Positions 1-64,000 of a stretch of DNA of 64,000 nt are shown in pieces. Both the position numbers and the translations under genes were made by a program. The DNA is from Myxococcota bacterium (GTDB lineage: Bacteria; Myxococcota_A; UBA9160; SZUA-336): contig CBDFGR010000002.1 of assembly GCA_965247115.1 (NCBI GenBank), positions 224,001 to 288,000 of the forward strand, read 5' to 3'. Under the pieces are notes generated by a model. It worked only from the letters and a program-made list of their open reading frames with translations, had not been told where the DNA came from and did not search any database. The first letter of the stretch is position 1, and each line of letters begins with the position of its first letter.

Positions 1-2147
1 TAGCTCGTCACGCCCGGCATCTCGTGGAAGGTGGGACTCTTGTACTCGAGCATCGTCGGATGCCGGTGCACGAGCGCCTCCGACAGGCGCGGCGTCAGGC
101 GCCGAAACGCCTGCTCCTCCATGAGGGCCTCTCCGAGTCCCATGTAGACGCTGCCCTCGATCTGGCCCAGCACCAGCACGGGGTTGATGGCCGTACCAAC
201 GTCGTGAGCGATCCAGACGTGCTCGACCCGATACTGACCGGTGGACGGTTCGACCTCGACCTCGATCACGGCGGCGGAGTACGAGTAGGTTGGGGAGGGT
301 CCGACACCAGAGCCGCGATAGCGTCCCGGCGCGCGAGGCGGTGTGTAGGAGCCCGGTGTCGCCAGCGTGCCGTAGCGCGTCTCCGCCGCAACGACCGCAT
401 GCGCGAAGCTCATACCCCGCTCGGGGTCCGCGCTGTCGAAGACCCGGCCAGCGGCAAAGACCAGGCGCTCTGCAGGAACCTCCAGCTCCTCGGCGACGGC
501 CAGGGCCAGCTGCTCGCGCGCACGCTCCGCAGCCTCGAGTGCGGCGTTCCCCGCCATGAGCGTCACGCGCGAGGAGTAGCTGCCGAGGTCGACCGGTGTC
601 AGCCCCGTGTCCGCGCCGAAGACCCGCACGTCCGCGAGCTCGACGCCCAGCACCTCGGCGACGATCGCGGCCATCACGCTATCGCTGCCCTGCCCGATCT
701 CCGTCTGCCCACACAGGATCGCAACGCTCCCGCTGCGGTCGAGCTGAACGACCGCGCCCGATTGCGGCATGTGGTTCCAGTTGATGGGAAGTCCCGCTCC
801 GGTCAGGTAGGAGCTGCAGGCCAGACCCAGGCCGCGTCCCTCCGGCAGCTTGCCGTAGCGCTCTCGCCAGCCGCTGCCCGACACGACGGCCTCGATGGCG
901 CGGCCCAATCCGACCGTACCGAGCTGCAGCCAGTTCGCCGTCACCGAATCGGGGCTCACCAGGTTCTGCAGACGCAGGTCCGCGGGATCCATGCCGAGCC
1001 GTTCCGCAGCCTTATCGAGCTGGATCTCCAGCGCAAATCGCGGCTGCGGCGTGCCGTGACCGCGCTTGGGCCCGCACGGCGGCTTGTTCGTGAAGGCGCG
1101 AATCCCATCAAAACGATAGCGGGGCAGTTCGTACGTCACCGTCTGCAACGCCCCGGTGTACAGCAGGCTAGCGGCGCCGTAGCTGCCGTAGGCCCCACCA
1201 TCGAGGGCAGACTCCAGATGCTGTCCCGTCATGGACCCGTCGCTGCGAAAGCCGGTCTTGATGCGCATCTGGACCGGATGCCGTCCCCGATGACAGTAGA
1301 AGACCTCTTCGCGATTGAGCGCACACTTGACCGGGCGACCGAGATCGAGTGCAAGCTTCGCCACGATGATCTCGTGCTGAAACGGATCCGTCTTCCCTCC
1401 GAAGCCTCCGCCCGAGGGGGCGGCAATCACCCGGATCCGCGCGGGCGGCAAGTCGAGCACCGCCGCCAGGGCGACGTGGACGTAGTGAGGAACCTGCGTA
1501 GAGGCGTAGACCGTGATGCGGTCGTCCCCGTCGGGAAGGGCGACGGCTGCATGCTGCTCGAGGGGCAGGTGCGTGCTGCCGTCGTAGAAGAACAGATCCT
1601 CGAGGATCAGGTCCGCCTCGTCGAAGCCCGCCTCGACATCGCCAAACGATAGCGACGCGGAACGGTGTATGTTTCCCTCGACACCGTAGTCCTGGATACG
1701 GGGCTCGGGAGTCGCGAGTGCGTTTTCCACGCTCGAGATCGTCGTGAGAGCCTCGTACTCGACATCGACTGCCAGGGCCGCAGCCTGCGCCTGCTCTTCG
1801 GTGAGCGCCGCCACCGCGGCCACGGGCTCGCCAACGTGACGGACCCGATCGACCGCGAGGGCGGTCTCGTCTCGCGAGACGGGCATGATGCCGTAGCGAT
1901 TGGGCAGGTCCTTTCCGGTGATTACCGCGAGCACGCCGGGCATGGCCTCCGCCTGCGAGCATTCAACGGAAACGATGCGAGCGTGCGGAACGGTGCTCCG
2001 GGTGAGCGACGCGTGGACCATACGGGGAAAGACCAGGTCGTCGGCGTAACGGGTCTCGCCGGTGACCTTGGCGCGCGCGTCGATGCGGCGAAACGGAGTC
2101 CCGATCACGCTTCGGCCGCCGCGAGCGGTGCCCATCCGGTCAGCCAC
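1..2147 (-). CDS. hcrA: Xanthine dehydrogenase-family Mo-binding large subunit, probably 4-hydroxybenzoyl-CoA reductase alpha subunit (3'-truncated by window edge)
   Basis: Minus frame reads MGTARGGRSVIGTPFRRIDARAKVTGETRYADDL from ATG 2135 (or GTG 2147) and LEYKSPTFHEMPGV at the window start. Absent from the ORF track because it runs off the edge. Next to a 2Fe-2S subunit and benzoate genes. Confidence 0.75.
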   Translation of the reverse strand, partial: MADRMGTARGGRSVIGTPFRRIDARAKVTGETRYADDLVFPRMVHASLTRSTVPHARIVSVECSQAEAMPGVLAVITGKDLPNRYGIMPVSRDETALAVDRVRHVGEPVAAVAALTEEQAQAAALAVDVEYEALTTISSVENALATPEPRIQDYGVEGNIHRSASLSFGDVEAGFDEADLILEDLFFYDGSTHLPLEQHAAVALPDGDDRITVYASTQVPHYVHVALAAVLDLPPARIRVIAAPSGGGFGGKTDPFQHEIIVAKLALDLGRPVKCALNREEVFYCHRGRHPVQMRIKTGFRSDGSMTGQHLESALDGGAYGSYGAASLLYTGALQTVTYELPRYRFDGIRAFTNKPPCGPKRGHGTPQPRFALEIQLDKAAERLGMDPADLRLQNLVSPDSVTANWLQLGTVGLGRAIEAVVSGSGWRERYGKLPEGRGLGLACSSYLTGAGLPINWNHMPQSGAVVQLDRSGSVAILCGQTEIGQGSDSVMAAIVAEVLGVELADVRVFGADTGLTPVDLGSYSSRVTLMAGNAALEAAERAREQLALAVAEELEVPAERLVFAAGRVFDSADPERGMSFAHAVVAAETRYGTLATPGSYTPPRAPGRYRGSGVGPSPTYSYSAAVIEVEVEPSTGQYRVEHVWIAHDVGTAINPVLVLGQIEGSVYMGLGEALMEEQAFRRLTPRLSEALVHRHPTMLEYKSPTFHEMPGVTS

Positions 2148-2682
2148 CCGGTGTCTTCGGTGGGAACGATGCCCCGAAGAACGCTTCCCGCGGGGGCTCT
2201 TTCGATTCCCCCCGCAGCAGCGCTCCCGCCCACTCCACGGCCTGAACGATCCGCCCGTAGCCCGTACAGCGACACAGATTTCCGCCAAGAGCTTCGCTGA
2301 TCTCGGCCTCGCTCGGAGACGCATTCGCAGCGAGCAGGGCCTTCGCCGTCATCAACATCCCCGGCGTACAGTACCCACACTGTGCAGCGCCCAGATCGGC
2401 GAACGCGGCCTGCAGCGGATGCAGCTCAGGCCCGCTCTGGAGACCCTCCACCGTCTCGATCGAGCGTCCCTCTAGCTCAGCGGTCAGCACGAGACAGGAG
2501 AACACGCTCTTCCCGTCCAGCAGTACCGCGCAAGCGCCACACTCGCCAAGCTCGCAGCCGTGCTTGGTACCGGTCAGACCGCACTCTTCGCGCAGCACCT
2601 CGAGCAGCGTGTGGTGGGTGGGGAACGCCAACGTTCGTTCCTGGCCGTTGATTCGCAACGTCGCGATCGTCGTGTCACCCAA
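2140..2682 (-). CDS. hcrC: (2Fe-2S)-binding small subunit (HcrC/CoxS family)
   Basis: GTKHGCELGECGAC, AQCGYCTPG and GNLCRCTGY motifs; likely TTG start at 2682 after GGAGGG. Confidence 0.8.
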   Translation of the reverse strand: MGDTTIATLRINGQERTLAFPTHHTLLEVLREECGLTGTKHGCELGECGACAVLLDGKSVFSCLVLTAELEGRSIETVEGLQSGPELHPLQAAFADLGAAQCGYCTPGMLMTAKALLAANASPSEAEISEALGGNLCRCTGYGRIVQAVEWAGALLRGESKEPPREAFFGASFPPKTPGG

Positions 2683-2786
2683 CTCGGTCGCCCTCCGCGA
2701 ACGGCAGCGCAGCCCAGAATGGTAGCACGGGCTCATTGGACCGCCCCCGGTGCGAGATCTTCGGCCGACAGTTAGAATCGTCGCCG

Positions 2787-4316
2787 ATGGGTTCGCTGAT
2801 CCCGTCCGAGGAAGCTCCGTACAACGCGGGCGCGGCGTTGCTGGAACGAGCTGCGGCTGGCGGCTCGAGGCCGCTCTTGCGCTGCGAAGCTCGCAACTGC
2901 AGCGGCGACGAGCTGGTCGCCCGAACGCTCGCGGTGCAGCGAGAACTCGAGGCGGCCGGGCTGCTTGCCGGGGACCGCGTGCTGCTTTCGGTTCGCGACA
3001 CGCCGGCGTTCTACGCGATGTTTCTCGGGGCGATGCGGGGCGGGCTCATCCCGATCCCGGTCTCGACGCTCCTTCCGCCAAAGGATCTGGCCTTCATTGC
3101 ACACGATGCCGAGGTGCGCGCGGTCGTACTGGACGCTGCGCTGCCCTCGGCCTCGCGGGAGGCCGAGCTGTATCCGCGCGGTGTGGAGCTCCGGCGCGTC
3201 GATGGCTGGGAGATCGAGGGAGTAGAGCCAGGGCACGCGGCTCCGGCGCCCGCCGAGACTCGGGCGGCGGACCCCGCGTTCTGGCTCTATACCTCAGGCA
3301 CGACCGGCGAGCCCAAGGGCGTCATCCACCGCCATGTCGACTTGCCCTTTACGGCGCAGACGTACGGGCGCGAGGTTCTGGAGATCGGTCCGGCCGATCG
3401 GATCTTCTCCGCGCCAAAGCTGTTCTTCGCGTTCGGCCTCGGCAACGCCCTGACCTTCCCGCTCTTCCTCGGCGCGCAGACCGTGCTCCACCCCGAGCGC
3501 CCGCAGCCGGAGTCCGTGTTCGCGCTGCTCCAGAGCGAAGAGCCCACGGTGTTCTTCGGTGTGCCAACGTTGTTTGCCGCGCTGCTCGCCCACCCAGATC
3601 TGCCTGAGTCGCTCGGTCCGCTGCGCATGTGCGTCTCGGCCGGCGAGGCCCTCGCCCCCGCCCTGTACGAGCGCTGGTTGGAACGCTTTGGAGTAGAGAT
3701 CATCGATACGCTCGGAACCACCGAGATGCTCCACGGCTTCATCTCCAACCGACCGGGAGCGGTGCGGCCGGGCTCTAGCGGCGTCGCCGTTCCCGGAATG
3801 GAGCTGCGAATCGTGGATGAGGCAGGCACGGACGTCCCACGGGGCGAGGTCGGTACCCTGCTCGTCAAGGGAGCGAGCGCGGCGCGCGCGTACCACAACA
3901 GACCAGAGCAAACGGCGCGCACCATGCTCCCCGGTGGCTGGCTTCGAACCGGTGACAGCTACCGGCAAGACGACGATGGCTTCTATTACTACATGGGACG
4001 GGGCGACGACCTGATCAAGGTGAGCGGTCAGTTCGTCTCCCCGATCGAGGTCGAGGCGACGCTCATCGCCCACCCCCGTGTGGTCGAGGCCGCCGTGGTC
4101 GGACAGGCGGACGAGTACGGCTTGCTCAAGCCCAAGGCCTTCGTGGTGCTGAACGATGCCGCGGCAAGCGACGCAGTCGCCGCAGAGCTCCAGGCCTTCG
4201 TCAAGTCGCGCATCGCGCCGCACAAGTATCCGCGCTGGATCGAGTTCGTCGACGCGCTCCCGAAGACGGCGACAGGAAAGATCCAGCGCTTCTTGCTGCG
4301 CAAGGAGTCCACATGA
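2787..4316 (+). CDS. Benzoate-CoA ligase family protein
   Basis: FWLYTSGTTGEPKG AMP-binding motif, KLFFAFGLGN, RTGD, LPKTATGKIQRF; upstream of boxCB. Confidence 0.9.
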   Translation: MGSLIPSEEAPYNAGAALLERAAAGGSRPLLRCEARNCSGDELVARTLAVQRELEAAGLLAGDRVLLSVRDTPAFYAMFLGAMRGGLIPIPVSTLLPPKDLAFIAHDAEVRAVVLDAALPSASREAELYPRGVELRRVDGWEIEGVEPGHAAPAPAETRAADPAFWLYTSGTTGEPKGVIHRHVDLPFTAQTYGREVLEIGPADRIFSAPKLFFAFGLGNALTFPLFLGAQTVLHPERPQPESVFALLQSEEPTVFFGVPTLFAALLAHPDLPESLGPLRMCVSAGEALAPALYERWLERFGVEIIDTLGTTEMLHGFISNRPGAVRPGSSGVAVPGMELRIVDEAGTDVPRGEVGTLLVKGASAARAYHNRPEQTARTMLPGGWLRTGDSYRQDDDGFYYYMGRGDDLIKVSGQFVSPIEVEATLIAHPRVVEAAVVGQADEYGLLKPKAFVVLNDAAASDAVAAELQAFVKSRIAPHKYPRWIEFVDALPKTATGKIQRFLLRKEST

Positions 4317-5923
4317 CCGACCCCGGCGCCCCCGCCAGCTTCGACACGTCGCCCGAGCGCTATCGCCACTGGCAGCTATCGATCGCCGGGCGTGTCGCAC
4401 GCCTGGCCCTGGCGGTCGACGAGTCGGCAGCACTGATGGACGAGGCCCTCCTCAAGCTGAACAGCTACGACCTGGGCGTCGACGTAGAGCTCAGAGACGC
4501 GGTACGTCGGCTGCGCCTGGAGCACCCCGAGGTGGCCTGCGTTGTGATCGAGAGTGCGCTCCCCGACATCTTCTGCGCGGGCGCGAACATAGCCACGCTA
4601 GCTGGCTTCTCGCACCCGCTGAAAGTGAACTTCTGCAAGCTGACCAACGAGACACGCCTGGCGCTTGAGGACGCGACCGCTGCGGGCCAGACCTACGTAG
4701 CTGCGCTGCGAGGTACGGCCAGCGGTGGCGGGTACGAGCTTGCGCTCGCCTGCGCGCGCATCCTGCTCGTGGACGATCGTCGCTCGGCCGTCAGCCTCCC
4801 GGAGCTGCCACTTCTCGGCGTGCTGCCAGGAACGGGGGGCGTCACCCGCCTGGTCGACAAGCGAGGCGTGCGCCGCGACGTTGCGGACCAGTTCTGCACG
4901 CTCGAGGAGGGCGTACGGGCGCCGCGGGCGCTCGAGTGGAACCTGGTGGACGCAATCGCACCGCCGAGCGGGTTCGACGCGCTGCTCGCGGACGAGATCT
5001 CCCGCATCCTCGCCGCAGCGGGTCCGGCACCCAGCGCCGAGCCTGTCGCCATGGGTCCGATCGAGCCCGAGCTCGAGGAAGCCACGCTCTGCTATACACA
5101 TGTCAGGGTCGACCTGGACCCCGAGAGCCGCACCGCGCGCATCCGGGTCGGGGTTCCCGAAGCCGCGAGCGGCGACGCGCTCACCGCAGCCGTGCGCCTG
5201 GCTCGCGAGCTCGACGACGCCTGCCTGCGTTTGCGCTTCCACTACCCCGAGCTTGGCGTGTGGCTGTTGTACACGGTGGGCGAGGCCGACGACGCGAGGG
5301 CGCTCGATGCCGCGCTCAGCGGGGAAAGCTGGCTGGCGGACCAGGCGCGCGCGTTGCTGGCTCAGGTCTTCAAACGCGTCGAGAACTCGGCGCGCAGCTG
5401 CTTCGCGCTGATCGAGCCCGGCTCTTGCTTCGTCGGCACCTTCTTCGAGCTCGCGCTACTGGCCGATCGCAGCTACATGCTCGATGGCGACGATGACCTG
5501 GCGATCGAGCTCAGCCCGACGAACGGCGGTGCGTTTCCGATGGCGAACGGCAGGACGCGCCTCGAGACGCGCTTCCACGGAGACCCGAAAGCCCGCGACA
5601 GAGCTCTGGCAACCAGCGGACCGATCACTGCGGGCCAGGCACTCGGCCTCGGGCTGCTGTCGGTGGCGCTGGACGACATTGATTACGCGGACGAGGTACG
5701 GATCGCGATCGAGGAGCGCGCCAGCTTCTCTCCGGACGCACTGACCGGACTGGAGGCGAACCTGCGTCTCCCCGGTCCGGAGACGCTGGAGACGAAAATC
5801 TTCGGACGTCTCTCCGCCTGGCAGAACTGGATCTTCCAACGGCCAAACGCCACGGGTCCCGAGGGTGCGCTGCGGAGCTTCGGCCAGCCTCGGCGACCCA
5901 AGTTCGATTGGAGGCGAACGTAG
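4313..5923 (+). CDS. boxC: 2,3-epoxybenzoyl-CoA dihydrolase BoxC
   Basis: KLNSYDLGVDVEL, FCKLTNETR, ETKIFGRLSAWQNWIFQRPNA; ATGA overlap with the ligase. Confidence 0.93.
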   Translation: MTDPGAPASFDTSPERYRHWQLSIAGRVARLALAVDESAALMDEALLKLNSYDLGVDVELRDAVRRLRLEHPEVACVVIESALPDIFCAGANIATLAGFSHPLKVNFCKLTNETRLALEDATAAGQTYVAALRGTASGGGYELALACARILLVDDRRSAVSLPELPLLGVLPGTGGVTRLVDKRGVRRDVADQFCTLEEGVRAPRALEWNLVDAIAPPSGFDALLADEISRILAAAGPAPSAEPVAMGPIEPELEEATLCYTHVRVDLDPESRTARIRVGVPEAASGDALTAAVRLARELDDACLRLRFHYPELGVWLLYTVGEADDARALDAALSGESWLADQARALLAQVFKRVENSARSCFALIEPGSCFVGTFFELALLADRSYMLDGDDDLAIELSPTNGGAFPMANGRTRLETRFHGDPKARDRALATSGPITAGQALGLGLLSVALDDIDYADEVRIAIEERASFSPDALTGLEANLRLPGPETLETKIFGRLSAWQNWIFQRPNATGPEGALRSFGQPRRPKFDWRRT

Positions 5924-5997
5924 AGAGAACATGGCCGTGCCGCGCCGCTACGCGCTATCCTGACCACGCTTGAGCGCCCCCACGTATGGGAAGACAC

Positions 5998-7413
<1,416 letters not shown>

Positions 7414-8466
7414 GGGCGAGCACGCTCCGTAGGGTCTCCGTGTCGATGTTCCCACCGGTCAGGATCATCGCCACGCGCTGTCCCTGCAGTCGCTCGCGGA
7501 GCAGGTCGAGCCCGGCCAGTCCCGCCGCGCCGGCGGCTTCCGCCAGGTTGTGCGTGTAGCGCAAGAGCTCGCGAATCGCCTTGGCCAGCGCGTCTTCGCT
7601 CACCGTCACGAAATCGTCGACTTCGCGCCAGATGAGCTCGAGCGTCAGCTCGGCCGGCACGCGCGTGGCGAGGCCGTCGGCGATCGTGTCGGCGGAGTCG
7701 GTGGTGACGACGCGCTTCTCTCGCCACGAGAGGTAGATCGAGGCAGCGCGCTCGGCCTGGACGCCGATCACTCGGGTCTCCGGGCTCAGCACCCCGCGGA
7801 CGACGCACGTCCCGCAGATGCCGGAGCCGAGCCCGACGGGCACGATCACGGCATCGAGACCGGGGACGTCCTCGAAGAGCTCCAGCGCGTACGTGCCCAC
7901 ACCGGCGATCAGCAGCGGCTCGTTCGCGGAGTGCACGTAACGCAGACTCTGCTCCCGGGCAAGCTCCTCCACGTGCAGGCGAGCCTCGTCGAAGTCCACG
8001 CCGTGCTCGATCAGCTCCGCGCCCCAGGCGCGCATCGCCTCGTTCTTCTCGGGATTGTTGCCGTGCGGTACCACGAGGACGGCCCGCGCATCGAATAGCC
8101 GCGCCGCGTATGCGAGCGAGAGACCGTGGTTGCCGCGCGTTGCCGAGATGACGCCTCGGACCCGTTCCTCCGCGGAGAGCGACGCGAGCAGGTTGATGCC
8201 GCCGCGAACCTTGAACGCCCCCACGGGCTGGTGGTTCTCGTGCTTGATGAAGAGCTCGCACCCCAGCCGTTCGGAGAGCGCCGGGTACGAGAACACCGGG
8301 GTCCGAGGCAAGTGGCGCATCACGATCTCCCGCGCGCGCAGCACGTCGTCGTAGCTCGGTCCTTCCACGGAGACCGGCCAGCGTACACACAATCGCGACC
8401 AGCGTCGACTTGGCCGCTTCGACCAGCCGGTGATACGATCGCGTGCAAGAGGGGGCTGGCGCGGCG

Positions 8467-9717
8467 ATGCCGGAGCACTCGAACGTTCTGGTCGTAGGCG
8501 GAGGCGTCATCGGTGTCTGCACGGCGTACTCCCTCGCCGAGCGCGGCGTGAACGTGCGCCTGGTCGAGCGCGGCCAGATCTGCTCGGGCTGCTCGCACGG
8601 CAACGCGGGCTTGATCGCCCCGAGCCACAGTGTGCCCCTACCCGCGCCGGGCGTGATCGGCCACGCCCTCGACTGGCTTACGGACCCAGCGAGTCCGTTC
8701 TACATCAAGCCTCGGCCAAGCACGGAGCTAGCTCGCTGGCTCTGGCGCTTCCGCGCGGCCTGCACCAGACCGACCATGCTCGAGAGCACCCGGTTGCGCC
8801 GCGAGCTCAGCCTGGCGAGCCGTGAGCGATACGCGAAGCTCGCTTCACTTCCCGGACTCACCTTCGGCTACCAGCAGCACGGGGTCCTGCTGGCCTTCCG
8901 AACGCCGGCGGGACTCAGCGAGGCCCTGCTGGAGCTCCCGATCCTTGCAGACCTCGGAGGGCGCTGGGAACGACTGTCGGCCCAACAGCTGGTGGAGCGG
9001 GTGCCCCTACTCAGCACGGATCTTGCCGGCGGCGTCTATCTGCCGGACGACGCCCACATCACGCCGGGAGACTTCGTTCGCGGGCTGGCCGGCGAGGCGA
9101 GCCGGCTCGGCGCCGCGATCCACACGGAGACCGAGGTTCTGGAGATCGACCCGCAACGCGGCGGCCCCACGCGAGTCTCGACCACGCGTGGGGAGTTTCA
9201 GTGTGACGAGCTGGTGCTCGCCGCGGGAGCCTGGTGCCCTACCCTGGCGCGCCCGCTCCAGCTGCGGCTCCCGGTGCAACCAGCAAAGGGCTACAGCATC
9301 GGCCTGCCGCGTCCCGCCGAGTTCGGCGAGCATCCAGTGATGCTCGGCGAGGCACGGGTTGCCGTGACGCCGATGGGACACCAGCTGCGCCTCGCGGGGA
9401 CGCTCGAGCTCGCGGGACTGGACTTGCGCGTAAATGGACGACGCGTGCGTTCGATCGAACGGGCAACCCGCGCCTTCCTGCCAGGCCTGCCCCCTTCCGA
9501 GCCGATGGAGATCTGGCGAGGGTTGCGCCCGCTTACACCGGACGATCTGCCCATCATCGGGCGACCGGCTGGGAGAGCCGGCCTTGTGCTGGCCACCGGG
9601 CACGGCATGATGGGCATGTCGCAGGGTCCCATCACCGGAGAGCTGGTTGCGCAGCTGGTCAGCGGCGAGCCGCCCGCCATCGACGTGAAACCGTTCTCGC
9701 CCGACCGCTTCGCGTGA
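8467..9717 (+). CDS. D-amino acid dehydrogenase (FAD-dependent, DadA family)
   Basis: VVGGGVIG, SHGNAG, AKGYS, WRGLRPLTPDDLPIIG, ATGHGMMG. Confidence 0.88.
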   Translation: MPEHSNVLVVGGGVIGVCTAYSLAERGVNVRLVERGQICSGCSHGNAGLIAPSHSVPLPAPGVIGHALDWLTDPASPFYIKPRPSTELARWLWRFRAACTRPTMLESTRLRRELSLASRERYAKLASLPGLTFGYQQHGVLLAFRTPAGLSEALLELPILADLGGRWERLSAQQLVERVPLLSTDLAGGVYLPDDAHITPGDFVRGLAGEASRLGAAIHTETEVLEIDPQRGGPTRVSTTRGEFQCDELVLAAGAWCPTLARPLQLRLPVQPAKGYSIGLPRPAEFGEHPVMLGEARVAVTPMGHQLRLAGTLELAGLDLRVNGRRVRSIERATRAFLPGLPPSEPMEIWRGLRPLTPDDLPIIGRPAGRAGLVLATGHGMMGMSQGPITGELVAQLVSGEPPAIDVKPFSPDRFA

Positions 9718-9753
9718 GCCCGCCCCCCGGCCCGAACGCCGCCTACCCGTCTG

Positions 9754-11304
9754 TCAGCTAGCGGGGAGCCCGGTCGCGCGGGCGTGGATCTCGCGCACGG
9801 CCTCGATACTGTCGGCCTCAGCGGGACCCTTGTCCGTGCGGTAGCGCTTGACGCGCGCAAAGCGCAGGGCGAGACCGCCGGGATAGTGGGGACTGGACTG
9901 AACGTCGTTGAAGGCGATCTCCACCACGAGCTCGGGCTTCGCGTACACCGTGCGACCATCGCGTGCGGCCTCCAGCGCGAGCAGCCTCTCGGTCTGCCAG
10001 CGGAGGAGCTCATCGGTCAGACCCTTGAAGGTCTTGCCGAGCATCACGAAGCCACCGCTCGCGGGGTCGCGCGCGCCGAGGTGCAGGTTGCTGAGCCAGC
10101 CGCGCCGGCGCCCGCTGCCCCACTCCGCTGCAAGAACGACGAGGTCCAACGTGTGCGCGGTCTTGAGCTTGAGCCAGGTCTGCCCCCGTCCCCCGGCCTC
10201 ATAGGGTGCTTCGGGTGACTTGGCCATGAGGCCCTCGTGCCCCCGCTCGAGGGCCTCGAGCCAGAACGCCTCTGCGGGTCCGCGCCGGGCTGTAACCAGA
10301 CGCGGCACGCGTTGCGTGTCGGGAACCACAGACGCGAGCGCCGCTACGCGCTCGCGTGCGATCCGATCCACGAGGCTCTCGCCACCCAGATAGAGGCAAT
10401 CGAAGTAAAAACAGGAGATCGGCAGCTCCTGCCGCAGCTGCTCTACGTTCTGCCTGCGACCGAAGCGACGCATCGTCGTCTGGAACGGCAGGGGCGCTCC
10501 CTCGGCACCGAGTGCAATCGCCTCGCCGTCCAGGATCAGCTCGCGAACGGGCAGGGCCCGGGCCGCCTCGACGATCTCCGGCACGGCTTCGGTCACCTCG
10601 TTCTGCTTCCGGGAGTAGACGCGGATCTCTTCCGCACACTTGTGCACCTGGATGCGTGCCCCATCGAGCTTGAACTAGAGGCCCGCTTCCTCCATCCGCG
10701 TGAACACACTGTCGAAGCCGTCCGCCGGCTGGGCAAGCATGGGAAGCACCGGGCGGAAGAGCTGGATCGAGAAGGGCGCCAACCCAGCGCTGCCCGCAGC
10801 GAGAGCCGCCCGGGCCACTTCGACGAGGTCTCCAGAGAGCATTGCGGCCCGCCGCACTTCGCCCGAGTCGACGGCGGCGGCTGCAGCAATGGCCTCGACC
10901 ATGAGTCCCTCGGAGGCGCCCTGTCGCAGCTCACCCCCGAGGAGTCGCAGAAGGAACTCCTGCTCGGCCGCGCTCGCTCCCGCGAGCAGCTGCCCGAGCT
11001 GACGCGTGCGTTCGCGTACCGACCCGGCGCCCCGGATTCCCGCCAGACGGTCGAGCGCTGCGTGGACCGACCGCAGCTCGAGCGTTGGCAGCGACGCCGC
11101 GTCGATGTGCGCGGCCTCCCGGAGCGCCGCCCAGCCAACACCGAGCTTGCCCCGAGGCAGTGCTCCGCTCAGATAGGCGACACCGGTTCCGAGCTCGTGA
11201 GACCCGAGGCGGCGCAGACACTCCGCGAGCAGTCCGATCTTCTGCTTGCGCGAGCGGGTCCGGCGCAACGCATCCGACGTCTCGACGATCGTGCTAAGAC
11301 GCAC
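9754..11304 (-). pseudogene. ATP-dependent DNA ligase (LigB-like) interrupted by an in-frame TAG at 10675-10677
   Basis: ORFs 10675-11304 and 9754-10647 are in one frame; the junction reads PMLAQ...EAGL*FKLDGARIQVHK (motif I ExKxDG with the E codon replaced by TAG); ILDGE, EGLMAK, WLKLK, LRFAR follow. Confidence 0.85.
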
Positions 11305-11391
11305 GCGTCTCGCCTGCCGTCGGGGGATTCCCGAGCTCGCCCGGGGTGTTCCCCTCTTCCAGCGAGAGCCGCTGGCTCGCGCCGGGCGCCT
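11294..11391 (-). pseudogene. Detached original 3' end of yihY (32 codons + TAG)
   Basis: Joining 55375 to 11402 through the att core continues the yihY frame as EAPGASQRLSLEEGNTPGELGNPPTAGETRAS*, overlapping the ligase GTG start. Confidence 0.8.
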
Positions 11392-11402
11392 CGGATTCGG
11401 AG
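11392..11402. repeat. Left attachment core CGGATTCGGAG
   Basis: Identical to 55365-55375; marks the host/phage boundary. Confidence 0.9.
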
Positions 11403-11483
11403 CGTGAACGATACTCCCGAGAGGGGCTCTACGCGGCGCTTAGAGCGTGACGATGGGGAATCAGGGTCCCCCAGAGACCCCCG

Positions 11484-11507
11484 AACGTCCACTTTAACGT
11501 CCACTTT
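11484..11507. promoter_or_regulatory. Putative integrase arm-type sites (AACGTCCACTTT x2)
   Basis: Perfect tandem 12-mer about 80 bp inside the left core; AACGTCCAC recurs at 55243-55251 inside the right core. Confidence 0.65.
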
Positions 11508-11588
11508 GGACGACAACGATGAGCAGCTAGCAGAACCAGAGCCCAACGGCGATCGGGAGGAGGAATGAGCAACTCCACCTGGACCGAT

Positions 11589-11822
11589 TCGCCCAACGTC
11601 TGCGCACGAGTACCTGTTCCTGCTGGCCAAGTCTCGCCGCTACTACTACGACGCAGAGGCGATCAAAGAGCCAGCCGTCACCGCCAGCCGTGTGTCTCCC
11701 CGCCCGGTCAACCCAAAGGCCAAGGTTCTAGCTGGTTGGGACACGCGATCAGGTTCCCACCGTCACCTCACAGGGCGCTATCCGGTGAGCGAATCAAGAC
11801 GCCCGTAGGGATGGGGTGGTGA
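11589..11822 (+). pseudogene. Internally deleted duplicate fragment of the MTase gene at 14895-15887
   Basis: 11589-11785 matches 15371-15567 (196/197); 11787-11822 matches 15852-15887 (32/36). Confidence 0.85.
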
Positions 11823-12799
11823 GCAAGATCGAGTGGACCGACGCCACGTGGAACCCGGTTCGGGGCTGTACGCGCGTCTCGCCTGGCTGCGAGCACTGTT
11901 ACGCGGAGAAGATCGCACATCGGTTCAGCGGTCCCGGTGGTGCCTATGAAGGTCTCACCGAGCAGCGCGGCGGGCATCTGTACGGTGCGCGCTGGACTGG
12001 CAAGATCCGCCTAGTGCCCGAGAAGCTCGAGGAACCGCTCCACTGGCGAAAGCCGCGCATGGTCTTCGTCAACTCCATGTCGGACCTCTTCCACGAGGGC
12101 GTGCCGGACGAGTACATCGACGAGGTGTTTGCCGTGATGGCTGCGACACCGGAGCACACGTATCAGATTCTCACGAAGAGACCGGAGCGGATGCTGAAGT
12201 GGTCTCGCGTTGCGATGGAGAGCAAGCCCACCGTGCGCTGCAACGAGTACGCCCGGTTCGATGACGGTCTGTGGTGCAACAGTGAGACGCAGATCCAGTG
12301 GCCGCTCCCGAACGTCTGGCTCGGCGTCTCGGTCGAGGATCAGAAGCGCGTGGACGAGCGGATTCCGCTGCTGCTCCAGACGCCAGCGGCGGTGCGGTTC
12401 CTCAGCGTCGAGCCGCTGCTGGGGCCTGTGGATCTCTTTCCCTGGATGCCTCTTGGGCGAGGGCTTGAGCTCGACTGGATTATCGTTGGAGGCGAGAGCG
12501 GACCTGGCGCGCGACCGTGCGACGTGGGCTGGGTTCAGTCGATTGTCGCGCAGTGTCGCGAGGCGAGGGTGCCGTGCTTCGTGAAGCAGCTCGGCTCTCG
12601 ACCCGTCGATGCCTCGTGGCGATCAGGCGTCTATGCGCCTGAAGATTATCGAACCCCTCGGGTTGCCGGCGGAGGCACCCCACCGAATCTCTTACTGCTG
12701 AAGGATCGCAAGGGCGGCAACCCCGACGAGTGGCCTGAGGATCTTCGCGTGCGGGAGTGGCCGAGTGCGTCGGGCAGCAGTCAATCGGACATTCCATGA
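11819..12799 (+). CDS. Phage Gp37/Gp68 (DUF5131) radical-SAM-like protein
   Basis: SKIEWTDATWNP, GCTRVSPGCEHCYA, VFVNSMSDLFH, QILTKRP, FLSVEPLLG, WIIVGGESG, FVKQLG. Confidence 0.92.
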   Translation: MSKIEWTDATWNPVRGCTRVSPGCEHCYAEKIAHRFSGPGGAYEGLTEQRGGHLYGARWTGKIRLVPEKLEEPLHWRKPRMVFVNSMSDLFHEGVPDEYIDEVFAVMAATPEHTYQILTKRPERMLKWSRVAMESKPTVRCNEYARFDDGLWCNSETQIQWPLPNVWLGVSVEDQKRVDERIPLLLQTPAAVRFLSVEPLLGPVDLFPWMPLGRGLELDWIIVGGESGPGARPCDVGWVQSIVAQCREARVPCFVKQLGSRPVDASWRSGVYAPEDYRTPRVAGGGTPPNLLLLKDRKGGNPDEWPEDLRVREWPSASGSSQSDIP

Positions 12800-13062
12800 C
12801 GACGAACGGCAACCCCAACGATCTACGCTACGAACGCGAGACACGGCTGCTCTCCCGAGAGGAACTGGCCGAGCGGGCTGGTGTCCACTGGTCCACCGTC
12901 CGCGCCATCGAGCGCGGCTGGCATCGACCCCAGCTCCGCACCCGCCGATGGATCTTGGGGGCACTCGACATCCCTGTCGAAGAGCATCGGCGTGTCTGCG
13001 GACCTACGCGAAGCGATGGTCCAATGACGGGCATCCATCCCGCTTGTCGAGACAATGGCTGA
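12796..13062 (+). CDS. XRE-family HTH protein
   Basis: LSREELAERAGVHWSTVRAIERG; ATGA overlap with the upstream gene. Confidence 0.75.
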   Translation: MTTNGNPNDLRYERETRLLSREELAERAGVHWSTVRAIERGWHRPQLRTRRWILGALDIPVEEHRRVCGPTRSDGPMTGIHPACRDNG

Positions 13063-13447
13063 TCTCCGCGAGGTCATGCGGTGGATGGCGGGTAGGGATA
13101 CGGGCATGTCGTCGATGGCGCTCGCTCAATACATGGCCGGGATTGATCTCGACCGTGAGGACCCCGACGCCTGCGCCTACCCTCTTGATCCCGACGACTT
13201 GGGCCGGTGCCTGCGACTCCTCGAGAGGTTCCCAGAGTGGAAGGAACGGCTACCCGAGATGGAGGCGCTTGATCCAGTCTGGGGCGCCTTGGCGGAGCAC
13301 TGGGACGAACTCGCTGCTCTCTACCACGAGGAGGCTCGATTCCGGATGGCTCCCAAGTGCTACAAGCGAATGAGGGAGCTGATCGATCCGCTCCGGAACG
13401 TTCGACCGACGTTCATCCATCCCGTCAGTCAAGAAGGCGAACGATGA
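13055..13447 (+). CDS. Conserved phage hypothetical protein
   Basis: DTGMSS, YPLDPDDLGRCLRLL, W-EL motifs; overlaps both neighbours. Confidence 0.7.
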   Translation: MADLREVMRWMAGRDTGMSSMALAQYMAGIDLDREDPDACAYPLDPDDLGRCLRLLERFPEWKERLPEMEALDPVWGALAEHWDELAALYHEEARFRMAPKCYKRMRELIDPLRNVRPTFIHPVSQEGER

Positions 13448-14400
13448 ACGAGCCGCTCAATGTCTATGACCCGGTTCGGGAGAAATCTGGAAGCCTCGAA
13501 AATCTGCTTGAGGCCAACCAGAGACATCGGGATAGCCAGTGGCCGGAGCCGTTCGATAAGACGACACACACGCTCCACCTGGGCGACGCGAGGAAGCTGG
13601 ATCAGATAGAAGCGGGCTCCATACATCTGATTGTCACATCCCCGCCATACTGGACGTTGAAAAAGTATCCCGCTGCCAAAGACCAGCTTGGCGATATAGA
13701 AGATTACGAGCAGTTTCTGGTGTCTCTAGATCGCGTATGGCGCGAGTGTGAGCGCGTGTTGGTGCCAGGTGGGAGGATCTGCTGCGTGGTCGGCGACGTG
13801 TGTATGTCGAGGAAAAAGAACGGGAAACACTACGTCGTGCCGTTACATGCGGATATTCAGGTCCGATCCCGCGCGCTGGGTCTGGACTGTCTTACGCCGA
13901 TCTTCTGGCACAAGATCTCTAACGGCCTCCAAGAGGCGAGCGGAAACGGGGCGCGCTACTACGGAAAGCCGTACCAGCCCGGCGGCGTGATTAAGAATGA
14001 TGTGGAATACATTCTGTTCTTCAGGAAGGGAGCAGGTTACCGCTCGCCGTCCGCCGAGCAACAGGCACTCTCGATGCTGACCAAAGCGGAGGTTCGGAGC
14101 TGGTTCAAGTCGGCGTGGACGGACATTAAAGGGGCTTCGACGCGGAACGGACACCCGGCGCCCTATCCCACGGAAGTTGCTGAGCGCCTGATCCGCATGT
14201 TTTCGTTCGCTGGGGATACTGTACTAGACCCATTTGTCGGGACCGATTCAACCCTGATCGCTGCGATGCACATGGGCCGGAATTCCATAGGAATCGAGAT
14301 TGAGCCAGCTTACCTTGAACTTGCCAAATACCGTCTTGAAGGTGAACTCGAAACACATCGCTTCAACGTAAACACCACAGCCTTGCTGATCGGACCGTAG
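13444..14400 (+). CDS. N4/N6 DNA methyltransferase (beta class)
   Basis: VTSPPYW, HPAPYP, VLDPFVGTDST (atypical D), GIEIE. Confidence 0.9.
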   Translation: MNEPLNVYDPVREKSGSLENLLEANQRHRDSQWPEPFDKTTHTLHLGDARKLDQIEAGSIHLIVTSPPYWTLKKYPAAKDQLGDIEDYEQFLVSLDRVWRECERVLVPGGRICCVVGDVCMSRKKNGKHYVVPLHADIQVRSRALGLDCLTPIFWHKISNGLQEASGNGARYYGKPYQPGGVIKNDVEYILFFRKGAGYRSPSAEQQALSMLTKAEVRSWFKSAWTDIKGASTRNGHPAPYPTEVAERLIRMFSFAGDTVLDPFVGTDSTLIAAMHMGRNSIGIEIEPAYLELAKYRLEGELETHRFNVNTTALLIGP

Positions 14401-14558
14401 TGACCTCGCAAACCGTCGGAGACGAAGCGCTGGCGGCTCGGGCGTGGAAAGTTTCAGGGATAATTCCCCAAGTGGAGATCACTAGGGTGACCTCAGAACT
14501 CGGATTAGGCCCCGTCGAATCGACCGACGGGTACAGACCCAGCGGGTCAGGAGGGAGA

Positions 14559-14894
14559 ATGAGCCACACGCCTACGCCGTGGATGTATCAAGAGCGCGGG
14601 CCGCGAGAAGTAAAGCTTCTCCGGGTTCACTATGAGATCGGCTCTCAGGCAAATGGGGAAGGAATCGGACTTGCTTTTGGCGACGATGAAGTGAACGCCG
14701 AGCACATCGTCCGCTGCGTGAACTCCCACGACGCGCTCGTAGAGGCGCTGCTCGAGGCGCAAATGGAGCTGCTCCATGTCGCCGGGGGGCAGGGTAAGCC
14801 TGAGGCTGCGAAGGACATGCTCCCCCGCATCCGGGACGCACTCAACTTGGCCGATGGACTGACGGGCAGCCAACCCGCGGGTCAAGGAGACTGA
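14559..14894 (+). CDS. Phage hypothetical protein
   Basis: AGGAGG RBS; MSHTPTPW start and NAEHIVRCVNSHDALVEAL motif typical of phage early genes. Confidence 0.7.
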   Translation: MSHTPTPWMYQERGPREVKLLRVHYEIGSQANGEGIGLAFGDDEVNAEHIVRCVNSHDALVEALLEAQMELLHVAGGQGKPEAAKDMLPRIRDALNLADGLTGSQPAGQGD

Positions 14895-15887
14895 GTGCTG
14901 GTCCGTGGCGACGCTCGAGCGATTCCTCTGGCCGACCAGGTGGCCGACTGCGTCGTGACCAGCCCTCCGTACTGGGGCCTGCGGACCTACGAGCTCGACG
15001 GCCAGATCGGCCTCGAGGAGACGCCCGCTGAGTACCTCGAGGAGCTCCTGGCCGTGTTCCGGGAGGTACACCGCGTCCTCAAGCCAGAGGGGACGCTCTG
15101 GCTCAACCTGGGCGACTGCTACGTCTCTGCCCCGAGCAGCGGCCACGGCTGGGACAAGAGCACGCTGACGCTGCCGAAGAGCCGCGAGCGCAAGATCCAG
15201 CACGCGCAGAGGGCCTCGCGGCTCAAGGGCCGGAAGTTCGAGGGCCTCAAGCCAAAGGACATGGTCGGGATGCCCTGGACGGTCGCGCTCGCGCTGCGCA
15301 ACGAGGGCTGGTATCTGCGGCGGGACATCATCTGGCACAAGCTATCGCCAATGCCCGAGGCAGTGGTGGATCGCCCAACGTCTGCGCACGAGTACCTGTT
15401 CCTGCTGGCCAAGTCTCGCCGCTACTACTACGACGCAGAGGCGATCAAAGAGCCAGCCGTCACCGCCAGCCGTGTGTCTCCCCGCCCGGTCAACCCAAAG
15501 GCCAAGGTTCTGGCTGGTTGGGACACGCGATCAGGTTCCCACCGTCACCTCACAGGGCGCTATCCGGCCCCAAAGCAGAACGCCGGAACTGCCGCGCGCA
15601 TCGCCAACTTTGTCGAGACTCGAAGTGCGCGCACTGTCTGGAGCCTGGCCACAGAGCCCTACCGCGGCGCGCACATGGCCGTCTTCCCCACCGAGCTCGC
15701 GAAGCGGTGCATCCTCGCGGGCTGTCCGGCCGGCGGGCTTGTGTTCGATCCATTCGTCGGATCGGGGACGACTGTGAAGGTCGCGATCGAGCTCGGCCGC
15801 CGAGGCCTCGGGATGGACCTCAAGCACGACTACCTGCACGACCAGGCGCGCGAGCGAATCAAGACAACGGTGGGGATGGGGTGGTGA
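14895..15887 (+). CDS. N4/N6 DNA methyltransferase (phage type)
   Basis: VTSPPYWGLR, LWLNLGD, IIWHK, HEYLFL, VFDPFVGSGTT. Confidence 0.92.
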   Translation: MLVRGDARAIPLADQVADCVVTSPPYWGLRTYELDGQIGLEETPAEYLEELLAVFREVHRVLKPEGTLWLNLGDCYVSAPSSGHGWDKSTLTLPKSRERKIQHAQRASRLKGRKFEGLKPKDMVGMPWTVALALRNEGWYLRRDIIWHKLSPMPEAVVDRPTSAHEYLFLLAKSRRYYYDAEAIKEPAVTASRVSPRPVNPKAKVLAGWDTRSGSHRHLTGRYPAPKQNAGTAARIANFVETRSARTVWSLATEPYRGAHMAVFPTELAKRCILAGCPAGGLVFDPFVGSGTTVKVAIELGRRGLGMDLKHDYLHDQARERIKTTVGMGW

Positions 15888-16198
15888 CGGTCATCCATCC
15901 CGTCGGCGAAGAATCGTCGGAGTGAGCCTCGAATTGCAGCTCGACGGAGCCATCGGCTCGAGCTCCTGAGCCACAGCATCGAGCTTGTCGCGGAGCCAGA
16001 GGGTCTCTCGGTAGTGGCGGCGGGCTAGGACGCTGGGGTCGTGGGGGGTCCTGGTCCATCGCGAGAAGAGCCTATCCTGATGCGACCAGGTGTGCGGCCC
16101 GCGCAGAGCTACTCGTTTTGCTGCTGAACGCTTCCCCCGCGTTCGCCCGGTGGAGGGCTTGACGAATCGGCTGCCATCGTAGAGAACCGTAGTACGTC

Positions 16199-16249
16199 GG
16201 GTGGCCACCTCGATCCTCATGGCCAACCCGTCGAGCGAGGTGGCCACCC
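16199..16249. promoter_or_regulatory. 14-bp inverted repeat (GGGTGGCCACCTCG...CGAGGTGGCCACCC) abutting the start codon
   Basis: Perfect IR at 16199-16212 and 16236-16249; ATG at 16250. Confidence 0.6.
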
Positions 16250-17569
16250 ATGGCGGAAATCATCACGATCCGACCGGCAGACCTGCTGATCGACTCGGAT
16301 AACCCGCGTCTGCTGCAACCCAACAGCGGCCAGCGCGAGGCTCTGCAATCTCTCGCCGCGAGCCAAGGCCGAAAGGTGCTGGTACTGGCCGAGGACATCT
16401 TGAAATACGGCATGAGCCCAGCAGACCTCATGATCGTTATGTCACATCCAAAGGACAATCTCCGTCGCTACGTTGTGCTTGAAGGGAACCGACGACTGGC
16501 CGCCCTGCGTGCACTTGAGAACCCAGAGGTGATCAAAGGCCACGTCGAACCCAGCGTCCTCGCGGCGGTGCGCAAGTTGAGCAAAGAATACGAAGAGGCA
16601 CCCGTCGAGTCCTTAAACTGTGTGTCCGTCAAGGACCGAAAGGAATCTGACCACTGGATCGAACTGCGGCACACCGGGGAAAACAAGGGAGCCGGCCTTG
16701 TCCCGTGGGGAAGTGACGAAGCCTCGAGGTTCAAAACCAGAGGGAGTGGAAAACGGGAGCTCTATTCGCAGGCGCTCGACTTTCTCGAGGAGCGTGGAGA
16801 CCTGAGCCCTGAGAATCGCCGGAAGGTGCCGGCGACGACCTACAGGCGCCTCTTGGGAACTCCCGAAGTGCGGGCGAATCTCGGCATTGAGATTCAGCAC
16901 GGGGAAATGAGCCTCCTCGGCACTCCAGCGAGCGTCGCGAGGGCACTACTCTACGTTGCGAGTGATCTTTCCAGCCGTCATATAAAAGTAGCCGATGTAT
17001 ATACCCGCCCTCAGCGGCTCGACTACGCCAGAAAGCTCCCTCCGAATATCCTCGTCAAACACACAAGGAAGAGCAGGGCCGGAATCTCGGTGTCCGGTGT
17101 ACGCAAGAAGACGACGAGGAAGAAGGCGAGGCGTCGCCGCGTCCGTGACACGCTGATTCCGAGCGATTGTATCTTGCAGGTCACGGAGGAGCGGCCGAGT
17201 GAGATCGAGCACGAACTCAGAAGTCTGAAGCTCTCTGATTACCCGAACGCCATCTCCGTGCTCTTCCGCGTGTTCGTCGAGTTGAGTGCTGACGCCTACG
17301 TAGAAAGCAACGCGCTATCACCCGAGAACGACAAGCTCCGATCCAAGATTGATGCTGTTCTCAAACACTTGCGTGCAAACGACAAGCTAACGCGTCAGCA
17401 GGCGACTCCGGTGCGCCGAGCGCTTCAAAAGGACTCGTTCCTAACGCCGTCCGTGGACCAAATGAACGACTACGTCCACAATCAGTACGCTTTCCCTGCT
17501 TCCTCGGACCTTCGCGCCTTCTGGAACGGTCTCCAGCCCTTCATGATGGCGGTTTGGTCGGTCAGATGA
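16250..17569 (+). CDS. ParB-like N-terminal / HEPN-like C-terminal protein (PD-lambda-5A-like)
   Basis: LLIDSDNPR, YVVLEGNRRLAAL; C-terminal SVLFRVFVELS...MNDYVHN; followed by a Dam-type MTase. Confidence 0.65.
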   Translation: MAEIITIRPADLLIDSDNPRLLQPNSGQREALQSLAASQGRKVLVLAEDILKYGMSPADLMIVMSHPKDNLRRYVVLEGNRRLAALRALENPEVIKGHVEPSVLAAVRKLSKEYEEAPVESLNCVSVKDRKESDHWIELRHTGENKGAGLVPWGSDEASRFKTRGSGKRELYSQALDFLEERGDLSPENRRKVPATTYRRLLGTPEVRANLGIEIQHGEMSLLGTPASVARALLYVASDLSSRHIKVADVYTRPQRLDYARKLPPNILVKHTRKSRAGISVSGVRKKTTRKKARRRRVRDTLIPSDCILQVTEERPSEIEHELRSLKLSDYPNAISVLFRVFVELSADAYVESNALSPENDKLRSKIDAVLKHLRANDKLTRQQATPVRRALQKDSFLTPSVDQMNDYVHNQYAFPASSDLRAFWNGLQPFMMAVWSVR

Positions 17570-17619
17570 AGATCCGGCGAGAGGTGGCCAACTTGCGACG
17601 AACTATCTAGCCTCCGGGC

Positions 17620-18504
17620 GTGCCCTTCTACTCGCCGCTTCGTTACCCCGGAGGCAAGCGTCGCCTTGCACCTGCGATCATGCGCCTGGTCGAGGACAAC
17701 GGGCTCAAGGACATTCAGTACGTAGAGCCCTACGCTGGCGGCGCCTCGGTCGCGATCGCGATGCTTCTAGAAGAGTACGCCTCGGTCGTGCACATCAACG
17801 ACCTGAGCCTTCCCGTTTACGCATTCTGGCACACGGTTCTGAACCAGACGGACTGGCTCTGTAGACGGATCGAACGAGCTCGCGTCACGATGCGCCAGTG
17901 GCGAATCCAACGGACAATCTACGAAGCGGCAGGGACGGCGGATCTAGCCGAACTTGGGTTCGCAACACTCTTCCTGAATCGCACGAACCGATCGGGAATC
18001 GTTGGCGGTGGCGTTATTGGCGGAAAGTCCCAAGATGGCGAATGGAGTATGGACGTTCGATTCGGACGGCCGGAACTCATTCGCAGAATCCGAGCCATCG
18101 GTAGATACGCCAGCAGAATAAAGCTCTACCGGATGGACGCTCTAGACTTCACTGGGACAGTCGCTTCGCTCGGTCGAAACACATTCACCTTCTACGACCC
18201 GCCCTACATTGAGAACGGCCATAAGCTCTATTTGAACGACTACACGATCGCGGGGCATCGCCGGCTGGCTGCGCGCGTGTCTAGGCTCAAGCGCCCCTGG
18301 GTCGTTACCTACGACATGGCTGCGATTGGGCATGGTCTCTACGAGAACTTCCGGCGGGTTGCCTACGAGCTTAGCTATACGACTCAGGACCGCTACCGAG
18401 GTCGGGAGGTAATGTTCGTCTCCGACGGCTTGCGGCTGCCGAAACTGACGGCGTTGATGGGTCCGCGTATGCGACTCATACGCCACCAGACCCAGGTTCA
18501 TTGA
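17620..18504 (+). CDS. D12-class DNA adenine methyltransferase
   Basis: SPLRYPGGK, YVEPYAGGAS, FLNRTNRSG, FYDPPY. Confidence 0.92.
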   Translation: MPFYSPLRYPGGKRRLAPAIMRLVEDNGLKDIQYVEPYAGGASVAIAMLLEEYASVVHINDLSLPVYAFWHTVLNQTDWLCRRIERARVTMRQWRIQRTIYEAAGTADLAELGFATLFLNRTNRSGIVGGGVIGGKSQDGEWSMDVRFGRPELIRRIRAIGRYASRIKLYRMDALDFTGTVASLGRNTFTFYDPPYIENGHKLYLNDYTIAGHRRLAARVSRLKRPWVVTYDMAAIGHGLYENFRRVAYELSYTTQDRYRGREVMFVSDGLRLPKLTALMGPRMRLIRHQTQVH

Positions 18505-18684
18505 TCCCGACTTCGGCATTCTCGAGCCCCGGCCTGCCGCCGCGCGACGCCATCCGCTATTTCCGTCGAGGGGCCTACTCGAATCGAGAGAATTGGACGG
18601 CCTCCTCAGTGCATCGGCTGGATCTTACGCGGGGCGCCACAAGGGTACGAAGGAAACCTCCTCCCACAGGTCTGCACCGACGGC

Positions 18685-19881
18685 CTACTCGGTGACCTCA
18701 TCCAGGAGCTGATCGAGCTGGCCGGTCCATTCGGAGCCCTCAACCGTTGGTCGATGGTGGAGGTGGGCCGGACAGAAGGGCTTCGGGCCGCGGTCCATCG
18801 TTGCCGTTGACCGGAACCGGTACTCCCAGCTCTTCGTCACTGGGTGAAGACATGCTGCCAGCACCTCGAACTCGTCGGGATGGTAGTAGCGACTGCACGG
18901 GTCTCTTTTCGATGCGCGAGTCCGTTGGAAGTCCACGACGGCTGCCCCCGATGCGCGCGTCCGCCGCAGGACGTTCTTGCATTCGATGTGAACGGGCCGC
19001 CTGCGTTTGTACTCCACCCAGAAGTCCGGCCGGCCGTCCTCGTCGATCTTCTCGAAGGCTGTGACGCTGGGCACTTGGCCCAGGTGGGTCACCAGATGAT
19101 CCTCGGCCGCCGCGCCTCGCAACGCGGCCTTGGCACGGAACGCGAGGCCGTGGAGGAAGCGGAGGATCGCGTCGTCTGACGTGTAGCCCAGCTCCTCCTC
19201 CAGCTTCTGTCGCACGTCATCGAGAGTGAGGATCTCAGCGGGCTGCTCAGGCACAGGAGCCAGCTGCTCTGCGATTAGGAGACGCTCTCCAGGATCGAGG
19301 CCGATCGTTGCTCGCTCAACCTGAATGAAGCGGAAGAAGTTCTCGGGCGTGAACGCGAGGAGGGCCTCGACCTCCGCGCGATCTTCAGGCATCGGCCTCT
19401 GGCGCCGGGCCTCCGAGCGCTCGCGCTCCCACCCCAGCCAGCCGGACTGGCGTGTGGCCTCGACATGGTGAGTCTTGAACTCGACAGACCGGCTGAAGCG
19501 CGTCGGGTTGTGCATCGCTGGATCGCACGCGACGAAGACGCCCTCGTCCTCGTCGATCCCGACGCCGAAGAACAGCGTGATCTTTCGCCCGTCAGGATCC
19601 AGCCAGATCTCGTGGTACTTCGGATCGTCACGCGTACCGAAGTCCGAGCCGTACTTCACCTGGAAGCGGTGCTCATCCTTGGGTCTGCCCTGCTGGCCGT
19701 ACTTGCTCGCTGTGAAGGCGTAGCACACCAGCTCGAGCATCTCGCCGTCTGGCGACTCGACGGTGAGCTCGTAGGGCGCCGTCGTGGGGTCCGGCTCGCT
19801 CAGAACCCGGCCCCCGCTACGCTCGACGGCGTCGAGAATCCGACGAACCCGCGCCTGCCCCAGCGAGCCGAACTTCCGCAT
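18685..19881 (-). CDS. Putative PD-(D/E)XK restriction-type endonuclease with an unassigned N-terminal domain
   Basis: C-terminal AAED...GRPDFWVEY...IECKN; last gene of the dcm operon. Confidence 0.6.
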   Translation of the reverse strand: MRKFGSLGQARVRRILDAVERSGGRVLSEPDPTTAPYELTVESPDGEMLELVCYAFTASKYGQQGRPKDEHRFQVKYGSDFGTRDDPKYHEIWLDPDGRKITLFFGVGIDEDEGVFVACDPAMHNPTRFSRSVEFKTHHVEATRQSGWLGWERERSEARRQRPMPEDRAEVEALLAFTPENFFRFIQVERATIGLDPGERLLIAEQLAPVPEQPAEILTLDDVRQKLEEELGYTSDDAILRFLHGLAFRAKAALRGAAAEDHLVTHLGQVPSVTAFEKIDEDGRPDFWVEYKRRRPVHIECKNVLRRTRASGAAVVDFQRTRASKRDPCSRYYHPDEFEVLAACLHPVTKSWEYRFRSTATMDRGPKPFCPAHLHHRPTVEGSEWTGQLDQLLDEVTE

Positions 19882-19882
19882 G

Positions 19883-20557
19883 TCATGCCGCCTTCGCCGA
19901 TGGGCACAGGTCAGCGATCGCGCACTCGCCGCACCTCGGCGATCTCGCAACGCACACTATCCTGCCGTGGGCAACCAGAGTCACGTGGAGGGATGCGCGA
20001 AGGCCGGGCGGGATGTGCTCTTCGAGCTCTCGACCGCGCGTGTCTGACCATGAGCCCGCCGGGGCCAGGTCGAGCCGCTGTGCGATTCGCCACACGTGCG
20101 TATCGACCGGGAACGTGTCCCGTCCGAGGGTGTAGAGCATGACGCACCGCGCGGTCTTGGTCGCGACGCCGGGGAGCGTGGTCAGGTACTCCTCGACCTC
20201 CTTGTCCTTCAGGCCACGCAGCCGCTCGAGGCTGAGCTTGCCTTCGCGGCGCTCGATCTCGTCGAGGATCTGGTGAAGGTGTCGTGCCTTCGTCTGCGCG
20301 AGCCCGGCATCCCGCAGAACGAGCTCGAGCTCGTCTCGGGGCGCGTCGCGAACGGAGCCCCATGTCGGGAGCTGCTCTCGGAGCGCGTTGTACGCCCGAA
20401 GGTACTTGACCTCCTGGGTCATCCTCGAGAGCGCGACGAAAATCAGGTCGTCGAGCGGATCTTCAGGGTTGTGGTGCCGGGGCTGGTCGTACTCCTCGCG
20501 GAGTCGCCTCTCGATCTCGAGGATCCGTGACTCTTCAGCCGTGTCGCCCAAGGGCAC
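19883..20557 (-). CDS. HhH-GPD DNA glycosylase / endonuclease III-related protein with 4Fe-4S motif
   Basis: LPGVATKTARCV (HhH with Lys), FPVDTHVWRI, C-x6-C-x2-C-x5-C. Confidence 0.88.
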   Translation of the reverse strand: MPLGDTAEESRILEIERRLREEYDQPRHHNPEDPLDDLIFVALSRMTQEVKYLRAYNALREQLPTWGSVRDAPRDELELVLRDAGLAQTKARHLHQILDEIERREGKLSLERLRGLKDKEVEEYLTTLPGVATKTARCVMLYTLGRDTFPVDTHVWRIAQRLDLAPAGSWSDTRGRELEEHIPPGLRASLHVTLVAHGRIVCVARSPRCGECAIADLCPSAKAA

Positions 20558-20587
20558 CCCTCCCGACGCCCCATCGTACCGCTGCGG

Positions 20588-21850
20588 CTACAGAAGATCC
20601 GGTGCCTGTGACTCGCGCCTGCGGGCCGCGGGACCTCGGCCTTCCCCGGGATGAGCGCGATGGTCGCCGATTAGCGCCTCATACTTTCTGGGCAGAGAGA
20701 TCACCTTCTCGGGCGCCGGCACAGGTTCGCGCCGTGGGGGCATAAGCTTCGGCGGTCGCAGCCGGCGTCTGGACCCGAGCAGCTGGTAGCGAATCTCCAT
20801 TGCCAGAAGCTCAGCTAACAGCGACGGGACGGCGTTCCCGAGCATCCGCTGGATGGCGCTGCGTCCACAGTCAAACGAGAGCCCGTCGGGGAACGTCTGA
20901 AGCCGGCACATCTCGTGGGCGGTGAGCCGACGGCTGTGCCAGTGGAACGGTCCCGTTGCGGTCCCAGGCTGGGCCTGGATCGTCCAGGCGGGACGGCTCT
21001 TCGCGAGCTTCAGAAGGAACGACCAGAAGCGCGTACGCCAGCCGAACAGTGGGTAGCCGCCGCCTCGCGGTGTGTGCCACAGGTAGTTCTCGCCCTCCGG
21101 AATCGTCGGGAGGAGGTCACCCCACTTCCCACACACCTGCAGCGACTCGTCATCCGGCTCCTCAGGAAGATCGCCGATGGCGTCCCATGCCGTGTGGTAC
21201 GGCTCGCGAGCCTTCGTGAAGAGGTCAACGTCGCTCTCATCGCCGTGGGTGGGCTCAGGGAACACGAACGGCGTGCCATCTCTGGCTCCGATGAGGAGCA
21301 CGCGCTCCCGCTGCTGCGGTACACCGAGCTCGGCAGCGTTCAGCACGCCCCACGAGACGCTGTACTTGGCTCCAGCCTGACGGTTGACCTCGTGAATCCC
21401 CTCAAGGAGATGTTGGAGGCCCTCGTCCTTTCCCTTGTACGCGAGGCCCTGGACGTTCTCGAGGAGGAATGCCTTCGGCCGTATGTCTCGAAGCACCCGA
21501 AGGTAGGCAGTCAGCGTGTCCGAACGAGGATCATCAAGCCGTGACACGTCTCCGGTCGACCAGTAGCCGCTCTTGGAGAACGGCTGGCAAGGCGGGCCAG
21601 CGATGAGAACGTCGGCGTCCCCAGCACGGAGATCAGCTGCTTGCAGGAGCAGCTCGGAGTCAAACTCGTGGATGTCACCTTCGAGGACCGGCCACTTCCG
21701 GTTGAGCCGGAGCGTGGAGCAGCAGACCGGGTCCATCTCCACTGCGACGGCGGTTCGGAAGCCGGCCGCCTCGAAGCCAAAATCGAGGCCCCCGACTCCC
21801 GTGTACAGACTGATCGCCTTGAGCAAGCTCTCCTCCCCCGGGGCACCCAT
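20588..21850 (-). CDS. DNA (cytosine-5) methyltransferase
   Basis: SLYTGVGG, AGPPCQPFS, LENV, QQRER, RLQTFPD, LGNAVP; the true start may be TTG 21826 after GGAGGAG. Confidence 0.95.
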   Translation of the reverse strand: MGAPGEESLLKAISLYTGVGGLDFGFEAAGFRTAVAVEMDPVCCSTLRLNRKWPVLEGDIHEFDSELLLQAADLRAGDADVLIAGPPCQPFSKSGYWSTGDVSRLDDPRSDTLTAYLRVLRDIRPKAFLLENVQGLAYKGKDEGLQHLLEGIHEVNRQAGAKYSVSWGVLNAAELGVPQQRERVLLIGARDGTPFVFPEPTHGDESDVDLFTKAREPYHTAWDAIGDLPEEPDDESLQVCGKWGDLLPTIPEGENYLWHTPRGGGYPLFGWRTRFWSFLLKLAKSRPAWTIQAQPGTATGPFHWHSRRLTAHEMCRLQTFPDGLSFDCGRSAIQRMLGNAVPSLLAELLAMEIRYQLLGSRRRLRPPKLMPPRREPVPAPEKVISLPRKYEALIGDHRAHPGEGRGPAARRRESQAPDLL

Positions 21851-21942
21851 ATTCTACCAGAGACGTGTCCCCAGCTTGCCCGGCTCGCCGGGGCCTCATC
21901 TGCCGTGAAGCTCTGCTTGCCTGTCGTCTGGACGTACGCACC

Positions 21943-22317
21943 TTAAGCAAGCCGACCCGGCAGGAGCTCGCGGCTGTGCGGCGCCTCCCCGTACTTCCAG
22001 CCCTGGACATGGAGCCGCGTAGGCTCGTAGTCCTGGCCGACGTACGTGTGGTACTCAGGCCGCTCGTGCTCGGTCCGCTCGATCGCCATCTGCCGCCCCT
22101 CGGGCGTGTCGAAGACGATATCTACGCCCTCCCCCCACCCGGGCCCGAACTGGTGCTTGCTCTTCTCGTGACCGCCCACGAGGGCGTTCCGCCTCTCGGT
22201 GCGGCAGCCCCCCGTCACCGATCCGCCATACCAGCAGCAGAGCTGCCAGCACCAGAGGACGAACTCGCCTACATCGACCCAATCGATCTGGTACGGCTCC
22301 GAGAGAGGCAGGCTCAT
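21943..22317 (-). CDS. Peptidase M15-like protein (second endolysin candidate)
   Basis: VTGGCRTERRNALVGGHEKSKH...GVDI...LHVQ resembles the M15A S-x-R...N..VGG...S-x-H...D...H pattern; ATGA overlap. Confidence 0.65.
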   Translation of the reverse strand: MSLPLSEPYQIDWVDVGEFVLWCWQLCCWYGGSVTGGCRTERRNALVGGHEKSKHQFGPGWGEGVDIVFDTPEGRQMAIERTEHERPEYHTYVGQDYEPTRLHVQGWKYGEAPHSRELLPGRLA

Positions 22318-22724
22318 GGCGCTGCCAGCGAACGCATCCAGTCCGGCTTCCTCTTGTTGTGCCGGCAGCGCAGGCCCGCTTCCGGTCCGCAGGTATCGTA
22401 AGCGCCGAAGTTTCCGCCCACGAAGACCGCGTGGTGGTAGAGGAACCGGACCCAGCGCCAGCGCCACGGCAGCGATGTGCGGATGTTCTCCTTGAGCTCC
22501 CCATCGGCGTCGTTCTTGCGCTGCCACGTCATCGAGCCGGCCGGGTGACAGCGGGTGCAGTACCTCCAGTCGTGGATCCGGCAGGCCCAGCGGAAGTCGA
22601 AGCCGAAGAGATCGTCCGGCGAGCTCGAGCAGCCGTCGTCCTGGAAGTGCTCCGGGATCTCTGCAAGCGTCCGCTTCGCCTCCTTCGGGATCGGCCGCTG
22701 CAGTCGGCCGTCTAGGAGCCCCAT
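22314..22724 (-). CDS. Prokaryotic phospholipase A2-like protein
   Basis: DGCSSSPD..GFDFRWACRIHDWRY...RKNDAD...LYHHAV matches the prokaryotic PLA2 His-Asp motif. Confidence 0.65.
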   Translation of the reverse strand: MGLLDGRLQRPIPKEAKRTLAEIPEHFQDDGCSSSPDDLFGFDFRWACRIHDWRYCTRCHPAGSMTWQRKNDADGELKENIRTSLPWRWRWVRFLYHHAVFVGGNFGAYDTCGPEAGLRCRHNKRKPDWMRSLAAP

Positions 22725-22742
22725 TCCCTTCTCATCCCCCGC

Positions 22743-22964
22743 TCACTCATCGACCGTGGCGCGGCCCGTGATCGGGACCTCGTCCGCTCGAGCGGGTTTG
22801 TCGCTGCATCCGACCCGCAGGCCGTTGCCCATGACGTTGAGCTCGGCCTCTGCGCCGCCCTCGAAGCCGCAGACATCCCACCGGACCCAGCCGTGCTCTC
22901 CCGGCCCGATCTGCATTGCGCAGGCGGGCAGGAGCAGCATCCACGCGATCATCGCAATCCGCAC
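22743..22964 (-). CDS. Small lipoprotein (o-spanin-like candidate)
   Basis: MRIAMIAWMLLLPAC lipobox; directly after the endolysin. Confidence 0.55.
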   Translation of the reverse strand: MRIAMIAWMLLLPACAMQIGPGEHGWVRWDVCGFEGGAEAELNVMGNGLRVGCSDKPARADEVPITGRATVDE

Positions 22965-23383
22965 TACGCTTCCTCCGAGAGTGGCGACTTTGGGTCGAGC
23001 TCCAGATGGATGTGGCCCACGAGCACGCGCTCTCCCTTGCGCGGGCCCGATCGGAGGGTGTGGTTGTGTTCCTCGTAGAGGACGTCGTAGCGGCCCTTGC
23101 CGTACTTCGCCTCGAGGCGTCCTTGAATCCGGCCCGCCCACGCGGGGCCCTCGACCTCCCAGGGCTTCACGATGTTCCAGACGCGCAGGTCGAAGGCCTT
23201 GTCGGCGTAGTGGAAGCTTCCGTCCTTGTGGATCCCGTCGTTGGCGCTGGTGATGACGATGCGGCCGTCGGTGGTGACTGGCGCCGTGTCCTGCGCGGCG
23301 TGGAGCATGCAGACGACCTCTGGCTCCAGGTGGCCTGCATTCAGCTTGACCGCCGCACTCTTGGTCCGCAGCACGGGCCTCAA
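22964..23383 (-). CDS. Endolysin, peptidase M15 / hedgehog-DD-peptidase fold
   Basis: IVITSANDGIH..GSFHY..KAFDLR...HIHLE; likely TTG start overlapping the holin stop. Confidence 0.75.
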   Translation of the reverse strand: MRPVLRTKSAAVKLNAGHLEPEVVCMLHAAQDTAPVTTDGRIVITSANDGIHKDGSFHYADKAFDLRVWNIVKPWEVEGPAWAGRIQGRLEAKYGKGRYDVLYEEHNHTLRSGPRKGERVLVGHIHLELDPKSPLSEEA

Positions 23384-23586
23384 TCGGCTTCCCCCTCCGT
23401 GCGCCCTTCCATGAAACTCAGGCGGCTTTCGTGGTCTCCGACCTGGCCGTTCATCTTCTCCTGAGCGACGCGTAGCATTTCGACGCGCTCGAGGATCCGG
23501 CCCGTCCGCAAGAGGGTCACAGCGATGAGCGGAACCATCGCGACGGCAATTCCCGACGTCGTGAGCTGGATCCAAGTCTCCATCAC
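23380..23586 (-). CDS. Putative holin (single TM)
   Basis: 68 aa, N-terminal TM, DHESRLSFME tail, upstream of the endolysin. Confidence 0.55.
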   Translation of the reverse strand: MMETWIQLTTSGIAVAMVPLIAVTLLRTGRILERVEMLRVAQEKMNGQVGDHESRLSFMEGRTEGEAD

Positions 23587-26357
23587 CGAGTACCCTCCGG
23601 GACCCGAGTACCCTCCGGGACTTCGACCTTCCCCGAGGTGAGGCTCAGCGAGCGCAGGGCTGTCACAGAGGTACCGAGAGTCTGCAGGACAGCGTCGAGC
23701 ACCTCGGGCTCGGAGCCGAACTCGTCGAGGAGATCATGGATGATGGGCAGAGCACTTGCGCCGATCCCCCTGGCCACAGGCCCCGAAGGTCCCCACTTCC
23801 GAGTGAGCCATCGCTTCGCGCCCGGGATCGTCATCAGCGTTGCGAGCATTCGGTACTTGACGATCCGCATGAGGGTGGTTGGAAGGTTCGTCAGGTCTGC
23901 CATCTTCCGGATCTGCGTCCCGGCAGCCAGCACGCCAGCGGTCGTCGCTGTGGCCTCGCGCTGGAGCTTCGCTGCGCCGACCGTCGCGTAGTCCCGCATC
24001 AGGTCGAAAGCATCGGGCCCAAGGATCTTCCTAAGCTTGATGGCCGAGTCGATCTGGTCGTCGCCAAACCACGTGTTCATGAGCCTCACGAGCTTCTTCG
24101 CATCTGCAGCGATGCCGGAGTCCTGCAATCCCAGAAGGACGCTCATGAGCTCGTCGGGATTCGGATTCCTCTCTGCAGCCTCCATCATCGTCGCCATCAT
24201 CCGACGGCGGATCCTGCGAACGAGCGGATCCTTGTCTCCGCCTAGCTTCTGGAAGACCGCGAGCACGTCCTCCGCCGATCCCTTCTTCATCAGGTGCCGG
24301 ACGAACTTGCTCGGCTCGATCGCGGAGCGGCCCAGGTCGTTCCGTAGGAACGGCTTGACGACCTCGTTCTGGTATTCCCGAGCAGCCCTGTCCTCGAGTT
24401 GCTTGGCGCGTCGCAGCGTTGCGAGGGCCTCGTCGCCCTTCAAGTTCCGGAGGTCTGGCAGGTCGATCAGTTTGTGGGACGCAGCTAGGGTTCGGAGCTG
24501 CTGATCGATCTCGGGGACACTGTCACCGTAGAGTTCCCGCTTCATCGATGGGCTCAACCCATCCCAGGTCCCCACGAGTTTGTCCGAGCTGATCGACGTC
24601 CCGCCGTCGCGCCGCAACAACGACTTGGAGTTCTCCAGCATGTCGCCGAACTGCGAGCCGACCAAGGCCTGATACTCGGCAGAATCCGCACCGAAGAAGG
24701 TCTTGATGCGCTGGACCGTGTCGAGCTCGCCGGCATTCACGTACCGGCGGAAATAGGTGCTCTTGGGGACGAAACCGTGCTCGGTTGCCTCGACGAAGAG
24801 CTCACGCACACCGCGCTCTAGGAACTGGTCGTGGAACTTCGCGTGGTAGGCGTTTGCGAGTAGTAGGGCGTCTGCAGCGTCTCCATGTCCCATGCCGCGC
24901 AGCCTGCCCGGTACCTCTTCCAGCCCCCGAGTGATTCCTCCGGCCAAGAACTTGAGCTGGCCGTCCGGGATACCTGCGAGGATATCGGGCACGCCTATTG
25001 CGTCGTTCAGCGTCTGCCGGAGCACCTTCGCCTGCCGAACCGTGATCGGCCCGTCGATCTGCAGGAAGGCGTTGAGCTTCGTGCGGACGGCTGGATCGAA
25101 AGCGATGGGAGAGATGCCCCCGGGAAGCTCCATCTTGATTGCCTGGCCGCTCGCGTCGAGGATTGGGCCGTCGACCACCTTCGGCCTCTCCCGGACCGCG
25201 TCTCCTAGCAAGTTCTCCACGCGGCGCTGGAGTTCCCCGAGATCGACGATCTTCATGTCGTTCGCGGTCCCATTGTCTATGGGCGTCTCGTAGAACCCAC
25301 CGAAGAGTCGTTCGTCATTCGCGCGGAACACCTGGCGTCTGGTCTGGGCGCCGATCGTCGCGAAGTTCGCAGCCGTCTCGACCGAGAGCCCTATCGGTCC
25401 CTCGCCGCCGCCCATATCAGCCCGGATCGCCGACAGCTTCCTGGAGGCCTGCTGCTCCGCGCTTCTCTCGAAGCTGTTTCGGACGCGGATGTAGCGGTCG
25501 TACTGGTCACTCAGCCTCAGCGTGGCCTCGATCCCGATTTCGCGAGAGGCGGCGAGCTCGCCGAACTCGGATCCAAGGTCGTTCTGCAGCCACTGGATTG
25601 CCTCGTCCTCTTGCCGTGCCAGCTTCTGGAGCCGGCCTGCAGAGCCCGGAAGGCGACCGTAGAACGACTCCGCTCGCAGCAAGCTGGGCGCGCCACTGAT
25701 CTCTCCCGTGCTCAACAGGTCGCGGGCAACCTTCTGACCAGGGAGTCGACCCGCGAGCCGATCGGCCGCCTCAATCAATCCTTGGCGCTCTGCGACTTGC
25801 TTCCCGAGCGGTGCGACGAGCTTCTTACCAAACTTACCGCCGAGAAAGGACAGTGGTGACAGGAGGAGATCGGTTGAGATCTCGGCAAACCGTGGCTCCA
25901 GTGGATCGCCAGTAATTGGCTCGCCAGTAAGAAATCGTCCCGCCGCCCGGCCAGCCAGGGCTCCGGCCACATCTCCAACGATAGCTCCGCCGGGGAACGG
26001 CAACGCGGCACCAATCACGGAGCCTACGGCGGCTCCAGTCACCTCGGTGCCAACCCTCACGGCACCTGCCGCCTCTGGCGAAAAAGGTACGCCCAGCACC
26101 GTCGAACTCCGTTCCAAGGTCTCGCGCACCGACCGCTCCAACTGCGTTGCCGGGTCTTCTGGCTCCGGCCTCTCGAGCTCCGGGACTCTCGATTCGGCGA
26201 CCTCGAAGGTCTTGCCGGTCGTGACCATGCGTCTGAAATCTTCGCGCGAGAGTTGCGGGCCGGGGAATGGGCGAGCAGGATCTTTCAGGAACGGGTCGGT
26301 CGCATCATTGGGGCTCACCGTTGCGAGCTCGCGGAATCTCTCACGCGTTAGTCCCAT
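23583..26357 (-). CDS. Large internal virion / DNA ejection protein
   Basis: 924 aa, helical, Gly/Ala hydrophobic segment, last of three ejection-type genes. Confidence 0.6.
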   Translation of the reverse strand: MGLTRERFRELATVSPNDATDPFLKDPARPFPGPQLSREDFRRMVTTGKTFEVAESRVPELERPEPEDPATQLERSVRETLERSSTVLGVPFSPEAAGAVRVGTEVTGAAVGSVIGAALPFPGGAIVGDVAGALAGRAAGRFLTGEPITGDPLEPRFAEISTDLLLSPLSFLGGKFGKKLVAPLGKQVAERQGLIEAADRLAGRLPGQKVARDLLSTGEISGAPSLLRAESFYGRLPGSAGRLQKLARQEDEAIQWLQNDLGSEFGELAASREIGIEATLRLSDQYDRYIRVRNSFERSAEQQASRKLSAIRADMGGGEGPIGLSVETAANFATIGAQTRRQVFRANDERLFGGFYETPIDNGTANDMKIVDLGELQRRVENLLGDAVRERPKVVDGPILDASGQAIKMELPGGISPIAFDPAVRTKLNAFLQIDGPITVRQAKVLRQTLNDAIGVPDILAGIPDGQLKFLAGGITRGLEEVPGRLRGMGHGDAADALLLANAYHAKFHDQFLERGVRELFVEATEHGFVPKSTYFRRYVNAGELDTVQRIKTFFGADSAEYQALVGSQFGDMLENSKSLLRRDGGTSISSDKLVGTWDGLSPSMKRELYGDSVPEIDQQLRTLAASHKLIDLPDLRNLKGDEALATLRRAKQLEDRAAREYQNEVVKPFLRNDLGRSAIEPSKFVRHLMKKGSAEDVLAVFQKLGGDKDPLVRRIRRRMMATMMEAAERNPNPDELMSVLLGLQDSGIAADAKKLVRLMNTWFGDDQIDSAIKLRKILGPDAFDLMRDYATVGAAKLQREATATTAGVLAAGTQIRKMADLTNLPTTLMRIVKYRMLATLMTIPGAKRWLTRKWGPSGPVARGIGASALPIIHDLLDEFGSEPEVLDAVLQTLGTSVTALRSLSLTSGKVEVPEGTRVPEGTR

Positions 26358-27583
26358 CAGTCCGTGAACGCGCCGCGACGCTCGAGTTCGGCTTGGGCAG
26401 CCTCCATCGTGAGCTCGCGGGTCCGGACCATGACAACGAGCTGGTCGACGGTCAGATTCGTGAGGTCGAGGTCTCCGGTAGGTGTCTCGCCCTTGAGTAA
26501 TGCAGTCGCGCTCTCGAGGCTCGTGTTGATCTGCCGCTGGAACCCGTCGAGGAGGGCAATCGTCTTCTTCGGGCTGCTGCGTAGGCCGGTGAGGCCTACC
26601 TGTCGCCGCAGGCGTTCGAAGTCCTTGTCGCTGACGGCCCGGCCTTTTTGCGCAAAGAGGATGCGGGCCATGTCAAAGGCGATTGCAACCTCAAGTTGTT
26701 CGAGTTCGGCCATCGTGGTGTCAAACTGACCCTCGAAGTTGAAGTCGGGCGTGAAGATTTCGGGCGTGAAGGCCGCTGTGGCGAGAACTTCGCCGAAAGC
26801 TCCCGTGATCTGCGCGACGGCGTCCTGGCGGAGACTGCGGATGAATCCGGGTGTGCCGAGCACCTTCTGGCCGTGTTCTCGCACAAGCGATCGTGCAAGA
26901 GCGAGGTTGGTACTCGCGCTCGCGCCCGCAGCGAGGATCTCCCTCTGAGTGCGGGCGCCGATCCTGTCGAACTCGCCCGCACCAGCGACCTCTCCCCGAG
27001 TTGGAATCCCGAGCTTCCATGCGCCGGCCTCGAGCAGCCCCGGAATTCTGGGATCGCTGGCAAGGAAGTCACGCTCACTGCCATTCGGCATTCGCAAGCG
27101 TGTAATTCCTGTCTCCTGTCGTTTCGGCTCTGGCCCCCGCGCCGACTCAATGATCGACTTGGATTCAGCACCCGTGCCTCCGGCAGCAAAGTGCTCTCGC
27201 CTCGCCGCTTGCAGACCGTCCACACGAATGTCGCCGGGCTGGATACGCCTTTCATCAGCGGCCTGGGCGGCTTCTGAGAGACTCGCACGCGATTCGTAGA
27301 GCTTAGCCCTGGCCTGTGCTTCCGCGGCCGCCGCCTGGCGCTGCTGGAGGACGTCGAAGATCTGCGCCATGCCGGTGTCCGGTGCCAACTGCTGGATGAA
27401 CCGGAACCCGGTCTCGGGGTCGTCGCGCAGGACCTCCGCGAGCTGCGCGCCCGTCGGATCGTTCGGAGCGCCCGCGCTTTCCAAGATCTGCGCGGCGAGC
27501 TCCGCCTGGTCTCGGAGGTTGCGACCCTCGACGATCCCTCGAAGAGCTCCGCCGATTGCTGAACCGAGTGCTTCGCCGCCCAT
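26357..27583 (-). CDS. Putative ejection protein (P22 gp20-like position)
   Basis: 408 aa, LGSAIGGAL N-terminus, Ala/Gln-rich; synteny. Confidence 0.55.
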   Translation of the reverse strand: MGGEALGSAIGGALRGIVEGRNLRDQAELAAQILESAGAPNDPTGAQLAEVLRDDPETGFRFIQQLAPDTGMAQIFDVLQQRQAAAAEAQARAKLYESRASLSEAAQAADERRIQPGDIRVDGLQAARREHFAAGGTGAESKSIIESARGPEPKRQETGITRLRMPNGSERDFLASDPRIPGLLEAGAWKLGIPTRGEVAGAGEFDRIGARTQREILAAGASASTNLALARSLVREHGQKVLGTPGFIRSLRQDAVAQITGAFGEVLATAAFTPEIFTPDFNFEGQFDTTMAELEQLEVAIAFDMARILFAQKGRAVSDKDFERLRRQVGLTGLRSSPKKTIALLDGFQRQINTSLESATALLKGETPTGDLDLTNLTVDQLVVMVRTRELTMEAAQAELERRGAFTD

Positions 27584-28395
27584 TACCCGAAAAATCCCCC
27601 CGCGGCTCCTCCGATCGACGCTCCTGCTACGGCTCCGGCCGGACCACCCAAGAAGGCGCCACCGATGCCTCCGGCGATGGTTCCCAGCGCACTGCCGAGA
27701 CCCCCCCTATCCTTGCTCTGCACACCCGGAATGGGCGTGTTGAGGCTCATCGGCAAGAGTCCCAGCGCCGGATTGAAGACCGGCTGCGCCTCTAGGAAAC
27801 GCCGGAAGGCGTCGGCCATCTGTTCTCCCTGGATCGCACGCTGCGTCTCGCCGGTCGTCGCGCGAACCGCGATGCCACTGAGCTCGTTCGCAAGGGAACT
27901 CTGGATCGCGGGTCCGACGCGGTCGAGCGCGCGCTCGCGAGAGCCGATCTGCGCGAGCTGGAGTCCCGACCGCGCAGCCAGGAGCTGCTCGTTCACGTCC
28001 GATCCTGCGAGCGCGAGGGCCCGAGCGCGGACACCGGAGTTCGCGATCCCTCTGGCGGCAAACCGCTGATCGATGCCGGGGAGGATGTCCCGCTCGAACT
28101 GCCTGAGCGTCGGCCGGGCGATGCCCGCCTGGAAGATCTCTTCCAACTCATCGGCACGGAATGCCGGATCCGCAGAGAGAAGACGCTCGAGCGCCGCCGT
28201 GCGTTCGCCACCGCTACCGAAGCTGCCCGCAAGTTCGAAGCCTTGCTGCTGCAGCTCGGAGGCCCCGGGGGCGAGGTCCCCGGTGAACTGCGGCCCGGGC
28301 TGGCCGATCTGGGGTCGAAGGAAGTCGTTGATCGACTTCGTGATCGCGAGTCGTTCTCCGATCAGCGCGGCCGCGCGGCGTCGTCCACCGGACAT
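27583..28395 (-). CDS. Putative ejection/pilot protein (P22 gp7-like)
   Basis: Gln-rich coiled region, C-terminal glycine zipper GGIGGAFLGGPAGAVAGASIGG. Confidence 0.6.
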   Translation of the reverse strand: MSGGRRRAAALIGERLAITKSINDFLRPQIGQPGPQFTGDLAPGASELQQQGFELAGSFGSGGERTAALERLLSADPAFRADELEEIFQAGIARPTLRQFERDILPGIDQRFAARGIANSGVRARALALAGSDVNEQLLAARSGLQLAQIGSRERALDRVGPAIQSSLANELSGIAVRATTGETQRAIQGEQMADAFRRFLEAQPVFNPALGLLPMSLNTPIPGVQSKDRGGLGSALGTIAGGIGGAFLGGPAGAVAGASIGGAAGGFFG

Positions 28396-28396
28396 C

Positions 28397-28753
28397 CTAG
28401 CCCCCCAATCCCGGAATCGGCCGCCGGGACACCGACCCGATGATCTTTTCCGCAACCCGGAGTTGTGGCGTCAGGAACCGCGCCGGCCCGACATTCCCCG
28501 CCGGCAGACCACGCGCGGACAGATCGAGCATCTCGAGAAGCCGGCGCCGCTCGGTCGCGCCCGCGAGACCTTTGAGTGCGCCCTTTATGATGTCTCGAGT
28601 CGTGACGCGCGCAGCATCGCTCGAATCACCTGTGTTGCCCGTAACGACGTCACCAAGCCCACGTAGCACACTGCCGAAGAGGCCGCCCTCGGCCTGGGGG
28701 TCGAGTCCGGGGACTGGAATTCCGGGAACTGGAATTGGTGTGCGGATAGCCAT
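28397..28753 (-). CDS. Phage hypothetical protein
   Basis: 118 aa ORF packed in the late operon. Confidence 0.55.
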   Translation of the reverse strand: MAIRTPIPVPGIPVPGLDPQAEGGLFGSVLRGLGDVVTGNTGDSSDAARVTTRDIIKGALKGLAGATERRRLLEMLDLSARGLPAGNVGPARFLTPQLRVAEKIIGSVSRRPIPGLGG

Positions 28754-28765
28754 CTGGATGGTTCC

Positions 28766-28954
28766 CTAAGGCTCGAGGTCTTCCACTCGTCGCGTCAGAT
28801 AGTCGATCTCGCCTTTCAGCTCGTCGAACTCGTTCTCGATCGAATGCCGGAAGCGCCGGAGCATTCTGGCTAGCTCTTGGGTGTTGCGCTCGCGAATCGC
28901 CTTCTCTTGAAACTCGAGCTGCGTACGCGTCTGCTGTCGTGGCGGCTGGGTCAT
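28766..28954 (-). CDS. Small coiled-coil phage protein
   Basis: ATGA overlap with the upstream gene; heptad pattern. Confidence 0.55.
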   Translation of the reverse strand: MTQPPRQQTRTQLEFQEKAIRERNTQELARMLRRFRHSIENEFDELKGEIDYLTRRVEDLEP

Positions 28955-30951
28955 GTCCTGCGGAACCTCCCACTGACGTCGAACCACGGCACGACAGCGT
29001 CGATGGCGATGCGACTGTTCGACAGATTCTCGATCAGAATCTGGTGGAATGGCGCCTGGCGTCCAACCGGGATCCGTCGGATGACTTTCTCCTCGCCAGG
29101 GGCACCGGGCGTCAGGTCAATGGTCTCGATCAGGTAAGGCGCGGCAACGTACCCTCCGCTGATCTTGACAGTGAGCTGCACTCCCGGGTTCGCATCGGCA
29201 ATGATGTCGAGCTTCCCGAGGCGCACTTTGCGCATCGCTCCCCTGCGCCCGTCCACGAGCGGATTTAGGCGCTGGGACAGCATCGTCAACTGGAAGAGCG
29301 ACTCCTGCGGCTGCTCGTTTCCGTCGAGGGTGTGATCGAAGTACTGACCGCTCACGGGCTGATAGACTCGGCTCTCTCGATCGCCTGCCAGTGGAATCGG
29401 GAATCCCGCGCTCAGGCCTCCCTCGTCCCACGCGAACTCCGAGGTATCCCAAGTCCCGGGCGCGGTATCCCAGGTGAGCTCTGTACCGGCGGACATCTCA
29501 CCGAAGCAGTGCGCTGGGAACTCGTGAACGAAGCACGCCAGGGTCAGCGTGTTGATCGCGAGTATTTCCGTCGGGAACGATTGGCCACTGGCCGCGTAAG
29601 CGAGCCACGCCTCGTGCAGCGGCTCGAGTTCTGCGCCATACACGAATGCCGCAGCCTCGGGGTCCGCCTTCAGCACGAAGTCTGGGATCTCCCCTGCTTT
29701 GAAGGCCAGGGCCTCGTTTCCATCGCAGCGGAGAAGAGAGGTTCTACCCCAGATGATCGCCTCGTCGACGACCGACACTCCGCCGAACCGTGACAGCGAA
29801 TCGCCTTCGCCGCGAAGTCGGCGGAACGAGAATGGCGCGAGCGGGTCGGGATCGCCGACGAGCTCGAAGACCTCCGCTTTCTTGTCGCAGAAGATGATGC
29901 ACTTGTCACCGATCAGCCGTACGTGTTGGATGTGACTCTCGCTCGGCACGTCGGCGCTATCGAGCCCATCGAAAGTCTCGAGCTGGTCCACGCGTAGCCA
30001 GCGAACGCGACGCTGCTTGTCATTGCCGCCTTCCGTCGTGCGGAAATAGACGAGCCGCTGTTTGAACTGCAAGGTCGCGTATGCGCTGGCGATGTCCTTG
30101 TCCGTGCCCCCCGGTGTCGTCAGATCGGTCTTCTGCTCTCGGAGCCCGCCAACGGGATCCCACAGCATCGGCTTATCCTTGCGATTGTTCATCACCAGCA
30201 CGTTCTGCATGACCGTGAAATCCATGAAGTGCTGCTCTAGCCCGCTCCAGGTGTCGGACCCCGTTACATCGGTCACGCCCGCCGCCGCTGGGTTCGTCTC
30301 CTCGAACCGCTCCTCGGCGCCGTTGAGCTTCCAGAGGCGCCGAGTGTCCAGCGCGACGACCTGTTTTGACCCCGCTGCGTCGACGAACCCGTAGATACCG
30401 ACGACCGGGAGCTTGCGGTTGTACTCGTAGTCGATCTTGATGTCCGCGAGCGCGTCGAAGGATCCGACGGAAGACAGCGTGACGTACCACTTGCCGTTCG
30501 CGACGTTGATCTGCGCAGCGGAGATACTCGCGATCTGCGCCGCCACGCCTCCGTCCCACGACTCGAGGTTCCAGATCGTCCCGCTAGCGAAGACATCGAT
30601 CCGGAAGTAGTACGGTGGGATGTTGAGGTTGATATTGTACAGCGACGGACTCGGCTCTTTCGGGAGGATCGGCTTGTTCGTAATTTTGCTCGCGTTGCTT
30701 ACCGTCGGAAGCGAAGGCCAATTGCCGATCGTCGCCGGCGTCGGCCCGGCTCCTGTGTCTCCGAGGTCCTCCTGGGTGAGCTCCGTTCCCAGCGTCGCAA
30801 AGTGCTTGAAGCCTTGCCGCTTGAACGCGCGCCCTCGGAAGATCCGGACGTTCTTCAGCTCGCGCCATGCACTCTGCGGGGAGATCCATGGCTCCTTACC
30901 TTCGTACGCGCCGAACTCGAGATCTGCGATGGGGAACGGTTCGTACGACAC
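28951..30951 (-). CDS. Tail nozzle / packaged DNA stabilization protein (P22 gp10 / tubular B-like)
   Basis: 666 aa beta-rich; NVRIFRGRAFKRQGF start and RRVRW motif; synteny. Confidence 0.65.
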   Translation of the reverse strand: MSYEPFPIADLEFGAYEGKEPWISPQSAWRELKNVRIFRGRAFKRQGFKHFATLGTELTQEDLGDTGAGPTPATIGNWPSLPTVSNASKITNKPILPKEPSPSLYNINLNIPPYYFRIDVFASGTIWNLESWDGGVAAQIASISAAQINVANGKWYVTLSSVGSFDALADIKIDYEYNRKLPVVGIYGFVDAAGSKQVVALDTRRLWKLNGAEERFEETNPAAAGVTDVTGSDTWSGLEQHFMDFTVMQNVLVMNNRKDKPMLWDPVGGLREQKTDLTTPGGTDKDIASAYATLQFKQRLVYFRTTEGGNDKQRRVRWLRVDQLETFDGLDSADVPSESHIQHVRLIGDKCIIFCDKKAEVFELVGDPDPLAPFSFRRLRGEGDSLSRFGGVSVVDEAIIWGRTSLLRCDGNEALAFKAGEIPDFVLKADPEAAAFVYGAELEPLHEAWLAYAASGQSFPTEILAINTLTLACFVHEFPAHCFGEMSAGTELTWDTAPGTWDTSEFAWDEGGLSAGFPIPLAGDRESRVYQPVSGQYFDHTLDGNEQPQESLFQLTMLSQRLNPLVDGRRGAMRKVRLGKLDIIADANPGVQLTVKISGGYVAAPYLIETIDLTPGAPGEEKVIRRIPVGRQAPFHQILIENLSNSRIAIDAVVPWFDVSGRFRRT

Positions 30952-31745
30952 TATGGGTCGTCCCCGTCTACGCTTCCGGGACCGTCATTCGTGATGGAGC
31001 CGCTGCCAATCTTGTTCGCACCCGCAGCGCCGCCTGCTGCACCACCTACCCCGCCACCCGCGTTCGTGGGAGCGCCGCCCGAGCCTCCGGTCCTGCCAGG
31101 CGAGTTGGGCGGGGCCGTACCGCCGCTCCCGCCGCCGCCGCCTCCCCAGAGTTCGAGCGTCGCTCCGATCTCGGGACGCAGGTGGATGTCCTCTCCGACG
31201 TTAGGGGCCTCCAGCGCAGGACCACCCACTCCCCCCGCGCCGAGACTGCGCGCGACCGAGCCGGCGGAGGACGTGCCCGCTCCCCCGGCACCGCCCGCCG
31301 TGGCCGTGCCGGCGAGACCGTTGACGGCCGGCGCTTCACCATCCCCGCCGAGGCCGACCTGAGCACCACCGCCGCCGCCGCCGCCCCCGCCCTTGCTGCC
31401 CGAGATGAACGGAGGCGAACTCACCCTCACCGCGCCCTGGCCGCCCGCTCCGCCCTTGCCAACAATCCGCGCGGAGTTCGTGCCCTGGACGACGATGTTG
31501 ACGTCCCAGCCCGTCCCCCAGCCGGTGCCTCGAGTCATCGCCGGCGTAGCAGTGGAGGTGGATCCGATTTCGATGCTGTTCTGGATTATGACCTGGACGA
31601 GACCGTTCGTTACGTTATTGGCAGGATCGAACGAGCCACCAGCGTTCTGCGCTTCCGTGAAGATGTTGTAATCGTTCACATCTGCGTTGATCGAGAGCTC
31701 GATCAGTGGTTCGCGGCCGAAGTGTGAGACCGGAAATGGATACAT
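30951..31745 (-). CDS. Glycine-rich tail fibre / receptor-binding protein
   Basis: Polyglycine GGxGG tracts after a short N-terminal domain. Confidence 0.6.
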   Translation of the reverse strand: MYPFPVSHFGREPLIELSINADVNDYNIFTEAQNAGGSFDPANNVTNGLVQVIIQNSIEIGSTSTATPAMTRGTGWGTGWDVNIVVQGTNSARIVGKGGAGGQGAVRVSSPPFISGSKGGGGGGGGGAQVGLGGDGEAPAVNGLAGTATAGGAGGAGTSSAGSVARSLGAGGVGGPALEAPNVGEDIHLRPEIGATLELWGGGGGGSGGTAPPNSPGRTGGSGGAPTNAGGGVGGAAGGAAGANKIGSGSITNDGPGSVDGDDP

Positions 31746-32381
31746 CTAGCTGAAGTCCAGCTGGGCGACGCCGTAGAGATTGGTTCCGTCGCTCACGAAG
31801 GTGAGGATGCTGACGTCGCTCGCGCCCGCCGCGACGACGGGGACCGTGCCGCCCGGGAATTTATAGGTCGCGTGGTACGCGAGTGTGCGGCCGCCGGTCC
31901 CATCCTGCTTGACGATCAGGATGTAGGTCCCACCCGCGTGCTTGTTCGAGAGAGAGCCGAGCGTGCGGTTGCCTCCGAGCGTCACGATGGCGACTTGCTG
32001 CGTATCTCCATTCCACGTGATCGTCGCGGCGTCCGTCAGCGTGACCTGATCGAAGCCCTTGTACCCCGTCATCTCGGTGACGACGCCGACACCGATGCCG
32101 AGGCTCTGCCAGGCCGCGCCGTCGTAATATTGGAGCTGCTTGAGGTCGCTCCGGATGTAGAGGCGTCCGGCGAAGAGCTGGGCCCCGGGGAGTGCTGCCT
32201 GCGCCGTGGCATTGCCTGTAGCGAACTTATGTAGGCCCGAAGTGCCAGTCGCGCCTCCAGTTCCGGGGAACGTGTGCTCGCGATTCAGCGCCTCCTCGAG
32301 GTGCGCGTTGTTCGCGCGAATATTGTCATCAGAGACTTTTAATGAGTCGCTTCCCGCTGGCTTGTTCTTGTCCCAGGCCAT
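31746..32381 (-). CDS. Tail fibre protein
   Basis: MAWDKNKPAG...DDNIR N-terminus; VTLGGNRT, KQDGTGGRT, FVSDGTNLYG domain. Confidence 0.7.
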   Translation of the reverse strand: MAWDKNKPAGSDSLKVSDDNIRANNAHLEEALNREHTFPGTGGATGTSGLHKFATGNATAQAALPGAQLFAGRLYIRSDLKQLQYYDGAAWQSLGIGVGVVTEMTGYKGFDQVTLTDAATITWNGDTQQVAIVTLGGNRTLGSLSNKHAGGTYILIVKQDGTGGRTLAYHATYKFPGGTVPVVAAGASDVSILTFVSDGTNLYGVAQLDFS

Positions 32382-33055
32382 CAGAAATCCGCTCGGTTGG
32401 GCGCGGCCCGATGCGTCGCGCCCGACGTAGTCTGAAGATTGCGGAGCGTCGCTTCCCAGAGCGGAGTGAAGCGCTGCACGATCTCGTCGTCGCCCTCGAG
32501 GAGCGCGGTGAACAGGGTAGCTCCGGCCACCACGGCATCCTCGAGATCGAGAGCGATTGCGCTCACGTCGTTGTCGTCTGTAGGCGCCGGAGGATAGATG
32601 TTGCCGTAGAGCGTCAGCTTCCAGGGGCCCGCTGTGTCATCAAGGATCGGACGGAACTGCACCGTCTTGCCGCGCACGAGCACGCGGTCGGGCGTGCCCT
32701 TCGAGAGATCCTCGAAACCGAGGCCGCGCCAGAAGTCGTCTGACGAGCTGTACCAGCGCGGGCGTACGTCCGTACCCGCGGCGTTCACGAGGATGAGTGG
32801 CAAGTGCAGGCTGTGCGCGTCCGCGGGCCAGTCGTAGATGCCGGTGGCGTCCCCCGAGATCGGGTTGGCGGTGTCCGCGATGGTGAGTTTGTTCGAGCCC
32901 TTGCGGAGGTGAGAGTTGACGAACTGCGGGATGCGCACTCGGAGGGTGCGAACTAGCTGCCTCCGGACGCGCACTCCGATCGTGCTCGTCGGCATCTCGC
33001 CCACGTACCCGAGGTTCTCGAGCCCCTCTCTGAGCAGGTCATTGACGCTCGGCAC
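32381..33055 (-). CDS. Head-tail adaptor (tubular A / gp4-like)
   Basis: GTPDR..FRPI motif; position after the capsid genes. Confidence 0.6.
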   Translation of the reverse strand: MPSVNDLLREGLENLGYVGEMPTSTIGVRVRRQLVRTLRVRIPQFVNSHLRKGSNKLTIADTANPISGDATGIYDWPADAHSLHLPLILVNAAGTDVRPRWYSSSDDFWRGLGFEDLSKGTPDRVLVRGKTVQFRPILDDTAGPWKLTLYGNIYPPAPTDDNDVSAIALDLEDAVVAGATLFTALLEGDDEIVQRFTPLWEATLRNLQTTSGATHRAAPNRADF

Positions 33056-33073
33056 GTCACCCCCGTCGAAATC

Positions 33074-33469
33074 CTACTGCGGCTCAGGACCTGGACGTGT
33101 CGCCATCACCATGACGTTGAACACGCCGTCGCCATCCGCCGCCAAGGAAACCTCGAGCTGCAGCAGCGTGTCGGCCGCAAGCGGCGCGTTCAGCGTCTGC
33201 GACTTGGTCATCGAAGTCAGACCCAAAGCGTCCGCGGCGCTGCTCACGTAGATCGTCGCACCGCCGATGATGCGGATGAGCGGGTTCACGGCCCCGGTAT
33301 CCGTGTCGGCCGTGGTAACGGCGATCCAGCAGTCGAGAATCACCGACCCCTTGGGAAGATCCCAGAGGTCGTCCTTCTCGAGGGCGACGTTGAGGCCCGT
33401 AACGCCCGGCTTCCAGAAGGTGGATACCAGGCCCGAGTGGACCGCCAAGCTCCGCATGCCTCTACTCAT
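33074..33469 (-). CDS. Putative capsid decoration protein
   Basis: Beta-rich LPKGSVIL motif; directly after the MCP. Confidence 0.5.
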   Translation of the reverse strand: MSRGMRSLAVHSGLVSTFWKPGVTGLNVALEKDDLWDLPKGSVILDCWIAVTTADTDTGAVNPLIRIIGGATIYVSSAADALGLTSMTKSQTLNAPLAADTLLQLEVSLAADGDGVFNVMVMATRPGPEPQ

Positions 33470-33494
33470 CTCATGCTTCCTTTCAAGAGACGGC

Positions 33495-34550
33495 CTACGC
33501 GGACGGCCCGTCCTTGGTGTCGATGCGGATCGTGGCGAAGTCCGCAGCTCCACCGCCGGTGTTGAACTGCGGCTTGCTCATCCCGACGACGATCCCGGCC
33601 GCGACGCCTTGCTCGTTGCCGTAGTCGTCGAGAGACTCCGCCCAGTTGAGGAATGTCCCCCCACCGAAGGCCTGGCGCCGGACGCGCGGTAGCGCGTTGC
33701 CGAAGGCCACAACCATCGACTGCGCACCCATGAGGAGCGCGTGCGAGCGATTCCCGGCGTCACCGATCGCGATCACCAGTCTCGGCAGGTAGTCGCTCGA
33801 GTGGATGATCACGTCGTTGTAGATGCCGAGCGCGCCGGTGAAGAGTGGATTTCGGCTCCCGCGAGGACTCGAGTCCCGGTGAAGTTGCTGCCACTCGGTA
33901 GTCCGCTTGAGCGCGGTCTCCTGGAACGGCGTGAGGTACATGACGTACATCTGCCGCCCCTCGACCATTGCAGGTCGGATCGTCGGCACGGCCGTCCGCG
34001 CCTTCTCCTTCGCGAAATCGATGTACTCGAGCGTGAACGTCGCCGTCGTCGCATCGATCTTGTGCTCCGCGTCCGGAGCGCGCAGCGCGTTACCTGCGAA
34101 AGGGAGGGCGGTCGAGAGAGTACCGTACGCGATTCCGCACGCATAGGCGAACAGGAACTCGTCCAGGATCACCGCCCAGCGGTTGCGCAGGTTGCGCCGC
34201 GCATCCTCGCGCAGGTCGTGGACCGTGCGCTGCTGCGACATGCCCTTGAACTCGTGCGCGAGCCGCTTCTGGTCGATCAGCAGGCTGTCCTGGTAGTACC
34301 GGAGAGCCTCGCCCTTCCCCTTCAGGCGCTCGTCGCCGTCGACGCCGTAGCCCTGAAACTGTACGAGCAGATCGAACTTGACCTGGTCGCCCGCCCCTCG
34401 CTGCAGCTCGTCGAGCCGCTGCACGATGGCGGTGTCCGTCGTTCCCATGAGCTGTCGAAACCGAGTCTGGAGGATCGCCTCGATGAAGGTGACCCGACTC
34501 CAGACCTTTACCGTCTGGGGATCGTTCGTCCCGAATTCGGTGAAGGCCAA
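33495..34550 (-). CDS. Major capsid protein, N4-gp56 / DUF4043 family
   Basis: AGGAGG + TTG start (MAFTEFGTNDP), AGDQVKFDL, RGSRNPLFTGALG, DDYGNE. Confidence 0.88.
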   Translation of the reverse strand: MAFTEFGTNDPQTVKVWSRVTFIEAILQTRFRQLMGTTDTAIVQRLDELQRGAGDQVKFDLLVQFQGYGVDGDERLKGKGEALRYYQDSLLIDQKRLAHEFKGMSQQRTVHDLREDARRNLRNRWAVILDEFLFAYACGIAYGTLSTALPFAGNALRAPDAEHKIDATTATFTLEYIDFAKEKARTAVPTIRPAMVEGRQMYVMYLTPFQETALKRTTEWQQLHRDSSPRGSRNPLFTGALGIYNDVIIHSSDYLPRLVIAIGDAGNRSHALLMGAQSMVVAFGNALPRVRRQAFGGGTFLNWAESLDDYGNEQGVAAGIVVGMSKPQFNTGGGAADFATIRIDTKDGPSA

Positions 34551-34727
34551 AACCAACCCTCCTGGTGGAAGTCACTCGCCATGTCTGTCTGCGAGAGATG
34601 CACTCTGCATCTCCCAGTTCCAGATCGGCTCTGGCGAAGCCACTTCACGGATTGGTTAGGCCCGTGCGCCCACGTCCGGTTTAGGTTCCGGCAACCACGT
34701 CACGGCTTCTCGGCGCCGTGCAGCCTT

Positions 34728-36020
34728 CTAATTTGGAGGCGTGGACGACTCGAGCTCTCGAATCGCACCCTGCATCAGCCTCTCCACCTCTTCCGGGTTC
34801 TCCCGGACGAGCTGGTCTATGGTCTGATCGAACAGCTTGTTCATGTGCGAGTCCGGTTCGGGTCGAACGCCCCCACGGCGATTCATGGTAGGAGGCTTTT
34901 CTGGGAGAGGCAAGGCTGGGCTTGCCGTAGCTGCTGGCGGAGTCGCGCTCGGCGCCGGCGCCGCAGGTTCCGTCGGGCTTCCCGGGACCGCGGGTTCCGG
35001 AGTTGCGTCCGGAGCCAGTCCGGTTGCCTCCCCGGCCGGCCGCCCTCCCGGAAACCACTTGCGGCTGTACCCCCTTACGATGCGTTCGAGCACGCGACCA
35101 CCGTGCACCATGTCCATCAGGTCCTCGACCTCGACGTCGGGGTAGTGCTCGTTCATCTGCTCATCCAGCCGGTACGCCTGAATCACGCGCAGCGTGTCAT
35201 CCTCGGTGGTGAGCTGGTGACCAAACTTCGCCACGGCGCTGCGAACTCCGCTGGCAATGAACTGACGAGCGAGCTCCAAGCGATCGAGCGTGCGCGCGTT
35301 CGCGGGATCTCGCGTTGCGATCGCTGCTATCTCGCTCTGAAGCTGCGTTCGTGACTCCGCGGCGGGATCCGGTTCGGGCGTCTCTGGCTCGGGTGAGACG
35401 CTCTTGAGGAACTTCTCCGCGTGCTCCGTGGGGATATAGAACTCGCCGGTCTCCTCGTCCCGCTCCACTTGCAGGCGCTCCGGCTTCTTCGGCTCGGCCG
35501 TCGGTTGTGGCGGTGCGGCGGCTCCGCGCACCTGGTGCAGAAGCGCCTCCGCGGCTCGCCGGCGAGCTTCCGACTCGAGCACCACGGATCTCAGATTCTC
35601 GGCCTCGCTCGTGGCCTCGGAGCGCTGCTGGTTCGAGCGCGCGATCGCTCCGCGCTGGCCGACGTACTGGCTGTAGAGGCCCAGGATCTCCTCGCGCGCG
35701 GGCTGTTGTAGGTCGAGACGACCGACCCACTCCTTGAACTTCTCCGGGTCCGAGAGCGGCGAGTCCGCTGCGGGCGCTCCGACGACCGGCTCGACGGGTG
35801 CTTCCACGATCGGCATCGGAGGCTCTGCGGTCACAGTCGGCGCGGGCGTGACGGACGGCTCCGGAACCGCTGGTTTCTTGGTCGGCTCGGTCGCGGGATC
35901 GGGTTCTGGCTCCGGCGGTCTCAGAACCTCCAGGTCCTCGGCCGTGACTTCCATGCCCTCCATGCCTTCGATCTTCGGGAGTTCGGGCCCCGGAACGACC
36001 GTGGTCTCCTTGTCAGCCAT
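34728..36020 (-). CDS. Scaffolding protein
   Basis: Acidic Pro/Glu-rich with coiled coil, between portal and MCP. Confidence 0.65.
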   Translation of the reverse strand: MADKETTVVPGPELPKIEGMEGMEVTAEDLEVLRPPEPEPDPATEPTKKPAVPEPSVTPAPTVTAEPPMPIVEAPVEPVVGAPAADSPLSDPEKFKEWVGRLDLQQPAREEILGLYSQYVGQRGAIARSNQQRSEATSEAENLRSVVLESEARRRAAEALLHQVRGAAAPPQPTAEPKKPERLQVERDEETGEFYIPTEHAEKFLKSVSPEPETPEPDPAAESRTQLQSEIAAIATRDPANARTLDRLELARQFIASGVRSAVAKFGHQLTTEDDTLRVIQAYRLDEQMNEHYPDVEVEDLMDMVHGGRVLERIVRGYSRKWFPGGRPAGEATGLAPDATPEPAVPGSPTEPAAPAPSATPPAATASPALPLPEKPPTMNRRGGVRPEPDSHMNKLFDQTIDQLVRENPEEVERLMQGAIRELESSTPPN

Positions 36021-36267
36021 GCCTACGTTCTCCTTCTGGCGCCGGGGCGATCTCGCCCACTACGCGCGGTCTGTTCTGCAGCTGCGTCGTTTCAACGCGC
36101 AGCGAGTTCACGTACTCCTTCAGGTCGCTCACGAGGTACCGGATGCACTGCCGCGATAGCCGGATGAACGGGGGGCCGTGCCGCTTGCGTCGCCACTCCC
36201 ACATTTGCCTCGTAGAGATGCCGAGAAATCGCGCAGCCTCTTCCGTGGTCCACAGCTCGTCTTCCAT
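36013..36267 (-). CDS. AlpA/excisionase-like HTH protein
   Basis: WTTEEAARFLGIS...WR...GPPFIRLS..IRY...DL. Confidence 0.8.
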   Translation of the reverse strand: MEDELWTTEEAARFLGISTRQMWEWRRKRHGPPFIRLSRQCIRYLVSDLKEYVNSLRVETTQLQNRPRVVGEIAPAPEGERRHG

Positions 36268-36279
36268 GCCTTCGTCGTC

Positions 36280-38433
36280 CTAGATGCCGGGGCGTACGCC
36301 GCGGTCGGCTTCGGCCAGCATTCGCGCATCGAGCGCGATCTCTGGGTTCAACACGGGATCCTGCAGGCGCGTCTCTTCCTCCATGTCCGCGAAGCGGAGG
36401 AAGTCGCCAAGGGTCTCGAGCAGCACCTGCTTCTCGTCGTCGTCGGCCTTCTGGTACACCGCGAGCAGCCGCGCCAGGAAATCGCGCTCGCTCTTTAGGT
36501 CCTGGACGAGCTCGAGCTGGGTGTTGTGGCGCTCTCGCTCCTCGAGTTCGCCAGCCTTGAGCTGCGTCTCGAGCTTCTGGATCGCCATGTCGGAGGCCAG
36601 CTTCGCCGACAGCTGCTGCTGCGACTGGCTCGTCTGCTCGGCCTGCGCGCGATTCAGCGCCTCGATGTGAGCTACCAGTCTGTTCCGCTTGTCTTGCGCG
36701 ATCGGCAGCTGATCGACGAGCACGGTCGGATCGATCGGCACCTGGAACTGCACCATCTGCAGCATGATCTGGAGCTGCAGGAGCGAGATGGTCGTGTTCG
36801 CAGCCGTTAGATCCAGCTCGATGTCCCACTCCATGTCGGCCAGGCCCGAGATCCGCGCGGACTCCTGGGTCGTGAGGTCCGTGACGACGCCGTCCCGGAC
36901 GCGCCAGCGGTTTGGATTCCCGAGCATGGCCTCGATCTGATTGTCCGGCAGCACGTTCACGATGATGTCGATGACAGCCTCGAGCTGACGTTTCTGGTAA
37001 CTCTGGTAGTTCTGCAGGTTCTTCGTGATCGCCATGATCGATCGGCGGTAACGCAAAAGCGCGGTGGTCGCGGGCTCGTTCGCCGCACGATCGCCCAGCA
37101 TGGTGTCGATATTCACGCCCGAAATCCGGAAGAACATCTGAAGTGCGCGGTCTGCCATTTCAGCGGAAGCGCTGGGCATCGTTGGCACCTCCCGCTTCTG
37201 GATCTTGCCTGCAGCCAAAGCGCCAGTCTTGAGCTTCGTGATCGCTCCGGCGGTCCTCATCGTTGTCTCCGCGTCGTCGTCATCCACGAACGCGTCGGCC
37301 TCGGCGAAAACACCGGGCATCACCTGAGTGTTTAGCATGTGCAGCGTCTGCGAGTGACGCTTGTTGATCTCTTTCTGCGGGTCGACCAGGTCGCGGATCA
37401 ACCCGCGCGGCTCGCCGGTCAGATGATCGCGGTCGCAGACGTACGCCTTGATGGAGAAGCCGCGCATCGGTACGGGCTGCACGTCGTCGAAAAGAATTTT
37501 CGTGCCGATGAGCTCGAGCCAACGGATCTCTTCCTCCCATACCGCCGAGAACTCGATCGGCAGGCCTGCCTGGCGGAATATGCGGAAATTCCGTTCGCTG
37601 ATGCGTTCGGCCTTTCGAGTGTTCGGATTCAACGCATAGAAGCGTCGCACCGACTGGCGATATTCCACGTGGAGCACTCGAATCAGTCGACGTCGTCGGT
37701 CGAAGTAGAGCGTGTCTTCCGCAGCACCGGGTAGATCCAGCGGACTCGTCGGCTGCACGTGGAGCTCTTGGCTCGTCTCGGGGATCTCGCGATACCCGAT
37801 ACCCGAGTGCACCCGCTCGAGCTCGAAGATCTCGCGCACCTCGGCTGCGTGCTGGGGGAACTCTTGCGCGAACTCCCCTTCTCGTAGCCATCGGTTCCAG
37901 ATGATGAACTGTGCATCCCGGAGATCTCGACGCTGAGCGCCTGGATCGATGAGGATCTCGAAGGGGTGGACGGGGTCGATGGTGAAGTCCAGAAACATCG
38001 GATTGCCGGCGCGCGGGTTCACGTCGACGACCGTGTACCCGATGCCGCCGATGCAGCCCTTCTCGAAGGCCTCCGAGTCGGCGAAATCCGCGTCTGTTTG
38101 ACGACGGATTGCCTTCCAGAGCCGGTTGAAGATCATCGCGCGAAACTGATCTTCGGGCCCGACGGGCATGGCACGGGCTTCCCGCTTCGCATCCTCGTGC
38201 GCGCCGATCATCTCGCGGATCACGACCTGCTGCAGGTTGAACGTCAGAGCAGGGCGATTCTGATCTTTCAGCACCGCGAGATCTTCGGGATCCCACTGGT
38301 TCTCGCCGCCGGAGTGGAAACGAAAATCCCGCCGCATCGTGAGGAACCACTTGTTCCACACATCGAGGGTCTGCGTGAAGAGGTTCCGAGCCGCTACGAG
38401 CTTCTGCTCTTCTGTCAGGCCGTGAAAGAACAT
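36280..38433 (-). CDS. Portal protein (P22-like)
   Basis: NQWDPED...RPALTFN, GLIRDLVDPQKEINKRHS, coiled C-terminal barrel. Confidence 0.88.
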   Translation of the reverse strand: MFFHGLTEEQKLVAARNLFTQTLDVWNKWFLTMRRDFRFHSGGENQWDPEDLAVLKDQNRPALTFNLQQVVIREMIGAHEDAKREARAMPVGPEDQFRAMIFNRLWKAIRRQTDADFADSEAFEKGCIGGIGYTVVDVNPRAGNPMFLDFTIDPVHPFEILIDPGAQRRDLRDAQFIIWNRWLREGEFAQEFPQHAAEVREIFELERVHSGIGYREIPETSQELHVQPTSPLDLPGAAEDTLYFDRRRRLIRVLHVEYRQSVRRFYALNPNTRKAERISERNFRIFRQAGLPIEFSAVWEEEIRWLELIGTKILFDDVQPVPMRGFSIKAYVCDRDHLTGEPRGLIRDLVDPQKEINKRHSQTLHMLNTQVMPGVFAEADAFVDDDDAETTMRTAGAITKLKTGALAAGKIQKREVPTMPSASAEMADRALQMFFRISGVNIDTMLGDRAANEPATTALLRYRRSIMAITKNLQNYQSYQKRQLEAVIDIIVNVLPDNQIEAMLGNPNRWRVRDGVVTDLTTQESARISGLADMEWDIELDLTAANTTISLLQLQIMLQMVQFQVPIDPTVLVDQLPIAQDKRNRLVAHIEALNRAQAEQTSQSQQQLSAKLASDMAIQKLETQLKAGELEERERHNTQLELVQDLKSERDFLARLLAVYQKADDDEKQVLLETLGDFLRFADMEEETRLQDPVLNPEIALDARMLAEADRGVRPGI

Positions 38434-38447
38434 GCGCCCTCAGGCTC

Positions 38448-38975
38448 CTACTCCTGCTCCGATGGGACCCGCTGCTGTGGCGGGTCGGTATTCGGAGTGT
38501 CGCCGCCGAACTCTTGGGGACCAGGACGTTCCCGGCCTTCGCCCGTCGGTGGCACCTCGGGGGGATCGCCCACCTCCGGCAGACGATTGGCGGTCGGGTT
38601 CGAAGGATCCTCGGGGTTCGGAGCGGGCGGCGCGACCGCCTTCGATTCATCGGGGACGAGATCTTCGCGGATCCCGCTCGGCAGTTTGTTGAACGCGACG
38701 CGCTCGTAATGGGCTTGGAAGTCCTGGGCCCGTTCGACGAATCGGTGGCTGTCACGGAGATCCTGGCACAGGTAGTCTCCCGTACCTCCGCCCGTCACGT
38801 ATGCGGGACAGATCTGCCCCTTGGCATTGCGGTACTGCCGCTGCCGCACGGTGAAGCCGCCCTCGCCGTACACCTGCTGAGCGCGCACGTACTGCCTGAC
38901 CTTCTTCTTCGGGTCCGGATCCGCGAGCTCGCGGACGTAGAAGTTCGCGTTCTTTGCCTCTTCCATCTCGAGCAT
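38448..38975 (-). CDS. Phage hypothetical protein
   Basis: ORF between terminase and portal with RBS; Pro-rich tail. Confidence 0.55.
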   Translation of the reverse strand: MLEMEEAKNANFYVRELADPDPKKKVRQYVRAQQVYGEGGFTVRQRQYRNAKGQICPAYVTGGGTGDYLCQDLRDSHRFVERAQDFQAHYERVAFNKLPSGIREDLVPDESKAVAPPAPNPEDPSNPTANRLPEVGDPPEVPPTGEGRERPGPQEFGGDTPNTDPPQQRVPSEQE

Positions 38976-38989
38976 CGTTTCTCTCCCTG

Positions 38990-40579
38990 CTATGCGGACA
39001 TGAACGAACGCGGCCGTGATCGCGTGCGCCCTCTCATCCGCTGAACCTTGGTTTCGATCGACGCCTGCTCGGCCGCGATCACCGAGTAGTTGAACGAGTG
39101 GCGGAAATCGTCGTTCTTCACGCCCTTGCAGCGCCACTTCGCTGTCGGATCCCCGGTCCTCGGGTCCTCCTCGAGGATGCGCACCAGGTTCTTCATCTGC
39201 GGCATGATGAGATCGCGGAACTGCCGGTCTGGCCGTGGCAGCTCCACCAGCTTGGCCACGATGATCTTGTGCGAAGCGTCAAGGCTCTCGGTGCGATTCA
39301 CGTTCACCATCCGAGACTTCGGATCCCAGAGGTAGCTCTCCTTGCGGTGCGCGTCGTAGAGGCAGCCCCACCAGCCGGACTCGGTCTTCACGAAGTCGCG
39401 GACCGCGCGCGTCTCGGCGCCGGCGTCCATGACTCCGATCTCTACCTTGTAGCGCTGATTGAGGTCGTGGACGTCTTGGAAGCTCTCGGCGACATGAAAC
39501 GCATGGATGCGGCGGTGCGTTTCGCTCCGTCTCGAACCGACGGTGTAGTAGATGTACTTCTTGCCAACGTCGGCGCCGGCAAACGACGGACCCTCGTACG
39601 CGAGTCGGCGCGGGTTGGTTCCGCAGCACGCAAGGATCGCGGCGTCGTCGAGGCTCTGCTCGATGTCCGCGTAGGGCTGCCCGAGATTGGAGTTGTAGAA
39701 CTCGGACATCACGGTGCGCGGGTCCTTCCATCTCTCGTAGAGATCGTTCAGGTCGACCGTCGGGGAATTCAGCTGGGAGATGTAATAGCCGCGCCTCTTT
39801 CGCGAAGGATGGGCCGGCACCCACTCGCCGTCGATCGTGTAGACCTCGGCGCTGCAGTGTGTACAGATCTTGATGACCCCTCGATCTTCGGTCTCCAGGA
39901 GGCACCCGGGGAACTCGTCCTCAAGACAGGTCCAGCGAGCGCAGCTTCGGCACTTGATCTTCCACTGGCGCATGTCGGTGCGAAGGTACTCAAAGTGGAT
40001 CCCGTACTCCGGGAACGTCGGAGTCGAGAGCTTAAACTCGTGTGCGAGATCCGAGCCCGATAGCCGCTCGCGCGCGAGAGCCACCATCTCGGGAGTCATC
40101 TCATCGAACTCGTCGTAGACGACGCAGTCGACCGGGATCGACTTCAGCCCTGTCCGGGCCTTCGCCCCGCGGAAGTAGAGGAAACAGTTGCCGATCTGCT
40201 TCACGTTCGCCGAGTCCGTCCCGTGCACCGTGTCTCGGAGGGCCGGGTTGTCTTGGAGCATCCGGTCGAACCGGGTACGCGAGAAGTCCGTGACATCTTC
40301 CCGTGTAGGGAAGAGGTAGAGGATCCCCCGGTTGTAGAGCCGGTCAGCGCGATCGATTGTGCGAAGGACCTCGAGAGTCGTGAACCCCATCTGCGCGCCC
40401 TTCATGATCACGACCTGCTCGCTCTCGTCGTCATCGTAGAGCTCCCAGAGATAGGGGTAGGGCTTGAGATCGAAGTTGACGCCGTCCACCTTCAGCGGCG
40501 GGTTCGTCTTGGAGAGCCGATACGCCGTCGATTGCTGGAGGAGCGTCTCGTGCAGCTGCTGGTCGGTCATTGCCCTCAT
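38990..40579 (-). CDS. Terminase large subunit (GpA-like ATPase)
   Basis: MKGAQMGFT, YDEFDEM, LSTPT, CxxC zinc ribbons, GADVG, DDFRHS. Confidence 0.9.
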   Translation of the reverse strand: MRAMTDQQLHETLLQQSTAYRLSKTNPPLKVDGVNFDLKPYPYLWELYDDDESEQVVIMKGAQMGFTTLEVLRTIDRADRLYNRGILYLFPTREDVTDFSRTRFDRMLQDNPALRDTVHGTDSANVKQIGNCFLYFRGAKARTGLKSIPVDCVVYDEFDEMTPEMVALARERLSGSDLAHEFKLSTPTFPEYGIHFEYLRTDMRQWKIKCRSCARWTCLEDEFPGCLLETEDRGVIKICTHCSAEVYTIDGEWVPAHPSRKRRGYYISQLNSPTVDLNDLYERWKDPRTVMSEFYNSNLGQPYADIEQSLDDAAILACCGTNPRRLAYEGPSFAGADVGKKYIYYTVGSRRSETHRRIHAFHVAESFQDVHDLNQRYKVEIGVMDAGAETRAVRDFVKTESGWWGCLYDAHRKESYLWDPKSRMVNVNRTESLDASHKIIVAKLVELPRPDRQFRDLIMPQMKNLVRILEEDPRTGDPTAKWRCKGVKNDDFRHSFNYSVIAAEQASIETKVQRMRGRTRSRPRSFMSA

Positions 40580-40848
40580 GCGGCGCCGCTCACCATCACG
40601 TTGAACGCTGAGGCGCAGTCGAGCGCCTGGTCTAGGTGCGCCTCGGGGTCATCGAAGTCGCGGAAGGTCTCGACGCGGCACATGGCGGGGCGTCGTTCGT
40701 AGATCGCGCACTGGTTCTCCGGCGTCAGCTCGCGGCAGACTCCGTCGCCCCGATCGAACGGGAGGTGGTAGAGGGGCTTGCGACAGCACGCCCCGCAGCC
40801 GATGCACCTCCAGCGGCCATCGTCGTCCAAAAAGTCCTGAGGGCTCAC
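40576..40848 (-). CDS. YkgJ-family CxxCxxCC cysteine-cluster protein
   Basis: CIGCGACC...C...CAIYERRPAMCR. Confidence 0.85.
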   Translation of the reverse strand: MSPQDFLDDDGRWRCIGCGACCRKPLYHLPFDRGDGVCRELTPENQCAIYERRPAMCRVETFRDFDDPEAHLDQALDCASAFNVMVSGAA

Positions 40849-40890
40849 GGGCGTCAGTTCCGAACTTGACTCGGCCGCGGACAGTTGCAG

Positions 40891-41502
40891 TCACGGGTCG
40901 TGAGAACGAAACGATTCGTCTTCTTCTTCATACAGTCCTCGAGGCAGCCATGGCACGCCTGAAGCTTCACCCCGTAGCCGTAGCGAGACAGCTCTCGAAG
41001 ACAAGACAGCCACCGGAACCTGAACCTCCGGGTCAGGATCGCCGGATTGCTCGCACGCGATCGCTGCGTTCGCCCACATGACCTCTTCCCGCACGCACCG
41101 GATCGCAGTAGTGACGTCTGGGCCCGCAGGCGCATGGTCCCGGATGACGCTCGACATCGCGTACCCCGAGCTCCGGATCGCCTCGAAGCGCAGAGCGACG
41201 TTCGGATCCGGATGGTTCTGCGGAGAGTGGTACGTGAACCAGTTCTCCAGGTTCGAATCGGGAACACGGCGACCCCGAGGAGGAGTGCCGCGGGCCGCCG
41301 CCGGGCTGTTCGTGAGCTTCACGCCGCGCGGCAGCTCCACGACGTTGCCATCCGACGCAAGGCACAAGTAGAACTCGATGGTTTCGCGGAGGGCCTGCCC
41401 GCAGTTGTCGTCCGCGGTCGCGGGCGGCTTCCGCTTGATTTCGTCGTAAAGCGGCCGCAGCTGCTCGAGGAGCTCCTGCGGGCTCATTCTCCCATCAGAC
41501 AA
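40891..41502 (-). CDS. Protein with Acb2/Tad1-like helical hairpin domain
   Basis: ENWFTYHSP...FEAIR...AIRCVREEVMWANAAIAC (aa ~85-151). Confidence 0.6.
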   Translation of the reverse strand: MSDGRMSPQELLEQLRPLYDEIKRKPPATADDNCGQALRETIEFYLCLASDGNVVELPRGVKLTNSPAAARGTPPRGRRVPDSNLENWFTYHSPQNHPDPNVALRFEAIRSSGYAMSSVIRDHAPAGPDVTTAIRCVREEVMWANAAIACEQSGDPDPEVQVPVAVLSSRAVSLRLRGEASGVPWLPRGLYEEEDESFRSHDP

Positions 41503-41675
41503 ATCGCACCCCCTTTGGCCGATATCGGTCGCGCGACTGCCGAACTCGGCGCCGCTCCGTCTCGATCTCCGAAACAGACTGACTCCCCGTGCACCATCGG
41601 CAGTCGGCCGCGCCGCCGGTGCGTACCGAGTAGGTCGACTTGCAGAAGTGCGACCGTGCCGTGTACGCCATTCGA

Positions 41676-42110
41676 TCAGTCCGCCGGCGAGATCTTCTCG
41701 ACCTGGTGCTCGTCGATCCAGTCGGCGACGCCACGCAGTACGTCCCGTGTCCCCTTCGGCCCGGCGTCCGACGTGATCTCGACCTTGCCGATACCCTCGA
41801 CACGACCGGTGAACGTCGCACTACCACCGTTCTTGCGCTGGCTGATGGTCAGCTCCATCCGCTGCATCTGCTGGCCGATGATCGGGACGTCCATCAGGCC
41901 GCCTCCCTCTGAGCGTGGCGCCCAACGAATGCTGTGCACTCGGTCGGCCTCCCGGCCAACGTCCTGAAGCGGTTCTACAAGCGGCGCCCCGCACCTCGGG
42001 TTCTCGCACGTAAACGCTCGATGACTCCGATGCGGCACGCAGTTCCGCTCCAGCCAGTCCACGATCGCGGAATCGCTCATCCGAGGCCGTATCCGCGGCT
42101 TCGCCATCAC
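41676..42110 (-). CDS. Phage hypothetical protein(s)
   Basis: ORF in late-gene orientation; internal RBS+ATG suggests possibly two genes. Confidence 0.45.
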   Translation of the reverse strand: MMAKPRIRPRMSDSAIVDWLERNCVPHRSHRAFTCENPRCGAPLVEPLQDVGREADRVHSIRWAPRSEGGGLMDVPIIGQQMQRMELTISQRKNGGSATFTGRVEGIGKVEITSDAGPKGTRDVLRGVADWIDEHQVEKISPAD

Positions 42111-42457
42111 TCCAGCCCCGGGATCCGCGCAGCAGGCGATTCCGCTTCTTCTGGCCCTGTTAGGGTCGAACTTGAACCAGATTCGACCCGCTGCGCAGCC
42201 AACTCTCGAAAGTGCTGCGACAGCAGATCGTCCGCGGTCGGAAGAGACACACGCGGCTCCCGATCCACCTCGACGACATCACGAGAAAAAAATTCGCCCT
42301 CGACTGCGGGAGAAAAATTTCCGGCTCAGGGGAGGACAGGGATTCGGCTTGTGGGTGGGTAGAGGGACCCGCGCTCGCGCTAGCTGGGGCCCCACCTTGC
42401 GCGGCCCCCACCCCCTCCGCTCCGGCCAGCGCTGGGGACCTCTCAGCCTCTGTGACG

Positions 42458-42997
42458 TCACAGCTCTGGGCCGCCGTCCTCGCAAGTATCCGAGATCGCT
42501 TGCGTATAAACGTCGCCCCCCGGATTAGGAATCCGGTGAGCATCGGGAGGGGCATACTCGAGCACGAGTTCACGCGCTACCTCGCGCAGCTTGAGGCGCA
42601 GACCATCGGGCAGCTGCGCGCCGTCGAAGCCGGTGATCGGCTCGGCTGTCGCGTCCGACGGTGAGTACGCTGGCAGCTTGCCCCAGCGGCGCTCGACCAG
42701 GTAGATAGCGCACTTACGCGCATCGGTGAGAGTCGGCCACAGCAGTTTGCGCCGCTTCCGGCCCTTGCGATCGCTGTACGTGAGCACGATGCCCTCGCCG
42801 CGCGAGATGCGTTCGAGCATGGCCAGTTGCTCGCGTGCGTCGCCGATCACGCTCTTGACGAGCGCCAGCGCGCCCTTGCGCCGTCCACCGCGCGGATTGC
42901 CGCTTTCTCCAGGCTTGAACTGGTGCGGCCGCAGGTTGGCCATGCTGCGCTCGTTGGCAGCGACCTTCTCGGTGAGGTTTACAGCGCTTTCGTCCAT
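42458..42997 (-). CDS. Putative terminase small subunit (DUF5681-type)
   Basis: ANLRPHQFKPGESGNPRGG; C-terminal YLVERRWGK. Confidence 0.65.
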   Translation of the reverse strand: MDESAVNLTEKVAANERSMANLRPHQFKPGESGNPRGGRRKGALALVKSVIGDAREQLAMLERISRGEGIVLTYSDRKGRKRRKLLWPTLTDARKCAIYLVERRWGKLPAYSPSDATAEPITGFDGAQLPDGLRLKLREVARELVLEYAPPDAHRIPNPGGDVYTQAISDTCEDGGPEL

Positions 42998-43185
42998 CGG
43001 AGCGACTACTGCCCTCAGCAGTGGGCTGGTTACATGCAAGCCCGTCTCTTCTCGGATGACAAGGGGGATGAGGCTCGAGGGTTACGGTGTTCGCTGGTGT
43101 GCGACGGGGATCGACGCGCGTAAGACGTGAGTGTGGGTTGGGCCGGAGACTCGGAGGGGAGAGGGAAGAGCGTCGGCGAGGGCGG

Positions 43186-43467
43186 GTGACGTCGGATCGT
43201 CCGAGGGCTGAGGTGCTGTCGAATCTGCGCGCGCTGCGGGAGGAGCGAGGGCTCTCGATGGCGGCGGTGTCGCGTCTCGCGTGGCTGAGCTATGAGACGG
43301 TGCAGCGGGTGGAGCTTGGGCAGGTGCTGGCGATGCAGGTGAGCACGCTGGTGCGGGTGGTGGCGGCGGCGCTGCGGTGCAAGCCGGTGGACATCGTGCC
43401 GGGGTTGGGGGCGGTACCTCGGGTGTTGGAGCCTCCGAAGGTACGGCAGCGGCGGCGTGGTCTCTAG
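43186..43467 (+). CDS. XRE-family HTH protein
   Basis: NLRALREERGLSMAAVSRLA..SYETVQRVELG. Confidence 0.65.
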   Translation: MTSDRPRAEVLSNLRALREERGLSMAAVSRLAWLSYETVQRVELGQVLAMQVSTLVRVVAAALRCKPVDIVPGLGAVPRVLEPPKVRQRRRGL

Positions 43468-45322
43468 GCGGTGGGGCTGGCTCTCGCAACTTCGGGTGGA
43501 ACTCGAGGGGTCGGAGCCCAACTGAGCCGGACCGCTCTTACGGTCTCTGGGGGTCCGCCGGGTGTAGACATACCTGTAGCCTTGTTCGGGCGCGGGGCGG
43601 ATTGGGAGAGATTGCGGGCAGCTATGTCGTGGGATCGGATGCGCTTGAGCGTCGGCCAGTTACGGCACCCCTGCGCCTTGCGGCGCTTCTGAACCTTCGC
43701 TCTTGCGCGATCGGGCCCGAGGCGGCAGCGGCTCTTTGGCGTGGTCCGGGCTTGAGTGAGCCGCGTTCCCGGTCCATAGCGTGCCTGCTCGGGGAGTTCA
43801 CGGGATGACCTGGCGTGGGAGGTCTCCCGGTTGGGTCACCGGCACCCGCGCCGGCCTGATCCATCATCGGAGCTTGTTCGCCTTCCGCCCGTGTTGCTGC
43901 ACGGCTCGCACCGTCCGCCCATCGGGTCGGAACCAGAGAGTCACGCGGACGAGCTGGCCGTGGATCTCGCGCCAGACCGTCCTTTCTCGAGGCCGTCTTG
44001 TCCTCTTCCCCCACGGCGGGGAAGGCTAGCGCGCCTGGCGCTTCGCTGCTCGGCCGAGCGTGCGCCGGGACTTCTGGCGCTTCGCCGCCCGGAGAAGCAC
44101 TCGCCGGACCCACGCGGAGAGGCTGAAGCCGGCGCGGTCGGCAGCCTGGTGGTCGCGCGTCACGCTCCTCAGCGCGTCGTGGGGATCAGCTATCGAGGCG
44201 GTCACGTGCCTGCCCTTCCGGCAGGGCCGAGGCGGCCCGGTGATCGAGCTTCGCTGCACTCTTCGCCATTCCGCATAGTTAGCCGACATATGGAAATATA
44301 TCGATCTCGTGGTACACCAGGGCTGGAAAGGCTTTCGCTCGGTCATCTCCATGGAATGCCTTAGTATGCTAGGTATACAGAAACGGAGCATTCCAGTGAG
44401 CGCTGCATACGAGAAGATCACCGACAAGACGGGCTACTCACTCAGCGTCGGTTCGTTCGTTCGCGCCGATAAGATACCGGGCACCCGATCGCATGTGAAG
44501 CGGGAGGATCGAGCGCCTTGAGGGCAACGTCGTCTGGATCCGGGTAGAGCGGGGCGGAGCTGCGCCCCTTCCAGCCGGAGCGCTCTCGAAGTGCTCACGA
44601 TGAGCGCCAGAAAGACGAAGCGGCCGCTCTGGGCGCGCAGTGCTCGCTCGAGATGCTGTGTTCTCGCAAAAGCCGAGGGCACGACGATGACGACGGCGCT
44701 AGCGCCGGACTGGCTAGGGTCGGAGAGCACACCCTCCCGGCTCCCGAAGGGGCGGCTCCACAAGGTCGAATGAGCGACGGCTGCGGCTACGTCGCAGACG
44801 CGTGACCGCGAAATGGCTCGACAGCTATGGCGCGCCGCTATGCCCCTGCGACCGGAGAGCCAATGCGCGACTGTCGGCCGCTCGAGCTGCTCCCGCGTGA
44901 GGCGTTTGGCCCCGAAAATACAGAAGGGGCTCTCGTGGGGGAGGCGCTCTACGTGACGCTGCGTCCGCGAAGCTTACTGCGGATTCTGCGATCGGTTTCA
45001 CGAGCGCGGGGACGTCATGGTCGTCCCGCGCTTCCGGTTGGGTAGGCGTGGGGGTGCTCCTGAAGGGCGCTATTGCGTGGACTGCTCGGCGGGGATCGAG
45101 CGCGAGGCGAGCGGGATCGTTCCGCGTGGTTGGCCGAGCGTCTCGGGGTTCGATTCGACCAGGGCGCAACGCGCGCCGCAGAACTTCCACCGCCGGCGCT
45201 GGGCGCTGTACCGATGAGCTGCCCGCGCTATCACTGCCCCCCCCCACGCGGCCGCCTTCCGGCGGTCTGGCGGCACGGTGTGAGTGCGGGCGAAAGCTCG
45301 CACACGAACCACACCGGTTGCT

Positions 45323-45649
45323 CTAGCCATCGCCGTACCACGAGGCGAAGTCGTCGAGCCGAATACACACAATCGCGTCGCTCAAGCGATGGCTCTTCCG
45401 CTTGAGCACCGCCAGCGGGAGCTTGGATCCGTTCCGGTCTGACTGTCGAGCTTGATCCAGCGCGTCGATCGAGTCGGCCCAGTGCACGACCTTGCGTAGC
45501 TTGCACTCGATCGCGAAGGCGTCGTGCACGACATCGTCTCTCCCGCCGTCCTTGCTTCCGTAGTCGGGTCCGCGACGATGGCCGCCGAGCTTCTTGGCGA
45601 CGTAGCGCTCGAACTTCTTCCAAGCCGGGTTAGTCGCGCCCATCGCCAC
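45323..45649 (-). CDS. Holliday junction resolvase-like PD-(D/E)XK nuclease
   Basis: WKKFERYVA...DDV...AIECK. Confidence 0.75.
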   Translation of the reverse strand: MAMGATNPAWKKFERYVAKKLGGHRRGPDYGSKDGGRDDVVHDAFAIECKLRKVVHWADSIDALDQARQSDRNGSKLPLAVLKRKSHRLSDAIVCIRLDDFASWYGDG

Positions 45650-45763
45650 GTAAGCTCAGGGCTCTTGCACTCGGGGAAGGCGAGGAGGACGGTGATTCTT
45701 CGGCGCGCTGCCCCCCAGGATGGCGCGGGGTCCGAGTATTTCTCACCGTCCTCCTCATAAGGT

Positions 45764-46177
45764 TCACGGCAGCGCCTTCGCCCACTCGGGCGTGTACCCG
45801 CGCGCGTATGGATGGTCGCTCCGTTCCGGAGCAAGACGCTTCGTCTTGCTCGCAAGCGGTGACGGGGGCGGTGGTGAGGGATGCATCCGCGCGACCTGTT
45901 GCTGGATGTGCTCTCGGATCGGCTCGGCGATGAGCGCGAGCTCAACGGGCGTTGCTGGGCGACCATCTACGGTTACCTTGCGCTTCCGCCAGTCGATCAT
46001 GGCCGAGCCGAGCGGCAGCAAGTCCTTCCGTGGCGTCGGTCTGCTCGACGCGTTTTGCGTGAACACGATCCGAACGACATCGAGCCTTGCCCCGCTCGCG
46101 ATCTTCCCCCAGTGCTGAAGCACGAGCTCCTTGTCCGGTAGACGGAGCATCACGTGGGCCAGGTGCATCCCGCTCAT
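45764..46177 (-). CDS. Phage hypothetical protein
   Basis: ATGA-coupled ORF in the early/middle operon. Confidence 0.5.
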   Translation of the reverse strand: MSGMHLAHVMLRLPDKELVLQHWGKIASGARLDVVRIVFTQNASSRPTPRKDLLPLGSAMIDWRKRKVTVDGRPATPVELALIAEPIREHIQQQVARMHPSPPPPSPLASKTKRLAPERSDHPYARGYTPEWAKALP

Positions 46178-46491
46178 TCGCGGTTGACGACGGCGCGCTG
46201 CTTCAGGAAGTCTACCGCCCATTTCGGGCACGGCTCCCACTTCTCGGGCGACGAGAGGAACGGCCCCCCGGCGCCCTCGGGCGGGACGACGCCGAGCAGG
46301 CCGTCGCCGACGACGCCGACCGTGTAGCAGAGCACGACGTTCGCTCGCTGCGGTGGCTCCTTCAGCTTGACCTTCTGGCCCTCCTTGAAGTCGGCTGCAT
46401 ATGCCAAGTTCACGACGAGCAAGGCGATGAAGGTCGCGGCGATCGCGAGTAGCACGCTGCGCCAGATCCCATCGAGTAGCTCCTCTTTCAC
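46174..46491 (-). CDS. Hypothetical membrane/exported protein
   Basis: N-terminal hydrophobic helix; coupled to neighbours. Confidence 0.55.
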   Translation of the reverse strand: MKEELLDGIWRSVLLAIAATFIALLVVNLAYAADFKEGQKVKLKEPPQRANVVLCYTVGVVGDGLLGVVPPEGAGGPFLSSPEKWEPCPKWAVDFLKQRAVVNRE

Positions 46492-46793
46492 GACTCATCC
46501 TCCTCCACGCTCGCACCCTGGAACAGCGCGAGCTGCCGCCCGACGTGGTGAAGCTTGATCTCCACGTCGTCGATCGGTTTCGTCTCAAGTTGGATCGACA
46601 CCTTCGAGAACTTGATCGTTACGCCAAGCTCACCTGTGTCCGGGTCCGTCTTGAAGATGCACTTCGGCTTGAACTCGGCGGCGGCCTTGCCGCCCTTGAT
46701 CGAGTCCGAGATCAACGGAAGCTCGGGCAGGAGCTTCGTGTAGATCTCCCCCGAGACCCTTACCGCGAGCTCCTCATGGTGTTTCTGTTGCAC
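46488..46793 (-). CDS. Phage hypothetical protein
   Basis: Coupled ORF with RBS. Confidence 0.55.
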   Translation of the reverse strand: MQQKHHEELAVRVSGEIYTKLLPELPLISDSIKGGKAAAEFKPKCIFKTDPDTGELGVTIKFSKVSIQLETKPIDDVEIKLHHVGRQLALFQGASVEEDES

Positions 46794-47022
46794 TACTGCG
46801 CTCCTCCTTCTGTACCGAGCGGATCGCCCGCTCGATGGCTTCCTCGTACTCGCGCTGAAGCAGTCCGCGCGCGAGCTGGCTGTGACAACCGAACAGGTTC
46901 TGCCGCGTGCGGTACACCTCAGACGCGACCATCATCGGGACCTGGTCCAAGTGGACATCGCACATGACGACGATGGGATTCCGTGGTGCTCGCTGGCAAC
47001 CCGCTACGCGACACACGCTCAT
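46774..47022 (-). CDS. Small Cys/His phage protein
   Basis: CRVAGC...MCDVH. Confidence 0.5.
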   Translation of the reverse strand: MSVCRVAGCQRAPRNPIVVMCDVHLDQVPMMVASEVYRTRQNLFGCHSQLARGLLQREYEEAIERAIRSVQKEERSSATETP

Positions 47023-47136
47023 AGCAGCCTCGGCTGGTGCGGATCGCTGGATCGAGCTTCGCGCGTCCTCTCTCGATCGTTCATCTCTCTGGGCTCATCC
47101 AACGTCTTAGCCTTAGCCACTGCATTCCCCCCTGAA

Positions 47137-47772
47137 TCAGAGCGTCATTTGCTCTGCTGCTGCTGGCTTTGCGGTCTTTGGCGAATCGAAGCCCAGCGAG
47201 CAGACGTGCCGCTCCCAGACCTCGAGGACATTCATGGGTTGGCGTGTAGTACCGACCAGCATCCATCGTTGCTGATACTGCGGGAGCCACGGGATCTCGC
47301 CGACGGCCTTCTTCGGTGCATAGTGCGCGTGCATCCCGTTCCCGCGCGCGACGACATCCCGGAGCAACGCCCGGTCTCTCTCATCGTCGGTGTAGCGGAG
47401 ACCCTCCGTCGTCGCGATCAAGGATCGAAAACGGTCCTCGACCTGCTCGTACCAGCGATAGAACTGGCTCTTACTCGTGGTGCCGGCGCCGTGGACTCCG
47501 TCGTGCTTCGCGATCGCAAACGCGTAGGCATCGTTGGGGAACGGCTTAAGCATCGGCTGGTCCCGCAGCTCGATGCGTGCAGCGAGCCGTAGGTGCTCGA
47601 GCTCGTAGCCTTCTCGATCCAGCTCCCCTGATCGCAACGCGCGCTCGATGTGCACGAGCTCCTTACGGGTCTCGCGGTGCTGCACGCAACGCGCCATCAT
47701 CGTCCAGCGAGCCTCATCCGGAGCCTTCGCGTCGCTGCTCGACTTCGCGCTTGTACTCGCTGACTCGGTCAT
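47137..47772 (-). CDS. Phage hypothetical protein downstream of the replication initiator
   Basis: 211 aa ORF overlapping the rep 3' end. Confidence 0.55.
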   Translation of the reverse strand: MTESASTSAKSSSDAKAPDEARWTMMARCVQHRETRKELVHIERALRSGELDREGYELEHLRLAARIELRDQPMLKPFPNDAYAFAIAKHDGVHGAGTTSKSQFYRWYEQVEDRFRSLIATTEGLRYTDDERDRALLRDVVARGNGMHAHYAPKKAVGEIPWLPQYQQRWMLVGTTRQPMNVLEVWERHVCSLGFDSPKTAKPAAAEQMTL

Positions 47773-48775
47773 CGGTGATCCCCTCAGGTCCTGGCGCCTT
47801 CCTCGAGGCCTCCAGGTACGTATCCACCTTGGCGTCGCGGAACGGTGCATCGAAGGTCAGTGCCTCGCGCGCGTTGAAGTCCCGCGTCACCTTGTCGATC
47901 CCTCCCCAGCTCGCGACACAGCCCCGGACGAGCTCCGAAAGCTGGTCTGGCTTCAGGTCTCGGTTGTGGCGCAGGAAGCGGCCGAGCAGCGCGCGGCGCC
48001 GCGCCGTCACCTCGTAGCGCTTGCCGAACGACGCGAAGGCCTTCTCGATCTCCGGGATCGCGGCCTCGAGCAGCGGATCCGGGGCCCGGTTGCTGCGACC
48101 GTTCGGTTTCCTTTCGAGCCCGGGCAGGCCGGGCGGAGCCCGTGGGGTGTGTGTGTCTTGAGAAAGCGATGGATCAGAGTTCAGAGGCTCGGCTTGGCTA
48201 GGCATGGCATGGCTTGGCATGGTGGTGCGCACAGATGGGTCGTTTGTGCGCACGGACGCTCCTTTTGTGCGCATACCTGCGCTCGCCGTGCGCATAAAGC
48301 CATCGTCTGTGCGCTCGCCGTGCGCATCCATGCGCTCACGCGCGGCGTAGAGCTTCTCGATCTCGGCCCTCTCCGCCTTCGAGACCCGAGTCAGACGAGG
48401 CCGAGAGCCGTCCGCGAAGTAGAGGACGGCGCGGCCGAGCCGCATGTGCACCGAGTCCTCGCAGTGCTCGGACCAGTCATGGAGAAGGAGGCAGTCGCCG
48501 ATCTCGTCAAGCCAGGCGGCTTCGCGGAGTGCCTCCAGGAGCGCGTCGGGTGCGCCGTCCCAGCCGCAGCCATCGGCGATGTCGTCCGGGTCGGTCTTTG
48601 AGAGATCTCCTTCCGGCGCGTAGCGCGCGGAGTACTCCCAGAGCCGCTGCATCAACCCGACGGCGTAGTTGTGCGCGATGGCGAAGCCGACGCCGAGCTC
48701 GGGGCCGAGGAGACGCGCGAGCTTCCGCATCTTCGGGTGCGCCGGCGTGCCTTGCTTCAACCTCTCGCCCCCCAT
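47714..48775 (-). CDS. Phage replication initiator protein
   Basis: HPKMRKLARLLG...AVGLMQRLW...GDL...HDW N-terminal domain; internal iteron array. Confidence 0.75.
   Translation of the reverse strand: MGGERLKQGTPAHPKMRKLARLLGPELGVGFAIAHNYAVGLMQRLWEYSARYAPEGDLSKTDPDDIADGCGWDGAPDALLEALREAAWLDEIGDCLLLHDWSEHCEDSVHMRLGRAVLYFADGSRPRLTRVSKAERAEIEKLYAARERMDAHGERTDDGFMRTASAGMRTKGASVRTNDPSVRTTMPSHAMPSQAEPLNSDPSLSQDTHTPRAPPGLPGLERKPNGRSNRAPDPLLEAAIPEIEKAFASFGKRYEVTARRRALLGRFLRHNRDLKPDQLSELVRGCVASWGGIDKVTRDFNAREALTFDAPFRDAKVDTYLEASRKAPGPEGITDDRVSEYKREVEQRREGSG
48186..48337. repeat. Putative replication origin: seven GGCWH pentamers plus eight phased TGCGC repeats
   Basis: TGCGC starts at 48226, 48247, 48268, 48278, 48289, 48310, 48321, 48331. 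Confidence 0.65.
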
Positions 48776-48960
48776 GGGCTAGTGCGGTGGTGCTGCTATC
48801 TCCCTGCGAACCGGATGCCCGGGGTAGCCGCGTGTACCCGGGGGCAAGCGGAGAGATCTAACGACGCGTGCGAGGTGCCGTCGCGACCTGCGAGAATTGC
48901 TTTCCCCCGCCGCTCGCAGCCGTGTAGGCTTCCCCACAGCGACCCCGACTCCGGGGCGGA

Positions 48961-49368
48961 ATGGAAATGACGTTGCTGCGAGCGCTGGCCGGCCTCCTCG
49001 TGATCTGGACGCTCGTGGCGTACTCCTGCGAGAGACTCGTCGGTCCCACGCCGCTCTCGCGGGTCATGACGTGGCGCCAGGAATCCTCGGATTTCGCCGC
49101 GCTTCGGCGCGCGGTCCTGTTTCGGGCAGAACGGTGTATCGAGGAGGCCCAGTTTACTTCGGAGCAGGTGTGGATGCTGTGTGAGCACGCTCGCGCGGAC
49201 CTCATGATTTACAGCACGTCGATAATGGTTGAGCGAGACGCCCGGGCTCGAAAGGATGGGTCGCGATGCGACCGATCGAGATGCGGTCGACTCGAAATCT
49301 GCATGGAGGCGATCGGCAGCCGTGCGAGTTTCGCCGAGCAGTACACCTGCAAGGACCTCCGTCGGTGA
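48961..49368 (+). CDS. Cys-rich exported/membrane hypothetical protein (moron-like)
   Basis: N-terminal hydrophobic segment, several Cys, opposite strand to neighbours. Confidence 0.45.
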   Translation: MEMTLLRALAGLLVIWTLVAYSCERLVGPTPLSRVMTWRQESSDFAALRRAVLFRAERCIEEAQFTSEQVWMLCEHARADLMIYSTSIMVERDARARKDGSRCDRSRCGRLEICMEAIGSRASFAEQYTCKDLRR

Positions 49369-49769
49369 CAACCGTGCATCCGCAAGAAAAGTTGACACCG
49401 CGCCCACGGACTCAGTAGAAAGATCCGCGCGACACTTGTGGGGCGGTGAATACGGAGCGGTGGATGGAGTGCTTGTCACGCCGCGCCTTCGTCCGCGCAG
49501 TTCGCACCGGAGTCGTCGAACTCGCCGAAGACAAGATCGACGGCCTTGATCTCGCCGTTCGAGTCAGCGATCGGCAGGCTCATCTTCACGCTGGGAGTCG
49601 CGTCGCATGTGCTCGGGCGCGAGGTTCGGAATATCGCGGCGGTCTCGCGTGCCGCACATAGACTCGGCAAGATGAAACTCACCGATGACTGAGCGAGCCC
49701 CTCTTGGATCGAACTGTACCGTCCCGATATCCGGAGGTGGATCGAGTCCCTTGGGCACCTGGAGTGACC

Positions 49770-50000
49770 TCACGCGGCTCCCTCTGTGGCGGGTTCGGCG
49801 GCGCTTACGCGGCGTCGCGCGGGAAAGTGGTCCTCTGGCCGGACTTTTCCTCCGGTGGCTGACGTGATTCGGGCCCAAACCCGACCCCGAACGTCGCCTC
49901 CGTTGCAGACCCTGGAGACAGCGCTCTGGTAAATCCCAGAGCGCTTTGCAAAGGCGATCTGAGTCTCGTCTCGCTCAAATAGGTATTGCTCGAGCCGCAT
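49770..50000 (-). CDS. Cro-like HTH protein
   Basis: MRLEQYL...TQIAFAKRSGIYQSAVSRV...ITSATGGKV; divergent from the repressor. Confidence 0.8.
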   Translation of the reverse strand: MRLEQYLFERDETQIAFAKRSGIYQSAVSRVCNGGDVRGRVWARITSATGGKVRPEDHFPARRRVSAAEPATEGAA

Positions 50001-50015
50001 CGGGAAGAGAGTTAT

Positions 50016-50070
50016 CCTTATTTGGCTCAAGCGTCCATCTTTATTTGGCTGGACCTCCGCTATCCAAATC
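50016..50070. promoter_or_regulatory. Putative repressor operators (TTATTTGGCT x2, TATCCAAAT)
   Basis: Repeats at 50018-27, 50041-50 and 50061-69 in the cro/cI gap; same motif as an IR at 50704-50736. Confidence 0.6.
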
Positions 50071-50108
50071 GGGATTCCCGCATTAACCTTTGAGGTCGGG
50101 AGGTTTCG

Positions 50109-50696
50109 ATGACTAAGCGGGGGAAATACGTGCCGTGGAAGCCGCGTCGCGTAGAGTTCGAGATGACCACGGGGAAACGAGCTGGCAACTCTTTGGAGGA
50201 CGTTCTCCGGGATCTAGTCGTCAAGGCGCGCGACGATCTGGGGATGAACCAGAAGGACTTTGCGAAGAATCTCGGGATCAGTCAGTCGGCCTTGAGCAGA
50301 TTCGAGAGCGATGCGCCGAACCAGTCGGGGAATTCTGAGCAGCTCAAATCGTCCGCGTTAACGAGGATTTGCGTTCTTCTCGATGAGAATCCTGTGAACT
50401 TTCTCATCGAACACCCACTGTACGACGGCGCGACGCGTGCCCGCATGACGTTTCCAAAGGACCATCTATACCGCCGCTACAACGCCCAGCTCAAAAACGC
50501 CGAAGCGCTGGGACTGCTTCCAAATCTCAAGCGGGCAAAGGACTTGGGAGTGTTCGAACAGGCGGTCGCTGCCGTCGCCAATGTCGTCGAGGCGGCGGAG
50601 GAATCCCGCGCCACTATGCCACCACTACAGCCACGCCCGGGTCCGCGTGATTCCCATCGTTCACCTAGATCGTCCCAAACTCGCCGATCCTCTTAG
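50109..50696 (+). CDS. CI-like repressor (XRE HTH, no S24 peptidase domain seen)
   Basis: ARDDLGMNQKDFAKNLGISQSALSRFE. Confidence 0.75.
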   Translation: MTKRGKYVPWKPRRVEFEMTTGKRAGNSLEDVLRDLVVKARDDLGMNQKDFAKNLGISQSALSRFESDAPNQSGNSEQLKSSALTRICVLLDENPVNFLIEHPLYDGATRARMTFPKDHLYRRYNAQLKNAEALGLLPNLKRAKDLGVFEQAVAAVANVVEAAEESRATMPPLQPRPGPRDSHRSPRSSQTRRSS

Positions 50697-50703
50697 GTCA
50701 ATT

Positions 50704-50736
50704 CCTAATTTGGGTTGAATCGATATCCAAATAAGG
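50704..50736. promoter_or_regulatory. Putative operator CCTAATTTGG-N13-CCAAATAAGG
   Basis: Imperfect IR in the AT-rich gap before the early operon. Confidence 0.55.
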
Positions 50737-50773
50737 TTACATTTGACCTCCGTCACCTACGACGGAGGCCTCG

Positions 50774-51583
50774 ATGCCCGATCCCGCCCCTTCCCCTCCC
50801 GACCCGAGGCATCCTCTCCCCGACCGTCTCGCCCAGCTGGACTCCCTGCACCTGAACACAGGTGCCTCCTCAAGCTTCGACGAAGGCCACTGCGCGCTCG
50901 AGGTGGTCGCCTGGCTCGCAGGGGAGGAGCACAGCGACCATCCGCAGTGCACGAGTGCCGTGGTCGGAGACTTCGTCCGCTGCTGGAATGACAACCTTTT
51001 AGACGAGGATCGAGACCGTCTGCTCAAGCCCCTGCTCCCCCGCCTCGTGGGATCGGAAGGAGATCCCGACACGGAGCTCGCCCGCTCCTACCTAGCCCTC
51101 GACTGGCTCTGCCGGGTCCATACGCCCGCATGGCTGGATCTCGTGGAGAGTCTGAGCCCGCATGCCGCGAAGCTGCGCGGACTCGGCGAGATCACGGACC
51201 TCGTTCGTGCAAGCGCGGCGCAGCCGATGATCCGTGCTGCGAGGGACGCTGCGGGGGACGCTGCGAGGGACGCTGTGGGGGCCGCTGCGGGGGACGCTGC
51301 GAGGGACGCTGTGGGGGCCGCTGCGGGGGCCGCTGCGAGGGTCGCTGCGTGGGACGCTGTGGGGGCCGCTGCGGGGGCCGCTGCGAGGGTCGCTGCGGGA
51401 GCCGCTGTGGGGGCCGCTGCGGGGGACGCTGCGAGGGTCGCTGCGGGAGCCGCGGCGGGGGCCGATGCGAGGGTCACCGCGTGGGACGCTGCGAGTGCCG
51501 CGCTCGAGCCGACCGTGCTCACGCTCCAGGATTCGGCACGCGATCTCGTTTGTCGAATGCTCGCGGTGGGGGAGTCCGCATGA
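50774..51583 (+). CDS. Phage Ala-rich repeat protein
   Basis: CALEVVAWLAGEEHSDHPQC, WND; about 20 four-residue xxAA repeats. Confidence 0.75.
   Translation: MPDPAPSPPDPRHPLPDRLAQLDSLHLNTGASSSFDEGHCALEVVAWLAGEEHSDHPQCTSAVVGDFVRCWNDNLLDEDRDRLLKPLLPRLVGSEGDPDTELARSYLALDWLCRVHTPAWLDLVESLSPHAAKLRGLGEITDLVRASAAQPMIRAARDAAGDAARDAVGAAAGDAARDAVGAAAGAAARVAAWDAVGAAAGAAARVAAGAAVGAAAGDAARVAAGAAAGADARVTAWDAASAALEPTVLTLQDSARDLVCRMLAVGESA
51237..51500 (+). repeat. Degenerate 12-bp tandem repeats (GGGNCGCTGYGN)
   Basis: Visible tandem array coding RDAA/GAAA/RVAA. Confidence 0.85.
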
Positions 51584-52482
51584 CTCCCTCCTCCCCTCTC
51601 CGCAGCGATCTGAAGAGATGGGCGAGAGAGTCGAAGCCAGGCGTCTACCGTGGCCTCTCCGAGACCGAGTACGACGCGATCGACGCGGTCCGCAGCACGA
51701 AGCTCAGCTACTTCGCCGACGGTAGGACGCCCGCGCACGCGAAGTACCTGATCGACCACCCTCCGCCCCCGAAGGATCACCTCGACATCGGCGCCGCTCT
51801 GCACTGCGCCGTGCTCGAGCCGGAGAAGTTCGACGACGAGTGGGTCGTCGCTCCTAAGGTCGACCGCCGCTACAAGAAGGACAAGGCCATCTGGGCCGAG
51901 TTCGAGGCGGAGAACGCGGGCAAGGGGATTCTGAAGCGCCAGGACATGAACCTGGTCTTGGCGATGCGCGACGGGGTCAACCGGAACGAGCTCGCGCGCC
52001 GGCTGCTGAAGGGGGCGGGGCAGAACGAGCTCACGCTTGTTTGGGAGGACGAGCAGTCGGGTCTGCTTTGCAAGGCGAGACTCGACCGGATCACGGAGTA
52101 CGAGGGCTACGTCATCGTCGTCGACCTGAAGACGACGGCGCGGCTCGCTTCCAAGGAAGCGTTCGCGCGAGCGATGGGAGACTTCGGCTACCACCGTCAG
52201 GAGGCGTTCTACCGGATGGCGATGGACGCGCATTTCGGCGAGATGCCGCGTCGGTTCGTCTTCATCGTGATCGAGAAGGCGGCTCCGCACATCGTCGCGA
52301 CGCATGAGACCGGGCCGGAGTCTCTCGATGCGGGTCAGCGTGAAGTGCGCACGCATCTGACGGAGTACGCCGCGTGTACGGAGTCGGGCGTCTGGCCTGG
52401 ATACGGAACGTCGACGCTACTGACCGAGCTGCCACCGTGGCGGCTGCGACGAGTCGAAAGAGACGAAGAGGTCGTGTTTTGA
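51580..52482 (+). CDS. RecE / exonuclease VIII-like PD-(D/E)XK nuclease
   Basis: GAALHCAVLEP, CKARLD, VDLKTT, YHRQEAFY, FVFIVIEK. Confidence 0.9.
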   Translation: MTPSSPLRSDLKRWARESKPGVYRGLSETEYDAIDAVRSTKLSYFADGRTPAHAKYLIDHPPPPKDHLDIGAALHCAVLEPEKFDDEWVVAPKVDRRYKKDKAIWAEFEAENAGKGILKRQDMNLVLAMRDGVNRNELARRLLKGAGQNELTLVWEDEQSGLLCKARLDRITEYEGYVIVVDLKTTARLASKEAFARAMGDFGYHRQEAFYRMAMDAHFGEMPRRFVFIVIEKAAPHIVATHETGPESLDAGQREVRTHLTEYAACTESGVWPGYGTSTLLTELPPWRLRRVERDEEVVF

Positions 52483-53555
52483 ACTGCAAGAGCTGCAACG
52501 CCCCGGAGGGCTCCCCGCACGGAACAAACTGCAAGGTTCACCCTCCGGGCTCCAGCGAAGAGAAGCCCGAGATGGAGGAGCAACGCGGGGTCGCCACGAT
52601 CGACGATTCCACTGGGGCGATCGCGGACATGAGCGAGGGCGGGCTGCGTCCGACCAACGCAAAGGAGCTCGCCGCGCTCGCGAAGCAGGCGGCCCTCTCG
52701 AGCCTGGTTCCCGAGCCCTTCCGCAACAAGCCGAACGACTGCTTCGTCGCGATGGCGATGGGGAGAGAGATCGGCTTCGACGCGTTCCAGAGCTTGCAGA
52801 TGTTTCACGTCGTCAAGGGGAAGGTAGGTCTTCCCGGCGAGGCGATGGTGGCGATCATCCGGAGTCGCGAAGAGTGCGAGTCGCTCAGGATGGGCACCGA
52901 GGGGTCGCTCGAGGATGGAAACCTTACGGGGTGGGTCGTCTCAAAGCGGCGCGGTCAATCTGAGAACGACAAGGTGACCTTCAGTCTAGAGGACGCGATG
53001 CTGGCTGGGCTCTACCCCGGCAAGAAGGATCGCAACGGCGAGCCGAGCGTCTGGTCAAAGTACCCGAAGGACATGCTCATCTGGAAGGCCGTAGCGCGCG
53101 ACTGCCGACGGAACTGGGCCGACATGACCCGGCGTGTTCCCGTCGCTGAGGACATGCCCGGCTACGGCGAGTCAAGGCTTGAGATCAACGTCACACCGCC
53201 GCGCGAGGAGACTCCGACGGCGGACCCGGCTCGTGCACTCTTCGCGGGTGAGTCGATCGAGCCTGAGATCGTCGGACCCGAGGGGCCCGGCGGTCCCGCT
53301 GCACCGAACGCAGAGCCTGCGAACGCCGGGACGCCCTCTGACGATGCGAATGCAACGGGTCGCCCGGCTCCGAGTGAGGGATCCAGTGAGGCCACGCCGG
53401 AGCCGGGACTTCCCAACGAGGACGGCCCGAAGTTCTCGGCGCTACCCGAGGACTTCGACCCGAGTCGCGACAACTGCCCCGACTGCGAGCGCACGGCTGA
53501 TCTCGGTCACAACCCGGGGTGCTCCATCGCGAAGCTGCTGAAGGAGCAGAGGTGA
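52479..53555 (+). CDS. RecT-like ssDNA annealing protein
   Basis: SSLVPEPFRNKPND, GREIG, WSKYPKDMLIWKA; follows RecE. Confidence 0.8.
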   Translation: MNCKSCNAPEGSPHGTNCKVHPPGSSEEKPEMEEQRGVATIDDSTGAIADMSEGGLRPTNAKELAALAKQAALSSLVPEPFRNKPNDCFVAMAMGREIGFDAFQSLQMFHVVKGKVGLPGEAMVAIIRSREECESLRMGTEGSLEDGNLTGWVVSKRRGQSENDKVTFSLEDAMLAGLYPGKKDRNGEPSVWSKYPKDMLIWKAVARDCRRNWADMTRRVPVAEDMPGYGESRLEINVTPPREETPTADPARALFAGESIEPEIVGPEGPGGPAAPNAEPANAGTPSDDANATGRPAPSEGSSEATPEPGLPNEDGPKFSALPEDFDPSRDNCPDCERTADLGHNPGCSIAKLLKEQR

Positions 53556-53815
53556 CACGAACCACCGACCAAGAGTTGGTCGACCGCGTCCCCTGTGAGG
53601 GCTCCGAGGACTGCGAGCAACTGGTCGATCGCGACGGCTTCCGTCTCTGCGCCGAGCATATGAAGGAGGCATGGGACGGGATGGAGGAAGCGGAGAACAC
53701 GCCTCCGTCTCGCAGACCGAGGCGAAGAGATGGCAACTGAGCCGACGGCTCGACTTGCCATGATCTGCGGTGTGGTCTGGTATGGTGCGATCCAGCTTGT
53801 GGGAACGCTCGTGCC

Positions 53816-54073
53816 ATGAAGGACCCGTGCTGGAGTCTCGATCAGTGTGCAGAGTTCCTTCAGTGCAGCACCAAGACCGTGCGAAAGATGATGAGGGGCG
53901 GATTCCCGCACTTCTACGTGGGCCGGAGACCTCGGTTCCGTCCGGAGGCGGTAAGGGAGTGGGTGCATGAGCAAGAACGGAGTCGCCCCCATAGCCTCAC
54001 CGTCGCTGCGGATCGAATCCGGGAGTCCCGTGTCCAGGAGCGCATCCTGAGAAGAGCCGCCCGTGTCTCGTAA
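53816..54073 (+). CDS. Excisionase-like HTH
   Basis: WSLDQCAEFLQCSTKTVRK...VGRRPRF; overlaps the integrase start. Confidence 0.78.
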   Translation: MKDPCWSLDQCAEFLQCSTKTVRKMMRGGFPHFYVGRRPRFRPEAVREWVHEQERSRPHSLTVAADRIRESRVQERILRRAARVS

Positions 54074-55412
54074 GGCAGACGGCCCTCGAATCTTCAAGCG
54101 TGGCGCGCACTACTACGTGGAGTACGTAGAAGGCAACGAGATACTCATCCCCCGTCAGTCCCTCCGGACCAAAGACGCCGGGAAAGCAAGGGCCGCTGCG
54201 TCGAGGCTCATCCTGGAGTATGAAGAGCGCGGCTACACACCAGAGGGTGACGAGCTCCTCTTCCGAGACGCAGCCGCCGCCTACCTCAAGCACGGGATGT
54301 CGAACCTGGCAGGTACAACGCAGGATGACCACAGAAATCATCTCCGTCTTGGCGGAATGCTGGACCGGGCTTTTGGCGACATCCCGATATCTCAACTCAC
54401 GGATGAGTCGCTACTCCGGTGGTGGGAAGAGAGCATCGAGGGGAAGCGAGCGACAAGTACGGGACGGCGATATCTCGATAGCGTCTCGGCAATTATGCGC
54501 CGAGCCCGTCGTCACCGGCTCATCGTGCACAATCCCGTCGTAGACTTTCAGGCCATTATCCGGGAGGAGAACAAGACCAAGAAGGGCAGAGCTCTAAGTG
54601 AGGCGGGGAAGCATGTCCGGCCTATTGAGGACCCCGCGGAAATCGAACGCATCCTTGCTTCGGCCCGAGAGGAGAGTCTAGAAGATCACGTGCTGGTGCT
54701 GCTCATGCTCGACGCTGGACTGCGCATCGGAGAAGCCATGCAGATCCGCTGGCGGGCAGTCAACTGGGGAGAGGACGAGAACGACCTAGGCCGCAGCCTC
54801 GAGATCTCGGAGTCGAACCCCAGAGGCATGTACCCCGGTGATCCACCCAAGAGTGGGAGGACGCGCTATGTGGATCTCTCCAGGCGGCTACGACGGGTCC
54901 TGATGGAGCTCTACACACAAGAGTTCCGGCCCAGCCCGGATCGTGTCATTGTGCCGCGCGACCAGGGCAACTGGAGGCAGAGGCAGTGGCGCAGAATCCT
55001 GGCGCGTGCCGGGACCACTCGAGCGTGGCGACCGAAAGATCTGCGCGACACCTTCGCGAGCCAGCTGCTCTCGAATGGTCAGGAGCTCGTGCACATCGCC
55101 GACCAGCTGGGCCATTCGTCCGTGGGCGTGACGGAGCGTCACTACACCAAGTACATCCGTCGCAAGAGGTATCAGCCGACACCGCCACTAGCCTATGGCG
55201 AGCTCCCGACGGACGCGCTGGCTCGGCTTGGCGCGCCCAATAAACGTCCACAAAGCGGACACTCGGGGTTTTCAGACCAACACGCTCCTGGCGACAGTGC
55301 AGAAACTGTTAGCAATGTCGCGGGCTTCCGTGGTGAGCGCGGCCGGGATCGAACCGGCGACCGGCGGATTCGGAGTCCGCAAGGATCAGGTCTCGCAGCG
55401 TCCGGTCCTTGA
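54063..55412 (+). CDS. Tyrosine integrase (prophage form; ORF crosses the right att core)
   Basis: AGLRIGE, PKSG, KDLRDTFAS, LGHSS, HY catalytic set. Confidence 0.93.
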   Translation: MSRKADGPRIFKRGAHYYVEYVEGNEILIPRQSLRTKDAGKARAAASRLILEYEERGYTPEGDELLFRDAAAAYLKHGMSNLAGTTQDDHRNHLRLGGMLDRAFGDIPISQLTDESLLRWWEESIEGKRATSTGRRYLDSVSAIMRRARRHRLIVHNPVVDFQAIIREENKTKKGRALSEAGKHVRPIEDPAEIERILASAREESLEDHVLVLLMLDAGLRIGEAMQIRWRAVNWGEDENDLGRSLEISESNPRGMYPGDPPKSGRTRYVDLSRRLRRVLMELYTQEFRPSPDRVIVPRDQGNWRQRQWRRILARAGTTRAWRPKDLRDTFASQLLSNGQELVHIADQLGHSSVGVTERHYTKYIRRKRYQPTPPLAYGELPTDALARLGAPNKRPQSGHSGFSDQHAPGDSAETVSNVAGFRGERGRDRTGDRRIRSPQGSGLAASGP

Positions 55413-56688
55413 GGCGCTCCGCGACGGCGCGGCCGATCGACGCCAGGACATCGTCGACGCCGGAAGACGCCGGCAAGCGCCGCGGGCCCTGCAGGGTCCT
55501 GTTCCCTTCGCGTCTGACGGCATCGAGAATCTGCGCGACGTCGACGAGCTCGGGCGCCCGACCGGGCATGTACGAGAGCTCGGGACCTGCGGCGTTGAGC
55601 AGCAGCCCGTGTCGCTCGAGCGACAGCAGGACGTCTTCTACCAGATCGATCGAGATCCCGCTCCAGCGTGCCAGAGCCCGCAGCGTCTCCGGCGCGCCGC
55701 CGGCAAAGTGCGCTCGACCGATCCGGGTCATCAGCAGCAGCGCCAGCTTCTCCCGGTCCTGGCCCGACAGGAGCCGAGCTTCTCCCTCGGGAGTGAGCTG
55801 CTCGGGGTACTGTACGTAGAAGGCGAGACGCGCCCCGATCAGCAGGATGAGCCAGCTCACGTAGAGCCACATGAGGAACAGGATCAGCACGGCGAAGCCG
55901 GAGTAGATGGCCGTGTAACGCGTGGATGACGCGACCACAGTCGCAAAGCCGAAGCCCAGGCCCTCCCAGAGAGCTCCGGCAACCACGCCGCCGATCAGCG
56001 CCGCACGCAGCTGCACCTTCGCATTCGGCACGAACGCGTACACGAACGTGAACGCCGCGATTACCAAAAGATAAGGAACGAGCTCTCTCACCATATCGAC
56101 GGCGCTGCCGAGCGCCTGTACTTCCGTGAGGCGCTGAACGGCGGAGGCGCCCGCAAGCGAGGCCGTGAGTCCGATCGCCGAGAACATCAGCACGGGACCT
56201 ACCATCACGACGGAGAGGTAGTTGCTGAAGCGCTGACCCAGGCTGCGACTCTGACGCGTGTGCCACGCGTAGTTGAACGAGCCCTCGATCTTTTGAATCA
56301 GGGAGATAACCGTGTAGAGCAGCATGGCAAGGCCGAGAGAGCCCAGGATGCCGACGCGCATGTTGTCGACGAAGCCGATCACGTTCTGGCTGATGTCTGC
56401 GCCTCTCTCGCCGAGGGGCGCGAGAAAGCGCAGCAGGAGTGGCTCGATCTGGTTGTGCACGCCGAAGCCTTTGAGCACGGAGAAGCTCAGCGCAAGCAGC
56501 GGGACGAGCGAGAGCAGGCTCGTATAGACGAGACTCATGGCGTGGAGGGTCAGCTGGCCCTCTCGAATATCCACGACGAGCGCGTATACCGTGCGCAGCG
56601 CCCGCATTCCCAGGGCACTCAGCGCGGGCCGTCCGGCGAGATCTACGCGCCAGATCGCGCGCTCGATGACGTCACCCAGGCCCCTCAT
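55309..56688 (-). CDS. yihY: YihY/BrkB family membrane protein with C-terminal Rrf2-like HTH; last 18 aa phage-derived
   Basis: LVYTSLLSLVPLLA, IEGSFNYAW, YAFVPN, IYSGFA, WLYVSWLILLIGA. Confidence 0.85.
   Translation of the reverse strand: MRGLGDVIERAIWRVDLAGRPALSALGMRALRTVYALVVDIREGQLTLHAMSLVYTSLLSLVPLLALSFSVLKGFGVHNQIEPLLLRFLAPLGERGADISQNVIGFVDNMRVGILGSLGLAMLLYTVISLIQKIEGSFNYAWHTRQSRSLGQRFSNYLSVVMVGPVLMFSAIGLTASLAGASAVQRLTEVQALGSAVDMVRELVPYLLVIAAFTFVYAFVPNAKVQLRAALIGGVVAGALWEGLGFGFATVVASSTRYTAIYSGFAVLILFLMWLYVSWLILLIGARLAFYVQYPEQLTPEGEARLLSGQDREKLALLLMTRIGRAHFAGGAPETLRALARWSGISIDLVEDVLLSLERHGLLLNAAGPELSYMPGRAPELVDVAQILDAVRREGNRTLQGPRRLPASSGVDDVLASIGRAVAERLKDRTLRDLILADSESAGRRFDPGRAHHGSPRHC
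55331..55375 (-). tRNA. 3' half of tRNA-Arg(CCG) carried by phage attP (fragment only)
   Basis: CTCCGAA loop, TCCGC, CGGTC, GCCGG-TTCGATC-CCGGC T-arm, CGCGCTC-A-CCA; no D-arm or 5' acceptor strand upstream. Confidence 0.85.
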
Positions 56689-57950
56689 ATCGTCCCGGCC
56701 TCAGCAAGTCCCGGGAGCGTAGCCGCGTCTACCCCGAGCTCGTCGCAGTAGACCTCGTGGTTGTGCTCGCCAAGCAGTGGCGCACGCCTTCGCACGCGAA
56801 CGGGCGTGCCCGAGAACCGGTAGGGCGCCGTGGGAATGCGCGCGGAGCCCGCGTGGCCCCGCACATCGAGCGCGTCGAAGAAGCCGCGGTCTTCCCAGTG
56901 CGGGTCGTCGAGGTTCTCCTCCGGCTGCCGCACGATCCCCCACGGCAGGTGCAGCGCCTGCGCGCCACGGTACGCCTCTTCCGCGCTGATGCGCGCAAGG
57001 AAGCGCTCGACCACGCTGCCGAAGTGGGCCTGCTCCGTCGGGGAAGCCCGTGAGATCGCCACGCGGTACTCCGGGTCGCGCAGATCTTCCACGGCATCGT
57101 GCTTTTCCATCCAATCGAGCAGCCCGTTGAAAGTCCGGAGGTCGCGGGGCATGCCGCCGCCAATGATGTTGATGTACCGTCCGTCCGCGGTGGGGAACTG
57201 CCATGGCGAGGTCATCTCGGGCGACGAGTGTCGACCGGTCTGACGCTGGACGAGCTCCCGGCGGTACTCCCAGTTCGGAAAGGCTCCCTCGGTCGTGCAG
57301 CTGACCGCCTCGTGGATCGAGAGGTCGACCAGCTCGGGGCCTTCCACCCGCCCGCCTTCCAGCGCGATCCGCGCCGCCAGAGTGCCGCAGACCGCGTACT
57401 CACCCGCCATCCAGAGCGAGTGCTCGTAGCCCGGGCGAATTGGCGGCAGCTCGTGATCGTCGTAGCCGCTACTCATCATCGGCCCTCCGAGCGCAATGTG
57501 GACGAGGTCGTTTGCTGCCCAGTCTGCGCGTGGACCTTCGCGGCCGAACGGCGTGATCGAGCACCATACGCTGCGCTCGAGCCCAGCGTGTCCGGCCCAG
57601 TGCCCGAAGCCTGCATCCAGCGCGTCGAGAACGCCGCGCCCTGCCGCGTCGATCACGACATCGGCAGATTCGCTGAGCCGCCACCACAGCTCGCGTCCCT
57701 CAGAGGACCCCAGCTCGAGCGTCACGCCGCGCTTGCTCGTGTTGAAGTAGGCGTAACGAAGCGAGCGATCGGGACCAGGGCGACCACCGACAAAGGGTCC
57801 GAGGCTCCGGGCGGCCGAGCCGGACGGGGGCTCCACCCGGATCACATCCGCTCCGGCATCGGCGAGCAGCTTGCCCGCAACCTCTCCGAGATCGCCGATC
57901 TCCACGACGCGCAGCTCCTGAACCGGGCCAGGGCTCGCCCCCGTGCTCAC
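56685..57950 (-). CDS. Class III CoA-transferase (CaiB/BaiF)
   Basis: LADAGADVIRVEPP, NTSKRGVTL, APLLGEHN. Confidence 0.88.
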   Translation of the reverse strand: MSTGASPGPVQELRVVEIGDLGEVAGKLLADAGADVIRVEPPSGSAARSLGPFVGGRPGPDRSLRYAYFNTSKRGVTLELGSSEGRELWWRLSESADVVIDAAGRGVLDALDAGFGHWAGHAGLERSVWCSITPFGREGPRADWAANDLVHIALGGPMMSSGYDDHELPPIRPGYEHSLWMAGEYAVCGTLAARIALEGGRVEGPELVDLSIHEAVSCTTEGAFPNWEYRRELVQRQTGRHSSPEMTSPWQFPTADGRYINIIGGGMPRDLRTFNGLLDWMEKHDAVEDLRDPEYRVAISRASPTEQAHFGSVVERFLARISAEEAYRGAQALHLPWGIVRQPEENLDDPHWEDRGFFDALDVRGHAGSARIPTAPYRFSGTPVRVRRRAPLLGEHNHEVYCDELGVDAATLPGLAEAGTI

Positions 57951-59215
57951 AGCGCCTCTTCCTCGCGCAGCTGCACGATCTCCGACTCGCGATAGCCCAA
58001 GCGCCGGAGGACGTCGTCTGTGTGCTCTCCGAGCGCAGGGGCGCCGCGGCGCACGCTCCAGCCAAGTCGGCGCAGCTGGAACGGCAGGCCCTCGTAGTGG
58101 CGCGGTCCGAGCTCCGCGCTCGGTGCCATCGGGTAGAAGCCGCGTGCGTCCAACTGCTGGTCGCGCTCCATCTTGTCCTGCGTCGTCTGCGCTACGCCTG
58201 CGGGGACGCCGCGAGCCTGGAGTGCGTACATGAGCTCGTGCGGCTCGCGGCTCCGCGTGCGGGCCTCGATGGCCCGGTCGAGCTCGCCCTGGTTCGCCAC
58301 GCGCGCGGCGTTCGTCGTGAAGCGCGCGTCGGTATCGATCTCCAGCGCGTTCAGCACCTCGCACAGCGCTTGCCACTGTGCGTCGGTCTCGGCAGCGATC
58401 GCGATCCAGCGATCGTCTCCTGCACAGCGGTACGTGTTGTGCGGCGCCACGTTCGGAAAGCTCGAGCTATTGCCGCTGCGTTCCGATGACCTCCCGTTGA
58501 TCTGGCGGTCGAGCATCTGCACGCCGCACATCATCATCCCCGTCTCCACCTGGGAGAGATCGATGCGTTGCGCACCTGCCCCCCGGGCGCGCTGCCGGAG
58601 CGCCATCAGGAGCGCGATCGCGCCGTAGTAGCCAGCAGAGTGGTCGAGATAGGAGAAGCCCCAGCCGGCTGGCGGCTGATCCGGGAGTCCGGACAGGTAC
58701 GTCAGCCCGGAGACGGCTTGCGCCGTGGGTCCCCAGGTCACATAGGAGTGGTCGCGGCCCTCATGGCCGAAGCCCGAGAGCGACAGGTAGATCAGCTCGG
58801 GGTTCAGCTGGCGCAGCCGCGGCCACGAGAACCCCATGCGCTCGAACGCTCCCGGGCTGTAGTTCTCCGCGACGATGTCCGCCTCCGCGATGAGCCGCTC
58901 GGCCGCCTCGCGGCCGCCGGGGTGATGCAGATTGAGCGTGATTCCCAGCTTGTTGCGGTTCAGATTGTTGAAGAGGCCCGAGCGGTTGAGCGATCGCGCG
59001 CCATCCTTGGCCGGAACCGCGAAGCGCAGCGAGTCGAGGTAGTCCTCGTTCTCGATCCGGATCACCTCGGCTCCGAGGTCCGCCAGAATCCGCGTGGCCT
59101 GCGGACCGGCGACGATCCAGGTGAAATCGACGACCCGCACCCCTTCAAGCGGAAGCGGCCGGCCCCCGCTGTCGTCCTGCGGTTCCGAGTCGCGAGGGTC
59201 CCGGGTCTCCGCCAT
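57947..59215 (-). CDS. Class III CoA-transferase (CaiB/BaiF)
   Basis: LEGVRVVDF, LADLGAEVIRIE, NRNK, SYLD, APALGEHT. Confidence 0.9.
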   Translation of the reverse strand: MAETRDPRDSEPQDDSGGRPLPLEGVRVVDFTWIVAGPQATRILADLGAEVIRIENEDYLDSLRFAVPAKDGARSLNRSGLFNNLNRNKLGITLNLHHPGGREAAERLIAEADIVAENYSPGAFERMGFSWPRLRQLNPELIYLSLSGFGHEGRDHSYVTWGPTAQAVSGLTYLSGLPDQPPAGWGFSYLDHSAGYYGAIALLMALRQRARGAGAQRIDLSQVETGMMMCGVQMLDRQINGRSSERSGNSSSFPNVAPHNTYRCAGDDRWIAIAAETDAQWQALCEVLNALEIDTDARFTTNAARVANQGELDRAIEARTRSREPHELMYALQARGVPAGVAQTTQDKMERDQQLDARGFYPMAPSAELGPRHYEGLPFQLRRLGWSVRRGAPALGEHTDDVLRRLGYRESEIVQLREEEAL

Positions 59216-59313
59216 GCACGCTCCTCACGCTGTCGGCTCGTGTGAGCCTGCGTGCGCAGCGGGCTGGCTGTCAAGCTCGGGTAGAATCGGCCAGAGCGAG
59301 GAGGTCGCAAGCC

Positions 59314-60318
59314 ATGGAATCCAATCGCCAGATTGTGATCGCGGAGCTGCCCCGCGGGCCGCTCCAGGAGACTCACTTCGCGCTTCGCGAGGCTGCGCTT
59401 CCGCAGCCGGAGCAGGGAGAGGTCCTGTGCCAGACGCTCGCGCTCTCCATCGACGCAGGTTCGCGGGCCGGCCTGCAGGGCAGCGCGAGCTACGCGGGGC
59501 CGTCTCGCGCCGACGTCGTCATGACCGGAACCGCTGTCTCACGGGTGCTCCGCTCGAACTCGGCCACCCTCGCAGAGGGAGATCTCGTGACCTGTCCCGC
59601 GGGCTGGCAGGCGTACTCCGTCCACCCGGTCGCAGGCGTGAGCCGTGTCGAACCCACGGGTGCACCTTCCCAGTACCTTGGCGTCTTGGGCGGGACCGGA
59701 CTGACTGCGTACTTCGGTCTGCTCGACATCTGCGATCCCCAGCCCGGTGAGACGGTCGTGGTCTCCGCAGCCGCGGGCGCCGTTGGACACGTCGCGGGTC
59801 AGATCGCGCGCATCAAGGGCTGCCGCACCGTCGGGATCGCGGGGAGCGCTGAGAAGTGTGAGCTCCTGACGGAGCACCTCGGCTTCGATGCCGCCCTCAA
59901 CTACAAGGAGGACGACTTCCGCGCGGCGCTCAAAGAAGCGTGTCCCGATGGAATTGATGTGTACTTCGACAATACCGGCGGCGACATTCTGGGCCTGGCG
60001 CTCTTTCGTATGAACGAGCGCGGACGTATCTCGTGCTGCGGCGTCGTGTCGCAGTACGACACTGCCAGCCCGGCGTCTGGACCTCGCGGCGTTCCCGGCC
60101 TGCTCGTGAACAAGCGCCTGCGCATGGAGGGCTTCATCGTCTTCGACTACGAGAAGCGCTACGCAGAGGCTCGGGCCGAGCTCTCCGGCTGGCTCGAGAG
60201 CGGGGAGCTGATCGCGCTGGAAGACGTCTTCGAGGGACTCGAAGCGGCGCCGCGCGCTCTCGTGGACTTGCTGGCCGGCGGGAACGTCGGGAAGCGCGTC
60301 GTGCGCGTCGCCGACTAG
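59314..60318 (+). CDS. NADP-dependent oxidoreductase (CurA/PTGR family)
   Basis: GLTAYFGL, VVSAAAGAVG, GIDVYFDNTGG. Confidence 0.9.
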   Translation: MESNRQIVIAELPRGPLQETHFALREAALPQPEQGEVLCQTLALSIDAGSRAGLQGSASYAGPSRADVVMTGTAVSRVLRSNSATLAEGDLVTCPAGWQAYSVHPVAGVSRVEPTGAPSQYLGVLGGTGLTAYFGLLDICDPQPGETVVVSAAAGAVGHVAGQIARIKGCRTVGIAGSAEKCELLTEHLGFDAALNYKEDDFRAALKEACPDGIDVYFDNTGGDILGLALFRMNERGRISCCGVVSQYDTASPASGPRGVPGLLVNKRLRMEGFIVFDYEKRYAEARAELSGWLESGELIALEDVFEGLEAAPRALVDLLAGGNVGKRVVRVAD

Positions 60319-60323
60319 ACGCC

Positions 60324-60851
60324 GTGTCGGAGCCGCAACAGCACTTCGTGATCCGGGAGGCGGAGCCTGCCGAGTTCGCCACGATCGGGGCGCTGACGGT
60401 CGAGACCTACCTCGCGCTCGATGGCATGCCGCCGAGACAGGCCTTGCCGGCGTACTACGCGCAGCTCGAAGACGTCGAGGGTCGCGCAGCCCTGCCCGGC
60501 GTCACGATCCTGACCGCGACCAGCGCCGAGGGCGAGCTGCTCGGCGGCGTGACGTTCGTCCTCGATCTCGCGCACTACGGTGCGCCTATCGCGAGCTATC
60601 CTGATCGGGCCGCGGGCTTCCGCATGCTGGCCGTCTCCTCGACGGCGCAGGGTCGCGGTACGGGGCGTGCGCTCACCCTCGAGTGCCTGCGCCGGGCACG
60701 CGAGGCCCGCAAGCAGCACGTGCTGCTCCACACGACCGCGCTCATGAAGGCAGCGCAACACATCTACACGAAGCTGGGCTTCCGCAGGTTCCCGGAGCTG
60801 GACTTCGCCGCGCGTGGAATCGCGATCGAGGGCTTTCTGCTCGACCTGTAG
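60324..60851 (+). CDS. GNAT N-acetyltransferase
   Basis: RMLAV..AQGRGTG, AQHIYTKLGF. Confidence 0.85.
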   Translation: MSEPQQHFVIREAEPAEFATIGALTVETYLALDGMPPRQALPAYYAQLEDVEGRAALPGVTILTATSAEGELLGGVTFVLDLAHYGAPIASYPDRAAGFRMLAVSSTAQGRGTGRALTLECLRRAREARKQHVLLHTTALMKAAQHIYTKLGFRRFPELDFAARGIAIEGFLLDL

Positions 60852-60897
60852 GCGTCGTCTCTCCTGAGGGGAGCTGCCGCGGCACGTGCGGGAGTGC

Positions 60898-62496
60898 CTA
60901 CGTCTCTCGAACCTGCCTGGCTGAGGCTTCGGCTCGCGCCCCGACCGACCGAGCTGCCCCATCCTGCTCTGCCATGATCTCGGCCTGCACCTCCGCAACC
61001 TTCGCCTCCGTCAGGGGATAGGTCCACAGGAGTGGCATCGCGACGAATTTGAAGACCGCCGGAATAACGGAGTAGAGGCAGGCGAGCATGAATAGAGTGA
61101 ACTCCGAGTTCGTTGTGGCGCCCGGATCCGCCAGCGAGTCAAAGCCAGCAACGACCGCGAGCGTCAGCCCGACCCAGACTCCAAGAGCATAGGCCCCCTT
61201 GCGGATCATCGACCAGATCGAGAAGTAGACCCCGGCTCTCTGCTGGCCGCTGGTCGCCGTGTCGACGTCGATCACGTCCGCCAACATGGCCGAGGGCAGA
61301 GCCGACAGAGCGCCGACGGCAGAGCCCTTCAGAGAGATGATGAGGATGAAGAACAGGAGCTTGCCCGTGTCGATTCCCATGAAGCGGGCCTCGACGACCT
61401 CATACAGGGAAGCGGGCAAGAACGAGAGCAAGCGCGTTATCTCGAACGCGTCGAACCACGCGATAGGCGCTAGGGTGATCAGCGGAACGAAGGACGCCCA
61501 GAACGCGTACCAGCCGATCGCGATCATCGTGGCGCGATGCTTGCCGATCTTGCGGGACAGCTTGATCCACAGCGGAATCGCCGCCAGCTGGCACACGAAG
61601 TACGGCGCGAGGTAGAGACCGTAGAGGTCACCGGCAACGAGCACGTGCTTGACGAAGAAGAAGCTCAGGCTGTTCGTCATCGCGGCGCCGAGGCTCGAGA
61701 ACGCGAAGATGATGATCAGTCGCAGGGCGGGCCCGTTCCTGGCCACGTACTTCAGCCCCTGCCGGATCGGGATGCGTTCCTGCCTGCGCTCGACGACGGG
61801 CCACTCCGGCACCACGATGGTCGCATTCAGCACGACGAGCGGCATGAGCACGCACATGACGCTCACCAGCACAAAGACGGCGTCTGAGGGCTTCGTATAG
61901 CCGAAGAACAGGATGACGGCGGGAGTGAAGGCCGCGAAGAGAGCCCCGCCGACGGTGAAGCCCTCCTTCCAGCTCATGATCACGGTGCGCTCGTTGTAGC
62001 CCCTGGAGAGCTCTGCGCCCCACGCGCTGTAGGGCAGATCCTTGATCGTCGAGCCGAGGTAGACGACGACGATCATCAGGAACATCCACGTGTAGCCACT
62101 GGAGAACGACCAGCCCAGGAACTCGGTTTCCGTGAACTCGATGGGCGGCACGAACAGAAGCCACATCCCGAGCGCGAAGATGGGCGTGCCGAGCAGTACG
62201 AAGGGCTTGCGCCGGCCGATCGGGGTGCGGATCCGGTCCGAGATGAAGCCGATGAGGGGATCCGTCAGGACGTCCGTGAAGCGCGAGAGCACGATGAGAG
62301 TGCCCACCACCAGAAGCGAGAGGCCGAAGCCGTCCGGGTCCGCGTAGATGGCGGGCAGATACACCGCCATGGGCAGGCCGGCGAGTGCCAGTGGGGTGGC
62401 TGGCGCTCCGTACGACGCCATCACGAACTTGCTGAGGGGTCGCCGCTCGCCATCGGAGCGAGGCGCCTGCCCCTCTGGCTGGATCGCTTCGGCCAT
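60898..62496 (-). CDS. MFS / GPH family transporter
   Basis: DVLTDPLIGFISD, GRRKPF, PYSAWGAELS..YNER. Confidence 0.88.
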   Translation of the reverse strand: MAEAIQPEGQAPRSDGERRPLSKFVMASYGAPATPLALAGLPMAVYLPAIYADPDGFGLSLLVVGTLIVLSRFTDVLTDPLIGFISDRIRTPIGRRKPFVLLGTPIFALGMWLLFVPPIEFTETEFLGWSFSSGYTWMFLMIVVVYLGSTIKDLPYSAWGAELSRGYNERTVIMSWKEGFTVGGALFAAFTPAVILFFGYTKPSDAVFVLVSVMCVLMPLVVLNATIVVPEWPVVERRQERIPIRQGLKYVARNGPALRLIIIFAFSSLGAAMTNSLSFFFVKHVLVAGDLYGLYLAPYFVCQLAAIPLWIKLSRKIGKHRATMIAIGWYAFWASFVPLITLAPIAWFDAFEITRLLSFLPASLYEVVEARFMGIDTGKLLFFILIISLKGSAVGALSALPSAMLADVIDVDTATSGQQRAGVYFSIWSMIRKGAYALGVWVGLTLAVVAGFDSLADPGATTNSEFTLFMLACLYSVIPAVFKFVAMPLLWTYPLTEAKVAEVQAEIMAEQDGAARSVGARAEASARQVRET

Positions 62497-62584
62497 CGTC
62501 ACCACTCGTTCGCGGGCCGAGAATACCATGCCGGGCTCGCGCGGTTCCTGGCGGTCGGGCCCTGCCTCTCGCTACTCCAGCGAC

Positions 62585-63841
62585 CTAGCCGCGAGACCCT
62601 CCAGCTTCCCGGAGAGAGACGCCCTCAGCGGGCCGGGAGCGCGAAGTGAGCAGCGCAAAGCCGCAGACCATGGCGCAGACGACCAAGCCAAGGACGGCCA
62701 GGGCCCCGCGCTCGCCAATCGCATCCGCCACAACGCCGATCGGAAGCGCCATCAGGCCGAAGCCGCCAAAGGCGAGCATGGTGAGCGACATGACGCGTCC
62801 AAAGAAGATGGGGTCGGTGCTGCGCACGATCAGGGCCCCGTTGAGCGTCATGAATCCGCCGAAACCGAGACCGACGAAGAACACGGCAAGCGCGGCGACC
62901 TCGTACGACGGGGTCGTGGAGAGTACAACGATGCCGATCCCGAAGAGCAGGCCCATGCACCCGAACAGGACGGTGGCCACTCCGTGGTCCGCGTAGCGCG
63001 CTACCGCAAGGCTCGCTGTCAGGGCCCCGAGTGCGGAGACGAGGGAGAGGAACGCGAACGCCTCGGCTGGCTCACCGAGCTCGTTCTCGAGCAGACCCGG
63101 CATCACGGTGATGTACGGAAAGCCCACCATGATCACCATCACGTAGAGGAGCACGGACAAGCGCAGACGGGGACGATGCAAGACGTAGCGGAGCCCCTCC
63201 ATCACGTCCGCGAGCACTCTCGTCTCTCCAGCATCGGCGCGCATCCTTGAACGGGGGAGCAGCATCAACAGCGCAGAGGAAACGACGTACAGGGCAGCCA
63301 TGGCGCCGTACGCGCCGGCCGGTCCCGAGAAGCTCCAGTACAGAAGCAGGCCAGCGATGCCCGGTCCCAGCACCTGAGAGGCGGTGCTCGCTACCTGCGC
63401 GAGCGCGACCCCGTTGCCTCGCATTCGAGGCGGAACCAGGTCCACGACCAGCGCATGCCTGGCGGGTCCCACGAACGCGAAGCTGACTCCGATCAGGAAC
63501 GACCCGCCTGCCACGAGGGCGATGTGAATCGTATCCGTCGCGAATGCGATTGCGAGCGTCAGAAAGACTGCGGTCGGCACGGTCTGCGCCAACCCGACGA
63601 CTCGCCGCTTGGGCCAGCGGTCCGCGAGCGCGCCGCCCAGCGGACCCAGCGGGAACATGGCGAGTCCCTGCGCGAAGATGACTGCGCCGACCGCGGTGTT
63701 GCTACCGACGAGGTCGAACGCCACCACGCTCTGCACCACCGTCGACATGAAGAACGCGAGGAGCGCGAACGTGGTTCCAATCCAGAGAATCCGATAGTCC
63801 CGGAGTCGGAACGCGGCGAAGGTGGTCTCGAGCCAGGACAA
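62585..63841 (-). CDS. MFS transporter
   Basis: Many TM segments, GGALADRWPKR, FFGRVMS. Confidence 0.88.
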   Translation of the reverse strand: MSWLETTFAAFRLRDYRILWIGTTFALLAFFMSTVVQSVVAFDLVGSNTAVGAVIFAQGLAMFPLGPLGGALADRWPKRRVVGLAQTVPTAVFLTLAIAFATDTIHIALVAGGSFLIGVSFAFVGPARHALVVDLVPPRMRGNGVALAQVASTASQVLGPGIAGLLLYWSFSGPAGAYGAMAALYVVSSALLMLLPRSRMRADAGETRVLADVMEGLRYVLHRPRLRLSVLLYVMVIMVGFPYITVMPGLLENELGEPAEAFAFLSLVSALGALTASLAVARYADHGVATVLFGCMGLLFGIGIVVLSTTPSYEVAALAVFFVGLGFGGFMTLNGALIVRSTDPIFFGRVMSLTMLAFGGFGLMALPIGVVADAIGERGALAVLGLVVCAMVCGFALLTSRSRPAEGVSLREAGGSRG

Positions 63842-63870
63842 GGCGGGCCAGGATACCCGCTCGAGCGTCC

Positions 63871-64000
63871 TCAGTCTTCCTGCAGGGCGCGAAGGGCCGC
63901 TTGCATTTCTTCCGGTGAGACGTCGCGGGTGTGCTCGTGAAAGCTCCAGAGATGTCCTTCGACGTCGCGGACTTCGTATCGACGATCGCCCCAGAACTGA
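63871..64000 (-). CDS. VOC/glyoxalase family protein (3' part)
   Basis: QFWGDRRYEVRDVEGHLWSF. Confidence 0.7.
   Translation of the reverse strand, partial: QFWGDRRYEVRDVEGHLWSFHEHTRDVSPEEMQAALRALQED

Follow-up and report, generated by a model that had tools for sequence, protein, structure and literature searches.

The window analysed here, a stretch of 64,000 nucleotides from a Myxococcota genome, contains a prophage at 11403..55375 (unstranded; 43,973 bp including one copy of the attachment core), as determined from in-silico excision and an empty site. The prophage encodes a P22-like portal, a gpA-type terminase, a cro/cI-like pair, a PDDEXK nuclease, RecT, Xis, Int and several DNA methylases. 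Near its right end, an excisionase-like HTH_17 gene (53816..54073, plus strand) overlaps the start of a tyrosine integrase gene (54063..55412, plus strand). The integrase of this lysogen is 449 aa in length, carries the Pfam domains Phage_int_M (67-162) and Phage_integrase (191-363), and is assigned by its family hits to PF00589 and phrog_1; its invariant residues R221, R328, H351 and Y361 are all located before the core. The longest common core is the 11-bp sequence CGGATTCGGAG, with copies at 11392..11402 (left, plus strand) and, within int, at 55365..55375 (right, plus strand). The presumed 7-bp overlap, TTCGGAG, corresponds to 11396-11402 on the left and to 55369-55375 on the right.

The host yihY/BrkB-Rrf2 gene (55309..56688, minus strand) is broken near its 3' end and now encodes 459 aa, ending in phage DNA; its native 3' end is displaced to 11294..11391 (minus strand). 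Deletion of the 43,973 bp in silico restored a protein of 473 aa, the stop of which overlaps the start of a ligase gene at 11304. In the same-genus genome G002, yihY is unbroken and its C-terminus is similar to the reconstructed one; the gene was matched in 11 of the 41 genomes searched. An empty site was represented by a contig from another study (X5), which extends for 33 letters to the right of the core and whose loose end agrees with 11362-11391 in 29 of 30 letters. In the best-matching sample, a contig of run X2 has an 18-letter loose end at the empty site, which is below the bridging threshold, and the occupied left end is bridged by contigs of X2 (10500-11438) and X4 (10500-11618). Occupied and empty forms thus probably coexist in that sample. 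Contigs of X1 and X3 are continuous through the core over 11373-11438. The circle junction attP was absent from the contigs of four runs of one sample, in which rare forms are dropped by assembly, and gave no match in a pattern scan of metagenomes. The prophage boundary rests on the empty site, the yihY gene of G002, the junction of a sister prophage described below and arm-like repeats AACGTCCAC, and not on the core repeat alone. The core coordinates and the excision arithmetic of the preliminary description were correct. By itself the 11-bp repeat is uninformative, as 2060 11-mers recur within the window, and prophage copies have been collapsed or rearranged in the assembly; a chance repeat or an assembly artefact would nevertheless have to account for the empty-site contigs, the unbroken yihY, the sister junction and the reads bridging the left end, and we regard either as extremely improbable.

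The host gene for an ATP-dependent DNA ligase (9754-11304, minus strand) contains a single in-frame TAG at codon 210 (10675-10677), presumably within the motif that immediately precedes the catalytic lysine. No other letter was found at this position in four runs of one sample, and recoding of TAG found no support, as there was no PylS above the cut-off. The ligase gene, directly downstream of the interrupted yihY, is probably a pseudogene.

The att junction falls at int codon 438, 77 residues past Tyr361. As had been described, the int ORF reads through the right core to give 449 aa, and in-silico joining of the two ends yielded a form of 492 aa ending at TGA 11566-68, which overlaps the ATG at 11565 behind GGAGGAGG. 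The additional 54 codons are supplied by the P' arm (11403..11568, plus strand); the resulting tail has a net charge of -10 (-9 over the last 20 residues), and its final Glu codons serve at the same time as the Shine-Dalgarno sequence of the next gene. The count of 54 further open codons was right, but an open run of this length could readily arise by chance (p ~0.20 with Markov resampling; 0.40-0.48 when random prophage or genome positions were taken). Likewise, the short lysogen form of 449 aa is real, but its length is an accident of the secondary site: near-identical integrases end after 463 aa in the tRNA gene and after 472 aa at a second non-tRNA site, each length being set by the DNA across the junction. 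Among 119 homologues, conservation falls from ~0.5 to ~0.1 and ends around residue 390-400. The comparison of homologous C-termini thus spoke against the proposed switch, as the swapped tail begins ~47 residues beyond the conserved, folded part. AlphaFold predicted disorder for residues 397-448 (pLDDT <50), a low value that partly reflects the shallow alignment there. Putative binding sites were noted on both arms, one arm-like repeat AACGTCCAC just past the conserved coding region in the P arm (55243..55251, plus strand) and two in tandem in the P' arm (11484..11504, starting at 11484 and 11496, plus strand).

Neither the lysogen nor the circle form of the window integrase resembles the host ssrA tag ADENLALAA. 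A C-terminal degron pattern was also considered and found unconvincing (Ala terminal in 13 of 65 tails against a background of 11%). A 424-aa integrase copy on contig C1, ending before the core, was set aside as evidence because it owes its end to an extra base where window-type meets tRNA-type sequence, which may be a polishing artefact. Relatives of the integrase come mostly from Myxococcota assemblies; none turned up in a single-protein scan of viral contigs, and an annotated phage collection gave distant integrases only (22-27% identity for the top matches, and less than 60% for all 319).

The origin of attP could be traced to a tRNA gene. Positions 55331..55370 of the phage (minus strand) are the 3' half of tRNA-Lys(CTT) with its CCA, and all 40 nt match the displaced fragment found at the left end of a sister prophage in the same genome. 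This sister occupies tRNA-Lys(CTT), and its int, which differs from the window int by 6 aa in 420, reads into the intact regenerated tRNA. At its other end the displaced tRNA fragment is followed by the same P' arm, from the base equivalent to 11403, and an empty tRNA-Lys site was present in run X8. From these sequences, tRNA-Lys(CTT) is identified as the native target of the phage. The anticodon stem forms an inverted repeat, and the 7-nt anticodon loop is likely to be the strand-exchange overlap. Sites centred on the anticodon have been described as a class in Islander, where tRNA islands likewise have an attP with a tRNA 3' fragment and a crossover in the anticodon loop, and where an int extending across attP is acknowledged as an exception (PMC4383910). 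As the window copy has left the tRNA gene, a search based on tRNA genes would miss it; ARAGORN found no tRNA within the window. A sub-threshold Rfam match to tRNA-Sec over the right end (E=0.058) was dismissed because this sequence is the tRNA-Lys half plus yihY. The circle form of the sister is 491 aa in length and retains both the open tail and the stop/start overlap, although its 3' end has diverged and another ORF follows.

The sister prophage (G000:C3:2564454-2643177) has its ends in opposite orientation and contains a 2.8-kb inverted repeat of 98.6% identity (2605713-2608459 / 2640415-2643177), which points either to mis-scaffolding or to inversion between two prophage copies. A P' arm similar to that of the window (81% over 125 nt) was also found in another prophage of the same genome, the unrelated integrase of which stops ~80 nt before a tRNA-Phe half; there the related arm is non-coding. 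In that element (G000:C3:1040943-1041837) an attP-like junction with the tRNA-Phe 3' half is intact, while tRNA-Phe itself lies on another contig. It shares the upstream xis-region DNA, and the integrase module has therefore been swapped. Further copies of the window prophage, with 99-99.9% identity, lie at contig ends (G000:C3:1-5992, C1:1350-6001 and C2:2205454-2217248); the starts of C1 and C3 have one common flank, which suggests strain haplotypes.

The overlap of the window prophage differs by two nucleotides from that of its native target: TTAAGAG in the tRNA and TTCGGAG at both window prophage ends, 55371-55372 being the positions that depart from the tRNA-Lys anticodon loop on the right. 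TTCGGAG was also found in the empty yihY site from another study, in two further right ends (C3:5973 and C1:1359, sharing one flank) and, natively, in a paralog of the flank of this second non-tRNA site. The variant overlap is thus host-derived as judged from these sequences, being native both in the empty yihY site and in the flank paralog. An origin from tRNA-Arg(CCG) was also considered for the variant loop and dismissed, as this host tRNA has another stem and loop. The C3 integrase at the second site has no difference from the window integrase in 1260 nt. This same variant at a second copy with an identical integrase suggests that attP has likely adapted, and the simplest reading of the sequences is that a single attP change was probably followed by insertion at matching sites while the primary site was occupied. 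Specificity in tyrosine integrases is governed by overlap identity, as reported for the 7 bp of mv4 (bioRxiv 10.1101/2023.11.06.565760). Sa3int phages such as phi13, which also use a tyrosine integrase at alternative sites, are reported to take host bases into attP after insertion at a secondary site and then to integrate better there; attL and attR usually differ after a mismatched insertion, and natural lysogens are known in which both carry the same adapted sequence (PMC8649754). The window prophage shows the corresponding pattern, with attL and attR equal to each other and to the host sequence, and different from the primary overlap, at a non-primary site. That an identical int occurs with this overlap at the second site would be an indirect pointer to better integration of the changed attP. 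The present case differs from Sa3int in that the primary site is a tRNA anticodon loop, occupied by the sister prophage rather than mutated, and in that adaptation is deduced from sequence comparison. A chromosome-jumping model has also been put forward for lambda (cited in PMC8074189 and PMC8371274).

We next considered the genes beyond attP. The first ORF (11565..11822, plus strand; 85 aa) is a methylase remnant, consisting of a 197-nt copy (99%) of 15371-15567 read out of frame and then the last 36 nt of the methylase in frame; the source gene is at 14895-15887. It had no Pfam or PHROG match. Both remnant junctions are covered by reads, with no differences listed; at the left junction the coverage extends over 30 letters, slightly short of the bridging threshold. 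The stop of the remnant overlaps the start of a DUF5131 (gp37-like) gene (11816..12799, plus strand), the first intact gene beyond attP, so that a relay chain is possible. The claim that the long integrase is coupled to a gp37/methylase operon therefore stood in one part, as the stop/start overlap is real, and fell in another, as the ORF at 11565 is neither gp37 nor a methylase. Its start has a strong RBS of its own, GGAGGAGG, with ordinary RNA structure (z = -0.19). Integration was further said to cut the downstream genes off, and this was borne out: the co-oriented genes of 11565-18504 are parted from the cI-recT-xis-int run. The separation follows from the location of attP in the middle of the operon, for which read-through of int is not needed; the separation of int and sib in lambda is a parallel case. 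A search for sigma-70-like promoters in 11200-16400 found none, with 0.8 expected by chance, and is uninformative.

The region beyond attP (13357-21850) also encodes two N6/N4 methylases, a D12-class methylase, a C5 methylase, MTaX1 and an HhH-GPD glycosylase. A 28-nt repeat occurs at gene boundaries of this early module (13026, 13408, 14861 and 15886) and is possibly a recombination point for the shuffling of small genes. Elsewhere in the prophage, the ORF at 50774-51583 contains a 12-nt tandem array (51164-51547) encoding Ala-rich repeats, with variable copy number in at least four other prophage regions.

The relatives of the integrase were then surveyed at the DNA level. Of 173 loci, 71 were usable; 61 without the motif, 20 that were too short, 16 outside the family and 5 duplicates were excluded. 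A full antisense tRNA was present in 34 of the 71, with the int ORF crossing the anticodon in 22 and stopping before it in 12. The set includes 15 tRNA types, and the crossing ORFs use all three tRNA frames (9, 9 and 4). The int frame was open through att in 22 of 34 cases versus 13 and 9 for the other two frames (Fisher p=0.003, counting kin that are not independent); with read-through about twice that of the other frames, some selection is possible. The target tRNA (Arg-CCT, SeC or Lys-TTT) of loci L058, L065, L124, L136 and L273 is on the same strand as int, opposite to most. Among 114 homologue tails, 49 carried an antisense T-loop peptide signature, a rough measure, with the cases spread over all three frames, and none had a net charge of -6 or below in the last 20 residues, most database entries being lysogen forms.

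The circular attP was rebuilt for nine pairings from eight crossing integrases, some taken from tandem arrays and perhaps not cognate. Two of the nine initial pairings had no seed match; further sets of 11 and 16 regions each gave one crossing integrase with a far end, while in the remaining regions the motif, the far end or the crossing was missing. The nine rebuilt circle tails were 5, 6, 9, 9, 9, 14, 21, 52 and more than 130 aa in length. None of the nine was acidic; the eight with a visible stop had net charges of +1 to +7, and none of these eight circle forms overlaps a start codon. Sequence similarity among the tails was not detected. In seven pairings, counting up to nine codons into each tail, 28 of 56 residues were Lys or Arg; the two other frames gave 10 of 56 and 13 of 60, and inclusion of G061 brought the counts to 31 of 65 against 29 of 132 (p=0.0005). 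A hand count of elements that do not cross also gave a basic composition after the core (14 of 47 residues), and the purine-rich P' arm thus explains part of the Lys/Arg signal, leaving the tail as a lead only. A circle-only basic tail is possible at the family level, as judged from rebuilt sequences. In six tRNA-integrated elements of 6-27 kb (L199, L204, L214, L220, L226 and L233), the circle forms end in 5-14 Lys/Arg-rich residues. Of the forms examined, only those of the window phage and its tRNA-type sister combine a long acidic tail with a stop/start overlap. A literature search found no prior description of the tail of this integrase family.

The layout was compared with known systems in which integration alters a phage protein. 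In Myxococcus phage Mx8, attP is within int and integration is reported to modify rather than inactivate the enzyme (PMC6070905). In both phages the tyrosine integrase gene follows an overlapping excisionase gene, integration replaces the 3' end of int and leaves the conserved domain whole, and int reads antisense through a tRNA 3' half 60-80 residues past the catalytic Tyr. In Mx8 (GenBank AF396866) the antisense T-loop is at residues 417-420, 63-66 past Tyr354, as compared with codon 438, 77 past Tyr361, in the window. The phage-form tail of Mx8 is, however, ~112 aa with a net charge of +2, as against 54 aa and -10; its next gene begins 47 nt after the stop, whereas stop and start overlap in the window; and only the window copy sits in a protein-coding gene. 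The two integrases have no significant pairwise similarity (BLASTP E=0.034), so that they do not qualify as orthologues. The analogy with Mx8 drawn in the preliminary description therefore applies to the int-internal attP and its geometry, and not to the acidic tail and the coupling, which are not Mx8 features. In mycobacteriophage BPs, integration also rewrites the C-terminus of a phage protein, but there attP is part of the repressor gene, and the phage form carries an ssrA-like tag at its end (PMC4557955); in the window attP is in int, the repressor-like genes (49770-50696) are 4.7 kb from att, and the tails are unlike the host tag. The archaeal suicidal integrases of SSV1 and pTN3 likewise have the recombination site inside the integrase gene and tRNA targets, but in these the enzyme is divided into Int(N) and Int(C), and the catalytic domain is severed (PMC8371274); the conserved window enzyme lies as a whole on one side of the core.

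Taken together, we favour, with moderate confidence, the reading that the window contains a retargeted temperate phage with an adapted overlap, and that the tail swap is a by-product of a compact attP and not a selected switch. On this model, the core sites for Int would be the inverted repeat of the anticodon stem and its arm sites the AACGTCCAC repeats, with strand exchange over the 7-bp loop. TTCGGAG would have become fixed in attP through repair or excision after the phage had, on a rare occasion, inserted at a mismatched site, and the phage with this attP would then prefer sites having that overlap. The int ORF would simply run on to the first in-frame stop past residue ~390, which in the circle would happen to land at the start of the next early-operon gene. 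One weak point is that two sites might share the dinucleotide by chance, as 7 of 31 comparable genome sites carry the variant dinucleotide, 4 of these being related to the element. Alternatively, a tRNA-type phage might have inserted twice at mismatched sites without any change of attP, the ends having been converted to host sequence by repair or recombination. The genome does contain many near-identical prophage segments with signs of rearrangement among the copies, and the left end of the second site is absent from the assembly. Such a history nevertheless requires that both yihY ends were converted and that the second site should show the same dinucleotide, and the identity of attL and attR is unlike the usual outcome of a mismatched Sa3int insertion (PMC8649754). 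Moreover, both ends carry TTCGGAG, so that any precise excision from yihY would yield a circle with the variant overlap, and the progeny would carry it in any case. We therefore consider persistence of an unaltered attP very unlikely.

For the tail itself, the retargeting reading with a neutral tail swap has to be set against two functional ones. Translation of the long integrase might drive the DUF5131 and methylase genes through the stop/start overlap, to be shut off by integration. The overlap is retained in the tRNA-type sister, the remnant returns to the methylase's own frame before its stop, which overlaps the DUF5131 start, and the promoter search in 11200-16400 agrees as far as a chance expectation of 0.8 permits; yet the coupled ORF is a remnant, its start has an RBS of its own and no unusual structure, none of the eight related circle forms overlaps a start, the next gene of Mx8 begins 47 nt past the stop, and loss of upstream transcription is expected for any mid-operon attP. 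The recombination-controlled coupling switch that had been proposed is accordingly improbable, and an acidic tail as an evolved switch fared no better, no homologue tail of 114 being as acidic and the eight rebuilt tails being basic. The other reading is that the circle-only tail alters the activity, specificity or stability of the integrase, the lysogen form being the weaker. With the same geometry as in Mx8, such tuning of activity stays possible by analogy, as the Mx8 swap, also located beyond the catalytic domain, is reported to change activity (PMC6070905). The enrichment of read-through in the int frame and the Lys+Arg excess in circle tails point in the same direction, and in a family-wide version the working element may be the short basic circle-only tail, with the window phage as an outlier. 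This reading is held back by tails without sequence similarity, the basic composition of non-crossing elements, the long and acidic window tail itself, one third of relatives that never cross, and pairings from tandem arrays that are maybe not cognate; we consider it doubtful, though not negligibly so. Still less probable, if only by a little, is the combined view that the family uses att-crossing as a switch, the tail gained in the circle (mostly short and basic, in the window phage long, acidic and tied to the following gene) tuning integration, and that one lineage in a wild population is leaving tRNA-Lys for protein-coding and other non-tRNA sites solely through the 2-nt overlap change, with essentially the same integrase.

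The att-spanning layout of Mx8 and the adaptation of attP at secondary sites are both already known, and the window prophage is another case of the Mx8 layout. It provides a natural test case, in which a single genome has near-identical integrases at a tRNA site and at two non-tRNA sites, two overlap bases apart, and the first step of attachment-site switching could thus be studied with a single enzyme. Crossing of att is common yet optional in this integrase family, which cautions against calling every read-through a switch. If the circle-only basic tail is functional, Mx8-style regulation would reach a large family of environmental elements.

Follow-up and report, generated by a model that had tools for sequence, protein, structure and literature searches.

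We found that a prophage lying in the yihY gene of a Myxococcota bacterium is very probably the product of secondary-site integration by a phage that targets a tRNA gene, namely tRNA-Lys(CTT). We give an even chance to the further reading that a heritable change of two bases in the attP overlap moved the lineage from tRNA-Lys to protein genes, and that the new address was used twice. On that reading, the tRNA half still carried by the prophage would be a relic, and ancestor and descendants, their integrases a few residues apart, would stand together in one chromosome. How integrases acquire new sites is an old question, and the secondary-site step has been seen mainly in the laboratory and in Sa3int phages; if true, target switching of this kind would show how tRNA-targeting integrases give rise to integrases that target protein genes.

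The yihY prophage and its integrase

The window is a 64,000-nucleotide stretch of contig C2 (G000:C2:224001-288000) from a 5.17-Mb, 98% complete assembly of three contigs, C1 to C3; positions given below without a contig name are those of the window. The prophage (11403..55375, no strand assigned) comprises 43,973 bp between two copies of a core repeat. According to Pfam and PHROGs, it encodes an integrase, an excisionase-like protein, a RecT-like protein, a PD-(D/E)XK protein and an HTH repressor-like protein, together with a terminase, a P22-like portal, a capsid and several DNA methylases. The head module is on the minus strand (33495..40579), with the capsid at 33495-34556, the portal at 36280-38433 and the terminase large subunit at 38990-40579. 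On the plus strand, an 85-aa excisionase-like HTH protein (53816..54073; phrog_66, E 5.2e-09) is encoded immediately upstream of the 449-aa tyrosine integrase (54063..55412; PF00589, E 3.5e-20; PF22022), in whose sequence we recognised R221, K325-x-x-R328, H351 and Y361. The PF00589 match and the accompanying terminase, portal, capsid and excisionase-like genes mark this as a phage genome with a tyrosine integrase gene at one of its ends.

The left part of the prophage (13357-21850) holds at least four DNA methylase genes, two of the N6/N4 type, one Dam-like and one C5, as well as a methylase-associated gene. Near the terminase, the stretch 40891-41502 encodes sequence that weakly resembles the Acb2/Tad1 hairpin domain (E 2e-4, under the cut-off) and is a possible candidate for an anti-defence sponge protein.

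The integrase frame crosses the att core at codons 436-438, 75 codons beyond the catalytic Tyr361, and its tail varies by site: the protein has 449 aa at yihY, 463 aa at tRNA-Lys, 472 and 424 aa at the Rhs site described below, and 492 aa in the computed excised form. In the Rhs gene, translation of the integrase continues in frame into the final Rhs codons. A suicidal integrase of the SSV type, in which integration splits the gene into inactive halves because att lies within it (PMC8371274), was considered and rejected, since the att core lies 75 codons past Tyr361 and only the tail changes.

The tRNA fragment and the attachment junctions

The minus strand from 55375 to 55331 reads as the 3' half of a tRNA, from the anticodon loop to CCA, and no 5' half adjoins it, in agreement with the original prediction; ARAGORN at its default settings reports 0 tRNAs in the window. 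The prediction had assigned this fragment to tRNA-Arg(CCG). Between the 3' stem arm and CCA, however, all its 38 nt (55331..55368, minus strand) are identical, 38/38, to the host tRNA-Lys(CTT) gene (C3:2634119-2634194; stem arms GCGGA/TCCGC, loop CTCTTAA). The host tRNA-Arg(CCG), located at C3:c954056-954133, differs in its 3' half, and a duplicated 3' end of its own belongs to a separate element. An element targeting tRNA-Arg(CCG) was rejected on these grounds. Both stem arms at the junction match tRNA-Lys, and the loop differs only at positions 4-5, CTCCGAA in place of CTCTTAA (55371-55372). What looked like a CCG anticodon belongs to the coding sequence of yihY; the junction is real and its tRNA was misnamed. 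This serves as a warning for annotation, as a tRNA fragment at a prophage end can display a false anticodon taken from host DNA, and tools that detect split tRNAs will miss or misname elements like this one.

An 11-bp direct repeat marks both prophage ends and spans a predicted 7-bp overlap, CTCCGAA. At the integrase-side junction (attL type; repeat at 55365..55375, overlap at 55369-55375, minus strand), the overlap is preceded by the host left arm GCGGA (55376..55380, minus strand), which equals the 5' anticodon-stem arm of both tRNA-Lys(CTT) and tRNA-Phe(GAA), and it is followed by the phage-borne tRNA-Lys half, now translated as the new YihY tail. The far junction (attR type; repeat at 11392..11402, minus strand) consists of a phage arm, then CTCCGAA (11396-11402), then yihY. 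The identity between left and right ends starts exactly at the first loop base, both at yihY and at tRNA-Lys, which supports the predicted crossover at the anticodon-loop position. An integrase-catalysed exchange at the yihY site is the most likely origin of these ends, judging by their sequence. A candidate arm-type site on the integrase side (55243..55254, plus strand) has a 9-bp core in common with a tandem 12-bp direct repeat (11484..11507, plus strand) of further candidate arm-type sites within the far phage arm. The far phage arm is nearly identical to the arm of the tRNA-Lys element.

The target gene and its empty allele

Rejoining the host flanks gives the empty site GCGGA-CTCCGAA-TCCGA, which encodes ADSES, as had been reconstructed. 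The occupied yihY gene, of the YihY/BrkB family, encodes 459 aa (55309..56688, minus strand), the last 18 of them phage-derived, and the rejoined frame encodes 473 aa; therefore 32 C-terminal residues were replaced by 18, also as predicted. The displaced 3' end of yihY (11294..11391, minus strand) remains colinear with a second genome of the same genus, G002, for 42 nt past the junction. In the rejoined gene its stop overlaps by 11 nt the start of a downstream gene for an ATP-dependent DNA ligase (Pfam; 9754..11304, minus strand).

G002 carries an uninterrupted yihY orthologue, 85% identical over 1355 nt and colinear across the site, which there reads GCGGA-CTCCAAC-CCGGA, without a dyad. The expectation of an uninterrupted yihY next to the ligase in relatives held for yihY and not for the adjacency: in G002, the match among the five genomes searched (1/5), a ligase remnant lies 1.6 kb on, followed by the same downstream gene, so that synteny is kept but adjacency is not. 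This ligase copy of G002 is internally deleted. The ligase gene of the window has an in-frame TAG (10675-10677) two codons ahead of the KxDG lysine, which reflects either decay or a sequencing error, and a second ligase of the genome, 50% identical, is found at C3:1151727-1153217.

Run contigs were compared from four samples (X1, X5, X8 and X10, of 10 runs listed). Contigs from X10 (2437 nt) and X1 (345 nt) match yihY up to precisely 55365, the final base common to the empty and occupied forms, and then diverge from the window, the listed differences all being outside the core (11/11 and 2/2). From this we infer that both alleles are empty and carry CTCCGAA natively. The yihY contig of X5 also ends at 55365, which hints that the empty and the occupied states are both present in that sample. 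In X8, tRNA-Lys is intact, the integrase has no cover, and the yihY contig ends at 55379.

The BrkB domain (43-293) and the Rrf2-like domain (315-435) of YihY are intact by Pfam, and four family-level orthologues end near the insertion point. Since the conserved domains end upstream of the insertion, YihY probably tolerates it. Gene-switch prophages, such as SPbeta in spsM, disable their target upon insertion and recur at that gene across strains. We rejected such a switch here because both YihY domains are intact, four orthologues end near this place and other samples appear empty.

Related elements at tRNA-Lys and in an Rhs gene

The genome holds four near-identical integrases (98.75-100% at the amino acid level) at three kinds of site. 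A sibling element whose integrase is 98.75% identical occupies the tRNA-Lys(CTT) gene itself, and the predicted secondary-site integration of a tRNA-targeting phage is supported by this close relationship and by the colinear empty allele of G002. The overlap of the tRNA-Lys element is CTCTTAA at both ends (C3:2634150 and C3:2564498), compared with CTCCGAA at both ends of the yihY prophage; its two ends are 70 kb apart and face opposite ways. The uninterrupted yihY target matches the primary tRNA-Lys site at 14/17 bases.

A second off-target junction, consisting of a host flank, GCGGA-CTCCGAA and the tRNA half, was found at C1:1359 and C3:5983. An uninterrupted, 95%-identical paralogue of the flank, at C3:678.48 kb, reads CCGGA-CTCCGAA-TGAGT and sits in the C-terminal part of an 1874-aa Rhs frame, so CTCCGAA is native there, and it is found at the one assembled end of the Rhs-site element. 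The far end of this element, sought in the assembly by its arm and by the Rhs flank, was not found; the C1 element's far end is a different tRNA-like repeat. The flank gave no junction-spanning match in three genomes searched. Neither copy of the junction is more than 6 kb from a contig end. The two have a common 1350-nt flank, and over 5054 nt the C3 copy matches the yihY prophage without a difference. As the C3 copy may be an assembly duplicate, the two copies were counted as one site.

The C1 element is distinct from the yihY prophage, with its own changes at most 250 nt from the junction and unlike sequence past 4.5 kb. The two are sisters over 4.4 kb: among 4288 ungapped columns, 112 group them against the tRNA-Lys element, 11 group C1 with Lys, three group yihY with Lys, and at two all differ. 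Later recombination could have shuffled the arms, because the genome's prophages have been rearranged or misjoined. Three residues (A155V, V385A and I412S) distinguish the integrase of the yihY copy from the C1 form; of these, A155V lies in the central domain and is possibly a first adjustment. At these three positions, and at three Lys-specific positions, the C1 integrase agrees with P0086, a 96% identical protein from another assembly.

Other observations concern these two loci. A second tRNA-Lys 5' half, with a decayed arm and loop (GGGGA-CTCTCAA), lies 1.5 kb upstream of the whole gene (L004:7593-7635; C3:2632593), and the interval contains a short-chain dehydrogenase gene and an apparent C-terminal integrase remnant; tRNA-Lys seems to be occupied from two sides. 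The 1874-aa Rhs-repeat frame (L067:4376-10000; C3:678376 and upstream, minus strand) has a C-terminal part with an HTHP motif and is followed by a small secreted-looking gene, a toxin-immunity-like layout, and related Rhs elements at C3:2.35-2.40 Mb end differently.

Overlap, left arm and dyad at used and unused sites

It had been predicted that the empty site forms a stem around the 7-nt loop, and that the dyad-symmetric core alone is enough for this integrase. A dyad is present, but it is of only 4 bp, and 265 such 4-bp dyads occur genome-wide. The occupied junction, on which folding was computed, folds no better than shuffled sequence (z -0.17; 76/200 shuffles fold equally well). Perfect 5-bp dyads of this kind number 34 in the genome, most of them without this phage, compared with three loci in use. 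They include tRNA-Phe(GAA), whose 5+5 stem arms are the same as those of tRNA-Lys and which has no copy of this integrase. Nor need the second site have a dyad, because its uninterrupted paralogue is nearly without one; the right arm of the occupied Rhs copy is absent from the assembly, and the lack of a dyad was read from the paralogue. The sufficiency of the dyad does not survive these observations, and stem-loop mimicry was rejected as a sufficient cause.

Used and unused sites are separated by the identity of the overlap together with the left arm, and not by the stem, as far as the sequences tell. Both off-target sites match the tRNA loop at CTC and AA, and each other at all seven bases. 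By arm match, the yihY site is the best of 799 CTCCGAA sites in the genome (9/10, the next best having 7), although its three mismatches to the tRNA-Lys site in 17 positions are equalled by nine unoccupied sites. The used off-target sites are two of the three native GCGGA-CTCCGAA sites (2/3), the third being at C3:629862.

The probability that a second site has the same overlap by chance depends on what the integrase demands. It is 2/517 (0.4%) if the left arm and CTC suffice, 2/64 if the last A is also required, and 21-25% if AA is required (2/8, or 25/120 when one arm mismatch is allowed). In the last case the candidate pool comprises nine sites, or 121 if a single mismatch in the arms is tolerated. 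The chance counts leave out the C3 duplicate, the two far-end copies and the tRNA-Lys site.

A putative overwritten and reused attP

We lean slightly towards a history in which the attP overlap of the yihY lineage was overwritten from CTCTTAA to CTCCGAA and then reused. A phage of the tRNA-Lys type would have integrated, perhaps while tRNA-Lys was occupied, at a site offering the left arm, CTC and AA with two central mismatches; repair or conversion would have left host bases at both ends; and excision would have yielded a CTCCGAA attP that still bore the now useless tRNA-Lys half. Such an attP could then integrate at a second site that matches it perfectly in all 7 bases, and it would steer the phage to other CTCCGAA sites, for example that in the Rhs gene. 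Either the yihY site or the Rhs site, where the sister element sits, may have come first. The address is likely to have changed before the protein, because the integrase has barely changed, with three residues separating it from the C1 form.

Several observations bear on these steps. A mismatched 7-bp region that goes unrepaired gives unlike left and right ends, according to the ICEBs1 report (PMC3715440), and in Sa3int phages mismatched integration gave attL different from attR, with identical host-type ends taken as the sign of an adapted attP (PMC8649754). The yihY prophage has the host overlap at both ends, unlike the phage overlap at tRNA-Lys. The host has MutS-family genes (three matches over the cut-off), and the phage has the RecT-like gene. 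A candidate case of reuse of the changed overlap is the Rhs site, which has all seven bases, at a chance of 0.4-25% and with one end assembled; against reuse, chance sharing would be expected once in four or five cases if AA is required. No excised attP was seen.

The same sites could have been reached by two independent off-target insertions of an unchanged tRNA-Lys phage, its integrase needing the left arm, CTC and terminal AA while tolerating two central mismatches, with repair supplying the host bases. The shared CG would then be chance and no lineage would have been retargeted. We regard this as possible, though rather doubtful. It gains from the fact that 3/9 candidate sites (or 26/121) read CTCCGAA when AA is required, from the MutS-family and RecT-like genes, and from lambda, where first-strand exchange hinges on the initial 3 bp of the overlap (PMC2297512). 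It has to assume two rare mismatched events with host bases at 3/3 visible ends and the same two bases twice, in elements that are sisters, and random libraries of mv4 returned only identical overlaps (bioRxiv 10.1101/2023.11.06.565760). A single off-target insertion, at yihY or at Rhs, with the other junction made by an integrase-driven or homologous rearrangement of prophage ends, or by assembly, appears improbable. The missing far end of the Rhs-site element, the junctions near contig ends, the C3 copy that equals the yihY prophage over 5054 nt, the inverted tRNA-Lys ends and the many common prophage modules all speak for it. The C1 element is however a distinct phage, the join falls exactly on the Rhs paralogue's own CTCCGAA, a place that an assembler would not pick, and a rearrangement made by the integrase would itself require the CTCCGAA overlap.

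That the yihY junction is a misassembled tRNA-Lys prophage is very unlikely, even though near-identical prophage parts are many and contigs break inside them: a single uninterrupted yihY frame accommodates both ends, the two bases that set them apart from the tRNA-Lys ends are the same at each, and the locus is internal to a 2.2-Mb contig. We give least credence of all to a tRNA-Arg(CCG) phage that uses a stem-loop mimic in which the dyad is sufficient. The occupied junction does present a 5-bp stem and a 7-nt loop with CCG, and relaxed ARAGORN names it tRNA-Arg(ccg), but the fragment is that of tRNA-Lys, the 34 perfect-arm sites with tRNA-Phe among them contrast with three used loci, and the Rhs paralogue and the yihY of G002 both lack the dyad.

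Comparison with known systems

Off-target integration followed by attP adaptation is already known from Sa3int phages and lambda, and the present example would be a natural case leading from a tRNA to protein genes. Rutkai et al., in 2003 and 2006, reportedly obtained lambda at secondary sites, found the attP overlap substituted after excision, and proposed this as the first step in a change of specificity; the first three overlap bases are said to have been conserved. Those lambda experiments used laboratory selection with the primary site removed and a non-tRNA target, whereas ours is a natural case with an almost unchanged integrase.

Close parallels concern Sa3int phi13 of Staphylococcus aureus (PMC8649754), where a tyrosine integrase likewise acts off target, host bases enter the phage site, and identical host-type attL and attR mark an adapted attP. 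For these phages the same report gives measured improvement of integration in the next round, and adapted ends also in natural isolates (PMC8649754). In the cases it describes, the mutated protein gene hlb, with a core of 14 bp, serves as the primary site, whereas here the primary site is an intact, occupied tRNA gene; here, moreover, 2/7 overlap bases changed, the tRNA half was kept and both forms are present in one assembly. Adaptation was measured there and is inferred here.

ICEBs1 (PMC3715440) has as primary site a 17-bp tRNA segment of 5-bp arms and a 7-bp spacer, and resembles the present element in combining a tRNA primary site with secondary sites in protein genes that have 2-3 mismatches. 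With mismatched spacers its ends differ, it excises poorly and it goes back to the primary site, whereas the yihY ends agree, which would remove the excision penalty. Helper-embedded PICI integrases also show natural off-target copies nearly identical to on-target ones (PMC10111431); these are satellites aimed at prophage late genes, and overlap substitution or reuse is not described in the part of that report that is accessible. The accessible main texts searched held no phage that targets a tRNA and sits, with its overlap substituted, at two sites in protein genes next to an ancestral copy. The genome is a ready test set, with one integrase in three forms, two attP overlaps and three used sites, and with clean unused controls in tRNA-Phe (identical arms) and C2:1186695 (perfect arms, one base off).

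Prophage background and integrase relatives

The genome is heavily lysogenised: at least twelve tRNAs, and tmRNA as well, have a duplicated 3' end. Its prophage modules are mosaic and 85-100% identical between elements, element ends are swapped or inverted, and every open contig end falls in a prophage. Relaxed ARAGORN across the genome returned noise only. A 29-bp tRNA-like 3' end occurs as inverted repeat copies at C1:41864-41892 and C1:279037-279065; it may come from an interrupted tRNA-Leu(TAA), because ARAGORN lists no such tRNA in the genome. An attP-like join at L005:9480-9850 (C3:1041.5-1041.85 kb) combines a phage arm 80-93% like the far arm of the yihY prophage, CTGAAAA, a tRNA-Phe 3' half and an unrelated integrase (about 30%). 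As the stem arms of tRNA-Phe and tRNA-Lys are the same, this join may be a hybrid or may record an older switch between Lys and Phe.

Among 151 genomes of the class, 32 have a relative of the integrase at E 1e-30 or better, and none outside this genome exceeds about 50% identity. No relatives were found in viral contigs, and 7996 scored candidates yielded 82 proteins, none of which exceeded 52% outside the integrase's own cluster. The tRNA half of 38 nt matched nothing in viral contigs (0) or in metagenome contigs (0); its one match in genome contigs, L053, is a whole tRNA-Lys with CTCTTAA. There is accordingly no independent case, since the genomes, viral contigs and metagenome contigs searched held no other genome with an integrase above about 50%.

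As the site lies inside the integrase frame, the overlap can be read from protein tails. The tails of P0086 and of P0004 (50% identical) fit a translation of the Lys-type loop, which makes CTCTTAA look ancestral. Judged from protein alone, the flanks of both are not a tRNA 5' half, and P0086 may represent an attP or an off-target end that retained phage bases. For 25 of 43 listed matches to related integrases of the class (38-48% identical), the loci were examined, and a clear tRNA 3' end lies nearby at 16 of the 24 in other genomes, the tRNAs being of the His, Leu, Met, Arg, Lys, Gly and Ala kinds. Many integrase homologues have tails that are antisense translations of tRNAs, and such tails offer a cheap readout of target sites from protein data.
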